This document shows positions 1-64,000 of a stretch of 64,000 nt of DNA, piece by piece; the stretch's first letter is position 1; the number at the start of each line of letters is the position of its first letter. The position numbers and the translations under genes are program-made. This stretch comes from an uncultured Chloroflexia bacterium (lineage in GTDB: Bacteria > Chloroflexota > Anaerolineae > Aggregatilineales > Aggregatilineaceae). The notes beneath the pieces are model-generated. The model worked only from the letters and a program-made list of their open reading frames with translations. It had not been told where the DNA came from and searched no databases. The stretch spans positions 300,645 through 364,644 of the forward strand of contig CAVWCQ010000008.1 in assembly GCA_963753545.1 (NCBI GenBank). Direction: 5' to 3'.

Positions 1-74
1 TCGGCGGGCGTGGCGAGTCGGATATGGTAGGTTCGGTTCATGTAGGTTCCTCCTGGTGAAAGACAAAAAACAAT

Positions 75-120
75 TTTACCGCAAAGAGCGCGGAGAGCGC
101 AGAGGAAAGGCAAGAGAAAG
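75..120 (+). repeat. REP1 dispersed intergenic repeat copy (core TTTCACCGCGGAGAGCGCGGAG flanked by AAGCAAGAGAA-type arms)
   Basis: TTTTACCGCAAAGAGCGCGGAGAGCGCAGAGGAAAGGCAAGAGAAAG. Confidence 0.7.
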
Positions 121-227
121 TATGAAATAGCCCTTTCCAAGCTCCATAACGACAGGTTGCAGTATAGCCATCTTCGACTATCATCCACTCAGATCAATAA
201 GTTTATTCTCAGATTGGACCGTTATTT

Positions 228-740
228 ATGGATAGACACGCAACGAAAGTATTGCCAAAAATGTCATTGGATGAAGCTCGTTCGGTGATCTGGCCTTTTA
301 ACGAAGTGAAGGGGCAACCAATCGGCTCCCTGCTGGACAAAGGAGTGCTTTCCCTTCGCGATATGGGATTCGCCGTCCAGAGAGCTTATGATAAGCGGGT
401 GCGGGAAGCAGCCCGAACGATTTTGCTCAACGCTCTATCAGAAGCACAAGTTGCTCCTGAAAATGCCCCTGGGCCGCTCAATGTGGTATCTACAGAGCGT
501 CGGAGTTATGCCGAAAGACGCCAGCTTAAGCTAGCTCGATGGGAGGGCTGGTTACAGGAATTTTGGTCGCGCTCGCCTTCTATCTGCGTTTGGCGATGGC
601 TTTATGGGGTAACTCGTCCAGACAATTTGCGCGAACATTGGCGCTATAACCAGCAGCCGGGGGGTATTATTGCTCTAGTGATTGCCTGTGATTATATATC
701 TTGTGATTGGCTATGTGGTGATCCGAATAACTGGCAATAG
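228..740 (+). CDS. hypothetical protein (170 aa). It ends in tandem TAG TAG, 12 nt upstream of the NERD gene start. Local GC is lower than neighbours.
   Basis: ORF track. No recognisable motifs. Probably operonic with the downstream NERD gene. Confidence 0.4.
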   Translation: MDRHATKVLPKMSLDEARSVIWPFNEVKGQPIGSLLDKGVLSLRDMGFAVQRAYDKRVREAARTILLNALSEAQVAPENAPGPLNVVSTERRSYAERRQLKLARWEGWLQEFWSRSPSICVWRWLYGVTRPDNLREHWRYNQQPGGIIALVIACDYISCDWLCGDPNNWQ

Positions 741-752
741 TAGCTGATCTGC

Positions 753-1307
753 ATGGTGAAGCCCTATGATAAGCAGATGCGGCTCCTTCGCAAGGGGCAG
801 TTAGGCGAAGAGCGTGTTCTCAATGTGATGTACAGCGTTCTCGATGGGCGGTGGTGGTTGTTTCGCAACCTGGAACTGCCGGGGCGGCGCATAGGCGATC
901 TTGATTTGGTTCTTGTCGGGCCATGTGGCATGTGGAACTTTGAGGTCAAAGCCTACAGCGGCGAATACCGGAATGTAGGTGAGCGCTGGGAAAAGCGCAG
1001 CAATTCAAAATGGTATTCTGTCCGCAAAAGTCCAACCCGCCAAGCCAAGCGCAATGCGGCGGAGTTGGGACAACTCCTCTCAACCCATCAGATTAAACAA
1101 TGGATCACGCCTGTGATCATTTGGGCCAATCCAAAATCTACGGTTGTGCCTGACAATCCATCGGCCCCTGTTTGGACTCTCGATCAGCTCAGCGGATGCT
1201 TGAAAGACCTGAGCAGTGAACGGCCTATTCCAGAAGGGCAAGTTGAGAAGATAGTCGATGTTCTCAAGAAAATCTGCCAGGACGCTGACGCCGAGATCAG
1301 CGATTGA
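753..1307 (+). CDS. NERD (nuclease-related) domain protein. Putative PD-(D/E)xK-like nuclease.
   Basis: LGEERV...DLDLVLVGPCGMWNFEVK matches the NERD domain signature (D...ExK). Standalone size of 184 aa. Confidence 0.6.
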   Translation: MVKPYDKQMRLLRKGQLGEERVLNVMYSVLDGRWWLFRNLELPGRRIGDLDLVLVGPCGMWNFEVKAYSGEYRNVGERWEKRSNSKWYSVRKSPTRQAKRNAAELGQLLSTHQIKQWITPVIIWANPKSTVVPDNPSAPVWTLDQLSGCLKDLSSERPIPEGQVEKIVDVLKKICQDADAEISD

Positions 1308-1378
1308 AATTCTCACCTCCCAGGCGGAGATTTGCGGCGGCGTGGTAGGGATGGCTACGATCAGCGCAGGAAGTAACG

Positions 1379-2122
1379 ATGAAAGGACAGCCGACCATGC
1401 CGATCACCATTCGGGAACTGCACCGCTGGGACGTCGCACCGGACGAAGCGATCCGGCTGCAAAAAGAACTCGCCGGGCAGGTGATCACCGATCAGCCGCT
1501 CGATCTGGACGGAATCCGGCTGGTGGGCGGCGTCGATGTCAGCGTGAAGGACGATATCAGCCGGGCGGCGGTCGTCGTGCTGCGCTACCCGGAACTCGAT
1601 CTGGTCGAGGCGGCGCGCGCCGAACGCCCCACGACCTTCCCCTATATTCCCGGCCTGCTGTCTTTTCGAGAGGGCGCGGTGATCCTGGACGCCATGCGCC
1701 ACTTGCAGATTGTGCCCGATGTGTTCATGTTTGACGGGCAGGGGATCGCCCACCCGCGCCGGATCGGGATCGCCTCGCATGTCGGGCTGTTCATCGATAT
1801 GCCGACGATTGGCTGCGCGAAGTCACTGCTGACAGGCAAATTTGACATCCTGCCGCCGGAAAAAGGCGCATGGCAGCCGCTGATCCACCGGGGCGAGACG
1901 ATTGGAGTCGCGCTGCGCACGCGGACGAATGTCAGCCCGATCTACGTATCGGTGGGCCACCGGGCGACACTGGACACGGCCCGCGAGATCGTGCTGCGCT
2001 GTGCGACGCGCTACCGCCTGCCGGAGACGACGCGCACGGCGCACATCACGGCGGGCAGTCCGGGGGAGGATGATGAGCAGCACGGCGGCGAGGATGCAGG
2101 TGAGCAGTTGAGTTTGTTCTGA
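1379..2122 (+). CDS. nfi: endonuclease V (deoxyinosine 3' endonuclease)
   Basis: Motifs YIPGLLSFREG and DGQGIAHPRRIGIASHVGL...PTIGCAKS are typical of EndoV. Length ~240 aa. Confidence 0.85.
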   Translation: MKGQPTMPITIRELHRWDVAPDEAIRLQKELAGQVITDQPLDLDGIRLVGGVDVSVKDDISRAAVVVLRYPELDLVEAARAERPTTFPYIPGLLSFREGAVILDAMRHLQIVPDVFMFDGQGIAHPRRIGIASHVGLFIDMPTIGCAKSLLTGKFDILPPEKGAWQPLIHRGETIGVALRTRTNVSPIYVSVGHRATLDTAREIVLRCATRYRLPETTRTAHITAGSPGEDDEQHGGEDAGEQLSLF

Positions 2123-2137
2123 TAAGAGGGCAATAAC

Positions 2138-2407
2138 ATGAAAATTCAGGATATTGCGAGCTTGCAGGGCCTTGAAACTTACCTTCGGGAATTTACCTGT
2201 TGGGGAGATGATGAATTTGTTTACGATGAGGCCGGAGTTGTAAAGCTTTTCCTAGCCTTGCTAGACAATATGAAAACCCACTCTTTAGATGTAGAACTGG
2301 AAGATATTGGCTACCGCTTTTATGATCCTCAAAGAGAATTCATTATGAAGGTTGCCACATTTGCGAATCGAATTACTGACTCAGACATTGAAGCAGAAGA
2401 GGATTGA
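2138..2407 (+). CDS. small acidic hypothetical protein (89 aa). Lower GC than flanking genes.
   Basis: ORF track. AT-richer codon usage. No known motif. Confidence 0.35.
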   Translation: MKIQDIASLQGLETYLREFTCWGDDEFVYDEAGVVKLFLALLDNMKTHSLDVELEDIGYRFYDPQREFIMKVATFANRITDSDIEAEED

Positions 2408-2507
2408 TAACTCTTTGGCTCTACTTGGTCCCTTGCGTTTTTACCCGTCCTGAGCGCCAATAGAGCGCCATAAAAACAGACTTCACCACGAGAACGTAGA
2501 AAAATAT

Positions 2508-2547
2508 CTTGTTTTTCTTTGCGTTCTTTGCGCCCTTTGCGGTGAAC
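2508..2547 (-). repeat. REP1 copy (reverse orientation)
   Basis: TCTTGTTTTTCTTTGCGTTCTTTGCGCCCTTTGCGGTGAA. Confidence 0.7.
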
Positions 2548-2582
2548 CGTCTTTTCTGTCGCTGCCGACTCAGGGAAAAAAC

Positions 2583-3819
2583 TGTGTTCTATCGCCGCAT
2601 TCCGCACTATCCGACCCAACTCTGGCTGCTGTTCTGGGGTACGCTCACGGGCAGCATCGGTCAGAGTATGGTCTGGCCCTTCCTGACGATCACCATCCGC
2701 GAACGGACAGACGTGGCACTGACGACGGTCACGCTGCTGTTCACGCTGCAAAGCATCGCCGGATTCGGCGCGACCACCGTGATCGGCCCGCTGATGGATC
2801 GTTTTGGACGTCGTAAGCCGATGATCGCCGGGCTGATTTGCAGCGGACTCGTCCTGCTGGCGATGAGCCGCGCCACCGAACTCTGGCACTGGGCGATCCT
2901 GCTGCCCGCCTATGGCATGGTGAACACCGCGTTCCGCGTCGGATCGTATGCGATGGTCGCGGACCTCGTGCCGCTCGAACGGCGCGCCGGAGTCTATGCC
3001 CTGCTGCGGATGGGCGATAACTTTGGGATCGTGCTCGGCCCGGCCCTCGGCGGACTGCTGGTCAGCATCGGCTACACGCTCTCCTACGCGGCGGCAGCAT
3101 CGACGCAGTTTATCCTGGCGATCTTCGTCTTTCGCATCGTGCGCGAGACTCTGGCGCGGGACGGCACACACCAGACGGTCAAGGAACAGTCCGGCTACCG
3201 CTTCATGCTGCGCGATCAGAAATTTATGCGCATCTGGGGGCTGTACATCCTGTCGCAGATCGCCAGTTCGATGGTGTTTGTGCTGCTGGGCGTCTATGTC
3301 AAGGAAAATTATTCGATCTCCGAGGATCGCTTCGGTCTGATCATCGGCACAAACGCGGCGATGGTCGTGATCTTCCAGTACGGCTTCACGCGCAAATCGA
3401 CTCAGCACGCGGCACTGCCGGTCATGGCCGGGGGTGGGCTGCTCTATACGCTGGGGATGTTTGTGTTTGCGCTCAGCCGGAGTTTTCCGACGTTTCTGCT
3501 CGGCATGGTGATCTTCACCTGCGGCGAGATGCTGCTGATTCCCACGGCGACGGCATTGGTGGCGAACATGGCCCCGCCGGATATGCGCGCTCGCTATATG
3601 GGCGTCTTCAGCCTGTCGTTCCGCGTGGCGCAGGGGATCGGCCCGGTGATGGGCGGGGTGCTCAGTGATACGATTGCTCCGGCGGCGACGTGGTTCGGCG
3701 GCATGGTCTTCTGCGCGCTGTCGGCGGCGGGATTTTTAGTCCTGTATGGGCGGCGATCCCTATCCTCTGCTGATCATACCTCGATCCCACAGCCGCAAAG
3801 CGAAGGTGTCATAGAGTAG
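2583..3819 (+). CDS. MFS transporter
   Basis: ~12 predicted TM helices with an MFS-like repeat architecture. The track ORF start at 2509 lies inside a REP element, so a GTG start near 2583 is more plausible. Confidence 0.75.
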
Positions 3820-3853
3820 GGCGGGTTTGCTAACCCGCCCCTGATTACTGTCA

Positions 3854-3892
3854 TTTTCTTGTTTTTCTCCGCGCTCTTTGCGGTGAGATTTG
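3854..3892 (-). repeat. REP1 copy (reverse orientation), between convergent MFS and protease genes
   Basis: TTTTCTTGTTTTTCTCCGCGCTCTTTGCGGTGAGATT. Confidence 0.7.
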
Positions 3893-3895
3893 TTT

Positions 3896-4498
3896 TTACG
3901 CGTGCAGAGCGTCCTTCAGGAAACGCTTCGCCACATGAACGGGCACGGCGAATCCCAGATTCGGCCCGCTGATCATCGTGTTGATCCCGACCAGCCGCCC
4001 CGCCGTATCGACCAGCGGCCCGCCGGAATGTCCGGGGCGCATGCGCAGGCTTACCGCGATCCAATCGTGAGCGGTGGGGGCCAACCCAACCAGATTGGGA
4101 CCTGAGCCCACAACCACGCCGCCCGTCACCGCGCCTAACACACCCCAGGGATGTCCCACCGCCAGCACCCATTCGCCGGGGCGCAGCCGTTCGGATCGGC
4201 CCAGTTCAATTGTCGGCAGGGAATCGGCTTCGACCGACAGCGCCGCCAGATCGATGTTCCGATCCTGGGCCAGCACCGTCGCGGGCAGATGTCGCCCATC
4301 CGGCAGAGTCACGTGCGGGGCATGTCGGGCTGAACGCTCCGCGATGACATGGGCATTGGTCAGGATCAGCCCGTTGGCATGCCAGATCGTGCCCGCGCCG
4401 AAGCTGCCGTCACCGTTGCCGATCTGGACGAGCGCACAGCGCGCCCGTTCCACCACCCACGCCAGATCGCCATCCAGTTGCGTGCTGAGATCGGCCAT
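3896..4498 (-). CDS. trypsin-like serine protease (S1C family, protease domain only)
   Basis: TNAHV and GHSGGPLV catalytic motifs. Its start overlaps the stop of the upstream protease gene (TAATG). Confidence 0.7.
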   Translation of the reverse strand: MADLSTQLDGDLAWVVERARCALVQIGNGDGSFGAGTIWHANGLILTNAHVIAERSARHAPHVTLPDGRHLPATVLAQDRNIDLAALSVEADSLPTIELGRSERLRPGEWVLAVGHPWGVLGAVTGGVVVGSGPNLVGLAPTAHDWIAVSLRMRPGHSGGPLVDTAGRLVGINTMISGPNLGFAVPVHVAKRFLKDALHA

Positions 4499-5415
4499 TA
4501 TTCGCGCTCTCCCACCGTCACTTTCAGGTCTTTGATTTCGCCGCCGCGCACGACGCGCACGGGCAGCGCCTTGCCGATCCGATCCCCGGACAGTCCGCCC
4601 AGCAGATCGTCCATGTGGCGCACGGCCTGACCATCCAGCCCGATGATCACGTCGCCCATCATCAAGCCGCCGCGCTCCGCCGGACTATCCGATTCCACCG
4701 AGACGAGCATCAGGCCCGTTTCCTGTTCAACCTTCGCCGCCAGCGCATCGGGCAGGCGGACGGGCTGCGTCCCGATGCCCAGGTAACCGCGCCGGACGCG
4801 TCCATGAGCCGCCAGCGTTTCGATCACCCGCCGCAGGGTAGGCGTGGGCAGGGCGACACTCGCTTCGCGCAGCAGAGCCGATGTGTTCAGTCCCAGCACC
4901 GCGCCGGATGCGCCAACGAGCGGCCCGCCGGAAAAGCCGGGATACATCACGATATCGGTGTTCACGTAGCGATCCACTGCGCCGCCCGCCGGGGTGCGCC
5001 ATTCGGGGGCCAGGGCGCTGATCACGCCGAGAGTCGCCTGGACGGTTTCGCCGGGGCGTCCCAGCGCCAGCACCAACTGCCCGATCTTCAGCGAATCGGC
5101 TTCCGCCCAGGTGGGCACAGGCAGCCCGCTCAGATCGGCGCGCAGCAGGGCGATATCCGTGCTGGGATCGCGCCCGACCAGCGCCGCCGGGACGGTCTGC
5201 CCGGTGGACAGTCCCACGTGGATATTCTCGTCTCGCGTGACCACATGGTGCGCCGTGACGATCAGCCCGTCCGCGGACCAGACGATCCCGGTAGCGGGCA
5301 GACGCCGCCGCCCTTCAATGCGCACGACACTGGGGCCGATCCGCTCCACTGCCGCCGCCAGATCATTCGATAAGGATTGCAATACATCAGCCATTTTGGG
5401 ATTCTCCTCCACCAA
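4498..5415 (-). CDS. HtrA/DegP-family serine protease with C-terminal PDZ domain
   Basis: TAHHV, GFSGGPLV and a PDZ-like C-terminus (GDVIIGLDGQAV). Confidence 0.8.
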   Translation of the reverse strand: MVEENPKMADVLQSLSNDLAAAVERIGPSVVRIEGRRRLPATGIVWSADGLIVTAHHVVTRDENIHVGLSTGQTVPAALVGRDPSTDIALLRADLSGLPVPTWAEADSLKIGQLVLALGRPGETVQATLGVISALAPEWRTPAGGAVDRYVNTDIVMYPGFSGGPLVGASGAVLGLNTSALLREASVALPTPTLRRVIETLAAHGRVRRGYLGIGTQPVRLPDALAAKVEQETGLMLVSVESDSPAERGGLMMGDVIIGLDGQAVRHMDDLLGGLSGDRIGKALPVRVVRGGEIKDLKVTVGERE

Positions 5416-5498
5416 CAGTTTTATATTTTGATCATAGGGGAAGAGGGCGGAGGCTGGATCGCCTGTTTGGGGAGCGATATCCTGGAAGAATGGCTAGG

Positions 5499-5838
5499 TT
5501 AACTGTCTGCGAAAAATGACCGTTGCAGAAACTGCATCCCCGCCAATATCTGCTTGATGCGTTGTTCAGTCAGTGTCCCGATGTAGTCGCCCAACTGCGA
5601 TTTATTGACGGTGGATACCTTGGAGACTTCTACGACACTCTGTTTAGGTAAATTGCCTTCCCCGGCGTCGAGCAAAACGTTACCCGGCAGGCTTGCCCGT
5701 TTGAGATTAGTCGTCAGCGCGCAAACCACGACGGTTGTGATCCGGCTGTGATTGATCACGTTTTCCTGAATCACCACATGGGATGGGGAATCCCGTTTCT
5801 TCTACTGTGATCCAGTAGATATCACCTTGATTGATCAT
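5499..5838 (-). pseudogene. MazF/PemK-family endoribonuclease toxin interrupted by a +1 frameshift near 5778. No adjacent antitoxin ORF.
   Basis: N-terminal frame reads MINQGDIYWITVEETGFPIP. The downstream frame continues HVVIQEN...TTVVVCALTTNLKRASLPGNVLL...SVVEVSKVSTVNKSQLGDYIGTLTEQRIKQILAGMQFL, which fits PemK-like proteins when joined. Coordinates of the N-terminal part were derived by hand. Confidence 0.6.
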
Positions 5839-5856
5839 AGAACGCTGTCTCCCGTC

Positions 5857-6475
5857 TTAAAGCGATATCAGCCCCAGCCGCAGCCCGATCACGACGGCTT
5901 CGGTGCGGCTCTGGGCGTGCAGCTTGCTCAGGATGGCGTTGATGTGGAATTTCACGGTGTGATCGCTGATATCCAGGCGGCGGGCAATCGCCTTGTTCGT
6001 CAGCCCTTCCGCCAGCAGATGCAGTACCTCGGATTCGCGGTGCGTCAATTCCTCCACCGGGACGGCAGGAGAGGCCGAAGGCAGCGCGCTGGACAGGGCC
6101 GGGTCGAGCGTGATCAGCCCTTCGGCGGCGGCACGAATCGCGGCGACGAGTCGATCCGGGCCGCTGCTGCGCAGAAGCAATCCCCGCGCGCCCGCCGTCC
6201 AGAGTTCGCCCGCACTGTCCGCGTCGGGGAGCAGGGCCACGACCTTCGGCCCGCCCTCGCCCAGATCGCCCAGCCAGTCGGGGAGCCGCTTCGCCTTCCC
6301 AGCCGATATCCCACAGCAGCACATCGGGGCGATAGACATCCAGCGCCGCGCCGATATCGCCATCCCCGGCGATCTGCCCGACAACCGTGCAGCCGGTTCG
6401 GTTCGCCAGGATGGAGGCCAGTCCTGCCCGCGCCAGCGGATCATCCGCGATGATCAAAACTCGTGTCTCGTCCAT
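5857..6475 (-). CDS. NarL/FixJ-family response regulator (receiver + LuxR HTH) with an apparent frameshift near 6300
   Basis: Receiver N-terminus MDETRVLIIADDPLARAGL... is in one frame. The rest of the receiver plus the LuxR HTH (LTHRESEVLHLLAEGLTNKAIARRLDISDHTVKFHINAILSKL) is in the -1 frame. Confidence 0.7.
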
Positions 6476-6667
6476 GTGGGAGACTATACAGGGGAAGGGG
6501 TAAAGGGGGTAAAACGCCTATACGTTTCCTACAGAAACAGCATTTTGTATCCCAGATTGCGGAGAAGAGGGCCTCAGGAGTCCACTTCAGTGGACTTTTT
6601 TCCCTCAATAGCCCTGGATTTTAATCCACGGCGGCGGGACGACCAACACCGTTTTCTTCCATTCATT

Positions 6668-6728
6668 CTCTCTCTGCTTTTCTCCGCGCTCTTTGCGCTC
6701 TCCGCGGTGAAATTTTCTTGTTCTTTTG
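6668..6728 (-). repeat. REP1 copy (reverse orientation, extended)
   Basis: CTCTCTGCTTTTCTCCGCGCTCTTTGCGCTCTCCGCGGTGAAATTTTCTTGTTCTTTTGC. Confidence 0.7.
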
Positions 6729-6876
6729 CCGCTGCTGCTCTCAGCACCAGTAGCACATCCGCCGCGCCTGATCATCCAGCGTGACCATCGCATCATAATA
6801 TGCCTGCCGCAGATCGTCGGCGGACTGAAATGAAAAGGGGCGCACTGCTGCGCCCCCAACTATTCGACAAAGGTAG

Positions 6877-7662
6877 CTACTTGGTATGTCCATTACCGGT
6901 GCGTTCGCCCAGATAGTCCCCAACCGACTTCGCCAGCGTCACAAAGTCGGACGGCATCATGATGATGGTTGTCGTGTTGTGTTCCGCGCCGACTTCGGAG
7001 ATCATCTGCATGCGGCGCAGTTCCAATGCGGCGGGATTCTGTACGATCAGCTTGGAGGCTTCCGACAGTTTCACGGACGACTCAAGTTCAGCATCAGCCT
7101 TGATGATGCGGGCGCGGCGTTCACGCATCGCTTCGGCTTCGCGGGCCATCGCGCGCTGCATCGATTCGGGAATTTCCACGTCCTTCATCTCAACGGCCTG
7201 CACTTCAATGCCCCAGGCTTCCGTTGAGTTGTCCACGATCTTCTTCAGCATGTCGTTGATCTTATCCCGCTCGCGCAGCGCTTCGTCCAGATCGTGCTGG
7301 CCGATGATGTTGCGCAGCGTCGTGAGCGCGACCTGATAGACGGCGGAGCGGTAATCCGCGACGGCGATCACAGCCTTCTGCGGATTAACCACACGGAACC
7401 ACAGCACGGCGTTGACGCGGATCGTCACGCTGTCCTTGGTGATCGTTTCCTGCGGCTCGACACTGACGGTCGAGGTACGGATATCGATCTTGCGCATCCG
7501 CTCAAAGCCGAGAGGAACGATCCAGAACATGCCTGGGCCACTGATCCGGCGGAAGCGGCCCAGGAAGAAGACGACGGCCCGTTCATATTCCATGACCATG
7601 CGCAGGCCAGACAGCAGGAGAACGACGACAACAACAGCAATGACTAAAATGATTTCAGGCAC
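6877..7662 (-). CDS. SPFH/band-7 (stomatin-like) membrane protein
   Basis: N-terminal TM helix followed by an SPFH core (FRRISGPGMFWIVP...VDIRTSTVSVEPQE...). Confidence 0.8.
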   Translation of the reverse strand: MPEIILVIAVVVVVLLLSGLRMVMEYERAVVFFLGRFRRISGPGMFWIVPLGFERMRKIDIRTSTVSVEPQETITKDSVTIRVNAVLWFRVVNPQKAVIAVADYRSAVYQVALTTLRNIIGQHDLDEALRERDKINDMLKKIVDNSTEAWGIEVQAVEMKDVEIPESMQRAMAREAEAMRERRARIIKADAELESSVKLSEASKLIVQNPAALELRRMQMISEVGAEHNTTTIIMMPSDFVTLAKSVGDYLGERTGNGHTK

Positions 7663-7769
7663 GGCTGACCACCTTTCCAGTTAAAAAAGCACATTTCTTC
7701 AGTATAGTATACGCAGGAACCGGATACGGCTGTTCCGCCACCAACCTGACAACGGGCTGACATCGCCCC

Positions 7770-7806
7770 TCTCTCTTGTTTTTCTTTGCGTTCTTTGCGG
7801 TGAATA
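7770..7806 (-). repeat. REP1 copy (reverse orientation)
   Basis: CTCTTGTTTTTCTTTGCGTTCTTTGCGGTGAATAATT. Confidence 0.7.
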
Positions 7807-7811
7807 ATTTT

Positions 7812-8468
7812 TTATTCATCCCCAAACACGATCTGATCCGCCTGATCGGAGCCATGATCCGCCAGATAGCCGCGCACGAAGTCAGGATTAAGCGCTCCGT
7901 CGAGGGCGCTGCCCTGTCCGGCAAGCTGCGCCTGGATCGCGTTGTGCAGCAGTGTTCGCTCGGCTTGCAGCATGCCGCGCCGTTCCCGCCCGATCTGCCA
8001 GTTCTGCCAGACAGCGGCCAGCGTGGAGGCGGTGCTCGCCGCCGTTTGCATCAATTCCAGAATCTGCTGGGCGCGGGCGATCCGTTCCGATGTTTTGCTG
8101 CGGGCGGGCAGACTGGGTCTGAGGGGTACAGACGGCGGGATGATCATCGGCACGCGCACCGGATCGGCGGGCAAACTGCGTGCCGCTGCATACTGCCGCC
8201 AGCGTGCGTCCTGTTCATCGAGCAGCCCTAACTGGCGGAACGGATCAGGCGCATCGAGCAGCAATTCCAGGCGGGGCAGCACCATACCACGCACCATCGC
8301 CACCGCTTCACGCGGATCATCCGCATAGGCGGCATCGAGCGGCATGCTGCCCAATGGAGCGAAGCTGTAACGCAGCGTCTCGATGCGAATCCGCACCAGT
8401 ATGAGATCGGACAGACGCTCGACGTGGTGCAGGGTATAGAGGCGCATATAACGGCGGAACGACGTCAA
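7812..8468 (-). CDS. hypothetical protein
   Basis: ORF track only. Confidence 0.3.
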   Translation of the reverse strand: MTSFRRYMRLYTLHHVERLSDLILVRIRIETLRYSFAPLGSMPLDAAYADDPREAVAMVRGMVLPRLELLLDAPDPFRQLGLLDEQDARWRQYAAARSLPADPVRVPMIIPPSVPLRPSLPARSKTSERIARAQQILELMQTAASTASTLAAVWQNWQIGRERRGMLQAERTLLHNAIQAQLAGQGSALDGALNPDFVRGYLADHGSDQADQIVFGDE

Positions 8469-8622
8469 CGCATAAAATCCACTCGTGCCTCCCTAAAGTG
8501 CGAAATACGCATAAGGATGAGCGGTTGGAATGGTATTGGGGTGTGAAGGGGAACTCCCCTGGAAATAGTAAATAGGACTCATTCACGAGGGAAATCCTCA
8601 AGGTTTTCCAACGGCGGGAGAA

Positions 8623-9066
8623 TCAGGAAGGAACCTGAATGTTTTGCAGCACGCTGAGCACATAATGGAAGGCTTCCATCTGCTCTGCTGTGACCATGTC
8701 TTCGGTGAGGTAGTTGAGGCGATCCGCGACCTCCTGCACCTGGGGCTGAAGGACACGGCCTCCCTCGCTGAGAAAAATGCGCACGCTGCGGCGATCATTG
8801 GGGTCCATCTGGCGGCGCAGAAGCCCTTTTTCTTCCATCCGATCCAGCAGGGCGGTCATGGAGGATGGGTGGCGGCAGACGGCGAGGGCCAGTTCGGAGG
8901 CCGAGATGCCATCATCCGCGTACAGGGCACGCAGGGCGTACCACTCCAGCAGGCTCAGGCCCAGGGGAATGATCAGGCTTTCATAAACCTGTTCCAGGTG
9001 ACGATAAGCCTGTTCAATATTGGTTGCCATGCAACCGTCAAAGCGGAGAGCTATTGGATTGTTCAT
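8623..9066 (-). CDS. MarR-family transcriptional regulator
   Basis: Winged-HTH region LSLLEWYALRALYADDGISASELALAVCRHPSSMTALLDRMEEKGLLRRQMDPNDRRSVRIFLSEGG. An internal Met at 9066 is preferred over the track start at 9288. Confidence 0.7.
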   Translation of the reverse strand: MNNPIALRFDGCMATNIEQAYRHLEQVYESLIIPLGLSLLEWYALRALYADDGISASELALAVCRHPSSMTALLDRMEEKGLLRRQMDPNDRRSVRIFLSEGGRVLQPQVQEVADRLNYLTEDMVTAEQMEAFHYVLSVLQNIQVPS

Positions 9067-9207
9067 GTGGTTATTGTACTGCAAGAAAAGCTTTAGCGTC
9101 AAACTAGTTTTGGGGGCAAGTTCCGCAACACTGCTATATTCCACATATATATTATAAAAAACTGTTAATTGAGGGGAGGGAGCAAAGAAGTCCAGGAGCG
9201 TTGACTC

Positions 9208-10383
9208 ATGCGTTTTTTGATTCGGGTCGCTTTTGTCGTCTTTGGACTGCTGATTATCCTCTTCAGCAGCACGGTCTACCTGTGGCATCGTATTTATCCC
9301 GTAGCTCCCTCATCGTGGATTCTGTTCGAATCGGACCGTGACGGTAACAGCACCAATCTGTACCAGATGCGCACCGATGGCTCCGCGGTACGCACCATGA
9401 CCCAGCATCAGGGCATTGTCACCATGCCCACCTGGTCCCCCGACAGCAAACGAATCGCCTACCAACTGCGCCACCGCAACAGCTTTGAAGTGTACGTTAT
9501 CGATACGGATAACGGTTCCGAACGCACGATTGCGGATTTATCGGCGCGGCCCGCCCGCTCGCTGGAATGGTCTCCACGCGGCGATTGGATTGTCTTCAGC
9601 GCCTACCGGGGCGGCGTGTACCGCCTTTACCGCATGCGGCCCGATGGCAGCCAGATCGACTTTATTGCCAGCATTCCCCTGGTCAACGAACAATCCTATT
9701 TCTGGTCCCCCGATGGCGAATGGATCGCCCTGTTCTCGCCCGATAAGCAGGACTTGAAAGCCGATCTCTACCGGGTGCGCGTGGATGGCAGCGGCTTGCA
9801 GCATCTCACCGATGTCAATTCCAGCGCAGCGACTCTCTCAGTGGGGTGGTCGCCCGACAGCCAGTGGATATCCTTCACGGGCTATGCCGACAAAAAAGCG
9901 TCTTTCTACCGGATGCCAGCCAGCGGCGGCACGGTGCAGAACCTGACGCCGGAACCGCTCTCTCTGCAAGGATTATATCGCCCCGCATGGTCGCCGGATG
10001 GGCAGTGGATCGCTTTTCTGTCTTTCCGCGAATATATCTTCGATGTGCATATCATGCGGACCGACGGCAGCGATTTGCAGCGCGTGACCAGCCTTGCAGT
10101 CGGCAATGCCTTTGAGGATTTAACGTGGTCGCCCGACAGCAAGTGGCTGATCTTCCGTGCCTACCAGAACGGCAACAGCCATTCCAATATTCTGCGCATC
10201 CGTCCCGACGGTACAGGGCTGGAACATCTGACCAGCTCCTTTGCCTACGATGATGACCCCGTGACATCGCCGCCGATCCACGTGCGTTCGCGCCCCATGA
10301 GCGCGCTGCTGTTGGGTCTGTGCAGCGTCGTGGTCGGGATGGCTGTCCGGCCCCAGCACAACGATCACCGGGCGTCTGCCTGA
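9208..10383 (+). CDS. PD40/TolB-like beta-propeller repeat protein with N-terminal membrane anchor
   Basis: Repeated WSPDG/WSPDS blades. N-terminal hydrophobic helix. Confidence 0.7.
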   Translation: MRFLIRVAFVVFGLLIILFSSTVYLWHRIYPVAPSSWILFESDRDGNSTNLYQMRTDGSAVRTMTQHQGIVTMPTWSPDSKRIAYQLRHRNSFEVYVIDTDNGSERTIADLSARPARSLEWSPRGDWIVFSAYRGGVYRLYRMRPDGSQIDFIASIPLVNEQSYFWSPDGEWIALFSPDKQDLKADLYRVRVDGSGLQHLTDVNSSAATLSVGWSPDSQWISFTGYADKKASFYRMPASGGTVQNLTPEPLSLQGLYRPAWSPDGQWIAFLSFREYIFDVHIMRTDGSDLQRVTSLAVGNAFEDLTWSPDSKWLIFRAYQNGNSHSNILRIRPDGTGLEHLTSSFAYDDDPVTSPPIHVRSRPMSALLLGLCSVVVGMAVRPQHNDHRASA

Positions 10384-10552
10384 CAGCCGCGCCCCAACTC
10401 GCCAACCGCCGCTATACTCAGACTGGTCCACAGAATCGGTATCCTACCCCTCTCCAGCGCAGACTGGAGAGGGGAGTCTCAGCCGTTTTTGCTGAGACGG
10501 GGTGAGGTGTCGCCCGCGACCCACAACGTTTATTTCTTTCTCAGAGTGATTG

Positions 10553-10590
10553 CTTTTCTCTTGATTTCTTTGCGCTCTTTGCGTTCTTTG
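10553..10590 (-). repeat. REP1 copy (reverse orientation), abutting MITE-like element copy 1
   Basis: TTTTCTCTTGATTTCTTTGCGCTCTTTGCGTTCTTTG. Confidence 0.65.
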
Positions 10591-10762
10591 TAGATCATCG
10601 AAAGTCGTGCAATGAACAGTGTTTTCCCCTTCCCCCGCGGCTGCGAAGCAAGCAAGCTGTGGGGGAAGGGTGGCTGAACATGCTTTTCCGTTCAGCCGGG
10701 ATGAGGGCCTGCCCGCGATCCGCAACGCTCATTCATCTCACAAAATTGCATTACTTTCATTG
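10591..10762 (+). repeat. MITE-like structured repeat, copy 1 (~175 bp, imperfect CAATGAA termini)
   Basis: Near-identical to the reverse complement of 36573..36748. Internal hairpins CCCCTTCCCCC...GGGGGAAGGG and GGCTGAAC...GTTCAGCC. The track ORF N-terminus MGEGWLNMLFRSAGMRACPRS... is a translation artefact of this element. Confidence 0.7.
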
Positions 10763-10816
10763 TTTTACTTTTGCGGTGATATTTTGTGTTCTTGTTTTCC
10801 GAACCAGGAAGGCATT

Positions 10817-11741
10817 TATGTCCGTCTACGAGGTCGTAAACCTGACCAAGATATATCCAAAGGCGGCTGTTCCGGCGAACGACGGGATCAATCTGACGGT
10901 CGAAGAGGGCGAAATCTTCGGCCTGCTGGGGGATAACGGCGCAGGCAAAACGACGCTGGTACGGCAGTTGGCGAATCTGCTGGCCCCAACGAGCGGTACG
11001 ATCCGCCTGTTTGGACAGGAACTAACGGCTTCACCCCTCTATTCGCCGGGGCAAATCGGCTATATGCCCCAAAACGGTATGGCTCTCAACAACCTCACGG
11101 TGGGCGAAACGCTCTATTTTACGGCACATTTACGCGGATTGTCCCGGCAGGATGCCCGCGCCGAACGGGATCGCCTGCTCGATCTACTCGACCTGGGCAC
11201 CGTGCGGGATCGCATGGCTCCGCGCATCAGCGGCGGTCAGCGGCGGCTGGCTCTGCTGGCGGCGACGATGGCGGCCTCTCCGTCTGTGCTGCTGCTCGAC
11301 GAACCGACCAACGATCTCGATCCGCAGCACCGCCGCCTCGTCTGGGATGTGGTACGGCAGGCCAACCAGCAGCGCGGCATCACGATTATCCTGGTAACGC
11401 ACAACGTCATCGAAGCGGAACGGGCGATTGGGCGGGTCGGAATTATGCGCGCCGGGCGGCTGATCGCGCTGGGACGTCCGGGAGCACTCAAAGCCGAATT
11501 GAACAAGCAGCTTCGCCTGGAAATTGTGTTTCCGCCGGGCAGCCCGCCCACCTTGCCGGAGGGTGCCGCGCCACGCACCGTCGCGCCAGGGCGCTGGCAG
11601 CTTTTGATCAACCGGGCCGACGCGCCGCTGTACCTGAACGCGCTGAACGGGACCAGCACCGTTGAGGACTTTACCCTGAGCACCGCTACGCTGGAAGATT
11701 TGGTTCTCTCGCTGGCTGAACCGGGAGCCGAAACACGATGA
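10817..11741 (+). CDS. ABC transporter ATP-binding protein
   Basis: Walker A GDNGAGKTT, signature SGGQRR, Walker B LLLDEPTNDLD. The track ORF 5' extension covers a repeat element. Confidence 0.85.
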
Positions 11742-12497
11742 ACCGCCACCACCAACCGTTTGCCGTCCAACTATTGAACCTGACGCTGATCCAGCTTGCC
11801 AACTGGCGCTGGTCGTGGCGGGGAATGTTGATCACGGCAGTTGTCGCGCCCGTGCTGACTACTCTCGGCCTGAGCGCGTTTGTTGCCCACAGTGACACCG
11901 AGACGCTGGCTTACATCCTGTCCGGCAATCTCGTCATGTCGCTGTTGTTCGGCACGCTGAATAATGTGGCGGGGCATTTTTCCTATATGCGCATTGTCGG
12001 ACGTATGGATTTTTTCGCCACGCTGCCCATTTACCGCGTGACTCTGATCATCGCCACCGTGTTCGCTTTTCTGGTTCTGGCTCTGCCATCCACGATCGTT
12101 GAGTCTCATCCTCGGCGCTCTGATCCTGCACCTCGATCTGCACATCAGCCCGCTGATCCTGCTGGTGATTCCCCTGACCGGAATGGCCCTCAGCGCGGTC
12201 GGGGCGATTATCGGGCTGGTGATGCGCACGCCGGAAGAGGTCGGGGCGGTCAGCACGCTGCTCACTTTCCTGCTGGTCGGCTTCGGCCCGGTGCTCGTCC
12301 CGCCGGATCGCCTGCCGGGACCTGTCGAGCAGATCAGTCTGATTTCCCCGGCGACCTATGCCGCGTCTGCCCTGCGCCAGACGCTGCTCGGCATGCCGGA
12401 TCGGATTCCGCTGGGCATCGATCTGATCGTGTTGGCGGCGGTGCTGGCCGGATCGTTGTGGATCGCCGGGATGAAGATGGACTGGCGGCAGAGTTAG
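11738..12497 (+). CDS. ABC-2 type transporter permease with an apparent frameshift near 12100
   Basis: Hydrophobic N-terminal half in one frame and the C-terminal TM half (12099..12497) in another. Start overlaps the ATPase gene stop. Confidence 0.6.
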
Positions 12498-12816
12498 GTT
12501 CGAAGTCAGTTAGAGGGTCTTGTGCTCTTAGAACATCCGTGCTAAAATAGTATTGTGATCACTGTATCCTTTCTCTGCTTTTCTTTTGAGGGTCAGGGCG
12601 TAGGTTAAGAAATGGTTAGGGAGACCCCTCAAAAAATAGTATGCCGAGGATCGCCACGAGAAGAAATGGTCAAGAAGTGATCAACTAGCCAATTTCTTCG
12701 GCTGACTCGGTTCCGGGATTTCTATTAAGATGTTTATGAAAGGCCCGCAAATACAACAAAAATCGAGCCTAAATGATCAAAAAAACCGTCTAGTTGAATT
12801 TTGCAGCCCGTCTTTT

Positions 12817-13722
12817 TTACCCCAACGGCTGAATCAACTCGATCCGGTTGCCGAACGGGTCGCGGCATTCCAGGCGATCAAAGCCGGGAATCGGAATCGA
12901 CTCCAACATCGGCACGCTGTGTTGATCCAGCCATTTTCGCCACGCCGCCAGATCGGTGACCTGATAGGCGAAATGCGCTCGGGTCGCCGCGCGATTGATG
13001 CCATCCTCGACGCCAACATGTACCTGCTGATCGCCCACCGCCAGCCAGAATCCGCCGCGCCCGCCGAGAGAGTCCGGTTTGGGGATTTCCAGCAAGCCGA
13101 GCACCTCGCTGTAAAAACGGCGGGCTTCCGCTTCCGCGCCCACCGGGATCGTTACCATAACATGATTGAGCCGGGTGATCGAGCCGGGCAGTCCGGGGCG
13201 GGGCCGTTCCCAGCCGATCAACCCGTCCGGGCGCAGTCCCAGGCGGCGCATGCCCGCTTTTTCCAACACGCGGATCGAGGCGGCATTACTGGCTAAACAG
13301 TCAGCAGTCACCCGCCTCACGCTCGGCTGGGTGAAGGCCCAGGCAATCAGGCCGCGTGCTGCTTCAGTGGCGTAGCCTTTCCCCTCGTGTTCGGCGCGCA
13401 CCCCGTAGCCAATATCAACCGCGCCGCTGGTGTCAGGACGGCCCTTAAAGCCGATGTCGCCTACAATGCGCGGCTCCTCGCGGCGGACCATCGTCCAGAT
13501 ACCCCAGACCGCCGCCTCCGGATCTTTTTCCACGATCTGGCGGTAGAGCGGCAGATAGTCACGCAGATCGGGCGAGAGCCAGTCCTCCGGCACGTTCGCT
13601 CCCATCCGGGCCGCTGCCTGCCGCGTATCGCTTTGCAGCAGGCTCACCAGTTCGAGCGAGAGGGGAATCAGGACCAGCCGTTCGGTGATCACGCGGTTGG
13701 GGTCAGAGTGGATGAGTCCCAT
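12817..13722 (-). CDS. GNAT N-acetyltransferase fused to a glyoxalase/VOC-family domain
   Basis: N-terminal GNAT motifs (GDIGF...HEGKGYATEA). C-terminal VOC-like repeat (HVMVTIP...FYSEVLGL...HFAYQV). Confidence 0.55.
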   Translation of the reverse strand: MGLIHSDPNRVITERLVLIPLSLELVSLLQSDTRQAAARMGANVPEDWLSPDLRDYLPLYRQIVEKDPEAAVWGIWTMVRREEPRIVGDIGFKGRPDTSGAVDIGYGVRAEHEGKGYATEAARGLIAWAFTQPSVRRVTADCLASNAASIRVLEKAGMRRLGLRPDGLIGWERPRPGLPGSITRLNHVMVTIPVGAEAEARRFYSEVLGLLEIPKPDSLGGRGGFWLAVGDQQVHVGVEDGINRAATRAHFAYQVTDLAAWRKWLDQHSVPMLESIPIPGFDRLECRDPFGNRIELIQPLG

Positions 13723-13947
13723 ACACTGTGCCTTTCAGTTCAGAGTCAGGTTTCAGCGTAAAATTATCGCACACTTATGCACCACATCAACTGTGTTCGA
13801 TTTTATGGTGCCGCCCTGCGATATCGCCATTGGGCCGCTGCGGGGTCGTGCACAATCCCTGATGACCGGCGAGCAGAGGAATGTGATCGGACTTGAGCAT
13901 CACCCCGGTCCATAATGGTATACTAGAGGAGGGGGATTCTTTAGTGC

Positions 13948-15831
13948 TTGACTGGGAACATGTGTATGTCCACTGCGCGCAATGTATCTGAGCCGGCTGC
14001 TCAAATCCTGGACACCATCAGTGATGGTTTTTTTGCGCTGGATGACGATCTGGTGGTGACCTATTTCAATTCTGCCGCTGAGCTGATCTTAGGGCGAAAA
14101 CGCGATGAGGTGCTTGGCCGCCCTCTGTTTGATTCCTTCCCGGAGGCACGCGGGTCAATCTTCGAGGAAAAATATACCTGGGCGCTTCGTGAGCGCCAGT
14201 TTGTCACGTTTGATACCTATTTTGACGTGCCCCCCTATCGCAACTGGTACGAAGTGCGGGTTTACCCGCAGCGGCAGGGCATCGCCGTCTACTTTAAGAC
14301 CGACACCGACCGCAAACTGGCGGCAGAGGCCCTCCGTATGAGCGAGGCGCGCTTCCGGGCAGCGCAGGAACTCTCGCTGGATGCCTTCACCGTGCTGGAA
14401 AGTGTGCGCGATGAGCGAGGAACGATTGTGGACTTTTGCTGGGTCTACGTCAATCCGGCGGCAGGGCATATTCTGCGCCACCCGCCCGAAGAACTCGTCA
14501 ACCAGTGTCTGCTCGCGGTGCTGCCGGGAAGCAAAGAGTTGAGTGATCTCTTTGAGCGTTATGTGCGCGTCGTCGAGACAGGCGAACCTCACGATATTGA
14601 ACTGCATTACGATTCGGAAGGCATCGAGGGCTGGTTCCGCAATATGGCTGTCAAGCTGAATGATGGTCTCGCCGTTTCCTTCAGCGATATCACGGAGCGC
14701 AAGCGCACCGAAAAGCACCTGCGCCTGCTTGAGACGGTAGCCGCGTCCCTTTCGGCGGCTATCACTCCCACCCAGGCGACGGAGATCATTATCACGCAGG
14801 GATTCTCGGCAATCGGCGCGGCGGCGGGCAGCGTGTTCATCCTCCGTGATCCCTACATCTTTGAATTGGTGAAAAGCGTGGGCTATTCGCCTGAATTGGT
14901 TGAATCCTGGAAGCAGATTGACGTGCGCACGGCATCGGCCCCCTTAGCGACAGCGATTCGCAACAAGGCCCCCGTTTTTTTGGGATCGTGGGCGGATCGC
15001 CAGGGAGAGTATGCGCCGGATCAAACCCGCCCGGTGGATACCGTTCACCAGGCGTGGGCCGCGCTCCCGCTGATTGTCAATGAACGGGTGATCGGCGGCA
15101 TTGGCCTCAGTTATACGAAACCCCGTGCTTTTGATGACGAAGAACGCCGTTTTATGACGACGTTGGCTCATCACTGCGCTCAGGCCCTGGAGCGAACGCG
15201 CCTGACCGAACAGGCGAAAGAACTGGCGGCTACTGCCGAACGGCAGCGGCTGGCGCGCGATTTGCACGACGCGGTCAGCCAGGTGCTGTTCTCCTCGACG
15301 ACGATTGCCGAGGCACTTCCTCGCCAATGGGAGCGTGACCCGGAAACCACGTTTGATCTGCTGAAACAGGTGGTCGTGTTCAACCGGGCGGCGATGGCTG
15401 AAATGCGGACGTTGCTGTTTGAACTGCGCCCGGAATCGATCGAACATACCGACCTGGGAACGCTGCTCAATTATCTGGTGGATGCCTCGCGAGGCCGCAA
15501 GCTGATGGAAGCGACTCTGGTTGTGGAAGGGGAACCCTGCCGCCTGCCGCCCGACGTGCACATTGCTCTCTACCGGATTGCGCAGGAGAGCATCAATAAC
15601 ATCCTCAAGCACAGCCAGGCAGCCGCCTGTACGGTCCTCCTGTCGCAGGAGGCGGGCGGTATTGTGCTGTCTGTACGTGACAATGGGCAGGGTTTTGATG
15701 TCGGTAAGTTCTCCGGCGGGCTTGGCCTTAGCATCATGCAGGAACGGGCGGAGGCTATCGGCGCGAAGCTGACGATTGCCAGCCAACCGGGGGGCGGCAC
15801 ACTGGTCCAGGTCCAGTGGCGGCCCGCGTAG
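13948..15831 (+). CDS. PAS/GAF sensor histidine kinase (HisKA_3 / NarX-like)
   Basis: PAS regions, H-box RLARDLHDAVSQ and HATPase_c motifs (RDNGQGFD, GGLGLSIM). Confidence 0.8.
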   Translation: MTGNMCMSTARNVSEPAAQILDTISDGFFALDDDLVVTYFNSAAELILGRKRDEVLGRPLFDSFPEARGSIFEEKYTWALRERQFVTFDTYFDVPPYRNWYEVRVYPQRQGIAVYFKTDTDRKLAAEALRMSEARFRAAQELSLDAFTVLESVRDERGTIVDFCWVYVNPAAGHILRHPPEELVNQCLLAVLPGSKELSDLFERYVRVVETGEPHDIELHYDSEGIEGWFRNMAVKLNDGLAVSFSDITERKRTEKHLRLLETVAASLSAAITPTQATEIIITQGFSAIGAAAGSVFILRDPYIFELVKSVGYSPELVESWKQIDVRTASAPLATAIRNKAPVFLGSWADRQGEYAPDQTRPVDTVHQAWAALPLIVNERVIGGIGLSYTKPRAFDDEERRFMTTLAHHCAQALERTRLTEQAKELAATAERQRLARDLHDAVSQVLFSSTTIAEALPRQWERDPETTFDLLKQVVVFNRAAMAEMRTLLFELRPESIEHTDLGTLLNYLVDASRGRKLMEATLVVEGEPCRLPPDVHIALYRIAQESINNILKHSQAAACTVLLSQEAGGIVLSVRDNGQGFDVGKFSGGLGLSIMQERAEAIGAKLTIASQPGGGTLVQVQWRPA

Positions 15832-15832
15832 G

Positions 15833-16444
15833 CTAGTTTCCTGGTGGCGGGCCAACCACGCTAATGATGCCCGTTACCGGGTTCGCGTCCTGCGTCACCA
15901 CCCAGATAAAATAAACTCCTTTGCTCATATTGGAGAAGGACAGCATATTATTCTCGGCGGCGGTGGGCGTACACCACCACTGGGCATTCATTAAGTCCCA
16001 CAGCATCAGGCTGACTGGCTTGCCACGCTGTTTGGTTGGCACAAACTGAATATCGACTGCACCTGAATCTTCGACCCAGACCAGCCCCAGCGTAGCCTGC
16101 GGGGTTGTATAGCCGCCCAGGCAGCTCCCAGCGGCGTCGATGGCTGTATCCCCACCAGCAACTACATTACTTTCGTAAAAGCTGGGCGAATAGGTCGGAG
16201 CCGCCACATTGATCCCTAACAGCGGATTCACATCAATGCGCAGATCGGCGGCGGAGCCAGCCAACTCGCCGCGAACACTGGAGCCAGGCAGCCCTGACAA
16301 ACCGGGCGGCGCTGACTGTCCCGCCACAGTTGGCGTCGGAGATGGATTGCTCTGGGCGATAGACACAGCAGAAACCGATAAGAGGGCGGCGACAAGAACA
16401 CACAAACAAACAGCGCTCACGATAAGCCTGTTGTACCGCTGCAT
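15833..16444 (-). CDS. secreted hypothetical protein (signal peptide)
   Basis: MQRYNRLIVSAVCLCVLVAALLSVSAVSIAQS signal-like N-terminus. No known domain. Confidence 0.4.
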   Translation of the reverse strand: MQRYNRLIVSAVCLCVLVAALLSVSAVSIAQSNPSPTPTVAGQSAPPGLSGLPGSSVRGELAGSAADLRIDVNPLLGINVAAPTYSPSFYESNVVAGGDTAIDAAGSCLGGYTTPQATLGLVWVEDSGAVDIQFVPTKQRGKPVSLMLWDLMNAQWWCTPTAAENNMLSFSNMSKGVYFIWVVTQDANPVTGIISVVGPPPGN

Positions 16445-17760
16445 AGACGGACTCCTTACTATCCACGTACGGCGGACGTTCTTGAGATTGTGACTACTCC
16501 CCACGCCTAAAGGCGGGGGCTTCTATCGGACCGGGCCGAAGGCTCGTTAGTCCACGAGCCAGAATATTTAAAGCAGCGTTTAAATCGCGGTCTATTCTCA
16601 GGCCGCAGTGAGGACAGTCGTGGATTCGCACACTCAACGCTTTGGGAACAGTCGCGCCACAGCCGGAACACAGTTGCGTCGTGCCTCTGGGGTTGACACG
16701 CAGTACAACACGCCCGGCGCTCTCAGCCTTGTACGTGGAGAACTGCACGAATTGAGCCCAGGCCACATCGGCAATATTGCGGTTGATGACTCGCTTCCTG
16801 TCCGACTGCATATCCTGGATGTCCAGGTCTTCAAACACCATCACCTGATAGGCATCCACCAACTGGCGCGACGCCTGATGAGCAAAGTTCGTTCGTCTGT
16901 TCGCCGCACGGCGATAGGCATGATTGAGCGCGCGCAGGACGCGGCGTCGCGCCGGGCTGTCGGTGGCATACCGTTCTTTTTGGCGCTGCAAGCGGGCAAT
17001 ATCCGCCGCGTCCTGTTTCATCCAGCGCTGGCGCTTGATCTGACCCCCGTCCGACAGGGTGGCGAACGTCTTCAATCCGAGGTCAATGCCCACCACGTGA
17101 TCGACCAGCGGCAGCGGTTCGGCTGTCGACGGCACACGACAAGCAGGCAGACCAGTTGCCGACCGTATCGCGGCGGATGGTGACCGTTTTAATGGTTCCT
17201 TCAACCGGACGGTGCACTTTCACCCGCACCTGACCGATTTTGGACAGCAAGAGCCGTTCGCCGTCCAGCCGAACGCCGTTCCCATACTGGGGATAGGTGA
17301 CGCTGTCGTACCACCCGCGCCCCTTAAAACGGGGGTAGCCCGCCGTCTCCCCCGCTTTGACGCGGCGGAAGAAAGCTTGAAAAGCGAGGTCAACACGCTT
17401 GCATGCCTCTTGCAGACTTTGCGAAAAGGCGTGGTTGAGGAAGGGTTGTTCGGTTTTCCAACCCGGGATCAGGTTGATGGTATCAAAACAGCTAAGGGTT
17501 TCGTGGTTCATCTCCCAGGCCTCGCGGCGTACCTCCAGGGTCGTGTTGTACACCCAGCGACAGGCGTCCAACGCGCGCAGCAAAGCACTCCGCTGGGCCG
17601 CCGTGGGCAGCAGTCGATACTTGAAAGTCCGGGTAAGCATCAGCCCTCCCAACAGCACCCCCCACCGAAACTTGCGTCTTGCTGAGGTACGTCCAGGCGG
17701 TAGGGTGCGCTGGACGCAAGCAGACCCTTCCTATCCTACCTCATCTTTCTTTCCGATTAC
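16440..17760 (-). mobile_element. IS1341/ISC-type element carrying only tnpB
   Basis: tnpB without tnpA. Ends are approximate and no clear terminal hairpins were verified by eye. Confidence 0.45.
16494..17658 (-). CDS. tnpB: IS200/IS605-family TnpB (OrfB) RNA-guided nuclease with an apparent frameshift near 17150
   Basis: N-terminal OrfB_IS605 region (17083..17658). C-terminal RuvC-like plus zinc-finger region (CSGCG...CPHCG) in a different frame (16494..17204). Confidence 0.8.
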
Positions 17761-17940
17761 AAAAGGCACGCCTTCTATCCTCACCGCTAAAGCGGGAGGT
17801 TTTACGGCGCTTTCTCGATAAGATGCGGGCCTTTTTCATGGGACTTCTCCTTGCATCAGTGGGTTTCTAGATTTTTTTATTGCCAGGGGAGGCCCCCTGC
17901 ACAATATCTTTGGCGGAGGAGTTGTAGAGATGCTTCTGTA

Positions 17941-17990
17941 CAAGAGAAAAGCGAAAAACAGATTTCACCGCGGAGAAAAGCAAAAGCGAG
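17941..17990 (+). repeat. REP1 copy
   Basis: CAAGAGAAAAGCGAAAAACAGATTTCACCGCGGAGAAAAGCAAAAGCGAG. Confidence 0.7.
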
Positions 17991-18145
17991 CGATCCATCG
18001 GATCGTCATTCAGATCGGAGTTTACACCTTTCCGCAAGGGGAGAGTCAAGGGGCTTAGAGGTTACGAGTGACACTTGTAAGTAATTTGACATACCCTAAA
18101 ATAATGATTGTTATTCGCGCACATCTCACAACCGGGGGGACACCA

Positions 18146-18826
18146 ATGCTTGAAAATACTTCGCAGCCATCTGATTTAGGCCCTATTGCCGCATCTGCAC
18201 CCTATGTACCACCAGCACAAAGCCACAGTTGGAGTCAGGCCTGCATCAAAGCGCTGACACAGCCGAAGGTGAAAGCCTACGAGGAATTGGCAAACGATAC
18301 AACGCTCACGCCGCGCCGTGTCTTCAACTGGATATTTGCAAGCACCTTTGTATCCGTCGCGATTTATTTCATTATCCTGTACCAGGCAACGAAAGCCGAT
18401 CTCGGCCCAGGCGAGCGCATGAATTCTGGTGGGGCGTTTTACTGCGGCACGGTTTTGGGAATCGTCATTGTTGGTTTACTGTCAATTCCTGTGCTTGTCG
18501 CCGGGGCGAAGTTCCAGCAGTTTATTGCCAGGATGCTGGGCGGAACGGGCAATTATCGCCAGTTGGTTGTTACTCATGCCGCGCTTTCTGCTCCTCTCTT
18601 TCCTTTTTTCTTTTTGCCCGCGGCAGGTGTAGTCGTTTCAGAAGGAGACTATGCCTTTTTGTATATCATTACCCTGGCGGCGATGGTTTACGGAGTTGTC
18701 CTCAGCATTGTTGCCATGAAAGCAGTCAATAAGTTAGGCTGGGGGAAAGCCGTGATTCCGCCCGTCGTCTGGACGATCCTCACCATTTCGCTGTCCGTTG
18801 CGTACACGGTGGCCCGGTTTAGTTAA
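18146..18826 (+). CDS. Yip1-family-like membrane protein
   Basis: Cytoplasmic N-terminus followed by ~5 TM helices. Lower GC than surroundings. Start chosen at the internal Met MLENTSQ. Confidence 0.45.
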   Translation: MLENTSQPSDLGPIAASAPYVPPAQSHSWSQACIKALTQPKVKAYEELANDTTLTPRRVFNWIFASTFVSVAIYFIILYQATKADLGPGERMNSGGAFYCGTVLGIVIVGLLSIPVLVAGAKFQQFIARMLGGTGNYRQLVVTHAALSAPLFPFFFLPAAGVVVSEGDYAFLYIITLAAMVYGVVLSIVAMKAVNKLGWGKAVIPPVVWTILTISLSVAYTVARFS

Positions 18827-18904
18827 GCGATTTTTCGGCTCAAAACTCAGATGAAAAGAGGGCGGGACTGTTTACCCGCCCTCCTGATATTCCAGGGGCT
18901 ATCG

Positions 18905-19921
18905 CTAGCGCAGCAGGGCCAGCGCCACACCGAGCATCGAGGCGAGGATGCCGACCAGCCAGAAGCGCTGTACAACCTGCGTTTCGCTCCAGCCAGACAG
19001 TTCAAAATGATGGTGGATGGGGGCCATACGGAAAAAACGTCTGCCGTGCGTTATTTTGACATAGAGGATTTGGATGATCACGCTGATCACTTCGGCCATT
19101 GGGATGACGGCGATCACTGGCAGTAGGAGCCACTGCCCGGTCATGAGGGCGACCATCCCCAGCGCGCCGCCGAGCGCCAGCGATCCGACATCGCCCATGA
19201 ACAGTTGGGCAGGGTGGGCGTTGTACCATAAAAAGCCGAAACACGCGCCAACCATGATAAAGCAGAACTGGACGAGGAATGTTTGCCCTTGCAGGTGAGC
19301 GATCACGCCATAGGCGGCAAAGGCACTGGCCGTGATGATTCCTGACAGACCGTCCAGGCCATCGGTGAAGTTAACGGCATTACTCGCGGCAACAATGATA
19401 AACATCGCCACCGGAATCCAGACCCAGACAGGAAGCTTGATAAAGTCGGGATAGAGGGGGATATAAACGCCGTTGGCATTCTGCACACCGCCGCCGACAA
19501 AAGCCATCACGATGGCGACGGCAAGGGCCAGCAACCCCTGTGCCGAAAATTTGGTACGGGCACGGATGCCCTCGCCGCGTTCGCGCAGGCCGCGAATCCC
19601 CTCAATATCGTCAATCGCGCCCAACAGTCCAAAGCTGATCAGAACAAACAACGGCAGCAGGATGCTCGACCCGGTGAGGCTTTCCTGGACGAGCCGGGCG
19701 AGGTTAAGTCCCAGCGTGATCAAGACGACCGGGACCAGAATCAGGATGCCGCCCATCGTCGGAGTTCCGGCTTTGACCAGATGAGACTGCGGCCCGGCAG
19801 CGCAAATCTGCTTGCCGATGCGCAGCCGCCGCAAAATCTCGACGAATGGCCCTCCCCAGATGGCGGTCAGCAGAAACGTGATCGCCCCCAGGGTGAGCGC
19901 GAACGGGAGTTCTGGTGTCAT
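18905..19921 (-). CDS. mraY: phospho-N-acetylmuramoyl-pentapeptide transferase
   Basis: Polytopic membrane protein with MraY motifs (NAVNFTDGLDGL, HHHFE). Internal Met start chosen; the track start at 19957 would overlap the RR gene. Confidence 0.85.
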   Translation of the reverse strand: MTPELPFALTLGAITFLLTAIWGGPFVEILRRLRIGKQICAAGPQSHLVKAGTPTMGGILILVPVVLITLGLNLARLVQESLTGSSILLPLFVLISFGLLGAIDDIEGIRGLRERGEGIRARTKFSAQGLLALAVAIVMAFVGGGVQNANGVYIPLYPDFIKLPVWVWIPVAMFIIVAASNAVNFTDGLDGLSGIITASAFAAYGVIAHLQGQTFLVQFCFIMVGACFGFLWYNAHPAQLFMGDVGSLALGGALGMVALMTGQWLLLPVIAVIPMAEVISVIIQILYVKITHGRRFFRMAPIHHHFELSGWSETQVVQRFWLVGILASMLGVALALLR

Positions 19922-19928
19922 GGCAACG

Positions 19929-20390
19929 CTAGCGCCATTCCCAGACCGCATCGCCATTCAGGATGCGCCGGATCTGTTCGGGAAAGCGGTCAGGATCGAG
20001 AGGCTTGCCCAGGAATCCATCAAATCCAGCTTTTTGCGCACGCCCCATTTCGTCTTCACTGGCTTCGGCAGTGACGGCGACGACTCGTGTATCGCGCAGG
20101 CGGGGGTGGCTGCGGATTTTGCGGAGGGCCTGATAACCGTCCTCGTAGGGCAGGCGAATATCCATCAGGATCAGGTCGAGCCGGGGGAGCGTGTCGGCAA
20201 ACTGAACGACCTGCCAGCCACTGGTTTTCCATTCACAGTGGTTGACGCCCATGTGGGCCAGCAAACGGGCGATCAGGACAAAGTTCGGTACATTGTCTTC
20301 CACAACGAGGATATGAGCCTCATGAGGACTAGCTGCCCCACGCTCAGATGGGTTCTGAACGCTCATCGAAAGTTTCTCCCTCTTTTGCAA
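19929..20390 (-). CDS. single-domain CheY-like response regulator receiver
   Basis: ILVVEDN...LILMDIRLP...VVAVTAEA...AGFDGFLGKP. Confidence 0.75.
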   Translation of the reverse strand: MQKREKLSMSVQNPSERGAASPHEAHILVVEDNVPNFVLIARLLAHMGVNHCEWKTSGWQVVQFADTLPRLDLILMDIRLPYEDGYQALRKIRSHPRLRDTRVVAVTAEASEDEMGRAQKAGFDGFLGKPLDPDRFPEQIRRILNGDAVWEWR

Positions 20391-20455
20391 AAGCCTGGCT
20401 CGGGGCCGGAATGTGATGCTAATCCTAACCGCGATAACCTTAATCTGTCCAATTC

Positions 20456-22234
20456 CTAGTATTCTCGCCTAAACGGATCGCCACCCTGGGCGACCAGTTG
20501 GTAACGCACACTGTCTGGCGGAATTTCCATCAGCACAACCAGCCGTTCCACCAGTTCCTGAAAAACAGGGGCGGCAGTCTTGCTGCCCCAATACCCATCG
20601 GGATTGTCCAGCTTGACCAACACCGACACAACCGGATCATCAGCAGGCAAAAAGCCGACAAACGAGGCAACGGACTGATCCGCCGAATAACCACCAGGGA
20701 TAGGAACCTGGGCCGTGCCTGTCTTGCCTGCGACCGTATAGCCGGGAAAGTCATAATCGTCTACGCTTTTAGGCGAGGTAACAACCTGCACCAAAATATC
20801 ACGAGCCTGGTGCGCCGTCTTTTCGCTGATCGGGCGGCTGCTGGCGGAGATGGGTGTTTCGATGATCTTGCCGCCGTCGATGCGCGCCTTGACGATATGC
20901 GGCTGCATGATCAGCCCATCATTGGCGACGGCGTTTACGGCGGTCAGCATTTGCAGCGCCGTGACGGATACACCCTGGCCAAAGCTGGTGGTCAGATAGT
21001 TGGCCTCGGACCAGTCCGATTCGCCCGGTTCGTTGAGAATGCCTTCTTCTTCACCCTGCAAGTCTACGCCTGTGCGGGTTCCGATGCCAAACTCTTCCAG
21101 CTTTTGGTAGACATATTCATAATCCATCTGCATGTAGAGCGTCGATGTACCCGTGTTCAGGGAATCGATAAAGACGGTGGCGAAATCGGGATTCCCGCGG
21201 GAACCGTAGTCCCAGTTGCAGATGGTGACGCCGTATTTCTCAAAACAGCCGGGGTCGTAATAGGTCCAGGTGTTGGGATCAATGCCCAATTCGATGGCAA
21301 TGGCCATCGTCACCACCTTAAAGACGGAGCCGGGTTCGTAGATGGTCGAAATGGCCGGATTGCGGGCGCGCTTCATGTTATCATTTGACGCATCTTCGGG
21401 GTTAAAAAGCGGCTGTCCGGCAGAGGCGTTGGCAATCGCCAGAATTTCCCCGGTGCGCGGGTTCATGATCAAAATGGTGCCGCCGTCCGCGCCCTGTTCA
21501 ACAATGGCCTTATCCAGGACGTCCTGGGCCAGATATTGCAGGTCCCGATCAATGGTCAGAACGAGATCAACGCCGTCGCGCACGCTCGACGCATCCAGTT
21601 CACCTTCGTCAAGCAGGGGGATCAGGCTCTGCGTGATGCGCTTGCTCTGCCCGGCGAGGACAGGCTGGTAATACCCTTCGACGCCCCAATAGCCGCGCCC
21701 ATCACGGGTATCGGACGACCCGGCAAAAAAGCCGACGATCTGGGCCGTCAGCGCGCCCTGCGGGTAGATGCGGGCCGGCATCGGATCGATGACCACGCCG
21801 TCCATATGCAGATCGATGATCGCCTGCCCCGAATCAAAATCAACCAGGCTGGAGAGCAGCACATAGGGCGGATACGTGCCGTCATCGTTGGGGGCAAGCA
21901 TGTCGTACACTTCGTCTTCGGGCAGCTTGAGCAGGGGGGCGAGTTCGCGGGCCGCTTCCTGGCGATCATTGATTGATCCCGGACTGACGCCCACCCGGTA
22001 ATTATAGGTGTTAACGGCGAGCAGATTGCCGTTGCGATCATAAATCTGGCCGCGATTGGGCATGACCTCAACCGTGCGGCTGTAGCGGGCCTGTGCGTTA
22101 GTTTCCAGGTCCTCTTTCACGGTGGGATTCATATAGAACTGAAAAGACAGCAGGCGAATAATCAGGCCGCCGCTGACCACAATCAACAGGGCGCTCAGGA
22201 GCGTGATCCGTCTATGCAGTGTTTCCGTGTTCAT
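20456..22234 (-). CDS. ftsI: peptidoglycan D,D-transpeptidase (FtsI/PBP2-class penicillin-binding protein)
   Basis: N-terminal TM helix, dimerisation domain, transpeptidase motifs (STIYEPGSVFK, SFGQG-like, KTGTA). Confidence 0.85.
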   Translation of the reverse strand: MNTETLHRRITLLSALLIVVSGGLIIRLLSFQFYMNPTVKEDLETNAQARYSRTVEVMPNRGQIYDRNGNLLAVNTYNYRVGVSPGSINDRQEAARELAPLLKLPEDEVYDMLAPNDDGTYPPYVLLSSLVDFDSGQAIIDLHMDGVVIDPMPARIYPQGALTAQIVGFFAGSSDTRDGRGYWGVEGYYQPVLAGQSKRITQSLIPLLDEGELDASSVRDGVDLVLTIDRDLQYLAQDVLDKAIVEQGADGGTILIMNPRTGEILAIANASAGQPLFNPEDASNDNMKRARNPAISTIYEPGSVFKVVTMAIAIELGIDPNTWTYYDPGCFEKYGVTICNWDYGSRGNPDFATVFIDSLNTGTSTLYMQMDYEYVYQKLEEFGIGTRTGVDLQGEEEGILNEPGESDWSEANYLTTSFGQGVSVTALQMLTAVNAVANDGLIMQPHIVKARIDGGKIIETPISASSRPISEKTAHQARDILVQVVTSPKSVDDYDFPGYTVAGKTGTAQVPIPGGYSADQSVASFVGFLPADDPVVSVLVKLDNPDGYWGSKTAAPVFQELVERLVVLMEIPPDSVRYQLVAQGGDPFRREY

Positions 22235-22285
22235 CCGATTGCCCCCTCAGTTCCCATCTCGCCATTGATGGTACTGGTCGCGAAA

Positions 22286-22741
22286 TCAGTCCCATTGTTT
22301 TTTGAGCCACCCGGTCATCGTCTCGTCGTATACCGGCTCGGCCTCGATTGGTGTAGGCGACGGTGTTGGTGTCACCTGCGGGCGGTCATAGCGGTAGCCT
22401 TCAACTGGAATCCATTGAATTTCATCGGGCTGCGCCTCGCGGAAGCCCAGTTCGGCAGCGCGAGTCATAACCCGTGGCAGGCTTTCCAGTTCGGCAATAT
22501 CGGCGCGCAGCCGTTCATTATCCAATTCAAGTTGAGTCCGTTTATCGGTCAGTTTTTCCAGTTCGCGCCCGGTTGTGGTGGTGGTTGTCGTCTGGATCAA
22601 ATAAAGCGCGCCAATGGTGATGCCGACGATCACAACCAGAGTCAGCACGGCAACCAACTGTGTCTGGTTACGCCAGGGCTGCTGCTCCAGCGTATGTCTG
22701 ATCCAGGATGGCCGTTCGTCGCTCAATGGTAATGCTTCCAA
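22286..22741 (-). CDS. FtsL/septum-formation-initiator-like protein
   Basis: Single TM helix plus coiled coil (LELDNERLRADIAELES), located between rsmH and ftsI. Confidence 0.45.
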   Translation of the reverse strand: MEALPLSDERPSWIRHTLEQQPWRNQTQLVAVLTLVVIVGITIGALYLIQTTTTTTTGRELEKLTDKRTQLELDNERLRADIAELESLPRVMTRAAELGFREAQPDEIQWIPVEGYRYDRPQVTPTPSPTPIEAEPVYDETMTGWLKKQWD

Positions 22742-22798
22742 GTTTCGATAAGACTAACGGAATTATACACCAACAACGATCAACGCATGATCAAAAAG

Positions 22799-23749
22799 TT
22801 ATACGGGTTCTAATCGTTCGACAACGCGCAGTTTGGCGCTGCGGCTGCGCGGGTTGGTGGTTATCTCGTTTTCGGATGCTTCAACAGGTTTGCGTGTGAC
22901 CATTTCCACCCGTGCATGATGCCCGCAGGTACAGACGGGCTGGCGCGGCGGGCAGATGCAGTCTGTTGCTTCCAGTTTAAAGGTCGTCTTGACGATCCGA
23001 TCTTCCAGGCTGTGAAAACTGATCACGGCCAACCGGCCAGCGGGACGCAGCAGATCAATGGCGAGGGGCAGCACGCGCTCTACCGCGCCGAGTTCGTCAT
23101 TCACAGCGATACGCAGCGCCTGAAAGGTTCGTGTCGCCGGGTGAATCTTCTCGCGCGGGCCATGATGGGTGCTGGCAACCACTTCGGCAAGCTGGCGCGT
23201 CGTGGTCAGGGGCCGGGCCTTGATGATGGCGCGGGCAATGTGGCGGCTGTTGCGCTCCTCGCCGTAACGGAAGAGGATATTGGCCAGTTCGTCCGCATCG
23301 TAGGTGTTGACCATATCGGCGGCGGTAATCTCGGCGGAGGTCGGATCGAAGCGCATATCGAGCGGGCCGTCCTTCAGAAAGGCGAAGCCGCGCGCCGCGT
23401 CATCGACCTGCATGGACGAGATGCCCAGATCGAGCAGGATGCCGTCCACGCCCGATTCGCTGCCTACCCATTCGGGAACGATTTCATCCATTTCCGTATA
23501 ACTGGCGTGGCGCAGCACTGCCCGATCCCCGAATGGGGCCAGACGATCCTGGGCCAGGGCCAGCGCTGCCGGGTCGCGATCCAGGCCCAGCAGGCGGGAG
23601 TCCGGCGCAGCACTGAGGATCGCGGCGGCATGTCCCCCTGCGCCTACTGTGCCATCGACAAAACGCCCGGCGGGCAGTTCGGACACGCGCAGCAGATTCA
23701 ATACCGCGTCCAGCAGGACGGGAATGTGAGGCCGATCTGGATGATCCAA
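22799..23749 (-). CDS. rsmH: 16S rRNA (cytosine1402-N4)-methyltransferase
   Basis: SAM-binding GGHAAAIL motif. Conserved MraW architecture at the head of the dcw cluster. Confidence 0.9.
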   Translation of the reverse strand: MDHPDRPHIPVLLDAVLNLLRVSELPAGRFVDGTVGAGGHAAAILSAAPDSRLLGLDRDPAALALAQDRLAPFGDRAVLRHASYTEMDEIVPEWVGSESGVDGILLDLGISSMQVDDAARGFAFLKDGPLDMRFDPTSAEITAADMVNTYDADELANILFRYGEERNSRHIARAIIKARPLTTTRQLAEVVASTHHGPREKIHPATRTFQALRIAVNDELGAVERVLPLAIDLLRPAGRLAVISFHSLEDRIVKTTFKLEATDCICPPRQPVCTCGHHARVEMVTRKPVEASENEITTNPRSRSAKLRVVERLEPV

Positions 23750-23859
23750 CAGGTTCTCCCAACGCCACTTGTACTCGCGCTGAGTTTAGACGAGTTGATC
23801 GCTCGGCGCAAACGGCTATGAGCAAAAGATCGGGCTAATAATACAGAACCGGAACCAGA

Positions 23860-24341
23860 TCAACTTCTGTCTCTCGGCTGAATGGTGCTGTCTTCACCGC
23901 TGATCCAACCATAACCCACCGCTGCCGCATCAATATACCACCATGTTCCCGCGCTGTTCCGCCCATAAATCGCGGCAGATTGGCCTGTATAGAGCACCCC
24001 GGCTGGAGCGGTGTTTTTTCCCAGGGAGGGAAAGATCAGGGTATCGCGCTGAGCCGTGATCAGGCAGGGTGGGGGCACCGGTTCTATCTTGCCTTCTTCC
24101 AGCAGACTCTGGTAGAGGCCATCCAGATAGGCATGACCGCCGTAGATGTAACTTGTGTTGTCGGATGGGTCACATACTGCTGGGCGACAATCGCTTCGGC
24201 ATAGGCGGGATTCTCGGAGCAGACGTCGGCAGGGGAGACTGGCGGATCCGTTCCTCGGAGATGGAAGGCCGCCCCGAACAAAAAAGTGAGCATGGCACAG
24301 ATCGGCAGATTCAGGAGGATAAGTCTTCGCATGGCTCCATT
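23860..24341 (-). CDS. small secreted hypothetical protein with an apparent frameshift near 24190
   Basis: Signal peptide MRRLILLNLPICAMLTFLFGAAF in one frame. The C-terminal part (23860..24078) is in another frame. Confidence 0.3.
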
Positions 24342-24486
24342 TCCCTCAGATAGACGCATAAAAACAGTGTAGCGGGAACGAAAGTTATCCGCTGGGCGCT
24401 TGCCTGCCGCCTGCCTGATTTTGCTGCTGAGAATAAAGCACGGATGTGCTACAATTGGGGGCATCCGAGCAAAGAGAGAGCGATGT

Positions 24487-26383
24487 ATGAGCGACTATAT
24501 ACCCAGCGCACATATCCAGGACATCTTACAAAACCTTCCGGCGTCACCCGGCGTGTACCAGATGATCGATCCCAACGGCATGATCATCTACGTGGGCAAG
24601 GCGAAGAGCCTGCGCAACCGCGTGCGGAGCTACTTCCAGCCGAGCAACTATGACTCGAAAGTGCTGCGGCTGCGGGCCGAAGTGGCCGATATCCAGTTTT
24701 TGCTGACCGGGGATGAACTGAAGGCGCTGATCACCGAAGCGGAGTTGATTCGCGTCCACAAGCCGCGCTTCAACATTCTGCTGAAGGATGACAAACATTA
24801 CCCGTATATCCGCGTGCGGACGGGCGATCCGTTCCCAACGGTTGAAATGACGCGGCGTTTGGAACGCGGCGACGGTCACCGCTACTTTGGGCCGTTCACC
24901 TCGGCGGGGGGTGTGCGCGAGACGCTGGATGTGCTGCGCAAGGCGTTCCCCTATCTGACCTGTGATCGCGAGATCACCGGGAAGGATGCTCGCGCCTGCC
25001 TCTATTACGATATCAAACTGTGCGGCGCGCCGTGCATCGGGGCGCAAACGCGCGATGAATACTGGGCCGGGATTACCGGGCTGATGCGCGTGCTGGCGGG
25101 CCATGCCGACGAGGTGCTGGCGGATCTGCGTGGGGCGATGGAAGCCGCTTCGGAAAATCTGGACTTTGAGAAGGCGGCGCTGCTGCGGGATCGGATTCGC
25201 GTCGTGGCGCAGATTTCGGCCCGGCAGCGGTTGGTGCGCTGATTTTGAAGCGAACCAGGACGTGATCGCCTTCGCGCAGGAGGGCAGCGACGCCGTCGTG
25301 CAGATGTTCCTGATCCGCAATGGCAGACTGGTTGGCAGCGAATATTTCGCCCTGTCCGGCGCGGAAGACGAAACCGCCGACGAGATTATCGAACACTTCC
25401 TGACGCAGTTTTACCAGGAGGCCACCGACATCCCGCCGGAAGTGGTCGTGCCGAACGATCTGATCGAGACGAAGATCATCGAGCAGTGGCTGCGGGATCG
25501 GCGCGGCGGCAAAAAGGTCAAACTGGTCGTGCCCCAGCGCGGCAACAAGCGCGAACTGGTCCAGTTAGCGGCTCAGACTGCCTCGGAGAAACTGAATATT
25601 CTGCGGGCGCAGTGGGCCAGCGATACCGTCAAACAGGAAGCCGCGCTGAGCGAAATCCAGGAGGCGCTCAGTCTGCCGACGCCGCCCAACCGGATCGAGT
25701 GCTACGACATCAGCACGACGCAGGGCACGGCGATTGTCGCCAGCCGGGTTGTGTTTGTGCAGGGTGTGCCCAAAAAGGGCGAATACCGCCGCTTCAACAT
25801 CCAGACGGTGGCTCACGAAGGATCGGACGATTACCAGTCGATGCGGGAGGCGCTGACGCGGCGTTTCCGGCGCTATACGGATGCGGTCAACGCCGAACAG
25901 GCCCCACTGCCGCCCGGCAAAGAGGATCACGAGGAAACGTGGCGGGTGCTGCCTGATCTGCTCATTGTGGACGGCGGCAAGGGGCAGTTGGGCGTGGCGG
26001 TGGAAGTGCTGCAAAGTTTCGATCTGTTTGGGCGCGTACCTGTGTGCGGCCTCGCCAAACAGTTCGAGGAACTCTACCTGCCCAACGATCCCAAACCCGT
26101 TATTCTGCCGCGCCGCAGCGAGGGGTTGTTCCTGCTGCAACGGGTGCGGGACGAGGCGCACCGCTTCGCGATCACGGCCCATCGTGCCCGCCGCGCCAAA
26201 GCAGGACTTGCCAGCCAACTGGAACAGGTACCCGGCATCGGCCCGGCCCGGCGCAAAGCCCTGCTGAGGGCATTCAACAAGGATATCGAAGCGATTCGCG
26301 CCGCCAGCATCGACCAATTGATCACCGTGCCGGGTATCACGCGGGAGATCGCGGAGAATATCAAGGCGACATTGGGGGGCTAG
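24487..26383 (+). CDS. uvrC: excinuclease ABC subunit C with an apparent frameshift near 25238
   Basis: GIY-YIG N-terminus (GVYQMIDPNGMIIYVGKAKSLRNRV). UvrC C-terminal RNase H-like and HhH regions are in the second frame (25103..26383). Confidence 0.85.
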
Positions 26384-26654
26384 CGGCCCTCGTGGAGAAG
26401 GATTTTTCAAACAGAAGCGGGGCACCCAGTAGGTTGGGTGCCCCGCAGCCAATTGTTATTGCGCTAAACAGGTGATGGAACTGATGAGCCACTCCCCGTT
26501 CCCGCGTTCCAGTGTGAGAGTCGCCAGATCAACCGGGGTGTCACTGCCTGGGAATGTCCCCTGCATCACAACTTCTCCCGGATTTGCGCCGGGAAGAGTC
26601 GTCACCACTTCGGGTTGGTCCTGGGCACACAGCAGCAAATCGCCCAACTGGGTG

Positions 26655-27599
26655 TTATATGACTCTGTACCGCAAAGTATCCTTCAATTCGGGGGTCAGA
26701 TAGTGAATCCCGAAGAAGCCATGGTTGGTCAGCAGATTGTGATAAGTATCGTGCTCGAAGTCATAGCGGGTATAGACCAGATAGCGGTTATAGAAGTTCA
26801 GAACCTTTTCCGCGAGGGTTGTGTCGCAGCGGATATTTGCCATAACCCACAAATCGTTTTGCCGGGTCAGGTCAACGGATAGATCGCGCACCACACCGTT
26901 ACCGATAATGGCTTCAACCATCACCGCTGCTGTCTCACCGGTAGCCCACAGCGTATAGGTAAAGTAGCCGGATGGCAGTTCCGGGCCGCACAAAAACGGA
27001 TCCTGTGCGATCCCGGTCCCGGTTTGCAGGCTGTCCATGCGGGCGATCAGGTCGCTGGTCATGAGGTCAAAATCGTGATAAACGCCGTCCAGAAACGGAC
27101 TATCCGAGTAGCGTGTATAGCCCTCATAGAATGAGTTAACCACGCCTGCCGGGGTGATCAGGTCTTCGCAGCGCATGTCGCTGATCTTCCAGGAACCTTC
27201 CGACTGATCGAGCAGGAGAGTCATCTGGTACGGCTCTGGATTATCGCCATAATAACTATGCAAGAGGACGACCGCATCGGTATCGCTGGCGGATATTTCC
27301 TCGGCGCTGATCATCTCCGGGATGTTCTGGGCGCACAGGATTGGATCGTGGTGGAGCGTGGGATCATCCTGTAGTTCGTCAAGCTTCTGGATCATGGCGG
27401 CGGTCAGATAGGGACTGGTTGTGTAAAGCTGCTGCCCAAAGGGGTTTTTTCCGGCTTCCAAATCGAGTTCGCTGAGGTACCAGTCGTAGAACTGCTGGGT
27501 GACCACCTGCGGGCTGTCTGAGGCTTGAGCTGCCGCAACATGGCCGGGAACGAGGCAGAACGTGAGTATGAAGATCAATGATAGCATTTTTTGAGCCAT
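26655..27599 (-). CDS. secreted protein with three internal DUF3828-like repeats
   Basis: Signal peptide. Three repeated modules of the form FY(D/E)WY...(DP)xLCxQ(D/N/E)xP...W. Confidence 0.45.
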   Translation of the reverse strand: MAQKMLSLIFILTFCLVPGHVAAAQASDSPQVVTQQFYDWYLSELDLEAGKNPFGQQLYTTSPYLTAAMIQKLDELQDDPTLHHDPILCAQNIPEMISAEEISASDTDAVVLLHSYYGDNPEPYQMTLLLDQSEGSWKISDMRCEDLITPAGVVNSFYEGYTRYSDSPFLDGVYHDFDLMTSDLIARMDSLQTGTGIAQDPFLCGPELPSGYFTYTLWATGETAAVMVEAIIGNGVVRDLSVDLTRQNDLWVMANIRCDTTLAEKVLNFYNRYLVYTRYDFEHDTYHNLLTNHGFFGIHYLTPELKDTLRYRVI

Positions 27600-27716
27600 A
27601 GGTTTTCCCTCCTGATCAGTGATTGTAGCGTTTAAGGCAACTATGCCGAATCAAAATTCCTTTTTCGTATGTTTCTCTTATGGGAATAAACGGAGGATGT
27701 GAAATAATAGGGGATA

Positions 27717-29311
27717 TGAAACGCAAGCACCAAATGACCTCCGGCGAACGTGAGGAACCAAGCCTCAATCCATTCCGCCTGATGGTTGCCCTGTCGGCCA
27801 TCTTCTTTTTGTGTTTCCTGCTCTACGCGCTGCTTGAACCGTATCTGCCCGCTGATCTGACGCACGAAAACAAGCCCCGTGTCGAGATTGTGCCCTATGC
27901 GACACCAACAGATGCTGTTGCGATTGAGCCGATCATCCCGACGGAAGTGCCTGTTGTTATTCCAAGCGATGTGCCGCCCCTGCCTACCGAGACGCCAGTG
28001 CCTGTCCTGGTCATGAACGGGCGCATGATGATCACCCTGGAAACGGCTTCCTACGTGGCGGAGTTGGCCGATCTGCGCGGCATTAGCAACGAGATCAGCA
28101 GCGTGACCTTTAGTTCCGACGGGACGTATCTGGCATCGGGCAGCCGAGACGGAACGGTCCGGTTGTGGGACGTGGCAAGCCGAACGGAACTTCAAACGTT
28201 CCGCAGCAGCGGTGACTGGGTTGAGAGCGTTGCTTTCAGTTCGAGCGGTTTCCAACTGGCGGCTGCCGGGCAGGATAACATTGTGCGCAGTTGGAATCTG
28301 GTGACGAACCAGGAACTACCCGCGCTGCAAGGTCCACAAGGGGCTTTGCGGAGCATCAGCTTTAACCCGAGGGGCACGGTTCTGGCGGCGGCGAGTGATG
28401 ACGGCAATGTGTATTTGTGGGATGTGCAAAGCGGCGACCAGATAGCCTCTCTGCGCGGGCATACGGGCTTTGTGACGAGCATCGCCTACAGCGCGGATGG
28501 AACGCTGCTGGCGTCGGGCGGCGAGGATGATACGGTGCGGCTGTGGGACCCGGCATCCTATGCACTGCTGGCTACGCTGAATGGGCACAGCGCGGATGTA
28601 ACGAGCGTCGCCTTCAGCCCTGACGGGACACTGCTCGTTTCAAGCGATTCCAGCGGTGTGGCGATTGTCTGGGATGTAGCGGCGCGCAGCCAGCTTTCGA
28701 AGCTGGTCGGGGACTCCGAGCAGATCAGCGATGTCGCGTTTGGCGGACTAAGCCGTATGGTGGCGACCTCCGCCAAGGGGATCACTGACAACACCGTGCG
28801 GTTGTGGAACGCCGAGACGGGCGAGCTGGTGCGCGTGATCGAACTCGATGGCCCGGCGAATAGCATTGCCTTCAATCCCGATGGAACGCTGCTGGCTATT
28901 GGCGGCGGCAGTTATCTAACCCTGTGGAGCGTCAGTTCGCAGGCCCCGGCGGCAGCCGCCCCGGAGAGCTTAGGGCCAGAGAACTTCCCAACGGCTGGCC
29001 CGGAAGTGTCGGATGAAGTGCCGCAGACAGCCGATGGGCAGGGCGGATTTGACGCATCGAGTGGATTTACGGGATCCGTCAATCAAACGTGCACGCTGAC
29101 CAGCGAGTATCCCGACGTGAATGTTCGTACCGGGCCGGGCGAAGACTTTGATGTCGCGCGCGCGCTGGAGCTGGGTGATACCGTTCAGGCGAACGGCTGG
29201 ACACTCGTCACGACGGGCACATGGTGGCGACTTACCGATGGAAACTGGGTGTGGGCCGGAGTTGTGTCGGAGACGGACGGCTGCAACCAGATGCCCGCTG
29301 TCGAGCCGTAA
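27717..29311 (+). CDS. WD40-repeat protein with N-terminal TM anchor
   Basis: Multiple WD40 blades (VRLWD, VYLWD, VRSWN). Confidence 0.8.
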
Positions 29312-29597
29312 AATAATCTAATTGGCTCGAAAATGTAACAAAAGTGCCCATTTTGGCCCGTTCTGATCCATTACGGGCCATTTTTGATCATTTAGTGGTT
29401 TCCAATTAGCCGGAAATTCTTATAAGTTACTCACTTCCGGGCCATTTCTTCTCGTGGCGATCTGCGTACCCCCCTAAAAAACGGCACGGTGACTAACCGT
29501 TTCCTAACCTTGTTCTCGCCTGGAAAGAACAAATGCCGTTTCAGCCGGAGGCGCAAAAACCGCACAACGCGATTTTCCGAGGAGCTATCCTTGTTTA

Positions 29598-29678
29598 CAG
29601 GATAGCACAGATTTTCCCTAAAATACTCCCTTAAGGTTGAACCTTAAGTACGAATTTGGAGATGGACGTCTTTGAAAT
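29598..29678 (+). repeat. left copy of a ~85-bp inverted repeat (partner at 30630..30712)
   Basis: ACAGGATAGCACA...AATACTCCCTTAAGGTTGAACCTTAAGTAC...TTTGGAGATGGACGTCTTTGAAAT matches the reverse complement of 30630..30712 with few mismatches. Confidence 0.7.
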
Positions 29679-29697
29679 TACCTTCGCTGACCGTCCT

Positions 29698-29892
29698 CTA
29701 GTAGACCTTATATTCCGGATGCATGCCGTCGAACCGCTCGCGTCGAACATCGCCCAGTTCCTGGTCAAACCGCCGGAGATATTCGCCCAGAGGTTCCTTC
29801 TCAAGTTTTGCTTTTCGCATCGCGATCAGAAGCTCTTTAACCAGGATCTCCAACTCGTTTACATGTTTTTGGGAAACGGTTTCAAGGTTCAT
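29698..29892 (-). CDS. small hypothetical protein (64 aa). Coding strand is ambiguous, because a fully overlapping plus-strand ORF 29656..29895 starts inside the left inverted repeat.
   Basis: Charged helical peptide. Lies between the csp terminator and the left IR. Confidence 0.2.
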   Translation of the reverse strand: MNLETVSQKHVNELEILVKELLIAMRKAKLEKEPLGEYLRRFDQELGDVRRERFDGMHPEYKVY

Positions 29893-29935
29893 TGATCCCT
29901 ACCTTTTCTGGTTTACTCACAAGCACTCGTCGAAC

Positions 29936-29977
29936 TGCAAAAAAGAAAAATGCCCTGGATCAAATTGATGCAGGGCA
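29936..29977 (-). terminator. intrinsic terminator of csp
   Basis: Hairpin GCCCTGCATCAATTTGATCCAGGGC followed by a T-tract on the minus strand, ~35 nt after the csp stop. Confidence 0.65.
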
Positions 29978-30008
29978 TCGATGCTAGCTTGCGCTGCAGG
30001 CTGCGCGT

Positions 30009-30227
30009 TTAGTTGTTCGCGCGCATCACGTTGGTGGCCTGGGGACCTTTTTGGCCCTGAGTGACGATGAAAGTAACCCGCTCGCCCTCAGCCAGTTCAC
30101 GGTAGCCATCACCCTGGATTTCGCTGTGATGCACGAATACATCCGGGCCGCCTTCGCGTTCGATGAATCCAAAGCCCTTCTGGGCGTTAAACCACTTCAC
30201 AGTACCGCTCGTACGTTCTTCAGTCAT
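30009..30227 (-). CDS. csp: cold-shock protein (CspA family)
   Basis: [40 protein letters not shown]1/RNP2 motifs. 72 aa. Confidence 0.9.
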
Positions 30228-30629
30228 TTGGAAAATTCCTTTCCCACTAAAATTGGCTTGATGTCGTGGGAATGGAGTCACTTGGGGATAAAAAATACAG
30301 CGCGTTGATTGAGTTGCGCTGGAATTTGATACCACTTGTGCAAACAACCTTTTCCACCACAAACACTATTATACATCATATCTTCTAAACCGTCGAATTT
30401 ATGTGTTAGTGAAGCGTTTCTCACACGCCTCATATCTCAAGACTTTCATTCGTGTTTTAGTGTTGCTGACGGAAAATCAGGCACGACCACGCCGCAGATA
30501 GCCCCTATCCCCGACCCTTTCCCCGTGCATGCTGCGCGGCTTAGCTGCGCACGCATGCGTGGAGAAAGGGAGACGCGTTCCTCTCTCCACGCAGTGGGGA
30601 GAGGTTAGGAGAGGGGCCGCTTTTGATCA

Positions 30630-30712
30630 TTTTAAAGACGTCCATCTCCAAAATAGTACTTAAGGTTCAACTTTAAAGGAGTATTGTTCGTCGAACATTT
30701 GTGCTATACTGG
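30630..30712 (-). promoter_or_regulatory. right inverted-repeat copy. Probable csp promoter and 5' leader start.
   Basis: Lies ~400 nt upstream of csp on the minus strand. Cold-shock genes carry long 5' UTRs. Sequence identical in inverted orientation to 29598..29678. Confidence 0.45.
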
Positions 30713-31109
30713 TTGTAGGCTCGTGCTGTCCTTTCTGCCAGCGTCCCTCATGTAAGAACGCCGATCCGGTAGAGAAGCGGTTAGAAAACAGTTTGGGGAC
30801 ATGCCAAAAAATTATGATTTTGAAGATCGCTACGCGGAGAAGTGATCAACTAATTTTTTGCAAAAGTTAGAATTTGCAAAAAGGGGCTTTGTAGTACATA
30901 TACTTATAGGGAACCGCGCAAACTTCTGTTATTTCATCGTTTACCTGTTACGCTCCCAAGTTAGGGGGCCGACAGGTGAATGTCAGGTGGATTTCAGGCA
31001 AACGTCTTGAGTTTTTTCCAGAGCGAGCTACTATTGACTTCTAAAGACCCTGTGTTACAGGGTATAGTTGGCCGCTCAAAACAGAGGCCACAAAAAGGAG
31101 TGGGCTGCT

Positions 31110-32891
31110 ATGCCTATTGTTGGAGTAGTCGCATTAGGAGTTATCGTCGCGCTGCTGGTGCTGATCTTCATCGCGCCGCGCGTTCTGCTCGGCCTGGTGA
31201 TCATCAATGAGCGGCAGGTCGGCATTGTGATTAAGAAATTCTCACGGCACTCACTGCCCCCCGGACAACTGATCGCCCTGAACGGTGAAGCAGGCTACCA
31301 GGCTGATACGCTGGCCCCTGGCTGGCATCTGTGGAAATGGCCCTGGGTTTACCAGATCATTAAATCGTCGGTGGTGGTTGTGCCACAGGGTGAAATTGCG
31401 CTGCTGGTCGCGGCAAGCGGGTCAGCAATCCCACCGGAACGCATCCTGGCTCGCGTGGTTCCCTGCGATGACTACCAGGACGCGCGCCAGTTTTTGATCA
31501 AAGGCGGAGAAAAAGGTCGCCAGCTTGGCATCCTGACGGCGGGTACCTACCGCATCAACCTGGCGCTGTTCACGGTGATCACGGCGGCGACTGCTGAACA
31601 GCACGGCATGCAGCCGGAACAACTGCTCGTGCAGCGCGTCGCGCCGGATCGGGTCGGAATCGTGACGACGCTCGACGGCCAGCCCATCGAGACGGGCGAG
31701 ATCGCCGGGCCGGAGATTCCGCACCATGATAATTTCCAGAACGCGCAGAACTTCATCGCGGCGAGCGGGCGGCGCGGCTTGCAGGAACAGGTGCTGCTGT
31801 CTGGCTCGTGGAACCTCAACCCCTGGTTTGTCCAGGTGGAACAGGTCCCGATGACGGAAATCCCCATTGGTTATGTCGGCGTGGTGATCTCGTATGTCGG
31901 CAAGGCGCACGAAGATATCAGCGGCGCAGACTTCAAACACGGCGATCTGGTCAATCCCGGCCACAAGGGTGTGTGGGGCACGCCGCTGTTTCCCGGCAGG
32001 CACCCGCTGAACGTGCACGTGATGAAAACGGAACTGGTTCCCACGACCAACATCGTGTTGAACTGGTCGGGGCGCACTGAGGCGCATCAGTACGATCAGC
32101 AGTTATCTTCGGTCACGGTCCGGTCGCGGGACGGGTTCGCCTTTAACCTGGACGTGGCGCAGATCATCCACGTCGCCGCGCTGGACGCTCCTAAAGTGAT
32201 ATCGCGCGTTGGCTCGATGCAGAATCTGGTTGATCATGTTTTGCAGCCGATTGTGGGCAACTACTTCCGCAACGCGGCGCAGACGTATACCGTGCTTGAC
32301 TTTTTGAGCGCCCGCAGCGAGCGCCAGACGGAAGCAGCGCAGCACATCCGCACGGCGATTGGACTGTACGACGTGCAGGCGATTGATACGCTGATTGGCG
32401 ATATCTTCCCGCCAGACGCGCTGATGGCGACGCTGACCGACCGTAAGATCGCGGAGGAACAGCGCAAAACCTACGAGGTCCAGCAGGACGCGCAAACGCA
32501 GCGGCAGTTACTGGTCCGCGAGACAGCACTGGCGGATATCCAGCAGCAGGTGGTCAAGGCGGAACAGGGCGTGAGCATCGCCTCGCTGGAAGCCGACGCA
32601 CGGGTCAAGCAGGCGGGCGGCGAGTCCGAGGCGATCCGGGTGACAGGCTCGGCGCGGGCGGAAACGTATCGCCTGGGGGCGGAAGCGCTCGGTTCGCGGG
32701 ACTATACGGCGCTGCAACTGATGCAGTTGATCGGGGAAAATCAGGTCCGCATTACGCCCGATGTCGCAGTCAGCAGCGGCGCGGCGGGCGGTCTGGGGAT
32801 GATCGAAGCGCTGATCGGCGTCAATTTGCAGGAGCAGGTGGCAAACGGCAAGAAGACTCCCAAGAAGGCCGATGGGGCGGCGGAGAGCTAA
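31110..32891 (+). CDS. flotillin-like SPFH-domain protein
   Basis: N-terminal TM helix, SPFH domain, long C-terminal coiled-coil/Ala-Glu-rich region. Confidence 0.7.
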   Translation: MPIVGVVALGVIVALLVLIFIAPRVLLGLVIINERQVGIVIKKFSRHSLPPGQLIALNGEAGYQADTLAPGWHLWKWPWVYQIIKSSVVVVPQGEIALLVAASGSAIPPERILARVVPCDDYQDARQFLIKGGEKGRQLGILTAGTYRINLALFTVITAATAEQHGMQPEQLLVQRVAPDRVGIVTTLDGQPIETGEIAGPEIPHHDNFQNAQNFIAASGRRGLQEQVLLSGSWNLNPWFVQVEQVPMTEIPIGYVGVVISYVGKAHEDISGADFKHGDLVNPGHKGVWGTPLFPGRHPLNVHVMKTELVPTTNIVLNWSGRTEAHQYDQQLSSVTVRSRDGFAFNLDVAQIIHVAALDAPKVISRVGSMQNLVDHVLQPIVGNYFRNAAQTYTVLDFLSARSERQTEAAQHIRTAIGLYDVQAIDTLIGDIFPPDALMATLTDRKIAEEQRKTYEVQQDAQTQRQLLVRETALADIQQQVVKAEQGVSIASLEADARVKQAGGESEAIRVTGSARAETYRLGAEALGSRDYTALQLMQLIGENQVRITPDVAVSSGAAGGLGMIEALIGVNLQEQVANGKKTPKKADGAAES

Positions 32892-32957
32892 GACAGCTAA
32901 CCAAACACAAAAATAAGCCCGCTGAAGGAATGCCCTTCCAGCGGGCTTTTTCTTTCA

Positions 32958-33509
32958 CTATTCACTCCAGATGCCTGCAATCTTTTTTACAATGAAATAA
33001 CGGAATACTGGGCCAGCAATCCAGGCGGCAGGTATAAGTGCGATTAACGTGTGCCAGGGACTTCCTGGTAGGTCAGCTATGTGTCGAATCCGGTAGGGGA
33101 TAATGATTGGCAGGAATAGCAGGAGCAGGTAAATCAAGCTGGTAGCATTGTCACCTGCTGGTGTACTTACGGGCACTTCGCGCTGTGCCGCTGGGACATA
33201 CTGCTCCTCAGCATTGCTGCCAGCCCACCAGTAAGCTGATTTTGGTTTATCCGAACCCTCTAGCGCTTTTATCAGCCAGCCGCCCAGGTAGGTCACAATG
33301 ATCGAGAAACCTGCCCCCATTAACACGGCTGTCCAATCTGTTTCTTTAAAAAAGGGCCAGAAGGTCAGGATTGCCAGTCCGATCAGAAGAACAATTCCGA
33401 CTTTTTTTGAAGCAGCAGCGCCAGCCTTGTGATTTGTTAGGGCTATTATGAGGGTGACACCTACAAGACTGACGCCTATCCACGGTAGAGAGCTGATTTG
33501 CTCGTCCAT
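32958..33509 (-). CDS. hypothetical integral membrane protein
   Basis: Several hydrophobic helices. No known motif. Confidence 0.4.
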   Translation of the reverse strand: MDEQISSLPWIGVSLVGVTLIIALTNHKAGAAASKKVGIVLLIGLAILTFWPFFKETDWTAVLMGAGFSIIVTYLGGWLIKALEGSDKPKSAYWWAGSNAEEQYVPAAQREVPVSTPAGDNATSLIYLLLLFLPIIIPYRIRHIADLPGSPWHTLIALIPAAWIAGPVFRYFIVKKIAGIWSE

Positions 33510-33964
33510 GATATCCCCCTATGTGGCTTTGCTCAGACTTACGGATGAAGCATACCGAACATGGGGTGTTCTGCCAACTGGATCCGATCACAAACACAGC
33601 GAGGGGCGACTTCAAGCGATCTATGCCGCCTGAGTCGCCCCTCTTTATTTGAGCTGCGATATTGGCCTCCTTCCCTAGATGCTAGGGTATTGGGACCTCG
33701 TAATCACAGCTAATGGCACCCAGCACTGCCGCTGCTTACTCAGCAACTCATTTGCCTTCGCAGCACCGGATTCCGCTACCTGTTATAAAAGATGATAAAC
33801 CAGGGGCGTATTATTTGGCTAGTTAATAAAGGAGAGGTTGGCTATAGATTTCATCAACTTACTTAACTAAACATAAAAATTCCACCTCAAGGTCCCTGAT
33901 GTGCTGAACATAATCAACTGCGGTAAGCTTTAAGGAGACCAGGACACACATTCAGGAGGCGACG

Positions 33965-34960
33965 GTGAACGTTCGTTGGGGCGTTTTGGGCACAGGGCGA
34001 CATGCCGCGAATACGGTTATTCCGGCGATCCAGGCATCGGAACATGGCGAAGTCGTGGCGATAGCCAGCCGGAACGGGGCGCGGGCACAGGAGTTTGCTC
34101 GTGATCTGGGCATAACGACCAGCTACGACAGTTACGAGGCGCTGCTGGCGGATCCAAACGTGGATATCATTTACAATCCGCTGCCGAATCACCTGCACAA
34201 GGAATGGTCGATCAAAGCGGCGCAGGCAGGCAAGCATGTGCTGTGTGAAAAGCCCATCGCACTCAACGCGGCGGAAGCGGTTGAGATGGTGGCAACGTTC
34301 CGCGCTGCCGGGTTGAAACTGGCCGAGGCGTTCCAGTGGCGGCATCACCCGCAGGGGTTACGGATGCGCGAATTGATGCTGTCCGGGGCGATCGGTGAGC
34401 CGCGTTTGATCGACGCCGGATTTAGCTTTATGCTGGACCGGCCCGACGACGTGCGCTGGGTGCCGGAATATGGCGGCGGCGCGCTCTATGATGTCGGCTG
34501 CTACCCCATCTCGTTCGCGCGGTTCATCATGGGCATGGAGCCAGCCAGCGTTACGGCGCAGATTTACTGGAATGCGTCGGGCGTTGATGATCTGGTCGTG
34601 GCGACGCTGGAATTTCCGAACGGCGTGCTGGCGCATATCAACTGCTCGTTCATTCTGCCGCTGCGCCGCTACACCGAGGTGATCGGCTCGACGGGCGGGC
34701 TGTATGCCAACAAGACGTACAATCCGCGCGGGAAGGGTGAGACGATCCTGCGCACGGAGTTGGATCGGGATGTGGTCGAGACGATCCCGCTGCCGCAGGT
34801 CGATTTATATGTGCTGATGGCTGAGGATTTTAACAAGGCCGTGATGGAGAACAGTCCGACGGTCTACCCGGCAGAAGATGCCGTCGCCAATATGCAGGTG
34901 ATCGATGCGATTTTCCGCGCCGGGCGGGAAGGTCGGCGCGTGGACGTGGGGACAGTGTAA
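33965..34960 (+). CDS. Gfo/Idh/MocA-family NAD(P)-dependent oxidoreductase
   Basis: Rossmann N-terminus (VRWGVLGTGRHA), conserved EKP motif, C-terminal Gfo/Idh/MocA domain. Confidence 0.8.
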   Translation: MNVRWGVLGTGRHAANTVIPAIQASEHGEVVAIASRNGARAQEFARDLGITTSYDSYEALLADPNVDIIYNPLPNHLHKEWSIKAAQAGKHVLCEKPIALNAAEAVEMVATFRAAGLKLAEAFQWRHHPQGLRMRELMLSGAIGEPRLIDAGFSFMLDRPDDVRWVPEYGGGALYDVGCYPISFARFIMGMEPASVTAQIYWNASGVDDLVVATLEFPNGVLAHINCSFILPLRRYTEVIGSTGGLYANKTYNPRGKGETILRTELDRDVVETIPLPQVDLYVLMAEDFNKAVMENSPTVYPAEDAVANMQVIDAIFRAGREGRRVDVGTV

Positions 34961-34965
34961 GACCG

Positions 34966-35007
34966 GGCGCGACGGCTTAGCTTCGCACGCTTGCAGCGCC
35001 CGTACAA
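34966..35007 (+). repeat. REP2 hairpin-CTACAA-type element
   Basis: GCGCGACGGCTTAGCTTCGCACGCTTGCAGCGCCCGTACAAC. Confidence 0.55.
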
Positions 35008-35035
35008 CTTTTGTTGCCTACAAGAACGAGGACGC

Positions 35036-36450
35036 ATGACGGATACACAATCGACTTCCGATCCGCTGGATGGGCAGCATGTGGTCGTGCTGGGATTCGC
35101 ACGGCAGGGCAAGGCACTCGCCCGCTGGCTGCCTACCATTGGCGCGCAGGTGACGGTCTCGGATACACGAAGCACGGCGGCGCTGGCCTCAGAACTGGGC
35201 GAATTTGCCGGGCTTCCTGTCCAGTTCGCGCTGGGCGGGCACCCGCTGGAACTTTTGGACGGCTGCGATCTACTCTGTGTGAGCGGGGGCGTTCCGCTGA
35301 CGCTGCCGATCATCCAGGAGGCGTTCCAACGCGGGATTCCGGTGACCAATGACGCGCAGTTATTCCTGGAACGCTGTCCCGCGCCTGTACTGGGCATCAC
35401 CGGGAGCGCGGGCAAAACGACAACCACAACGCTAGTCGGGGCGATGTGCCGGGCATCCGGGCGGCGGACGTTTGTCGGTGGCAATATTGGCGATGTGCTG
35501 CTCGACATGCTGCCGCAGATCGGCGGGCAGGATATCGTCGTCATGGAACTGAGCAGCTTCCAGTTGGAACTGATGACGGTCAGCCCGGATGTATGCGCCG
35601 TGTTGAATGTGACGCCGAATCACCTGGATCGACATGGCACGATGGATGCCTACAGCGCGGCGAAGGCCCAGATTTATCTGCACCAGACGCCGAGCGACGT
35701 GGCGATCTTTGGCTATGATGATCCCGTTGCTGAGCGGATGAGTCATGAAGCGCCGGGCGAGTCGCCTATTTTTCGCTGCATTCCGCTGTGCCGTCGGGCG
35801 CATATCTCAAGGGGCAGGAACTCGTCGTGGTGGGCGATAGTTCGCCAGGGGCGGAGTGGCGGACGATCTGCCCCCGGGATGAAATCCGGCTGCGAGGCGA
35901 GCACAACGTGGCGAATGTGTTAGCCGCTTGCGCTGTCGCCGGGGCGGGGAGCATCTCACCGGAAGCGATGCGCCGCGCGATAGGTTCCTTTACGGGAGTC
36001 GAGCACCGCCAGGAACTGGTGGCAACGATCAACGGCGTGACATGGGTGAATGACAGCATCGCCACCGCGCCGGAGCGAGTCGTTGCTGCGCTACGCAGTT
36101 ACAGCGAACCGCAGGTGCTGCTGGTCGGCGGGCGCGACAAAAACCTGCCCTGGGAGGAGATGGCCGATCTGGCTGTGACCCGCTGCCGGGCGGTGATCGG
36201 GTTTGGCGAATATGGGGCCAGGGCTATCGAGCATATCGAACAGGCGAGGGAGCGGGCGGCGGGATCGATGGTGGAGCAGGTGCATGTGGTGGATACGCTG
36301 GACGAGGCCGTGCAGCAGGCTTCTGCAATCGCCCAGCCCGGCGACGTGGTGCTGCTCAGCCCAGGCGGAACGTCGTATGATGCGTACCAGGATTTCGCGG
36401 CGCGGGGGCAGCATTTCCGGGATCTGGTGCACGGGCTGGCAGCCGGGTAA
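35036..36450 (+). CDS. murD: UDP-N-acetylmuramoylalanine--D-glutamate ligase with an apparent frameshift near 35780
   Basis: N-terminal GKxVVVLGxxRQG, Mur ligase GITGSAGKTTTT. The C-terminal domain continues in the second frame (35788..36450). Confidence 0.8.
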
Positions 36451-36568
36451 AGAAAAGCAAGAGAAATAAAAGAAAAAGCAGATTTCACCGCGGAGAGCGC
36501 GGAGGGCGCGGAGAAAAGCAAGAGAAGTAAAAGAAAAAGCAGATTTCAGCGCGGAGAGCGCGGAAGTA
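36450..36568 (+). repeat. two tandem REP1 copies after murD
   Basis: AAAGCAAGAGAAATAAAAGAAAAAGCAGATTTCACCGCGGAGAGCGCGGAGGGCGCGGAG followed by AAAAGCAAGAGAAGTAAAAGAAAAAGCAGATTTCAGCGCGGAGAGCGCGGAAG. Confidence 0.75.
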
Positions 36569-36572
36569 GGAC

Positions 36573-36748
36573 AATGAAAGTAATGCAATTTTGTGAGATG
36601 AATGAGCGTTGCGGATCGCGGGCAGGCCCTCATCCCGGCTGAACGGAAAAGCATGTTCAGCCACCCTTCCCCCACAGCTTGGCTTGCTTCGCAAGCACGC
36701 GGGGGGAAGGGGAAAACACTGTTCATTGCACGACTTTCGATGATCTAC
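36573..36748 (-). repeat. MITE-like structured repeat, copy 2 (inverted relative to copy 1)
   Basis: Reverse complement of 10591..10762. Produces the same artefactual peptide (track ORF 36091..36726). Confidence 0.7.
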
Positions 36749-37048
36749 AGAGAAAGGCAAATATCACTGCGGAGAACCGTAGCTTTGCTTAAGAGGAGAG
36801 CAAAAATGCCGCTTTTTGGACATCCCAACGTGGACAAGTTAAAAGCCTATCATGACGGCTTATTATGAGCGCGACCTCGATGGTGTCACCACCTTAAAAT
36901 TGTTTTCGTAGCGAAGGCGGGGTCTGGCGAAGAACGGAACACAAGCGATACAATCTGCGGAGGCGTATGGCTGGCTGTACGCCAGGGGTTGGCACTCTTA
37001 ACTGCGGAACTGACGCGCGCCGCGACCAAGACTGGGAAAGGATCGGGT

Positions 37049-37243
37049 ATGTCATCGAAGTTGCCGGGGTCGCCCAGACCCTCGGAAACGGAAGCGCGCC
37101 GTGCCATCACCGCCATGCTGATTTTGACCGGGGTTCTCGCCATTACTGTCGCCATCATCCCGCTGAATGTCACCCTTAAATCGCTGATTCTGGTGGCGTG
37201 GATCGCAGTGATGATGGGCGTGCTGCGCCGCTACCGATTGTAA
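37049..37243 (+). CDS. small hypothetical membrane protein
   Basis: Two hydrophobic helices. Low support. Confidence 0.2.
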   Translation: MSSKLPGSPRPSETEARRAITAMLILTGVLAITVAIIPLNVTLKSLILVAWIAVMMGVLRRYRL

Positions 37244-37331
37244 GCTCCTGTCTGAACAAGTTCAGGGTGCATGGAGAAGGGAAGCGAGATGCAGTACAAT
37301 ACGAACGGGTAAAAGTGGAAAGTCAGGCACG

Positions 37332-38681
37332 ATGACCGACGCACCTCAATACATCGAAGACGATGCCGATTTTAACTATGCCGACGCGCTGAACGTGCCA
37401 GCCCGGTCTGCTGTGCCGCCGCTGGACGAGCGTCGAGTCGCGGAACGCCGCCGCCTGTATGCTGCCGGGTTCGATTTGTATCTCGCGCTGACGGTGGGTG
37501 TGCTGTGCGCCATTGGTCTGATGATGGTTTACAGTGCGTCGATGGATGTCAGTTATCAGGTCACGGGCGACAGCGCGACGTATTTCTTTATTCGCCAACT
37601 GCGTTCGATGGTTGTGGGAGTGATTGCGCTGATCGTCCTGGCGCGGGTGGACTATCACAACTGGCGGCGGTTGGCTGTACCCATGATGTTCGGCGTGATC
37701 CTGCTGCTGATTGCCGTGCTGCGGTTTGGCGAGACGCGCTTTGAAGCGCAACGCTCGCTTATTCGTGGATCGTTCCAGCCCGGCGAACTGGCAAAGTTCA
37801 CGGTCGTGATCTATATGGCGGCGTGGCTGGCCTCCAAACGCAACAGGCTGCGGCAGGTTACGTATGGTATTTTGCCGTTCAGTGTGCTGATTGGCACGGT
37901 AGCCTTTTTGATCGTGCTCCAGCCGGACCTGAGCACGGCGGCGAGTATTCTGGCGACGTCTCTGAGCATGTTCTTTATCGCCGGGGCCGACTGGTTCCAA
38001 CTGCTGTTGATTGGCGGGGTGATGGGTTTTGCCGGGTGGCAGCTCATGACCAAACTTGCCTACGCCCACAACCGGCTGGTCGCCTATACGGCGGCGGTCA
38101 ACGACCTGACGCGGGCCAGCGATCATGTCCAGCAGGCGATTGCGGCGTTTATCAACGGCGGCCTGTTTGGGGTGGGGTTGGGCGAAGGGCGGCAGAAATT
38201 TGGCAACAATATGCCATTCCCACACACGGACAGTATTTTTGCCGTGATCGGGGAAGAACTGGGATTGTTAGGTAGTTTTATGGTGATTTCCCTGTTCGTG
38301 ATCCTGATTTACCGGGGCTTCACCATTTCGCGCCGCGCGCCGGATGCTTTTGGGGCGCTGCTGGCAGCGGGCGTTACCTGCTGGCTGGCCTATGACGCGC
38401 TGCTGAACATCGCCGTGATGACGGCACTTGTCCCGCCGACGGGCGTGCCGCTGCCGTTTATCAGCTACGGCGGATCGGCCCTCGTGGCGGCGCTGTCCGG
38501 AGTTGGGTTGATGCTCAATGTGTCGCGGGCGATCAGCAGGAACGCAATGCCCAGGCGGAAACAGACGCCTGAATTTAATTCATCGACAGAACGGAGTCAT
38601 TCGAGTGCGGATAGTGATATCAGCCGGGGGAACCGGGGGCGGCGTGTACCCCGCGTTAGCCGTCGCCGGGGCGCTGCGTAA
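37332..38681 (+). CDS. ftsW: FtsW/RodA/SpoVE-family peptidoglycan glycosyltransferase
   Basis: ~10 TM helices with conserved SEDS-family motifs, located between murD and murG. Confidence 0.8.
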   Translation: MTDAPQYIEDDADFNYADALNVPARSAVPPLDERRVAERRRLYAAGFDLYLALTVGVLCAIGLMMVYSASMDVSYQVTGDSATYFFIRQLRSMVVGVIALIVLARVDYHNWRRLAVPMMFGVILLLIAVLRFGETRFEAQRSLIRGSFQPGELAKFTVVIYMAAWLASKRNRLRQVTYGILPFSVLIGTVAFLIVLQPDLSTAASILATSLSMFFIAGADWFQLLLIGGVMGFAGWQLMTKLAYAHNRLVAYTAAVNDLTRASDHVQQAIAAFINGGLFGVGLGEGRQKFGNNMPFPHTDSIFAVIGEELGLLGSFMVISLFVILIYRGFTISRRAPDAFGALLAAGVTCWLAYDALLNIAVMTALVPPTGVPLPFISYGGSALVAALSGVGLMLNVSRAISRNAMPRRKQTPEFNSSTERSHSSADSDISRGNRGRRVPRVSRRRGAA

Positions 38682-39720
38682 GCTGTACCCCACCCTTACC
38701 TTGTCATTTGTTGGCGCGCGCGGCGATATGGCGCGGGATCTAGTCCAGCGCGCTGATGTATCGTTCGATTCCTATCATGAAGTGCTGGCGGGACCGCTGC
38801 ATGGTGTGCCGCGTCTGCGCCAACTGATCAGTTCGTTCAAGATTCTGGCCGGGGTGATCCAGTCGCTGATCCTGGTGATCCGCTATCGCCCGGAAGTGTT
38901 ATTCCTGACGGGCGGCTGGGTCGGTTTTCCGATGGCGGTGGCCTGCTGGCTGACGCGGCGGCCCATCGTGATTTATGTGCCCGACATTGAGCCGGGGTTG
39001 ACGCTGCGCCTGTTGGGGCGCTATTTCGCACGGACTATCGCGGCGACGGTGGCGCAAACGAAAGACTTCTTCCCCGGCAAAACCGTCGTGGAAACTGGCT
39101 ACCCGCTGCGCGCCGAAATCCTGAGCGCGAACCGGGAGCAGGCGATCAAGGCGCTGAACCTGAATCCAGCGCGGCGCACGCTGCTCGTTTTTGGCGGCAG
39201 CAAAGGATCGCGCAGCATCAATACAACCATGAGCCAGATCGCGCCGCTGCTTCTGGCGGAGGATCTGCAAATCCTGCACATTTCCGGCAAGCTGGATTGG
39301 CCGCAGGTGCAGGCGCAGTACGAGACGTTGACAGAGGCGCAGAAACAGCGGTACCAGGTCTTTTCATTCCTGCCGGATATCGGGCAGGCGTTCGCTGCCG
39401 CCGATCTGGTGATCAGCCGGGCAGGGGCGGCGACGCTGGCGGAATATCCGCAGTTTGGACTGCCGTCGATCCTGGTGCCGTATCCCTGGACATGGCGCTA
39501 CCAGAAGGTGAATGCCGATTGGCTGGTCGAGCGCGGCGCGGCAGTGCGGTTGGATGATGACCGGTTGGGTGACGAGCTTCTGCCGACAATTCAGGCGCTG
39601 CTGAACGATCCGGGACGGTTGGAGCGGATGCGGGCAGCCGCCGAGTCGCTGCGGCGATCTGATGGCGCGGAAAATATCGCGCGGGTGCTGGCCGATGTGG
39701 CGGGACATCCGGGCGGGTAG
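38605..39720 (+). CDS. murG: undecaprenyldiphospho-muramoylpentapeptide beta-N-acetylglucosaminyltransferase
   Basis: RIVISAGGTGGGVYPALAV N-terminus. GT28 C-terminal domain (GGSKGSRSIN...RAGAATLAE). GTG start chosen, overlapping the ftsW 3' end. Confidence 0.85.
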   Translation: MRIVISAGGTGGGVYPALAVAGALRKLYPTLTLSFVGARGDMARDLVQRADVSFDSYHEVLAGPLHGVPRLRQLISSFKILAGVIQSLILVIRYRPEVLFLTGGWVGFPMAVACWLTRRPIVIYVPDIEPGLTLRLLGRYFARTIAATVAQTKDFFPGKTVVETGYPLRAEILSANREQAIKALNLNPARRTLLVFGGSKGSRSINTTMSQIAPLLLAEDLQILHISGKLDWPQVQAQYETLTEAQKQRYQVFSFLPDIGQAFAAADLVISRAGAATLAEYPQFGLPSILVPYPWTWRYQKVNADWLVERGAAVRLDDDRLGDELLPTIQALLNDPGRLERMRAAAESLRRSDGAENIARVLADVAGHPGG

Positions 39721-39785
39721 AGAAAGAAAAAATATTTCACCGCAAAGAGCGCGGCTTCGCTAGGAAAAGCAAGAGAAGAACAAGA
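39721..39785 (+). repeat. REP1 copy after murG
   Basis: AAATATTTCACCGCAAAGAGCGCGGCTTCGCTAGGAAAAGCAAGAGAAGAACAAG. Confidence 0.7.
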
Positions 39786-39786
39786 T

Positions 39787-39847
39787 AGGGCGGGTTAACA
39801 AATCCGCCCCTACAAAAATGGGCGCGGCAAGCAGCGCCCCTACAAGG
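39787..39847 (+). repeat. two tandem REP2 units (hairpin + CTACAA)
   Basis: GGGCGGGTTAACAAATCCGCCCCTACAAAAATGGGCGCGGCAAGCAGCGCCCCTACAAGG. Confidence 0.6.
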
Positions 39848-39996
39848 TAATTGGCGAGGGCGTAAAGGACAACATGCGGTGGGAGTAGTATTTTGGTTCA
39901 ACTGGCGCGTAATGGAACTTTGTAGATACTAATTTATGTAGGACACTGCGATTTTTGCCGGGGCCGCCGGATGTATCCAGTAGAGGGGCTAAACGT

Positions 39997-40527
39997 ATGG
40001 TGCAGCTCTCCACGGTTTTATGGACTTCCATCCTCTTATTTGCCTTTATCGGCTATATGCGTGGCTGGACGAAAGAAATCTTAGCGACGGCAGGCATTGT
40101 CCTGGCGCTGTTCACGATCAAGCAGTTTGAAACGCTCCTGATCGATCCCCTGACTAACGGCGAGCAGACCTCGAAATTTTACCTGGAAGCGACTATTCTG
40201 CTGACGCTGGCCTTCTTTGGCTATCAGACACCGCCAGAGCGATTCGTCCGCAGCAAAAAATCCGTGATACGCGAGGGCGTGCAGGAGGGCATCCTGGGCG
40301 CACTGGTCGGAGCGTTGAACGGCTACCTGCTGGTCGGTTCGCTGTGGTGGTACATGGATAACCTGGAATATCCACTCAGCCCGCATATTATTCCGGTTGC
40401 GCCTGGCTCAGCCAGCGCCAATATGGTCGATGTGCTGCCGCTCAGTTGGATGTTGGGCGGTGACGGCGGCATTCTGTCGCTGATCATCATCGTCCTGTTC
40501 ATTTTTATTATTGTCTCCTTCGTGTAG
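39997..40527 (+). CDS. CvpA-family membrane protein
   Basis: ~4 TM helices. CvpA-like topology and size. Confidence 0.55.
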   Translation: MVQLSTVLWTSILLFAFIGYMRGWTKEILATAGIVLALFTIKQFETLLIDPLTNGEQTSKFYLEATILLTLAFFGYQTPPERFVRSKKSVIREGVQEGILGALVGALNGYLLVGSLWWYMDNLEYPLSPHIIPVAPGSASANMVDVLPLSWMLGGDGGILSLIIIVLFIFIIVSFV

Positions 40528-40563
40528 CCCTGGCGATGTAGAGAGATTGAGGACCAGAATCCC

Positions 40564-41714
40564 GTGCGATTTTCACGGATTGTTTTGGAAAACTGGCGCA
40601 ACTTTGGACAGGTTGAGGTTGCGCTGCAAAACCGGGCCTTTTTACGTAGGGCCGAACGCATCCGGAAAGTCCAATTTTCTGGATGTCTTCCGTTTTCTGC
40701 GCGATCTGGTTGTGCCCGGCGGTGGTTTTGAGCAGGCAGTAACGAGTAGAGGTGGCTTTATACAACTGCTCAATATGGGGCAGCAGAGCCATATCCCTTA
40801 TCTTGATATTATGATTTAGGTTGAGTTATCTGAGAATGATGCTGTTTGGCGTTACCGTATTGCTTTTTCCGCAGATGTGGGCGCAACCAAACCTCTATGT
40901 AAAACAGGAACAAGTTTGGGTCGGCGACACCCTGGTTTTGGATCGGCCCAATGCACAGGATCGGAATGATCCTGATCTGCTCCGGCAAACCTATTTGGAA
41001 CAAACCGTTGTTAACCGCCCTTTCCGCGAGATTGTCGATTTTTTCGCCTCGATTAAGTATTTCCATTTTGTGCCACAGTTGGTGCGCGAGGCAGGCGGGC
41101 GCAAGCGCGAAGATGATCCCTATGGCAGTGATTTTATTGACCAACTCACGCGTATGAATCCTGAAGCGCGCCAGGAACGATTAGACCAGATTCAACAGGC
41201 GCTTAAAGGAGCGATCCCTTCTTTACTGGAATTGAAGTTGGAACGCATTCAGGATGTTTTTCACTTGAGGGGACGATTTCGTGTTCAGTCCGCAATGGCG
41301 AAAAGCGCGTGGCATAATGAAACTGATTTTTCGGATGGGACGCTGCGCTTGATCGGGCTGTTGTGGGCGCTGTTGGATGCACAGGGGCCACTGCTTTTGG
41401 AAGAGCCTGAATTGTCGCTTCATGAGGCGATTGTTCGCCATATTCCTATGTTGATCTGGTCCGCAATACGCGGCACGGATCGGCAGGTATTGTTAAGCAC
41501 ACACAGCAGCGATTTGTTGATGGACGAGGGAATAGCACCTGACGAAATCCTGGTATTTATCCCGGCTTCTACTTCCGAAAACAGCACGATCAAAGTGGGC
41601 ATTGATATTGGCGAGGTGCGCGATCTGCTGGGGGCAGGGCTGCCACCGGGTGAAGTTTTCATCGCTTACACTCAGCCGAAAGATATCAATTCACTCTCGC
41701 TTCGAGGAGAGTGA
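40564..41714 (+). pseudogene. OLD/AbiEii-like AAA ATPase (AAA_21-type ABC ATPase) carrying two frameshifts and an in-frame TAG
   Basis: Reconstructed N-terminus MRFSRIVLENWRNFGQVEVALQNRAFL-VGPNASGKSNFLD (Walker A). C-terminal part has Walker B/D-loop LLLEEPELSLHEAIV and LSTHSSDLL. Lesions: a frameshift at the T5 run near 40640, TAG at 40817-40819, and a frameshift near 40900. Lower GC than the flanking mur genes. Confidence 0.65.
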
Positions 41715-41717
41715 TGG

Positions 41718-42332
41718 TTGGACCAAGGGGAGAATTCGTTTCTCGTATATTTGGCTGTCGAGGGCGATGTTGATGAGGCAGTGGCCCGGCGCATCCTGGA
41801 ATATGTTGATCTGCCTCACTACTTGTTGGCATCACCACCGAACGGGAAGGCGAAACTTCTGGAAAATATGCCCAAGTACAATGAGGCGGCAAAATGGAAT
41901 TGCTGGTTTGTGCTGGTAGACCTGGATCAGAAGCCGGAATGCGCGCCTGATTTGATTCAAACGGTGCTGCCAAAGCCCAGCAAGGGGATGCGGTTTCGGG
42001 TCGCGGTTCATGCGATGGAAGCATGGCTGTTAGCCGATACCGATCATTTATCTGATTTCCTGCATGTGCCACAGACGAAGTTTCCAACTAACCCTGATGC
42101 GGAACTGAATCCGAAAGTTTCGCTGGTGAATCTGGCTCGGCACAGCACTCGCGAGGAGATTCGCAAGGATATGGTTCCTCGCGAGGGTAGCGGCGGCTCA
42201 GTGGGGCCGGGTTATACGGATCGTTTGAGAGAATTTGTAATCACTCGTTGGCGACCAGAAGCGGCGGTTGAACGTTCGGACAGCTTACGGCGCTGCATTG
42301 CAGCATTACAAACATTGAAAAACTGGAATTAG
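41718..42332 (+). CDS. small Toprim-like protein (resembles DUF4276-type partners of AAA_21 ATPases)
   Basis: FLVYLAVEGDVDEAV (conserved Glu in the EG..E motif) and FVLVDLDQ (DxD) resemble Toprim catalytic motifs. Start is 4 nt after the ATPase stop and the gene ends 4 nt before murC. Confidence 0.5.
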   Translation: MDQGENSFLVYLAVEGDVDEAVARRILEYVDLPHYLLASPPNGKAKLLENMPKYNEAAKWNCWFVLVDLDQKPECAPDLIQTVLPKPSKGMRFRVAVHAMEAWLLADTDHLSDFLHVPQTKFPTNPDAELNPKVSLVNLARHSTREEIRKDMVPREGSGGSVGPGYTDRLREFVITRWRPEAAVERSDSLRRCIAALQTLKNWN

Positions 42333-42335
42333 AAA

Positions 42336-43739
42336 ATGCTCCACCCTGGACAGCACATTCACATTGTGGGCGTGGGCGGCTTTGGCATGTCAGCTATCGC
42401 CCGCGTTCTGCTTCAGCAGGGCTACACCGTCAGCGGTTCGGATCTGCGTGAAAATGAATTCACCCGCGATCTGGCCGCAGCGGGCGCGGCTATCTACATC
42501 GGTCATGCGGCGGAAAATATCGCCGGGGCGGATGTGGTCGTGATTACCTCTGCCGCGACGGAGAGCAACCCCGAAGTGAGCGCGGCGCAACGGCAGGGAC
42601 TCCCTGTCTTGCGGCGGCGCGAGATGCTCAGCGAGGTGATGGCTGGGCAGATGGGGATCGCTATTGCCGGGACACATGGCAAAACCACCACAACCGCTTT
42701 GATGGTCCACACGTTGATCGAAGCGGGGCGCGACCCATCCTATATCGTCGGCGGCGTGATGCAAAATACGGGCACCAATGCCGGGGTGGGGCGGGGCGGC
42801 CTCTTCGTGATCGAGGCGGATGAATATGACCGGATGTTTCTCGGCCTGCGCCCACAGATTGCCGTGGTCACGAACATCGAACATGATCATCCCGACTGCT
42901 TCCCAACCACGCGCGACGTCGTACTGGTATTCGAGCAGTTTGCCGATCTGCTGCCTGCGGACGGAGTGCTGATCGCCTGCAACGATGATCCGGCGGCGGC
43001 AGGATTGGCCTGGAAGCGTCGCAGCGCCGGACTCCCTGTGCAGACCTACGGCACCCAACACACTGCTCCTCCGCCAACGTGGAGCGCGGAAAATCTGGTC
43101 TCTGACGACCAGGGCGGAATCAGCTTCACGGCGCGGCACGGCGATCAGGTGATGGGGCGGGTGCGGCTGAATTTATCCGGCAAACACAACGTACTCAACG
43201 CGCTGAGCGTGTTGGCGGTGGCGGACCTCTTAAAAATCCCGTTTGAGCCAGTCGCAGCGGCATTTAACTCATTTTTGGGAACGGGGCGGCGCAGCGAAGA
43301 AATGGGGCAGGCAGGCGGCGTGACGGTGATCAGCGATTACGCGCACCATCCCACGGCGATTCGGGTGACATTGGCGGCACAGCGGGATCGTCCCGGCATC
43401 CGGCATGTGTGGGCTGTCTGGCAGCCGCATACCTATGGGCGGATGCGCATCCTGGCGGATGAGTTTGCCCATGCTTTCGGAGCCGCCGATCATGTGCTGG
43501 TGACGGGTGTTTATTCGGTGCGGGAGCAGATCACACCGGGATTGGATGCACCGGGCATGGCTGATCTGATCCGGGTGATGGAAGCGGGAAAAGACGTGCG
43601 CTGTACCGGATCATTCGACGCGACGGTGAGCGCGCTGATCGAGGGTGTGCAGCCTGGCGATCTGGTGCTGATCCTCTCGGCAGGTGATGCACCGCAAATC
43701 GGCCAACGCCTGCTCGATTACCTAAGAATTTGTTCGTAA
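42336..43739 (+). CDS. murC: UDP-N-acetylmuramate--L-alanine ligase
   Basis: HIVGVGGFGMSAIA, GTHGKTTTT and Mur ligase middle and C-terminal domains. Confidence 0.9.
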   Translation: MLHPGQHIHIVGVGGFGMSAIARVLLQQGYTVSGSDLRENEFTRDLAAAGAAIYIGHAAENIAGADVVVITSAATESNPEVSAAQRQGLPVLRRREMLSEVMAGQMGIAIAGTHGKTTTTALMVHTLIEAGRDPSYIVGGVMQNTGTNAGVGRGGLFVIEADEYDRMFLGLRPQIAVVTNIEHDHPDCFPTTRDVVLVFEQFADLLPADGVLIACNDDPAAAGLAWKRRSAGLPVQTYGTQHTAPPPTWSAENLVSDDQGGISFTARHGDQVMGRVRLNLSGKHNVLNALSVLAVADLLKIPFEPVAAAFNSFLGTGRRSEEMGQAGGVTVISDYAHHPTAIRVTLAAQRDRPGIRHVWAVWQPHTYGRMRILADEFAHAFGAADHVLVTGVYSVREQITPGLDAPGMADLIRVMEAGKDVRCTGSFDATVSALIEGVQPGDLVLILSAGDAPQIGQRLLDYLRICS

Positions 43740-43745
43740 ATTATT

Positions 43746-43786
43746 GGGCGCAGGGCTTGCTTCGCAAGCTGGCAGCGCCCTTACAT
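43746..43786 (+). repeat. REP2 element
   Basis: GGGCGCAGGGCTTGCTTCGCAAGCTGGCAGCGCCCTTACA. Confidence 0.55.
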
Positions 43787-44723
43787 GGTACTGGTGCGGG
43801 AGCAGCCGATGAATGAACTTTATGCCCCGCTGGCGGATCGCTTTGGGGCGGCGCTGCGGCGGAACGATCCCCTGGCGCGTTATACGGTGGCGCGGTTGGG
43901 TGGTCCTGCCGATGCGCTGCTGATCGCCGGATCGATGCCTGACCTGACGCATGCCATCAAACTGGCCCATGAGTATCACATCCCCTGGATCATTCTGGGC
44001 GGCGGCGCGAATGTGCTGATCGCGGATAAAGGCTATCGCGGGCTGGTGATTGTCAACCATACGCGAGCGGTGCGTCTGAACGATGACGGGACGCTGGTCG
44101 CGGAGAGCGGCGCAAATCTGACCACCGTCGCCCGGCGCTGCATGAGTCAGGGCTGGGCTGGGCTGGAATGGGCCGTTAACGTGCCAGGGACGGTTGGCGG
44201 GGCGGTAATCAACAACGCGGGCGCGCACGGCGGCGAAATGTCGCAGTCGCTGCTGTCGGCGGAACTGCTCGAACTGGGCGAAAAGGCGGGGATCGCGCTG
44301 TGGCCCGTTGAAAAAATGGCATACGCTTACCGTTATTCGGCGCTGAAGGGACAGCATGGGCGCTATGTCGTGCTCTCGGCGCAGCTTCGGCTCGAACCGG
44401 GGCACGATCCGGCAGCCCTCAACGAAAAGGCCGACGGATACATCGCGCACCGCAAGCGCACGCAGCCGCCGGGAGCCAGCCTGGGCAGCATCTTCAAGAA
44501 TCCGCCGGGGGATTACGCGGGCCGACTGCTCGAGGCTGCCGGGCTGAAGGGGCAGTCGATTGGCGGCGTGCTGATCTCGCCCGTCCATGCCAATTTCTTC
44601 ATCAACACGGGGCACGGCACGGCGCATGACTATTTCGCGCTGATCCAGTTGGCGCGGGAGACGGTCGAGGAGAAATTCGGCGTCCGGCTGGAGTTGGAGA
44701 TCGAGACGCTGGGCGAGTGGTGA
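43785..44723 (+). CDS. murB: UDP-N-acetylenolpyruvoylglucosamine reductase
   Basis: FAD-binding PCMH domain ([17 protein letters not shown]). C-terminal MurB domain ([11 protein letters not shown]). Confidence 0.9.
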
Positions 44724-44812
44724 AAAGAAAAAGCAAAGAAATTTCACCGCGGAGAGCGCAGAGAACGCAGAGAAAAGCAAAAGAGAGTAAAGAGAAAAAA
44801 GAATTTCATCAA
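44723..44812 (+). repeat. REP1 copy (extended) after murB
   Basis: GAAAAGAAAAAGCAAAGAAATTTCACCGCGGAGAGCGCAGAGAACGCAGAGAAAAGCAAAAGAGAGTAAAGAGAAAAAAG. Confidence 0.7.
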
Positions 44813-44829
44813 GGACTTTTTTCAGCCCC

Positions 44830-46300
44830 TTCAGCTCGGCTTTATCCATATTCAGGCGACATAGCAAAGGGCCTCCACGAGATCATCAAGGACGGCGGCA
44901 GGAAATGCAAGAAGTCGGGTGTTGGTGAGGGAGTTCGAGAATTTAGCGTGCTGCCAGAGGTAACGGCGGACGAAGGCGATGACGTCGGAAAAGGTGGCCT
45001 CCGGCTTGGTGTACCAGACGGCGGAACGAGTGGGTAGGGGCTGGTCGCTGAGCAGATGGTGGGCCAGCAGGGTGACAAGCGAGAACAAACCCAGGATAGC
45101 GGGGGTGGTCCGGGCAATAGCGAGGGGATTCCATTGCCGTTGGGTCTCAAAGCCAAGATGGGCACGACATTCTTGAAAGGTGACTTCGACATTCCAGCGC
45201 AGCACGTACCAGGCGATAATCTGCTCGGCACTGACGGTCAGGTCGGTGCAGCAGAAAGCAGCGGCCTTGAACTTGCCAGCCGGATCGCGGACCAGCACCC
45301 AGCGGATGGGCAGCGGGTCTTTCTGGCTGGGGGTGTGCCAGAGCGCTGTCCCGCTGACCCACTCGACTTGCCGCGACTTGCCGCCATACCAGGCGATAGT
45401 CTGCTGGGTCCAGCTGGTGTGGGGGTATCCAGGTGGGCTTGCAAGGTCGGCTGCCGGGGGCCGAGGCGGGGCGTTTTCCCCCGTTTGCCTGGCGCTTTCG
45501 GCTGGGGCGGATCGAACAGGCGAATATTGAGATGCAAGCGCGAGACAAAGGTGACGGGGTGCCGATAGCGATTACAGCGCAGCCCCAGGCGGACGGCGAT
45601 CAGCCCGCCATCGGTGATCAAAACCAGCGAGCGCTCCGGCAGCCAGGCGCGGACCTGGCTGGTCATCTGCCGCACCCAGTCAATGCTGGTTTTGTGCCGC
45701 TGTCCCAGCGCCTGGTTCGTTTTCTCATGCGGGGCCAACGCCGTCAAAACGGGCAGCGCCCAGGGCCGTTTACTCCAGGGAACCGAGACCACGATCATCA
45801 AACTCACCCAGCGCAAGCCTTCACTGGCAATACTGTGCTTCTCACTCGACAACACCGCATCCCGGAAATGCCCTTTGGTAGCGAGCAGTTTGGCGCGCTG
45901 CCCTTCCAAGGTTTCATCTGCTGCCAGGATGACGGGTGCGCCTGCTGCCACAAACGCCGCCACCAGCAGCCCCAACAGGATACGGCTGACCCGCAGACTC
46001 GACCAGTGCGCTCGGTTCAACACGCGGTGATAGTTTTGATACTGTCGTTCCTGGCTCAACCCCATGATGCGCAGTATCGCCGTCACCGTCCGTTGTTTCG
46101 GTGCCAGAATCGCCCCCAGCACCAGCACCTGGACCCAGTGCCAGATCCGTTCGCTGAAAACTGGCGCAAAGTGTTGCAGCACGACCATAATCTCTGCGGG
46201 CATGGTAAGCATAGAACCTCCTTTGAACAGAAGTCCCAGCTTACCTTGCCCTTCTTTTTCGTCCACCATATGGAAAAAGTCGACTAAAGGGACTCTTTCC
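44830..46300 (-). mobile_element. IS701-family insertion sequence between murB and the WD40/ftsQ genes
   Basis: Transposase gene with short flanks. Terminal inverted repeats not confidently identified. Ends approximate. Confidence 0.45.
44852..46213 (-). CDS. IS701-family (IS4 superfamily) DDE transposase with an apparent frameshift near 45300-45550
   Basis: N-terminal MLTMPAEIMVVLQHFAPVFSERIWHW...AILAPKQRTVTAILRIMGL (IS701-like). C-terminal DDE region (IIAWYVLRWNVEVTFQECRAHLGFE) is in a second frame. Confidence 0.7.
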
Positions 46301-46351
46301 AGCGGGCTTATCGGTTTTTCTGCTAGACCCAGCGCTGGGATGCAAAAAACC

Positions 46352-46402
46352 GGGCGCGGCGGCTTAGCGGCTTCGCCGCACGCTAAGCAGCGCCCCTACA
46401 AA
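46352..46402 (+). repeat. REP2 element
   Basis: GGGCGCGGCGGCTTAGCGGCTTCGCCGCACGCTAAGCAGCGCCCCTACAAA. Confidence 0.55.
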
Positions 46403-46444
46403 TGAGAAGCCTCGTGACGGAATAAATAGCCAGGAGGAATCACG

Positions 46445-48352
46445 ATGAAACGCTGCATCGGATTGCTGATCGTAGGGATGATGCTGGCGGTAATCCCGGC
46501 CTATGCGCAGGGAGGCCAGCCGATCACGCGGGAGAACGCCGCCCAGCTTCGACTGCTGGATCAGATCGGGTTGGGGCGGGCCGAGGAAGCCTCCTGGTCG
46601 GCGGATGGATCGCAACTGGTGATTGCCGCCGAGCCTGCGGCTATGATCTATCAGGCCGCCGATTGGAGCGCTGATCCGGTGGTGTTCGATGGGCATAGCG
46701 AAGCGGTGGAAGATGCGGCGCTCAGCCCGGACGGATCGACGCTGGTTACCGTCAGCCGGGACCGCTCCGTGATTTTGTGGGACGCGCAGACAGGTGAACA
46801 GCGGCAAACCCTGGCGGGACATTATGACTGGGTGGTCTGTGTGGCCTACAGCCCGGACGGATCGCGGCTGGCGACGGGCAGCGTTGATGGAATCGCGTGG
46901 TTGTGGGACGCGCAGACAGGCGAGGCGATCCAGGAACTGCAAGGCCACGAATACGGCGAACAGGTCAACGATGTCGCGTTTAGCCCGGATGGATCGCTAT
47001 TGGCAACGGGCAGCCTGGACGGCCAGATTTTGCTGTGGGACGCGGCAACGGGTGATCCTGTGCAGTCCATTTACGGCTCCGGCGGGACGGTAACCGAGGT
47101 CGAATTTAACGCAGACGGATCGCAGGTGATCGGCGCAGGGTTCCAGTGGGTCGGCATCTGGGACGTGACAAGTGGCGAAGCAGTGGCGATGAAAAAAGGC
47201 GACGATATCGGGTTTGTGCTGGCGATGTCGATCAGCCCGGATGGAACGATAGCGACGGGCGGTGATACGGGCACGGTGCAAACGTGGGACGCGGCAGCGC
47301 TCGAAGCTAAGGACGTGTGGGGTGATTACGGCGCGGATATCAACGGCCTTGCGTTTAGCCCAGACGGGTCCCAACTGGCGGTGATCACCGCGACAGGCGC
47401 GGTAGAGATTCTGGATACCACAACAGGGGAGGCGGCGGCAGCCCTGGCTGGCTATTCGGCTTCGATCCTCAATTTTGCGTTCAGCCCAGATGAGAGCCGC
47501 ATCGCCGTCGTGGGTGGTTCGGGATTGTTCAAAGTGCTGGACGCGGCAACGGGTGAGGACATTTTGCCGCTGCTGGTCGATACGAAGAATGACTATCTTG
47601 AGGGAGTTGCCTACAGCCCGGATGGAACGATGATCGCGGCGCACAGCCCTAACAATATCGACTGGGTTGTAGACGCGGCAACGGGCGAATTGATCTACAC
47701 GTTCGAGGTAGAACTTCCGGTTGGCGGGACAGGCTATGAGGCTTTCAGTCCGGACAGCAGCATACTGGCGGTTGGCAGTTGGGACGAACAGGTCCATCTG
47801 TGGGATATGGAGACGGGTAAAGAGAACGACACTATTCTTTACGGCTCGGATATCGTGCGCGCTCTGGCCTACAGTCCGGATGGAACGCGGCTGGCTATTG
47901 GGACCGATACAGGAATTATCCTGTGGGGCATGGCGTCGAATCGAAACAACGAGACCTTAGAGGATGATACGCAGGTCAACAGCGCCGTTTTTAGCCCGGA
48001 CGGAACAGTGATCGCCTCGGGCCGGGAAGACGGTACGGTCCGGCTGTGGGACGTGGAGACAGGCGAGAGCCGGGCAGTATTGGAAGGGCACAGCGCGCCG
48101 TTGTTCAGCTATGCGATCACGGAAGGGCAGCCTGCTAACGTCTATGGGTTGGCGTTCAGCCCAGACGGGACGATTCTCGCGTCGGGCGGGGCGGACCAAA
48201 CCATCCGGCTGTGGGACGCGGCGACGGGCGAGAATTTGCTGGTCATCGATGGGCACGCCAACGAGGTGAAAGCTCTGCACTTCAGCGCGGACGGGACGAA
48301 GCTTTATTCGGCCAGTTGGGACGGCACGATCAAGGTTTGGGGAGTCGAATAA
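46445..48352 (+). CDS. secreted WD40-repeat protein (~14 blades)
   Basis: Signal peptide MKRCIGLLIVGMMLAVIPAYAQ. Many WD40 units (ILWD, LWDA, VRLWD, IKVW). Confidence 0.8.
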   Translation: MKRCIGLLIVGMMLAVIPAYAQGGQPITRENAAQLRLLDQIGLGRAEEASWSADGSQLVIAAEPAAMIYQAADWSADPVVFDGHSEAVEDAALSPDGSTLVTVSRDRSVILWDAQTGEQRQTLAGHYDWVVCVAYSPDGSRLATGSVDGIAWLWDAQTGEAIQELQGHEYGEQVNDVAFSPDGSLLATGSLDGQILLWDAATGDPVQSIYGSGGTVTEVEFNADGSQVIGAGFQWVGIWDVTSGEAVAMKKGDDIGFVLAMSISPDGTIATGGDTGTVQTWDAAALEAKDVWGDYGADINGLAFSPDGSQLAVITATGAVEILDTTTGEAAAALAGYSASILNFAFSPDESRIAVVGGSGLFKVLDAATGEDILPLLVDTKNDYLEGVAYSPDGTMIAAHSPNNIDWVVDAATGELIYTFEVELPVGGTGYEAFSPDSSILAVGSWDEQVHLWDMETGKENDTILYGSDIVRALAYSPDGTRLAIGTDTGIILWGMASNRNNETLEDDTQVNSAVFSPDGTVIASGREDGTVRLWDVETGESRAVLEGHSAPLFSYAITEGQPANVYGLAFSPDGTILASGGADQTIRLWDAATGENLLVIDGHANEVKALHFSADGTKLYSASWDGTIKVWGVE

Positions 48353-48500
48353 GCGCCGGACAGGACCGTTTGGTGAATAGACAATCAAACCATGTTGGAT
48401 TATAGTGGGATAAACCTGTGGGAAAATTGGCGGAGTGCCGTTACAATAAACGGTACGGGAGTTTTGCCGCCGGACTGCGGATCATAGTCGACATAATCGA

Positions 48501-49403
48501 ATGCTCACATCGCTAAAAAGCAGGCAGCGGCGATCTCGCCGTGAGCCAGTAGGCCGAGGCCATGTACGTCCTGCTGGTGAGGACAGTGAACCGCGCGTCG
48601 AACCCCCACCGCAGCGGATGGTGCCGCGTTCCCAGGTTCAGGAGGGACCGCTCAGCCTGAACCAGCGGCGGTCACAGCGGCGGGCCAAGCGCGTGAAACC
48701 GGGGCGTGATGTCCCGGCGGTGCGCAAAAAGGGTACGATCCTGCCGCGTTTTAGCTGGCGGGCTGTATCGGGCACGATTGTGCTGGGCCTGACGATGGTG
48801 CTTTACCTGTTCCTGACTTCCAGCGCATTTTATGTGCATTCGGTGGCTATCGGCGGGGAGAAGTATCTGACGCGGGAGGAAATCTTCCGCGAGAGCGATA
48901 TCGCACTCAAGCATATTTTTTGGATCGACGCGGGGGATGTCGAGGCGCGGCTCAAGCAGATTCCCAATATTGCCGATGCGCATGTGACCATCGGCTGGCC
49001 GCCGAACATGGTGCAGATCATTGTGACCGAGCGCGAACCGGCTTTGATCTGGGAGCAGAGCGCACGGGTATGGGTCGATGTCAACGGGATTGTGATGATG
49101 CAGCGCGAAGACCGTCCCGATCTGCTGCGGATTTTGGTCCCGGATGCCACAGAACCCCTGAGCGCCGGGGCACGCATTCCCCAGGCACTGGTGGATGGGG
49201 CGCTCTATCTGCGCAGCCGGTATCCGAATATCGACCATTTGTTGTATGATTCTGTGAAGGGCCTGGGCTATGATGACGGGCGCGGGTGGACCGTATGGTT
49301 TGGGAATGGCTCCGAGATGAGTGTCAAGCTGCTGGTCTATAACGCCATCGTCAGCAGCATCGAGGCACAAGGGCTGCACCCTGGCGAAGTGTTTGTCGAG
49401 TGA
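48501..49403 (+). CDS. ftsQ: cell division protein FtsQ/DivIB-like (POTRA)
   Basis: Basic N-terminus, single TM helix, POTRA-like domain. Position before ftsA-ftsZ. Confidence 0.6.
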   Translation: MLTSLKSRQRRSRREPVGRGHVRPAGEDSEPRVEPPPQRMVPRSQVQEGPLSLNQRRSQRRAKRVKPGRDVPAVRKKGTILPRFSWRAVSGTIVLGLTMVLYLFLTSSAFYVHSVAIGGEKYLTREEIFRESDIALKHIFWIDAGDVEARLKQIPNIADAHVTIGWPPNMVQIIVTEREPALIWEQSARVWVDVNGIVMMQREDRPDLLRILVPDATEPLSAGARIPQALVDGALYLRSRYPNIDHLLYDSVKGLGYDDGRGWTVWFGNGSEMSVKLLVYNAIVSSIEAQGLHPGEVFVE

Positions 49404-49454
49404 TCCTGACCGGCCATACTATACGCTTCTGTCATCGGAAACGAATTCTTAAAT

Positions 49455-50717
49455 ATGGGTGAACTGGTTGTAGGAATTGACATCGGTACGACAAAAGTCT
49501 GTACCATTGTGGGCGAAGTACGCGAGCGCGACGTCCATGTGTTGGGCGTGGGCATTGAGCCATCTCATGCCGCTATGAAAAAGGGCATGGTGATCGATGC
49601 CAACGCGCTCAGCGCCGCGATCTCGTCATCCGTGCATAAGGCGGAACGCAGCAGCGGCTACGAAATTGGGCGGGCTTTTGTCTCGATTGCCAGCAATCAC
49701 ATTGAGTCGATGAACAGCACCGGGGCAGTGGGCGTCTCGAACCAGCGCGGCGTCCGGCTGGAAGACCTGGAACGGGCGATGGATGCGGCGCGGGCCGTAT
49801 CACTGCCGCATGGGCGCGAAATTCTGCACGTTATCCCGCGCGCCTACAGCCTGGATGGGCAATCTGGCCTGCGCAGCCCGCTGGGGATGCTCGGCTTCCG
49901 GCTGGAAGTGGAAGCACATATTATCACGGCAGCGACGGCGAGCATTCAGAACCTGGAAAAATGTGTCGAGGCGGCAGGCGTTTATGTGGACCGCTTTATC
50001 CTCAATCCCCTGGCGGCGGGCGACGTGATTTTGACGGACACGGAGCGCGATTCCGGCGTGATGGTGGTCGATATGGGCGGCGGTACAACCGATGTGGCGA
50101 TGTTTATTGACGGCTCGGTCTGGCACACGGCTGTGATCGCCGTTGGCGGACAGCATATCACCAACGATATCGCGACGGTGCTGCATCTGCCCTTCGAACT
50201 GGCGGAAGCGGTCAAGCTGGAATATGGACACGCCGATCCGAAATCGGTCAGCGCGCTCGAAGCATTCCCCGTGCAGCCGTTTGGCGAAGAACTGCCGAGC
50301 AAAGTGCAGCGCAGCGATTTGGCCCAAATCATCAATGCGCGCGTGGCGGAGATGTTCGAACTGATCCTCAAGGAAGCCAAGCGCAGCGGCTACGATGGGC
50401 TGCTCAAAGCCGGAATCGTGCTGACAGGCGGCAGCAGCCAACTGCCCGGCATGCGCACGGTGGCGGCGGATGTGCTCAAAATGCCGGTGCGAATTGCCGC
50501 ACCGGAAAACATCACGGGCATGGTCGATACGCTGAAAAATCCTGCCTACAGTACCAGCGTAGGATTGCTTAAACTGGGCTTGATCATGGATCTTGAAGAT
50601 GACCGCCGAATCGCGCTGCGGCGGCATAATGGAGTTGAGACGCCGCGCGTCGATTTACGCAAGTGGGTGAAACGCACGCTGGGACGGCTGCTGCCGAGCG
50701 AAGAGGAAGATGTTTAG
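49455..50717 (+). CDS. ftsA: cell division protein FtsA
   Basis: Actin-like ATPase motifs (VVGIDIGTTKV, DMGGGTTD). Confidence 0.85.
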   Translation: MGELVVGIDIGTTKVCTIVGEVRERDVHVLGVGIEPSHAAMKKGMVIDANALSAAISSSVHKAERSSGYEIGRAFVSIASNHIESMNSTGAVGVSNQRGVRLEDLERAMDAARAVSLPHGREILHVIPRAYSLDGQSGLRSPLGMLGFRLEVEAHIITAATASIQNLEKCVEAAGVYVDRFILNPLAAGDVILTDTERDSGVMVVDMGGGTTDVAMFIDGSVWHTAVIAVGGQHITNDIATVLHLPFELAEAVKLEYGHADPKSVSALEAFPVQPFGEELPSKVQRSDLAQIINARVAEMFELILKEAKRSGYDGLLKAGIVLTGGSSQLPGMRTVAADVLKMPVRIAAPENITGMVDTLKNPAYSTSVGLLKLGLIMDLEDDRRIALRRHNGVETPRVDLRKWVKRTLGRLLPSEEEDV

Positions 50718-50991
50718 CCCCTCTCGGTTCAGCAAAAGCGGCTGAACTTGCGTATAGAGGGACTGGATGAGAGGGAACGCTAACGGCTATTGGCTAAAAT
50801 GCACGGTTTGTAACCAGCTAAAGTAAGAGAATTCAAACCGTTTTGGACAGAGGATAATTTTCGCTATTTCAGAAAGACTGTAGAATAAACATTAAAGCGG
50901 GGAGCTACTGGCGAGGTCGCCGGCATGTTTGCAGGCCAAGACAACAAACGGGAGGCGACCGAGTTGTGCATTATTCTAGGAGGGTAACTGG

Positions 50992-52243
50992 ATGAATGAG
51001 CCACTGCCTTTGGGCGAAAACTTTGCAAGTATTAAAGTGGTTGGGATCGGCGGCGGCGGCGGCAACGCGGTCAACCGGATGATCGAAGAAGGTTTGGGCG
51101 GCGTTGAATTTATTGCGATTAACACCGACGCACAAGCCCTCCTGCTCAGCAAGGCCAAGACGCGTGTTCGCGTTGGCGAAAAACTGACGCGCGGCCTCGG
51201 CGCAGGTGGAAACCCCGATGTAGGCCGTAAAGCTGCCGAAGAAAGCGCCGACGAACTGTATGAAGTGCTGCGCGGCGCGGATATGGTGTTTATTACCAGC
51301 GGCATGGGCGGCGGAACGGGCACAGGTGGTGCCCCGGTGATCGCGCAGGTCGCCAAAGAACTCGGCGCGCTGACCATTGGCGTGGTGACACGTCCGTTCA
51401 CGCTTTGAAGGATCGCGCCGCATCCAGGGCGCTGAAGCGGGCATCGAAGCGCTGAAAAGCCAGGTGGATACGCTGATCGTGATCCCCAATGACCGCCTGC
51501 TGCAAATCGTGGACAAGCGCGCCAGCCTCAACGATGCTTTCCGGCTGGCTGATGATGTGCTGCGGCAGGGTATCCAGGGCATTTCCGAACTGATCACCGT
51601 TCCTGGCCTGATCAACCTGGACTTTGCCGATGTCCGCACGATTATGTCGGAAGGTGGGGCGGCGCTGATGGCAGTCGGTCGTGCCAGCGGCGAAGATCGC
51701 GCCCGCAAGGCCGCCGAAGAAGCGATCAGCAGCAGCCTGCTCGATGTGACCATCGACGGCGCGCGCGGCATCCTGTTCAACGTGACGGGCGGCCCCAATA
51801 TGAGCCTGTTTGAAGTGAACGAGGCCGCCGCGATTATCAAGGAAACGGCGCACCCCGACGTGAACCTGATCTTTGGCGCGGTGATCGACGAGAATATGGC
51901 GGACGAAATCCGCATTACGGTGATCGCCACCGGATTCGAGCAGTCTCGCGTGGCGACACGCCGCCCGGTGAATGCTAACGAGCGCATCCGCCCGGCAGCA
52001 GCGAATACAGCGGCCCGCCCGGTCGCTCGCCCGGCACAACAGCCGCAGCAGCAACCCCAGCAGCCGCCTCAGCAGCCCCAGCAGAACCAGGATTTGCTGG
52101 ACGATGACCTGGAACTGCCCGGCGCGCCGCAGCAGTCACAGCCGCAGCAGCAACCTGTGGTGCGCAAGCCCGAAGAGGAATTCACCTCACGGGTGTACGA
52201 CACAAATGACCTGGATATTCCGGCGTTTTTGCGCCGCCGCTAG
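50992..52243 (+). CDS. ftsZ: cell division GTPase FtsZ with an apparent frameshift near 51400
   Basis: GGGGNAVN and [13 protein letters not shown] tubulin motifs in frame 1, ending VVTRPFTL*. The continuation (F)[32 protein letters not shown] and the rest run in frame 2 to the conserved C-terminal peptide [13 protein letters not shown]-rich linker. Confidence 0.9.
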
Positions 52244-52293
52244 GCTTTATTAGCCGGGGCATTGGTTTATCCAGATACCCGCTCTCCTGAACG

Positions 52294-52356
52294 CTGCCTT
52301 TCTGGTCCGGCTGTTTTGGCCTGCCTGCCTGACCGGAAAGGCAGTGTGTTTTTTAT
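52294..52356 (+). terminator. putative intrinsic terminator after ftsZ
   Basis: CTGCCTTTC...GAAAGGCAG stem with an inner GC-rich structure, followed by TGTGTTTTTT. Confidence 0.45.
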
Positions 52357-52606
52357 AACTCTCATGCTGGGGCAAGGGGATAAAGTTTTCTAACGGTAAT
52401 ATAACCGCCAAAAACACCTGAGTCCTGTAACCTGATTCTCTCTTATTTTGGCCCGAATACGGATCAGCCGGGCGAAAAACGAGGATGTGGGAGCGGAGCG
52501 TTTTAAGCTATCGGGATAATGTTTTCTAACCGTAAAAAAACCACCAAAAGTACCTGGGTACTATGTCATAGAATGTCTGTTCATGTTACTATAAAAGTCC
52601 ACTGTA

Positions 52607-52654
52607 CCCCCACATATGGGGGGTGGATGGCAGTGGAACCCCCATATATGGGGG
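52607..52654 (+). promoter_or_regulatory. pair of NrdR-box-like palindromes upstream of nrdR-nrdJ
   Basis: CCCCCACATATGGGGG (52607-52622) and CCCCCATATATGGGGG (52639-52654), centres 32 bp apart, ~80-125 nt upstream of nrdR. Confidence 0.55.
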
Positions 52655-52731
52655 TAGTCCTCAAGATTTACGTGTACAACGACAGTTTGTAACCCTATAT
52701 ACGGTCATTAAAAGAAAATCAGGGACGACCT

Positions 52732-53244
52732 ATGAAGTGTCCGTACTGCGACGCGGATAATGCATCGTCTGTCATCGACACGACACGCGATTTGCAGGAT
52801 GGCATCCGTCGCCGGCGGGAGTGCCAGGTTTGCGGGCGGCGTTTCAGCACCTATGAACGCGTGCTGCGGGCCACACCGCTGCTGATCAAAGGAAATGGGG
52901 ATCGGGAAGCGTTTGACCGGGAGAAACTGATCCGGGGGATTCGGATTTCCTGCGCGAAACGCCCTATCCCTGCCGCTGCTATCAATGATCTGGTGGACCA
53001 GATCGAAACGCACCTTCAGAACATGGGACGCGATGAAGTCTCCAGCCGGGTCGTAGGGGATATGGTGATCGAGGGGCTGAAAGCACTCGATCCGATTGCT
53101 TATATCCGCTATGCGATTGTTTACCTGGGGCTGGACAGTTTGACCAGTGTACGGGATATGCTGGACAGCTTGCTGGGCGAACGAAATGTGCCCGTGAACT
53201 TGCAGGATGGTGCAAGTTCGGAGCCTGACGCGCCGCCGTCCTAA
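52732..53244 (+). CDS. nrdR: transcriptional repressor NrdR
   Basis: Zinc ribbon MKCPYCD...CQVCGRRFSTYERV plus ATP-cone. Confidence 0.9.
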   Translation: MKCPYCDADNASSVIDTTRDLQDGIRRRRECQVCGRRFSTYERVLRATPLLIKGNGDREAFDREKLIRGIRISCAKRPIPAAAINDLVDQIETHLQNMGRDEVSSRVVGDMVIEGLKALDPIAYIRYAIVYLGLDSLTSVRDMLDSLLGERNVPVNLQDGASSEPDAPPS

Positions 53245-53351
53245 AGCACATCAAGCCAATTTGAACATTTCGTGGATGGTTCGACCTGTTCAGGCGCAGA
53301 ACCCAGTATTTGATTTTTGTTTTTCCGGGCTGCGCCACACCGATATCACGG

Positions 53352-56310
53352 CTGCACAAGGAGATGGAAATGGTGGATGTGAGGAAGAAGAAGAACAAAG
53401 ATGTTGATCCGCGTGCAAATGGCTTTCAGAAGTTGACGTTACCGTCCGACCTATCGCGCGATATCCCGCTGGGGGAGAACGCGCGAACGGTGCTGCGCAA
53501 ACGGTATCTGCGGCGCGGCGAAGACGGCCAACCCGTTGAAACTGAACAGGAAATGTTCTGGCGCGTTGCCTATCATGTCGCGAAGGCCGAGGAAGAATCG
53601 GGCGGCGATGTGGACGGGGCAGCGCGCTCTTTTTATCACCTGCTGACGGATTTACGATTCTTCCCGAACAGCCCGACTTTTACCGGGGCGGGTACTCCGC
53701 TGGGGCAGCTTGCCGCATGTTTTGTGCTCGCCATCGAAGACGATATGGGCCGGACAGGCACGGGCATCTTCGAGACGCTGCGCAATGCCGCGCTGATCCA
53801 GCAGACGGGCGGCGGCAACGGCTTTTCGTTCAGCCGTTTGCGTCCCAAAGGGGCGATTGTGCGCTCATCCAACGGCGAGGCAACCGGGCCGATTGGCTTC
53901 CTGCGCGTCTACGATCAGGCGTTTGGGGAGATCGCTCAGGGGGGAGTCAAGACGTGGGGCGAATATGGCTGTATTGCGGGTGGATCATCCCGATGTGCGC
54001 GAATTCATCACCTGCAAGACGGACGAGAACCAGATCACCAATTTCAACATCAGCGTGGGCATAACGGATAAGTTCATGTCCGCTTGTGAAAAAGACGAGG
54101 ATTTTGACCTGATTAACCCGCAGGATGGCAAGGTCTGGGAAACCGTTCGGGCGCGCGAATTGTTCGATCTGATCGTCAAGCATGCCCATCACAACGGCGA
54201 GCCGGGCGTGCTGTTCCTGGATGCCGCCAACCGCGATAATCCCGTGCCACATCTATACGAATTGGAGAGTACGAATCCTTGTGTGACTGGGGATACGCTT
54301 GTCGCGACTCCTGCTGGTTGGCGGCGAGTAGATGAGATTCAGGCCGGGGATGTGATCTGCACGGTTCTCGGCACTGGGCGCGTTGAAACGGTCGAGGTTC
54401 ACGATGCGATGCCCGTTTACGCGGTGCATTTCTCCGATGGCGGCATGGTAAAGGCGACAGCAGCCCATCAGTTTTATGTGTATGATCCCCTGTCTGATTC
54501 CTATGTGCCGCGCCGGGTTGACCGCCTTCGTTTGGGCGAAGCCGTGCATGTGTTCCAGCCTGTGATGGCGGGTATGGTGGAAGCAGAGCAGGTCGATCAG
54601 ACTGCAACAGTGGTTCAGATCGAAGAGGCCGGAGTTGATACGGTGTACGACCTCTATGAGCCGGAAAGCGATACCTGGATCACCGAAGGGTATGTCTCGC
54701 GGGGCTGCGGCGAGCAGTTCCTTGGCCCATATGAAAACTGCTGCCTGGGATCGATCAATCTGGCCCAGCATATCACGGCGGATGATCGCGTGGATTGGGA
54801 CAAACTGCGCGAAGCGGTCGAACTGTCTACGCGCTTCCTGGATGATGTCGTATCCGCGAACAAGTACGTGCCCGCCGTGCCGGAGCTAGAGAAAGCCGCT
54901 CACCGCGTTCGCCGCATTGGGCTGGGGATCATGGGGCTGGCGGATATGATGTATGCGCTCGGCGTGCGCTACGGCTCCGTCGAGGGGCAGGAATTTGCCA
55001 GCCAGATCATGGAATTTGTGCGCTTCCACGCCATGCGGACCAGCATCGAACTGGCGCAGGAGCGCGGCCCCTTCCTGGCAATTGAGGGCAGCATCTATGA
55101 TCCCGCCAATCTGAAGTGGCAGCCGCCGAAGTCGCTGGTTCCGTATAAACACGACTGGGGCCGTCCGGCACTGGATTGGTCGCTGATCGTGGCGGGGATC
55201 AAAGAGCACGGAATTCGCAATGGGGCGCAGTTAACTACCGCTCCAACCGGAACAATTTCTACGGTTGCGGGATGCGAGGGTTACGGCTGCGAACCTGTCT
55301 TCGCGCTGGCCTATATGCGCTATGTGAACGACAACGGCAAAAAGCTCACGCTGCAATATACCAGCCCGCAGTTCGAGAAGGCGCTGCGCGACGCCGGGCT
55401 GGATGATCCGACAATCAAGCGCATTGTCGAGCAGGTGAACCAGACAGGAACCTGCCAGCATATCAAGGAAGTGCCGGAGCATATCCGCCGCGTGTTTGTC
55501 GTCAGCGGGGATGTAAGCGCTGAGGAGCATGTTCGGATGCAGGCGGCACTGCAATCGTTCACTGACAATGCTATTAGTAAAACTGTGAATTTTCCCGTCG
55601 GGGCTTCTGAAAAGGATGTAGCGACGGCCTATATGCTCGGCTGGAAGCTCGGCTGCAAGGGGCTGACCGTCTATGTGACCGGGAGCCGCGAAAAGGTCGT
55701 GTTAGAGACGGCGGAAACGGCGAAAAAGAAGGAAGCGCCGCAGCCTGCCCCACAGCCCATCGCGCAGAGCAAGACACTCTTTAACGAGGAAAAGAAACCA
55801 CGTCCCCGCCATCTATCGGGCAAGACGTACCGCGTCCAGACGCCGCTCGGATCAACTTATGTGACCGTCAATGAGAACGGCGAAGGCGCGGGCCAGCCTT
55901 TCGAGGTCTTCCTGCACAACGCCAAAGCCGGATCGGAGACCGCGGCGGTATCGGAAGCGCTGGGGCGGCTGATCTCCTACCTGCTGCGCCTGACCTCAAC
56001 GGTCAGCCCGCGCAACCGCCTGACCGAGATCGTCCGGCAGTTAAGCGGCATCGGCGGCGGGCAGTCGGTTGGATTCGGCCCGGCGCGGGTGCGGAGTTTG
56101 CCGGATGGCGTGGCGCAGGTCTTGCAGGAATACCTGGACGAGAGCGAAGGACTGCTCGATGAGTCCGTTCCGGCGGCGGAACCTATATCGGAGAAACAGC
56201 TCACGCTGCCGTTGAAGCTGGGCGATCTGTGCCCGGAGTGCGGATCGGCTACGCTGGTCAATGAGGAAGGCTGCCGCAAGTGTTATAGCTGCGGGTTCAG
56301 CCAGTGCTAG
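53352..56310 (+). CDS. nrdJ: adenosylcobalamin-dependent ribonucleotide reductase (class II, NrdJ) containing a mini-intein. Apparent frameshift near 53950 at an extra A in GTCAAGACG.
   Basis: [40 protein letters not shown]...[19 protein letters not shown]-terminal Cys cluster. Removing one A restores [20 protein letters not shown]. Confidence 0.85.
54280..54705 (+). other. 142-aa mini-intein inserted in the NrdJ NPC-GEQ active-site motif. Non-canonical C-terminus.
   Basis: Block A CVTGDTLV, block B TAAHQF, block [23 protein letters not shown], then +1 Cys (CGEQ). The last two residues are RG rather than HN. Confidence 0.7.
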
Positions 56311-56423
56311 CCCCTCATCCCGTCTGAACTTCGTTCTGCCACCCTTCTCCCACGCAAGGCATGCTTGCGTCACTTCGTTGCGGCGCATGCACCGGGGAGA
56401 AGGGAGAATCGAACTCTTCTGTT

Positions 56424-56454
56424 GGGGCGCTATGTGCGCCCCATTGTTTTTCTT
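56424..56454 (+). terminator. intrinsic terminator downstream of nrdJ
   Basis: GGGGCGC-TATGT-GCGCCCC followed by ATTGTTTTTCTT. Confidence 0.6.
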
Positions 56455-56474
56455 CGTTAAAAGGTGAACAGCAT

Positions 56475-56849
56475 ATGAGCTACGGATATTTGATTGGCCC
56501 AATGGGGAATTCTGATTTGAAGGTCGATTTTGAGCACATTATTCGTAGCTTACAACAGACTTGGAGAGGCATTTCAGTGTGGGAAGTCTCAGTCGGTTCA
56601 TACCTTCTTAGGTGGAAAGCCGAAGTGAGAGGTTTCCGGGTTCTTGGCGGACTTCAATCGAATGCTCAGACAATCTCAATAGACCATACTGACACAACAG
56701 TAGATGCGGAATTTGCGTTATGGTATCGTAGGTTTGTTCCTCCAGAGCATAAACTGTTTTTGTATTCAGGACCGAGATGGGAAACGCCAATAGAGCTTTT
56801 TCCCGATACCTCTGTTGAGGAAGTGCTTGCCTGGATCGATCAAGGTTAA
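56475..56849 (+). CDS. hypothetical protein (124 aa). Markedly lower GC than neighbours.
   Basis: ORF with ATG at 56475 after an AG-rich stretch. No known motif. Confidence 0.35.
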   Translation: MSYGYLIGPMGNSDLKVDFEHIIRSLQQTWRGISVWEVSVGSYLLRWKAEVRGFRVLGGLQSNAQTISIDHTDTTVDAEFALWYRRFVPPEHKLFLYSGPRWETPIELFPDTSVEEVLAWIDQG

Positions 56850-57883
56850 ACACCCCTCTCCCTGCACTTTTCTGCATGGGAGAGGGGCAGGGGTGAAGGG
56901 CTACGCCTCCGCCAGCATCTCGCCCAGATCGGCGGAGTGGTGGACTGACGCTGCGGGGTGACGTTGCAGGCCGGGATATCCCAGCGGATCAGACGGATTT
57001 CGCCGCGATCAATTTCGATGCCCGTGATGCAGTCCGTGTGGACACAGCAGCCATCATTCAGATAGTTGGCGGCGCGGATTGTGGTGGCATCGATCTGCTG
57101 ATCCTGGCAAGCGCAGGATTCGAACATAGCGCGGTGGGTGTGCCCGGCGATCAGCAGCAGGCCGCTGGCGCGCGCCCATTCGTAGAGATTCTGGTCACGG
57201 CGGCGGCGGATCAGGTTATTCTCGGCGGCGCGCAGGCTGCTGACCTCAAACGTGTTTTGCAGAGGCCGCCACAGATGGCGGACGATGCGGCGGCTGATCC
57301 AGGAGAGGCGATCCGCGTTCATATCGCCCTGGTGCCCATGTACGATAAAGATACGATTGCCCAGTACGACGGCGGGATGCACCTGGATGTGTCCAAGCGC
57401 GGGCCACAGATGGCGGCGGACACGCTGTGGATCGGCCCAATCTTCATCGTGATTGCCGTAGATGCGCAGATAATGGTTGTGGCCCTCGCGGGCAAATTCG
57501 CGTTCCACAGCAAAAACGTCGCTTTCGTAAGCGTCGATAATGGCGGAATAGGGGGCTTTCCAGCCCTCTTCGATATCTCCGTTGAGCACCAGACGGTAAC
57601 CGCCGCCGCGATAGTAGTTCAGAGCGTGCAGATAGATATCGCGATTATGCAGAAAATCGTCGCTGCGGGGCTTGCCGTCACCCTTGTGGACATCGCTCAG
57701 AATGATGTAGCGGTCCTTGTGGAGCTGGAAGGTCGGGATGCGCAGCGCACTATGCCAGGCACCGGTCAAAGCTTCGAAGGTTCGCGCGCGCTCACTGGGG
57801 CGCAGACGTGGCTTGGGTAACTCTATCGCTGGCCGCGCCGGGGCCAGGTCAAACGGGATCCATTTCCGTTCGTTCGCTGTCAT
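56846..57883 (-). CDS. calcineurin-like metallophosphoesterase
   Basis: Motifs GDVHKGDG, GNHD, GHTH. Confidence 0.7.
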   Translation of the reverse strand: MTANERKWIPFDLAPARPAIELPKPRLRPSERARTFEALTGAWHSALRIPTFQLHKDRYIILSDVHKGDGKPRSDDFLHNRDIYLHALNYYRGGGYRLVLNGDIEEGWKAPYSAIIDAYESDVFAVEREFAREGHNHYLRIYGNHDEDWADPQRVRRHLWPALGHIQVHPAVVLGNRIFIVHGHQGDMNADRLSWISRRIVRHLWRPLQNTFEVSSLRAAENNLIRRRRDQNLYEWARASGLLLIAGHTHRAMFESCACQDQQIDATTIRAANYLNDGCCVHTDCITGIEIDRGEIRLIRWDIPACNVTPQRQSTTPPIWARCWRRRSPSPLPLSHAEKCRERGV

Positions 57884-58204
57884 ATTGTTTCCTGTAGCGG
57901 CTGGTAGCCAGCCGGTTGGTTGCTAGTATTCGAGTCAAGAAAGAACAAGTCTGTTCGCTTGATCTTCTTTGACTATAGGGCGAATTGATTAAAATTCAAC
58001 CCAATCTTCATTAAGAATATATTAAATCTCACGTTGTTTTTAGAAAAGGTGATTGATCTGGAATTTATCATGAGTTTCGTAACAATTCGCTTCGATAGAA
58101 TCTACCAGATGGAGACTCAGTTGCACAGCGTGACGCGGTTGCACAGCGGGCCAGGGAGTGTTAAAAAAGAGCAGCAATAATGGCGGCACGGGATGGAGCA
58201 TTTC

Positions 58205-58747
58205 ATGAAGCGCTGGTTGGTAGGAATGACAGCAGGCTGGTTGATTCTGACCGGATGCGGCAAGGAACAGCAGAAATCGACGCCGGTCAGCCCACAGCAG
58301 CAGGAGACGGCAACCAGTGTCGCGGCGACGGTGGAATTTGTCGGGCCGCGTAACAAGCCGCTGCCCCAGGTCGATCCGTTTGCCTTTGAAGCGCCGCTGA
58401 CAGCGGGTGAATTTCGACGCCAATCGGTGGAAGGGCACACCACTTCCATGCAGACGGGCGGGCAACTGGTGACCTATAAGAACGAAGCGGGCAGCGTCGT
58501 GCTGACCATATATTATCTCGATACGACCGACGAGGCCCTGGATACCGTGCGTTTTGCCCTCTCGTCAAGCTCCCTGACTAAAATGATTGATGAGCCCGTT
58601 TACAGCGTTCGATGGAGTTTCGGCGTCGCGCAGGATCGCTTCGGCGGATATCTGGCGGCATGGAGCCACGATAACTGGTGCTTTATGGCGCGCACTACGG
58701 ATAATCTGAGCGTCCTGCAAAGTTTTTTAAATGCTTTCCCCTACTGA
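58205..58747 (+). CDS. putative lipoprotein, hypothetical
   Basis: MKRWLVGMTAGWLILTGCGKEQ lipobox-like signal. Confidence 0.4.
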   Translation: MKRWLVGMTAGWLILTGCGKEQQKSTPVSPQQQETATSVAATVEFVGPRNKPLPQVDPFAFEAPLTAGEFRRQSVEGHTTSMQTGGQLVTYKNEAGSVVLTIYYLDTTDEALDTVRFALSSSSLTKMIDEPVYSVRWSFGVAQDRFGGYLAAWSHDNWCFMARTTDNLSVLQSFLNAFPY

Positions 58748-58758
58748 TCGAGTCGTGC

Positions 58759-59385
58759 ATGCGTGATAAATTCAAATTGAACAAGCGGCGCTGGTTTATT
58801 GGGGCCGTGCTGTCAGGTGTGGCCCTGGTCATGATCGGCACGTTCGTCCTGGTCGTTGTCATTGTATCCTACGGGCAAGAGGATCACGCTCGACACGCTG
58901 ATGTGATTATCGTCCTGGGCGGCGGGCACTCTGGCACGGCGCGGCGCGCGCACCATGCCGCTGTGCTTTATGCCGAGGGCTACGCGGATAAGGTGATCTG
59001 CTCCGGGGGCAGGCTGCGGCAGGATGCTGACGGCGAGGCGGAGTGGTGCGCCCACGTTTTGCGCAGACGCGGCGTGCCGGAGAGCGCGATCATCCTGGAG
59101 CCGAACAGCCGGAGTACCGAAGAAAACGCCATCGAGATTGCCCGCATCATGAGCGAAAACGGCTGGCACGACGCGGTGCTGGTCAGTGATGACTATCACC
59201 TGTGGCGGGCGCACTGGATGTTCGAGCGGCATGGGGTGACAGTGTTTCCCAGTCCGGCGCAGGTTACCGATCATTCGCTTGGCCTGCGCGAAGAGGCCGG
59301 GGCGGTTGCCCGCGAGCTTCTGGCGACAGGCTGGTTCGTGAGCAAGTCGCTGCTGGGACTGAAGGAAACACACACCCGTTTCTGA
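58759..59385 (+). CDS. DUF218 (YdcF/SanA/ElyC-like) membrane-anchored protein
   Basis: N-terminal TM helix. DVIIVLGGG...KVICSGG resembles the DUF218 core. Confidence 0.6.
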   Translation: MRDKFKLNKRRWFIGAVLSGVALVMIGTFVLVVVIVSYGQEDHARHADVIIVLGGGHSGTARRAHHAAVLYAEGYADKVICSGGRLRQDADGEAEWCAHVLRRRGVPESAIILEPNSRSTEENAIEIARIMSENGWHDAVLVSDDYHLWRAHWMFERHGVTVFPSPAQVTDHSLGLREEAGAVARELLATGWFVSKSLLGLKETHTRF

Positions 59386-59428
59386 AATTGCTGTACACTT
59401 AGGGCACGTTCGCGTTGGAGAAATTTTT

Positions 59429-59791
59429 ATGCCCAAAATACTTATTGTCGAAGATGATGCCGACCTGCAATACCTGTACAGCTCCATGCTGGCGCGGCAC
59501 GGATACGAGGTGGTGGTCGCCGTCAACGGCTCCAGCGCGATCCTCAACCTGACCAACAGCGACTTTGACCTGATCGTGCTTGATATCAATATGCCGGACC
59601 TGTCGGGTATGCAGGTCGTCCAGTTTATGCACCAGGATGCGCGCCTGAAACAGATCCCTGTTGTCGTCGCGTCGGCCAATGAGCGTTGGCGGCGGGAACT
59701 GTTCGAGTTGGGCATTCAACATTATTTGATCAAACCCGTTGCGCTTCAGGATTTGCTGGCGCTGGTCAACAAACTGGTGAAACGAAACTAG
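59429..59791 (+). CDS. single-domain response regulator receiver
   Basis: KILIVEDD...LIVLDINMPDLSG...VVVASA...IKP. Confidence 0.8.
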   Translation: MPKILIVEDDADLQYLYSSMLARHGYEVVVAVNGSSAILNLTNSDFDLIVLDINMPDLSGMQVVQFMHQDARLKQIPVVVASANERWRRELFELGIQHYLIKPVALQDLLALVNKLVKRN

Positions 59792-59889
59792 ACACCGCTG
59801 CTATTTTTGATATCCTCCACTGCCAGCAGCGGACATCGTACCTATAATCCACCATAGGGTTTTACAAAAACTTTCAAGGAGGATCATTC

Positions 59890-60960
59890 ATGAAAGGCTT
59901 GAAGATTCTGTTTATTGTCGCCATGCTGGTCGCCGCGCTTACGCTTCCGGCGGTTTTGGTGCAGGCTCAGGATGATGCCCAACAGGGGCAGATTTTGTTC
60001 TGGTCGGATCGGGATGGCGATTTTGACCTGTATACCATGAACGCGGACGGCAGCGGCGACGCGGTAAATCTGACGTTAAACGACGCCGGAGATGCCTGGG
60101 GAGTCTGGTCACCGGATGGCAGCAAAATCGCCTTTGAGTCGGATCGGGACGGGCACCGGAAAATCTACGTCATGAACGCGGATGGCAGCGATGCCCGCAG
60201 TTTTACGGAACCCGACGCGCGGGATACGGGGCCAGCCGCCTGGTCGCCGGAGGGGGATCAGATTGCCTTCATGTCGTTTCTCCGTGATGACGGCGTAGCC
60301 TATCTGGTCGTCGCGGCGGTGGATGGCAGCGATGTGCAAAAACTGACGCCAGGACTGCCGCCTACTTTTCTGGCAAACACCGTGCGCTGGTCAGGCGATG
60401 GGGCACTGATTGTTTTTGAGGGGCCGAGCGGTGAGGACACCATTCAAGATGTTTACAGCATCAAACCGGATGGCAGCGACTTCCAAAATCTGACGCAGAC
60501 CCCGGCAGCCGAGGTCTGGCCCGACATTTCGCCAGATGGCGCACAGATTGTTTTTGGCGCGGAGCAGGGCGCGGGCAGTGCCGATATGGATATCGTGGTG
60601 GTGAATGTCGACGGGAGCGACCCGGTTAACCTGACGAACACACCCGAGCGCGTTAAGTCGCGGCCCGTCTGGTCGCCGGACGGGAGCCAAATCGCCTTTA
60701 TGTCCAGTTCGCTGCAAGATACGGCGGACCGCGAAATCTACGTGATCAACGCCGACGGCAGCGATATGAGACTGCTCACCAGCGGCGGGAACCAGAAAGA
60801 CTTCCCGGCGTGGTCAGCGGACGGCGCGCAGATTGCCTATCAGGTGACGGACATGCAAGGCGTGCAGGATATCCAGGTCGTTAACGTGGACGGCAGCAAT
60901 GCCCAGCAACTGACGCAGGACGACGCGACGGATTATTTCCCGCAGTGGAAGCCTGAATAG
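59890..60960 (+). CDS. secreted PD40/TolB-like beta-propeller repeat protein
   Basis: Signal peptide. Repeated WSPDGS...IAF...DRDG blades. Confidence 0.7.
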   Translation: MKGLKILFIVAMLVAALTLPAVLVQAQDDAQQGQILFWSDRDGDFDLYTMNADGSGDAVNLTLNDAGDAWGVWSPDGSKIAFESDRDGHRKIYVMNADGSDARSFTEPDARDTGPAAWSPEGDQIAFMSFLRDDGVAYLVVAAVDGSDVQKLTPGLPPTFLANTVRWSGDGALIVFEGPSGEDTIQDVYSIKPDGSDFQNLTQTPAAEVWPDISPDGAQIVFGAEQGAGSADMDIVVVNVDGSDPVNLTNTPERVKSRPVWSPDGSQIAFMSSSLQDTADREIYVINADGSDMRLLTSGGNQKDFPAWSADGAQIAYQVTDMQGVQDIQVVNVDGSNAQQLTQDDATDYFPQWKPE

Positions 60961-60999
60961 CCGATCAATCAGCCCCCGGACAATAGCGGGGGCATCTCT

Positions 61000-61479
61000 A
61001 TGAGAGAGTGCACTGTGGCGAAATATATCTATGGCGAACGGATTGGAAAGTCTGCCCGGCTTCGTACCGGATGTTCGGCAGTGATCTTTGATGACGACCG
61101 GCGAGTATTATTAACCCGCCGCGCTGATAACGGGCGGTGGTGTCTGCCAAGCGGCGGCGTTGACCCTGGTGAAAGCGTGGCGGAAACCTGCATTCGCGAA
61201 GTGAAAGAAGAAACGGGTCTGGACGTACGCATCACCCGGTTGATCGGCGTGTATTCATCGCCTGACATGATTATTGAATACGAAGATGGCAACCGTTGGC
61301 AGCTTGTGGCTCTGTCTTTTGAAGCGGAAATCATTGGCGGGCAGTTGCAACTCAGCAACGAAACGACTGGCTATGGATTTTATAGTGTAGCTGATATGGC
61401 AGCGATAGATGTGATTGAACCTCACCGCGAACGCATCTCGGATGCGCTTCTTCATGAGGAGAAAACGTTTATTCGCTGA
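61000..61479 (+). CDS. NUDIX hydrolase
   Basis: Nudix box LPSGGVDPGESVAETCIREVKEETGL. Confidence 0.8.
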   Translation: MRECTVAKYIYGERIGKSARLRTGCSAVIFDDDRRVLLTRRADNGRWCLPSGGVDPGESVAETCIREVKEETGLDVRITRLIGVYSSPDMIIEYEDGNRWQLVALSFEAEIIGGQLQLSNETTGYGFYSVADMAAIDVIEPHRERISDALLHEEKTFIR

Positions 61480-61579
61480 TCCACTGTTTACGACGTGAAC
61501 CTCGTATAACAATCTGGAAAATCTCTCTCCTCATCCCACACTTTCCACGCTCGCCGTGCTTAAGCCTCGTGGAGTAGTC

Positions 61580-62992
61580 ATGAAACCCCGAACCCTTTTG
61601 CTTGGATGCGCGCCGCTGGTTGCGGCTGGCATTCTGATCTTCTATGCGCCGTCGAACAAACCGCTCAAGGCGCAGCAGTTCCAGGCGGCGCAATGCTGGT
61701 TCGATATCCCCTCAGCGATGGATGTCACCTGCGGAACGGTTAACGTGCCGGAGGATCGCTCAAAGCCCCTGACCGAAAACAACGCCGTTCAGATCGCCAT
61801 CGCCGTTTTTCATGCTACCATGCCGTTGCCCGATCCCGTATTTCTGCTGGCGGGTGGACCGGGCCAGGGGGCGATTGATTCGGTAGTGATAAATCCGGAT
61901 ATGCTGAGCTTCGTCATGGAGAATCGCGATCTGGTTGCCATCGATCAGCGGGGAACGGGTTATACCGTCCCATCACTGGACTGCCCCGAATATGATGCGC
62001 AGGAATGCCGCCAGCGGCTGGTTGGGCAGGGCATCGATCTCAACGCGTACAACAGCGCGAATAATGCCGCCGATATTGAGGATGTGCGCGCGGCATTGGG
62101 CTATAACCCGATCAATCTGCTGGGCGGCTCCTACGGGACGCGGCTCGGCCTGACCGTGCTGCGCGATCACCCGCAAGCGATTCGCAGCGCCGTGCTGGAT
62201 TCGGTGGTGCCGCCGCAGGTTCACGTTGACGCCGCGCTGGACAGCCTGCCGCGCGCCCTGGCGGTTCTGTATGCTGACTGTGCCGCCAATCCAGCCTGCC
62301 ATGAAGCTTATCCTGACCTGGAAAATACCCTTTATGCCCTGGTGGAGCAGTTGGATTCGATGCCAGTCTCGATCCAGGTGGATGAGGAAAGTGTCAGCCT
62401 GGACGGGCAGCGGTTTATCTCGCTGGTGGGGCAGGCGCTATATTATGTTGAGGCCTTTCCCGCGCTGCCCAAACTGATTTACGATACTTATAACGGCGAG
62501 ACAGAAACGCTGGAGACATATGTGAGGGGACTATGGGGGGCGGCGGACACAATCAACGAGGGTATGATGTGGTCCGTTCACTGCTCTGAAGAGGTCGAAC
62601 ACGAAACCGAGCAGGAATTCAGAGAAGCGGCGCTGAAGGTTCCCGCTGCTATTCGCGATCAGGTTGTGGAGGATAGGCTGCTGTCGATGGTGCAGATCTG
62701 CCAGGAATGGAATGTGTCGCCCGCTTCGGACCTTGAGGAGCAGCCTGTCAGCAGCGATGTACCGACGCTGCTGCTGGCCGGAAGCTATGATCCCGTCGCT
62801 CCGCCGGAATGGGCAGCGCTGGCGGGCAAGACCCTGAGCCACCATTATTTGTATGTGTTTCCTGGAACGGGACATATCGCCTTTCGCACCAGCCCGTGCG
62901 CCCAGTCGATTATCCTGCAATTCCTGGATAGCCCGGCGGCGGACCAAACTCGGCGTGTCTGGAAACAATGGGGCCGCCTGTTTTTCAGATAG
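61580..62992 (+). CDS. secreted alpha/beta hydrolase (S33 prolyl-aminopeptidase-like)
   Basis: Signal peptide. Nucleophile elbow GGSYGT. alpha/beta fold length. RBS GGAG before the ATG at 61580. Confidence 0.6.
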   Translation: MKPRTLLLGCAPLVAAGILIFYAPSNKPLKAQQFQAAQCWFDIPSAMDVTCGTVNVPEDRSKPLTENNAVQIAIAVFHATMPLPDPVFLLAGGPGQGAIDSVVINPDMLSFVMENRDLVAIDQRGTGYTVPSLDCPEYDAQECRQRLVGQGIDLNAYNSANNAADIEDVRAALGYNPINLLGGSYGTRLGLTVLRDHPQAIRSAVLDSVVPPQVHVDAALDSLPRALAVLYADCAANPACHEAYPDLENTLYALVEQLDSMPVSIQVDEESVSLDGQRFISLVGQALYYVEAFPALPKLIYDTYNGETETLETYVRGLWGAADTINEGMMWSVHCSEEVEHETEQEFREAALKVPAAIRDQVVEDRLLSMVQICQEWNVSPASDLEEQPVSSDVPTLLLAGSYDPVAPPEWAALAGKTLSHHYLYVFPGTGHIAFRTSPCAQSIILQFLDSPAADQTRRVWKQWGRLFFR

Positions 62993-63202
62993 AATGAGGG
63001 CATAAGCCGCCCAACAACCGTAGGGCAGGCGGTGTTTTAACGTTGCGCCTCAAATTTGGGAATGCCTACAATTAAAGTAGGCATTTCTTCTACTTCCCCA
63101 TCCCCCACTCAAGGGAGGTTTTTCGTTGGCTGAATATCCACCTATAATGACGATCAGCACTTATCGCCTGTACAGAATTCTTTGTTTACGGGAGGATTTG
63201 CT

Positions 63203-64000
63203 ATGACTAGAAGGATAGCATTGTGGAGCGCCGCCCTGGTGCTGGCGCTGACACTGGCCTGGATACTGGGTGGAGCGCTGGTCGTACAGGGCGCGCCGCA
63301 CCGCCAGCAGGATATCCTGCCGCCCGAAGTTTACGACACTTCGCCACTCCCCGGCGAAGAACTGGCCCTAAACGGCACCGTTACGTTTTATTTTAACCAG
63401 CCGATGGATCCACAGTCGGTAGAAGCCTCCTTTGGGGTGCAGCCGGGCGTTGCTTATGCCATCACCTGGGCTGATGAACTCGACGATGGTTTTCACGCCG
63501 CAGGCAGACTACCAGCGGGCGAGCGAATATACGTTCACCATTGGAACCGAGGCGATGTCAGCGGCGGGCGTGGCGATGGAAGAGCCATTCACCCTGAAGC
63601 TGCAAACCATCGGCTATCTCGATGTGTCGGAAGTGCTGCCCGCGCCGGACAGCGAAGCGGTAGATACAGACGCCGTGATCACGGTGATCTTCAACCGCCC
63701 GGTGGTGCCACTTTTGACCGTCGAGGAGATGGATACGCTGCCGCAACCGCTGGTCTTTGATCCTCCGGTTGAAGGGACAGGCGAATGGCTGAACACGTCC
63801 ATTTATGAGTTTAAGCCCACTGATGGGCTGCGCGGCGGCACGGAATACACGGTGACCGTTAAGGCAGGGCTGACGGATGTCACGGGCAGCGAACTGCCGG
63901 AAGATTATAAGTGGGCCTTCTCGACCCTTCAGCCCGACGTGCTGGAGATTTACCCCAGCGATACCAGCACAGGGGTGATGCTAGAAGATGACATTACCGT
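63203..64000 (+). CDS. secreted Ig-like-domain surface protein (partial, runs off the window). Apparent frameshift near 63490.
   Basis: Signal peptide MTRRIALWSAALVLALTLA. SbsA-Ig-like repeats (VTFYFNQPMDPQS, VITVIFNRPVVP) continue in a second frame to the window end. Confidence 0.45.

Follow-up and report, generated by a model that had tools for sequence, protein, structure and literature searches.

A HEC-01-like ATPase and Toprim gene pair conserved within the dcw operon of an Anaerolineae lineage

Organization of the locus

The window, which is the whole stretch of 64,000 nucleotides analyzed here, carries a dcw operon on its forward strand. Reading along this strand, ftsW (37332-38681) and murG (ending at 39720) are followed by a gene for a cvpA-like membrane protein (39955-40527; Pfam Colicin_V, 1.6e-8). 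Further along lie murC (42336-43739) and murB (43785-44723). Between cvpA, its upstream flank, and murC, its downstream flank, sits a cassette of two genes (40564-42332) that points in the same direction as the mur genes. The first gene of this cassette (40564-41714, forward strand) encodes an ATPase that resembles the A protein of the HEC-01 family, and its reading frame is broken. The second, referred to below as gene 2 (41718-42332, forward strand), is intact. It encodes a protein of 204 amino acids that resembles the B protein of the same family, has a predicted Toprim fold and is a distant relative of DUF4276.

The genes are packed closely together. The TGA stop codon of the ATPase gene ends at 41714 and the TTG start codon of gene 2 begins at 41718, which leaves a spacer of three nucleotides. 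A spacer of the same length separates the TAG stop codon of gene 2, ending at 42332, from the ATG of murC at 42336. No integrase, repeats or other scars were found in the cassette, and its junctions are tight and operonic. A scan of the forward strand of the module for internal promoters and terminators gave nothing above the shuffled expectation. An IS element is located 2.5 kb downstream of the cassette.

The base composition of the cassette differs from that of its surroundings. Raw GC content falls from about 0.62 to 0.49-0.53 over the two genes, and it is also low in cvpA (0.54). The cassette is set apart better by GC content at third codon positions (GC3), which is 0.53 in the ATPase gene and 0.55 in gene 2, against 0.69 in cvpA, 0.70 in murC and 0.77 in murB. 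A preliminary description of this DNA, made from the sequence alone, had reported a low-GC cassette with tight junctions between cvpA and murC. Its coordinates are correct, and the low GC content is borne out as a deficit in GC3.

The ATPase

After correction of its frame, the ATPase has a length of 382/383 amino acids. Residues 1-380 of the reconstructed protein align to positions 1-380 of the 382 positions of the PADLOC profile for HEC-01A (PDLC04180), with an E-value of 7.6e-126, so that the match covers the full length of the family model. The protein also matches the Pfam family AAA_21 (PF13304; 92.1 bits against a gathering threshold of 27; E 8.9e-26; positions 5-304 of 304) and the family AAA_15, both of which had been expected from the sequence. 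Against the sequences in the PDB the sole match was that of the first 57 residues to GajA.

All of the motifs of an ABC ATPase are kept in the window and in its relatives. These are the Walker A motif, the Q-loop, the signature SDGTLRL, the Walker B motif LLLEEPE, the D-loop and the H-loop. The motifs quoted in the preliminary description could all be located, namely GPNASGKSNFLD and LLLEEPELSLH in the ATPase, and VEGDVDE and VDLDQ in gene 2.

The Toprim-fold protein

The product of gene 2 matches the PADLOC profile for HEC-01B (PDLC04194) with an E-value of 1.8e-60, residues 9-202 falling on profile positions 5-199 of 204. Its relation to DUF4276 (PF14103) is much looser. The Pfam match reaches 16.8 bits against a gathering threshold of 30.2 (E 0.0081) and covers only residues 87-115. 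Weak matches to the same family (E 0.01 or better, best 2e-6) are seen in 18 of 36 homologues of gene 2. By these profile comparisons, the gene 2 family appears to be a distant relative of DUF4276 and no clear member of it. No NCBIfam family qualified for either of the two proteins.

For gene 2, AlphaFold2 gave a confident model from 36 homologues, with a pLDDT of 90.3 and a pTM of 0.87. Its alpha/beta core has four parallel strands, with a glutamate after strand 1 and a DxD motif after strand 3, which is the arrangement of the Toprim superfamily and agrees with the fold that had been proposed from the motifs. The positions of the glutamate and of the DxD motif in Toprim domains have been described (PMC12065111), and the invariant, metal-binding acidic residues of the gene 2 family (E15, D19, D68-x-D70 and E101) sit at these places. 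Searches of the PDB with gene 2, by Foldseek and by sequence, returned nothing significant. A profile of the 36 homologues found no match among PDB sequences even at an E-value of 10.

Relation to known systems

[quoted passage not shown] When placed in E. coli, it gave no protection against any phage tried (bioRxiv 10.1101/2024.01.29.577857). Since the family was negative in its one phage test, a role in defense across the family is a prediction and not a fact.

The pair in the window belongs to the HEC-01 family, as an ABC ATPase (A) followed by a small, Toprim-fold, nuclease-like protein (B). The likeness lies in the gene order and in the profile matches, which extend over the full length of both proteins; the gene for B is directly downstream of the gene for A. 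The difference lies in the location. HEC-01 was described inside Hma systems, whereas the window pair is inside a dcw operon and is conserved vertically. The earlier assignment to a family of ATPases paired with a Toprim or DUF4276 partner was thus right in kind and can be refined to HEC-01, although the match to DUF4276 itself stays below the threshold.

Other systems that combine an ATPase with a Toprim domain can be compared with the pair. An example is PARIS, in which the ABC ATPase AriA and the DUF4435 Toprim protein AriB are separate polypeptides in one complex (PMC11464382). At 204 amino acids, gene 2 is far shorter than AriB, which has 305, and neither Pfam nor PADLOC gave a match of gene 2 to AriB or DUF4435. 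The link between the window ATPase and PARIS runs through the generic AAA_21 core. The resemblance of gene 2 to the PARIS partner is, judging by the predicted model, structural only.

In OLD proteins of class 1 and class 2 (the Old protein of P2 and the OLD protein of Burkholderia) and in GajA, both domains are found in one polypeptide. In the window the two domains are encoded by two genes, and separate open reading frames with a stop codon between them are seen in the window and in all relatives. Gabija also needs the helicase GajB, and no helicase gene adjoins the window pair.

DUF4276 is a domain of the Toprim superfamily that is paired with ATPases of the AAA_15/21 type (PMC12065111). It occurs in MADS, where Mad3 and Mad4 form a pair of an AAA ATPase and a DUF4276 protein, and in NsnC of Menshen. 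These systems resemble the window pair in combining an ATPase with a domain of the Toprim superfamily. The NCBIfam model for MAD3, however, scores 61.1 bits against a cut-off of 420. There is no methyltransferase or other MADS gene near the window pair, whose neighbors are cvpA and murC. PARIS, OLD, Gabija and MADS were each considered as the identity of the pair, and each was rejected on these comparisons.

Distribution of the family

Relatives of gene 2 are numerous. More than 1,100 were found in the protein collection, and 484 loci were found in the genomes of species representatives. Among the best 80 of these 484 loci, which come from many phyla, the ATPase gene is directly upstream of gene 2 in 79. 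The two genes form an obligate adjacent pair and are strictly co-inherited.

Outside the dcw operon, the pair is found in many different surroundings. A census of the neighbors at loci of this kind yielded 152 Pfam families among 150 neighboring proteins, many of them metabolic, and no common genomic context emerged. Neighbors belonging to Hma systems were seen at only 2 of about 45 sampled loci. Such a lack of common neighbors is typical of a small cassette inserting at many different sites.

Inheritance within the dcw operon

Relatives of the locus were found by a scan with the MurC protein of the window. About 55 of these are more distant, with a MurC that has 44-53% identity to that of the window. 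In these Chloroflexota-like loci cvpA adjoins murC directly, and ftsW, murG, cvpA, murC and murB are contiguous. The preliminary description had expected cvpA to be followed directly by murC in related clusters, and this is what these relatives display. As the adjacency of cvpA and murC is ancestral, the pair is an insertion in evolutionary terms.

The insertion is not confined to the window. The same pair occupies the same site in at least eight lineages, which comprise the window and seven relatives (L002, L003, L007, L008, L009, L012 and L089; L003 is identical to L004-6 and L011). The core proteins of these closer relatives are 65-79% identical, and the pair is intact in all seven of them. 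In 5 of the 7, the stop codon of gene 2 overlaps the start codon of murC by 1-4 nucleotides.

The pair diverges together with its flanks. Between L003 and L009, identity is 93% for the ATPase and 90% for gene 2, compared with 91% for MurC and 94% for MurG. Between L003 and L012, the corresponding values are 70% and 68%, compared with 78% and 81%. The ratio dN/dS between L003 and L009 is 0.13 for the ATPase, 0.11 for gene 2, 0.17 for MurC and 0.10 for MurB. These ratios, close to 0.12 for the pair, indicate purifying selection in the carrier clade.

Neighbor-joining trees built from the ATPase or from the concatenated pair place the copies embedded in dcw in one clade. The sister group of this clade consists of loci outside dcw in an Anaerolineales MAG and a Latescibacterota MAG. 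Bootstrap support for the clade is just 36-49%, so that insertion may have occurred repeatedly at the same site.

A single relative, L091, is informative about loss. It does not carry the pair, and the stop codon of its cvpA overlaps the start codon of murC. In a tree of core genes, the lineages with the module and L091 together form a group in 200 of 200 bootstraps, while the group that leaves out L091 is recovered in 14 of 200. The nested position of L091 implies that it lost the pair, which is therefore dispensable. The simplest history suggested by these trees is one gain followed by at least one clean loss. The pair is absent from L091 and from the roughly 55 distant relatives, and this distribution makes it a lineage-specific component that has been conserved in the dcw operon, accessory rather than a universal core gene.

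An account close to that of the preliminary description, which had seen a defense-like module inserted in an essential operon and possibly counter-selected there, is that a mobile defense cassette arrived recently and is being purged as its location is harmful. A low GC3, three lesions in the ATPase gene and an IS element 2.5 kb downstream all speak for this account. It is nevertheless highly improbable. Seven other lineages have the same pair at the same site, intact and under purifying selection, and the cassette lacks an integrase, repeats and scars and is joined to its neighbors by tight operonic junctions. The preliminary description had itself named a conserved place of the two genes in related dcw clusters as evidence against its reading, and this is largely what was found; recent insertion is contradicted by the synteny and is rejected. 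Its remark that the placement within an essential operon is unusual holds in that the pair is an insertion in evolutionary terms, but the feature is old, clade-wide and selected.

Across the clade, GC3 of the dcw copies is 0.47-0.75, against 0.78-0.92 for the adjacent mur genes; no larger deficit was seen at any of the 76 loci examined. Despite its long residence the module still looks foreign, with a GC3 of about 0.5 compared with about 0.85. Possible causes are a continued import of alleles, weak selection on codons, or selection that keeps expression low.

A second alternative is that the pair has been domesticated. In this case it would have a housekeeping or checkpoint role tied to the cell wall or to division, such as a processing of nucleic acids that is coupled to the cell cycle, and not a role in defense. 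The conserved position in dcw, the coupling to murC, a dN/dS of the same low order as in the mur genes and the inactivity of HEC-01 in its only phage test are all in keeping with such a role. On the other side, L091 is nested in the clade with full bootstrap support and lives with cvpA joined directly to murC, and the roughly 55 more distant relatives also live without the pair. The motifs are the same as in homologues scattered through unrelated contexts outside dcw, and the window's own ATPase may be dead. Domestication is rather doubtful on this balance.

Lesions in the ATPase gene

The preliminary description had counted three lesions in the ATPase gene, two frameshifts and one TAG codon. 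Two +1 shifts and the TAG are indeed present, and the shifts divide the gene into three segments, all on the forward strand. The first segment (40564-40644) holds the 27 codons of the N-terminus and reaches as far as the strand that precedes Walker A. It is 89% identical in frame 1 to the intact homologue of L002 (tblastn) and identical in a sister strain, L001. Lesion 1 is an extra base at 40645 (TTA[C]GTAGGG), which shifts the frame within the strand of Walker A, immediately ahead of GPNASGKS. At this spot L001, too, has a +1 shift, with different bases. The second segment (40646-40893) runs from the Walker A motif GPNASGKSN onward and contains lesion 2, the in-frame stop codon TAG at 40816-40818; L001 reads CAG at this position. 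Lesion 3 is an extra T at 40894 (AAACC[T]CTATG) that is absent from L001. The third segment (40895-41714) carries the Q-loop LRQTYLEQ, the signature FSDGTLRL, the sequence LLLEEPELSLH and the H-loop STHS, and it ends with the TGA at 41712-41714.

L001 provides an independent contig (ENA ERZ25039513) that shares 98% identity with the window over 40517-46305. There, too, the ATPase gene is broken, mostly elsewhere, with insertions of its own at 40786, 41154-41183 and 41459-41461. Over these 1.15 kb the window shows two or more indel events and L001 five or more. Across gene 2, murC and murB, a distance of 3.1 kb, there are no indels between the two. In the databases searched there was no near-identical intact ATPase; apart from the broken fragment of L001, the next best match has 61% identity.

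The differences between the two ATPase alleles are mostly synonymous. Their pS is 0.09-0.15 and their pN 0.006-0.016, which gives a pN/pS of 0.04-0.18, and the differences are concentrated at 41300-41600, at up to 9%. For gene 2, murC and murB, pS is about 0.02. The ATPase alleles appear from these values to have diverged under purifying selection, to a depth about seven times that of the flanks, and this excess points to an exchange of alleles by recombination at the locus. A long-standing neutral pseudogene is ruled out by the same pN/pS.

It is likely that at least some of the lesions are real. Two independent assemblies are both broken in the ATPase gene, yet they show no indel in the next 3.1 kb; one break site is common to both, and the TAG is a substitution and not an indel. 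Less probably, though with a fair number of observations in its favor, all three lesions could be errors of assembly or consensus and the gene could be intact in the organism. In the window, uvrC, murD, ftsZ and a ribonucleotide reductase gene (nrd) are each split over two frames, in agreement with the lesions that had been noted elsewhere in the window. Such genes cannot be pseudogenes, and their frame breaks show that the assembly contains indel errors. The break in ftsZ, near 51404, is an insertion outside a homopolymer (ACG[C]TTT) and so of the same type as lesion 1, while murD is broken at a run of five T (near 35770) and the ribonucleotide reductase gene at a run of six G (near 53940). 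Homopolymer runs of at least five bases are more frequent in the ATPase gene (5.2 per kb) than in the neighboring genes (1.4-2.1 per kb). The catalytic motifs of the ATPase are all intact, the low pN/pS fits a working gene, and the name of the L001 contig is in the style of Flye, which suggests long reads.

The state of the window, with a broken ATPase frame beside an intact Toprim gene, can therefore be read in either of two ways. It may reflect a recent inactivation that is partly common to the sister strain, one lesion lying in an N-terminal segment that was not exchanged and is common to both strains. It may also, less probably, be an artifact, in which case the consensus errors would sit in a stretch that is AT-richer and heterogeneous between strains. 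That the gene is decaying or counter-selected, as had been suggested, is unproven, given that ftsZ, murD, nrd and uvrC are also broken and that the alleles differ mostly at synonymous positions. Since ftsZ and murD look as broken as the ATPase gene, frameshift counts in this assembly should not be taken for biology without a check of the reads.

Proposed origin and mechanism

The history that best fits these observations begins with an ancestor of one subclade of the Anaerolineae (Chloroflexota), which probably gained one copy of HEC-01 exactly between cvpA and murC. The pair would then have been inherited with the dcw operon and kept under purifying selection. Co-transcription of the pair with the dcw operon is very probable, and gene 2 is translationally coupled to murC. 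Placement in the operon would give the pair constitutive co-expression with it.

OLD, Gabija and PARIS offer a model of how the pair may act. If it resembles them, the ATPase would probably hold or sense a trigger and then license the Toprim nuclease. Once licensed, the nuclease may cut nucleic acid as an abortive-infection or defense response, which would stop infected cells. Against this reading in terms of defense, long vertical retention in an essential operon is atypical of defense genes.

The junction with murC bears on how the pair persists. Because the 3' end of gene 2 contains the initiation region of murC, imprecise deletions would be costly. Such a cost may explain an intact gene 2 even if the ATPase gene is broken. 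Taken further, the same reasoning leads to a selfish or addictive module that is kept by its position, deletions putting murC expression at risk whether or not the host benefits. This would suit the overlap or close abutment of the gene 2 stop codon with the murC start codon, and also the window, where the more distal ATPase gene is broken but the Toprim gene that adjoins murC is not. It does not explain a dN/dS near 0.12 along the whole of both proteins, and L091 shows that a clean loss that restores the coupling of cvpA to murC is possible. Persistence by position alone is distinctly unlikely; inheritance of a selected pair from a single gain is the preferred account.

Implications

Modules of the defense type normally sit in islands with a fast turnover. 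A search of the literature for defense systems embedded in dcw found no paper that joins dcw with anti-phage functions or with an ABC ATPase. The point of interest here is the conserved embedding of a HEC-01 pair in the dcw operon; the family itself is a known candidate.

One further idea is that the pair was co-opted in one clade of the Anaerolineae as a permanent part of the operon, coupled to murC and with a function in the envelope or the cell cycle. This is unlikely. The pair could then be a guard that fires its nuclease in response to a hijacking of peptidoglycan synthesis or division, or it could take part in a processing of nucleic acids that is not immune in nature. Either would explain why HEC-01 gave no classical phage defense in E. 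coli.

The locus offers a natural system for two questions, namely what the role of the pair is and whether embedding in an essential operon stabilizes an accessory module. Material for both is at hand in the intact carriers, in one clean loss (L091) and in the window, where an inactivation may be under way.

Frame breaks and a divergent patch

Several genes of the window outside the module are split over two frames. These are uvrC (24400-26383), murD (34991-36450, broken at a T5 run), ftsZ (50980-52240, broken at ACG[C]TTT), and the gene for the large subunit of ribonucleotide reductase, nrd (53310-56310, broken at a G6 run). Because all four are essential genes, the assembly of the window contains indel errors.

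The strain of the window and its sister strain, known from contig L001, elsewhere differ by 0.5-1%. Within the ATPase gene, in contrast, nucleotide divergence reaches 9% between window 41300-41600 and L001 790-1090, and nearly all of it is synonymous. Judged from the two sequences, this patch suggests allele exchange inside the gene.

Composition of the module

In four relatives with an intact module (L002, L007, L008, and L089), GC3 is about 0.5 in the module genes and 0.8-0.9 in the adjoining mur genes. The low value has been kept in these relatives despite long vertical residence.

Neighbouring genes and mobile elements

An IS-type transposase gene lies directly past murB, within the dcw cluster, at window 44852-46269 (minus strand) and L001 4349-5708. 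It is broken into two ORFs, many indels separate the two copies, and a DDE_5 match was found in the L001 copy. A TnpB/IS605 OrfB-like gene at window 16494-17658 (minus strand), with HTH_OrfB_IS605, OrfB_IS605, and Cas12f1-like TNB domains, is broken into two overlapping ORFs. At window 753-2122 (plus strand), a NERD-domain gene (2.6e-17) immediately precedes an endonuclease V gene (8.5e-74).

The 234-nt spacer between murG and cvpA holds two GC-rich hairpins (window 39788-39840). The first, GGGCGG...CCGCCC, occurs once in the window; the second, GGGCGCGG...GCGCCC, was scored as a terminator-like site on the minus strand.

Variation of the dcw cluster among relatives

In L088, a relative whose MurC is 69% identical to that of the window, the 162 nt 5' of murC (L088 1-162) encode neither the C-terminus of gene 2 nor that of cvpA. 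The gene arrangement before murC, read from this short contig, may therefore be different again.

Lineage-specific inserts other than the module are found in the dcw clusters of the relatives L003 (2975-5025; likewise in L004, L006, and L011) and L002 (2757-2981 and 4241-6043). One relative carries a 286-aa ORF and an N6/N4 DNA-methyltransferase-like gene in the ftsW-murG gap, and another a 600-aa ORF in the murG-cvpA gap. The dcw cluster of this clade seems to tolerate accessory genes, which are possibly defence-like.

Follow-up and report, generated by a model that had tools for sequence, protein, structure and literature searches.

A glycine-terminal mini-intein at the active-site cysteine of NrdJ, probably excised without cyclization of its last residue

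To our knowledge, the accepted schemes of protein splicing (classes 1, 2 and 3) all finish by cyclizing the last residue of the intein. [quoted passage not shown] The Gln-terminal inteins Pab PolII and CIV RNR provide natural non-Asn termini that still splice (PMC4031507), and class 2 (KlbA) and class 3 (WCT) inteins, BIL domains and hedgehog proteins illustrate that the HINT fold tolerates changes in which nucleophiles act and in what order (PMC2807308, PMC7664689). The mark of class 3 is a triplet of Trp in block B, Cys at block F position 4 and Thr in block G, usually in the absence of an N-terminal nucleophile (PMC2807308). Asp-terminal inteins of the Chy RIR1 type (Amitai, Dassa and Pietrokovski, J Biol Chem 2004) are cited in PMC4031507 and PMC4760082. 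The intein described here, carried by nrdJ in a 64-kb window (the whole stretch of DNA analyzed), ends in Gly, which has no side chain, whereas a terminal Gln can still cyclize, to a glutarimide. Amitai, Dassa and Pietrokovski reportedly found in 2004 that changing the terminal Asp of the Chy RIR1 intein to Ala did not stop its C-terminal cleavage, which would be cyclization-independent cleavage in a related intein. No description of Gly-terminal inteins was found in the searchable open-access literature.

The insert in nrdJ spans 426 nt, in frame and with no stop, from TGT (Cys1, 54280-54282) to GGC (Gly142, 54703-54705; Table 1). A preliminary description had placed a NrdJ mini-intein at the NP/CGEQ active-site loop (a slash marks the splice junction), with Arg-Gly rather than His-Asn as last residues, and both its coordinates and its frame proved exact; the motifs that it listed, block A CVTGDTLV, block B TAAHQF and block F, are likewise all present. 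The N-terminal flank of the intein reads ..ESTNP, NPCGEQ is contiguous in the intein-less homologues P0013 and P0015, and when the loci are aligned to spliced NrdJ, the insert falls at a single point in every one of them. An alternative boundary at the downstream motif ..PYEN/C.. was rejected, this motif being extein in the intein-less alleles. Candidate start codons of nrdJ are ATG 53364, ATG 53370 and GTG 53373, downstream of an AAGGAG ribosome-binding site, and the C-extein comprises the remaining barrel domain, a TSCPD domain and a Cys-rich C-terminal tail. The neighboring nrdR was identified from its sequence pattern rather than by a family search. Two palindromes precede it, which we take to be NrdR boxes from the known tandem-palindrome architecture, and no further matches to them occur within the window. 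Control of nrdJ by NrdR, as formerly proposed, is thus plausible, nrdR adjoining nrdJ upstream with both boxes before it.

Table 1. Features of the nrdJ locus (coordinates are positions in the window; in the last row the slash marks the break in frame)
Feature	Coordinates	Strand	Remarks
Two NrdR-box-like palindromic sites, CCCCCACATATGGGG and CCCCCATATATGGGG	52607..52654	+	32 bp apart, 5′ of nrdR
nrdR, 170 aa (MKCPYCDADN.., zinc ribbon and ATP-cone)	52732..53244	+	ORF directly 5′ of nrdJ
nrdJ N-extein part 1 (first reading frame)	53370..53946	+	Ribonuc_red_lgN and beginning of barrel domain
nrdJ N-extein part 2 (second reading frame)	53947..54279	+	C-terminal end ..LYELESTNP
Mini-intein, 142 aa, HINT domain without homing endonuclease	54280..54705	+	Cys1 to Gly142
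Block A, CVTGDTLV	54280..54303	+	Cys1 is the N-terminal nucleophile; Cys1 in 141/141 family members
Glu39	54394..54396	+	Second carboxylate, specific to the Gly-terminal clade
Block B, TAAHQF (Thr60, His63)	54457..54474	+	In the family: Thr 135/141, Ser 6/141, His 141/141
Asp124, block F position-4 Asp (VYDL)	54649..54651	+	141/141
Asp131, position −12, in place of block-F His	54670..54672	+	Proposed catalytic carboxylate for C-terminal cleavage
Arg141-Gly142 (CGG GGC), in place of His-Asn	54700..54705	+	Non-canonical C-terminus
nrdJ C-extein	54706..56310 (stop codon included)	+	Cys+1 is the active-site cysteine of NPCGEQ
One extra nt, CAG GGG GGA [G] TCA AGA	53944..53947	+	nrdJ frame broken at ..AQGG/SRRGAN..

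According to the structural model, the insert is a real HINT domain with a normal HINT fold. Pfam Intein_splicing and Hint_2 match it below the gathering score only (30.3 vs 35.8 bits), and phmmer matches it to the solved DnaB and gp41-1 inteins (E 2e-5). The AlphaFold2 model (pLDDT 85, pTM 0.80) finds the Ssp DnaB mini-intein as its best Foldseek match (E 3e-10, TM 0.75-0.78), along with the gp41-1 and Npu DnaB inteins; BIL structures are more distant. The Ssp DnaB mini-intein (PDB 1mi8, 6frh) has the same HINT topology and mini-intein size, but only ~20% sequence identity, and it carries the canonical His/His/Asn C-terminal module. A search of the PDB with the C-terminal 39-mer returned Kelch-repeat proteins only, through a chance match to 'YDPETDTW'.

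With its insertion at a conserved site, HINT fold, Cys1, block B T-x-x-H and Cys+1, the window intein resembles class 1, from which it departs by having Gly142 instead of a C-terminal Asn (rarely Gln, Asp or Glu), and Arg141 and Asp131 instead of the common but non-obligatory penultimate and block-F His. Class 2 (KlbA type; Ala1, direct attack by Cys+1) does not accommodate an intein family with Cys1 in 141/141 members, nor does class 3 with its Trp-Cys-Thr triplet, as block F position 4 is Asp124 and Cys1 is present. In both of these classes the N-terminal steps vary and the Asn end is kept, whereas here the variation lies in the C-terminal step and the N-terminal ones look canonical. Hedgehog processing also occurs at a Gly/Cys bond, but BIL and hedgehog domains do not reside in conserved enzymes and need no +1 nucleophile for ligation, BIL domains being found in variable proteins and often lacking that nucleophile, whereas the host here is the conserved NrdJ active-site loop, with an invariant Cys+1. 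With the Chy RIR1 type, to which 13 Asp-terminal hits presumably belong, the window clade shares the insertion site N-x/C-[GSA]-E of RNR (in the sequences found here), a block F/G of the form ..T-W-[IV]-T-x-G.., a hydrophobic or otherwise non-His penultimate residue, the lack of both catalytic His and a presumed dependence on carboxylate instead of amide. It differs in having a terminal Gly and Asp at −12, where the Chy RIR1 type has a terminal Asp, which can cyclize, and Leu/Phe; outside block F/G, the Asp-type inteins are closer to the Asn type than to the Gly type. Canonical class 1 inteins also occupy the very same site (P0012, ..LIANGLVAHN/CGEQ; P0149, ..FVANGIVVHN/CGEQ; P0174). They have in common with the clade the host, insertion point, Cys1, block B T..H, block-F Asp and Cys+1, as well as an identical length from YDL to the end, hence a gap-free alignment of block F/G up to their ..HN/C ending; P0012 also shares the endonuclease-domain tail. 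The alignment shows that the Asn-cyclization module is fully replaced: block-F His (or Ser/Asn/Glu) by Asp131, penultimate His by Arg/Gln and terminal Asn by Gly142.

Gly-ending inteins at this site were found in 38-40 genome loci, 17 viral contigs and ~100 protein clusters. All 40 readable genome loci, from Chloroflexota, Rokubacteria/Methylomirabilota, Patescibacteria, Halobacteriales and Thermoplasmata, end in [ST]DTWITEGY[VI][SQ][RQ]G/CGEQ, and the 17 viral contigs, from IMG/VR, carry the same Gly ending. Of 138 proteins whose C-terminal junction could be aligned, retrieved by protein searches and mostly by an exhaustive HMMER search, 110 have Gly as the terminal residue. The penultimate residue varies across the family (R/Q/V/L/K), Cys+1 is present in every sequence, the family sits exclusively at Cys+1 sites and never at Ser/Thr+1, and the window intein retains all family-invariant residues. 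No match was obtained by tblastn against PLSDB plasmids, and GenBank phages yielded the distant CP1201 RIR1 intein alone, with no cultured or annotated carrier; a homologue search with the C-terminal profile and a cluster look-up returned almost no named proteins, and no cultured organism or InBase entry.

The Gly ending is neither a sequence error nor a one-off decay. Gly(−1) is retained in 39/39 cases (genome loci and window) through all four codons (GGA 7, GGC 15, GGG 11, GGT 6), Arg(−2) is encoded by all six Arg codons, and D-T-W-I-T-E-G-Y is invariant at the protein level with synonymous changes beneath, while the rest of the splicing domain is divergent, at 40% identity on average (minimum 18%). 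In the rokubacterial mini-inteins, which have no endonuclease, the median dN/dS is 0.127, vs 0.146 in the adjacent extein. Related nrdJ ORFs are all open through both exteins, and other inteins in the same host proteins, which serve as an internal control, end in canonical HN/T or HN/S. True decay is exemplified by the relative P0028, in which the block B His disappeared along with both Asp(−12) and Gly(−1). The terminal Gly had been taken to predict 'defective or mechanistically unusual' C-terminal cleavage; the evidence favors 'unusual', because purifying selection acts on the unusual residues and the hosts are intact in all related loci.

The residue at −12 varies with the terminal one. Asp is found there in 141/141 Gly-terminal inteins, 0/13 Asp-terminal and 0/13 Asn/Gln-terminal inteins; it is Leu/Phe in 13/13 Asp-terminal inteins and mostly His in Asn-terminal ones. 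As Asp(−12) occurs only with a terminal Gly, and Leu/Phe with a terminal Asp, the carboxylate of these two types sits in one of two places, the terminus or −12. A single ancestral event may underlie the pairing of Asp(−12) with Gly(−1), which is therefore evidence for the maintenance of both residues but not for a chemical coupling between them. Position 39 is Glu in 128/141 and Asp in 3/141 of the Gly type, and Tyr/Phe in Asp- and Asn-terminal relatives. A Glu39-Arg(−2) salt bridge found no support in a covariation test, Glu39 persisting when −2 is Val or Leu. In a neighbor-joining tree of the splicing domain minus its last 13 residues, for which midpoint rooting is unreliable because it puts the root within the diverse Gly group, Asp-type inteins lie nearer to the Asn type than to the Gly type, so that a direct switch from Asp type to Gly type is unsupported. 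The covarying Asp at −12 and the kinship with Asp-terminal inteins, as well as a frameshift upstream in nrdJ, were absent from the preliminary description.

Our best explanation, to which we give as a whole a probability of about 0.6, is that the Gly-terminal inteins form a large, previously unremarked clade at the RNR active-site cysteine and that the window copy is a splicing-competent mini-intein whose C-terminal cleavage proceeds without cyclization of the last residue, probably through the Asp131 carboxylate. From these sequence comparisons we infer both that the intein splices and that Asp131 plays this role; excision would then probably follow a chemistry not yet described. The early steps are probably ordinary: Cys1, assisted by block B Thr60/His63, would form a thioester at Pro-Cys1, and the N-extein would then pass to Cys+1 with the help of block-F Asp124. 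Release of the intein from Cys+1, which cannot be last-residue cyclization because the last residue is Gly, would go through the carboxylate of Asp131, predicted to lie on the neighboring strand where the block-F His normally contacts the terminal Asn. Asp131 could either attack the Gly142 carbonyl, giving a transient mixed anhydride, or activate a water molecule, Gly142 supplying room and backbone freedom, and a final S-to-N shift would yield NPCGEQ. We know of no direct precedent for a HINT fold in which a peptide bond is attacked by a carboxylate or hydrolyzed.

The Gly142-Cys+1 bond could instead be broken by sulfur chemistry alone, with no part for Asp131, which we consider unlikely. Cys+1 might undergo an N-to-S acyl shift onto the Gly carbonyl, the freed amine then attacking the N-extein thioester, or the Cys1 thiol liberated after branch formation might attack the Gly carbonyl together with block B His63; by both routes an intein thiolactone would form, ending in hydrolysis or in a head-to-tail cyclic intein. 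Gly/Cys is the most favorable sequence context for an N-to-S acyl shift, a reaction known from hedgehog and Ntn-hydrolase G/C sites, and the constant Gly/Cys junction, the invariance of Cys1, His63 and Cys+1 and the confinement of the family to Cys+1 sites all agree with such thiol routes. They leave the invariant Asp(−12) accompanying the terminal Gly unexplained, unless this Asp acts as a general base, do not say why canonical inteins at the same Cys+1 site retain His-Asn, would be reversible unless some irreversible step is present, and have no known experimental precedent among inteins. A still weaker case can be made for hydrolysis at both junctions without ligation, NrdJ then working as a non-covalent complex of two pieces. 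C-terminal mutants of Chy RIR1 are said to undergo N- and C-terminal cleavage without splicing, and this counts for such an outcome, as do the split nrdJ genes of some phages (PMC3653736). However, the whole class 1 N-terminal apparatus is conserved together with the Cys+1 nucleophile, as would be expected for ligation, the same site is occupied by canonical splicing inteins, and a break in the catalytic loop at NP/CGEQ would, judging from general knowledge of RNR, put charged chain ends right at its tip, next to the active-site cysteine, so that we hold this outcome to be highly improbable.

The window copy itself does present a defect, ~335 nt 5′ of the intein, where one extra nucleotide breaks the nrdJ frame at a position at which relatives carry QGG[ST]RRGAN in frame. 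If real, this frameshift would make the intein irrelevant in the source genome, and it lends some weight to a dead intein in a dead gene, in which C-extein release is blocked, nrdJ is a pseudogene and another RNR elsewhere is active; mutation of the terminal Asn indeed abolishes C-terminal cleavage in the inteins studied (PMC4031507). Since uvrC (at 25085-25240) and ftsZ (at about 51400) are likewise frameshifted in the window, the extra nucleotide is probably an assembly indel, not nrdJ-specific decay. Moreover, the ending is under purifying selection in ~140 sequences from two domains and viruses, all other host ORFs are intact, every family-invariant residue is kept in the window copy, and the truly decayed P0028 looks different; we therefore regard a dead intein as very unlikely. 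Indel errors thus do occur in the window, and the preliminary description had allowed that corrected terminal codons might read His-Asn, or that the true boundary might lie elsewhere at a canonical Asn. Neither correction holds: the ending ..[SQN][RQVLK]G/C recurs in ~140 independent sequences and assemblies with synonymous codon variation, and the NP/CGEQ junction is set by the intein-less alleles. A change from His-Asn to Arg-Gly takes at least 3-4 substitutions, not an indel, and none of the three frames, read over 54680-54720, contains His-Asn, which makes an artefact at the terminal codons or the boundary scarcely credible.

A large Gly-ending clade under purifying selection would break the rule that splicing ends with cyclization of the last residue. 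We suggest tentatively, at somewhat less than even odds, that the Gly-terminal RNR inteins constitute a fourth mechanistic class of splicing, without terminal cyclization and with a carboxylate at the position of the block-F His, possibly joined by Glu39 as a second acid, which would have spread across bacteria, archaea and viruses unnoticed by the intein field. Pipelines that search for inteins by requiring a terminal Asn will overlook this abundant family or set its boundaries wrongly. A C-terminal cleavage free of succinimide and governed by carboxylates could also yield pH-switchable tools for cleavage or ligation. Finally, whether the HINT fold can release a C-extein without cyclization, a question raised by the odd C-terminal cleavage of the Chy RIR1 mutants, becomes testable with the Gly-terminal clade.

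The insertion in nrdJ, which encodes a class II ribonucleotide reductase (RNR; Pfam Ribonuc_red_lgC, E 1e-104), follows the flank ..ELESTNP, starts with CVTGDTLV (block A), carries TAAHQF with Thr60 and His63 as block B as well as blocks F and G, and ends in Arg141-Gly142 directly before the first C-extein residue, Cys+1. Two homologues without the intein, P0013 and P0015, are uninterrupted across the insertion site, which fixes the boundaries except for the ambiguity that the shared Cys leaves. The reading frame, these homologues and the HINT matches agree to the base with the preliminary description of a 142-aa Hint insertion with blocks A, B and F and Arg-Gly before the +1 Cys. The Pfam intein and Hint families match the insert only below gathering scores; phmmer matches it to the solved DnaB and gp41-1 inteins. 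Its AlphaFold2 model (pLDDT 85, pTM 0.80) has a single disordered linker, at the usual endonuclease location, and Foldseek retrieves with it the Ssp DnaB mini-intein (E 3e-10, TM 0.75-0.78) and dozens of other inteins.

Positions, in window coordinates, of nrdJ-associated features and of two further broken genes
Feature	Position	Detail
uvrC	24373-26381	split at ~25085-25240, GIY-YIG/UVR motif side from RNase H/HhH side
ftsZ	50992-52243	1-nt insertion at ~51400, TRPFT[c]FEGSRR; tubulin GTPase domain split at profile position 152
Two 15-bp palindromes, CCCCCACATATGGGG and CCCCCATATATGGGG	52607-52654	32 bp apart, ~80-125 bp upstream of nrdR
nrdJ frameshift	53944-53947	one extra nucleotide, CAG GGG GGA [G] TCA AGA
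NrdJ mini-intein	54280-54705 (+)	in frame; 426 nt, 142 codons
Glu39 codon	54394-54396	
NrdJ C-terminus	56100-56310	TSCPD domain (Pfam PF12637), then Cys-rich tail

No other RNR active-site motif was found in the 64-kb window, in line with the earlier statement that this is its only RNR gene. The proposed NrdR control is likewise consistent with nrdR lying directly upstream of nrdJ and with the two palindromes, which look like a tandem pair of NrdR boxes, putatively controlling nrdR and nrdJ as an operon; none of their kind was found elsewhere in the window. The Cys-rich tail of NrdJ is similar to a zinc ribbon, or to the redox-active tail with which some class II RNRs end.

Scanning one genome per GTDB species, we observed 41 loci encoding relatives, in Chloroflexota (Anaerolineae, Caldilineaceae, Ardenticatenaceae, Thermoflexales, Aggregatilineales), Rokubacteria/Methylomirabilota, one Patescibacterium, Halobacteriales and Thermoplasmata. 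The C-terminal junction is readable at 40 loci, and all of them end in [ST]DTWITEGY[VI][SQ][RQ]G|CGEQ. Both junctions are in frame and stop-free at 38 loci, with two intein sizes: mini-inteins of 131-167 aa, and forms of 317-362 aa with a LAGLIDADG endonuclease (PF14528 in the homologue P0009). In an exhaustive HMMER search, 1.84 billion cluster representatives yielded 631 matches (118 at E<=1e-10); the junction was alignable in 138 of the proteins retrieved, and 110 of these have the Gly end. Gly-type inteins, i.e. RNR-site inteins with Gly as the last residue (-1), also occur on 17 IMG/VR viral contigs, within NrdJ ORFs of 690-1490 aa, which suggests that viruses are vehicles spreading them between bacteria and archaea; such contigs (L042-L060) measure 10-340 kb.

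The N-terminal machinery of the Gly type is canonical in sequence: Cys1, the block B His and the block-F Asp (Asp124 in the window intein) are present in all 141 Gly-terminal sequences, the block B hydroxyl residue is Thr in 135 and Ser in 6, and Cys+1 is found throughout. A gap-free alignment of block F/G with canonical inteins of the same site (..VYDLTEPTTHSFIGNGILLHN|C versus canonical ..|C) shows exactly three replacements: the block-F His, 11 residues ahead of the terminal Asn (position -12), by Asp131, the penultimate His by Arg141 and the terminal Asn by Gly142. These correspond to the residues that Mills, Johnson and Perler name for Asn cyclisation, F:13 His, G:6 His and G:7 Asn (PMC4031507). 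Asp(-12) is found in 141/141 Gly-terminal inteins, Leu or Phe in 13/13 Asp-terminal inteins of the same site (..ETLTWITNGFISLD|C), and His, Ser, Glu or Asn in 13 Asn- or Gln-terminal ones; within this sample the association of Asp(-12) with terminal Gly is absolute. The penultimate residue varies more (Arg 83, Gln 18, Val 5, Leu 2, Lys 2 in 110 proteins), and the signature T-W-[IV]-T-x-G is common to the Gly and Asp types. A second carboxylate of the Gly type, Glu39 (Glu 128, Asp 3 of 141), takes the place of a Tyr or Phe in Asp- and Asn-terminal relatives and may pair with the carboxylate of Asp131; among the 141 sequences no covariation of Glu39 with residue -2 was found. The window intein keeps all family-invariant residues.

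That the terminal codons were simply miscalled, which the preliminary description gave as a way to refute the unusual ending, is unlikely given the same ending across loci, proteins and viral contigs. Additional inteins at other sites of the same NrdJ proteins end canonically in ..HN|T or ..HN|S, an internal control indicating that intein ends are not blurred in general by these hosts and their assemblies. The nrdJ frameshift, which puts ..AQGG|SRRGAN.. across two frames where relatives are in frame, might suggest that the intein is dead and nrdJ a pseudogene; but ftsZ and uvrC are split as well, and three housekeeping genes broken within 64 kb argue for an indel-prone assembly rather than nrdJ decay. 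At least three indels over this length suggest that the assembly is unpolished long-read or otherwise indel-prone. The frameshift point is also the insertion site of another, canonical intein in three related loci, L003, L017 and L019 (QGG|C...HN|[ST]RRGAN), which may be a matter of chance, a repair scar, or a misassembly of a site polymorphic for the presence of an intein. Among the final 16 codons, tabulated for 39 sequences, Gly(-1) is constant (39/39) through all four Gly codons (GGA 7, GGC 15, GGG 11, GGT 6), Arg(-2) is present in 36/39 through all six Arg codons, and D-T-W-I-T-E-G-Y is unchanged while synonymous codons vary freely; the target of selection is therefore the protein and not a DNA motif. 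Outside the unusual residues, which are constant, the splicing domains of the Gly group share a mean identity of 40% (minimum 18%). In thirteen rokubacterial mini-inteins, which lack any homing endonuclease that could maintain them as selfish elements, the median dN/dS is 0.127 (0.146 for the adjacent 130 extein codons), and death of the intein is unlikely. Cleavage without ligation, which would leave NrdJ in two pieces, is also unlikely, given the conserved N-terminal machinery and Cys+1. In favour of working inteins, the nrdJ frame is open across both exteins in every related locus.

Real decay is seen in P0028, a free-standing relative in which Gly(-1), Asp(-12), Trp(-10) and the block B His are all gone. 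It is a 151-aa copy of the rokubacterial mini-intein, encoded on an 89-kb JGI contig, with a start codon of its own; Tyr replaces the block B His, Gln replaces Asp(-12) and Ser replaces Trp(-10), and the end is ..CRR|CGE then stop. It is a pseudogene fragment or else a HINT domain that has been domesticated. Many NrdJ proteins among the related loci L003, L006, L007, L015-L022, L025, L039 and L040 carry two or three inteins each, in ORFs reaching 2662 aa; the extra sites recur (K|SGGG, GGG|T, QGG|[ST]RRGAN, NEA|C, PTG|T, SK|T), all with canonical HN ends. Judged from these insertions, NrdJ in the carrier phyla is an intein hotspot.

As Gly cannot cyclise, step 3 of splicing must depart from the textbook scheme. 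The model with the best support, drawn from position, covariation and conservation, has the release carboxylate shifted from the terminal residue to the catalytic-His position on the neighbouring strand: Gly142 would make room for the carboxylate of Asp131, which would attack the Gly142 carbonyl to give a transient mixed anhydride or, alternatively, activate a water. In the experimentally spliced Chy RIR1 intein the carboxylate is on the terminal Asp, whereas in the Gly type it is at -12. A 2004 study reportedly found C-terminal cleavage retained in an Asp-to-Ala mutant of Chy RIR1, which its authors are said to have considered not explicable by cyclisation; if so, a sister lineage would offer an experimental precedent. 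The main rival uses sulfur only, by an N-to-S acyl shift at Gly|Cys or by attack of a freed Cys1-His63 pair on the Gly carbonyl. Gly|Cys is the classic context for such a shift and the junction is invariant, but this route alone does not account for the invariant Asp; if true, it predicts a thiolactone or head-to-tail cyclic intein. Note that the Asp(-12)/Gly covariation may reflect a single ancestral event.

The window intein is class 1-like in all sequence-readable features except the C-terminal module, where Gly142 departs from the defining cyclisable terminal residue. Cys1 rules out class 2, and class 3 is ruled out by the missing WCT triplet and by Asp at block F position 4; identity with a BIL or hedgehog domain was rejected. 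Its closest relatives, by sequence, are Asp-terminal and canonical inteins of the same RNR site. In reviews of 2014 (PMC4031507) and 2020 the terminal residues listed are limited to Asn, Gln, Asp and Glu, and searches of open-access full text, literal motifs included, turned up no intein described as ending in Gly; an earlier description elsewhere is possible. We put the chance that Gly-type inteins are a truly new, undescribed mechanistic class slightly below even, at about 0.45. Such a claim contradicts a stated rule of the intein field, and a small domain with a handful of mutants would be enough for testing it.
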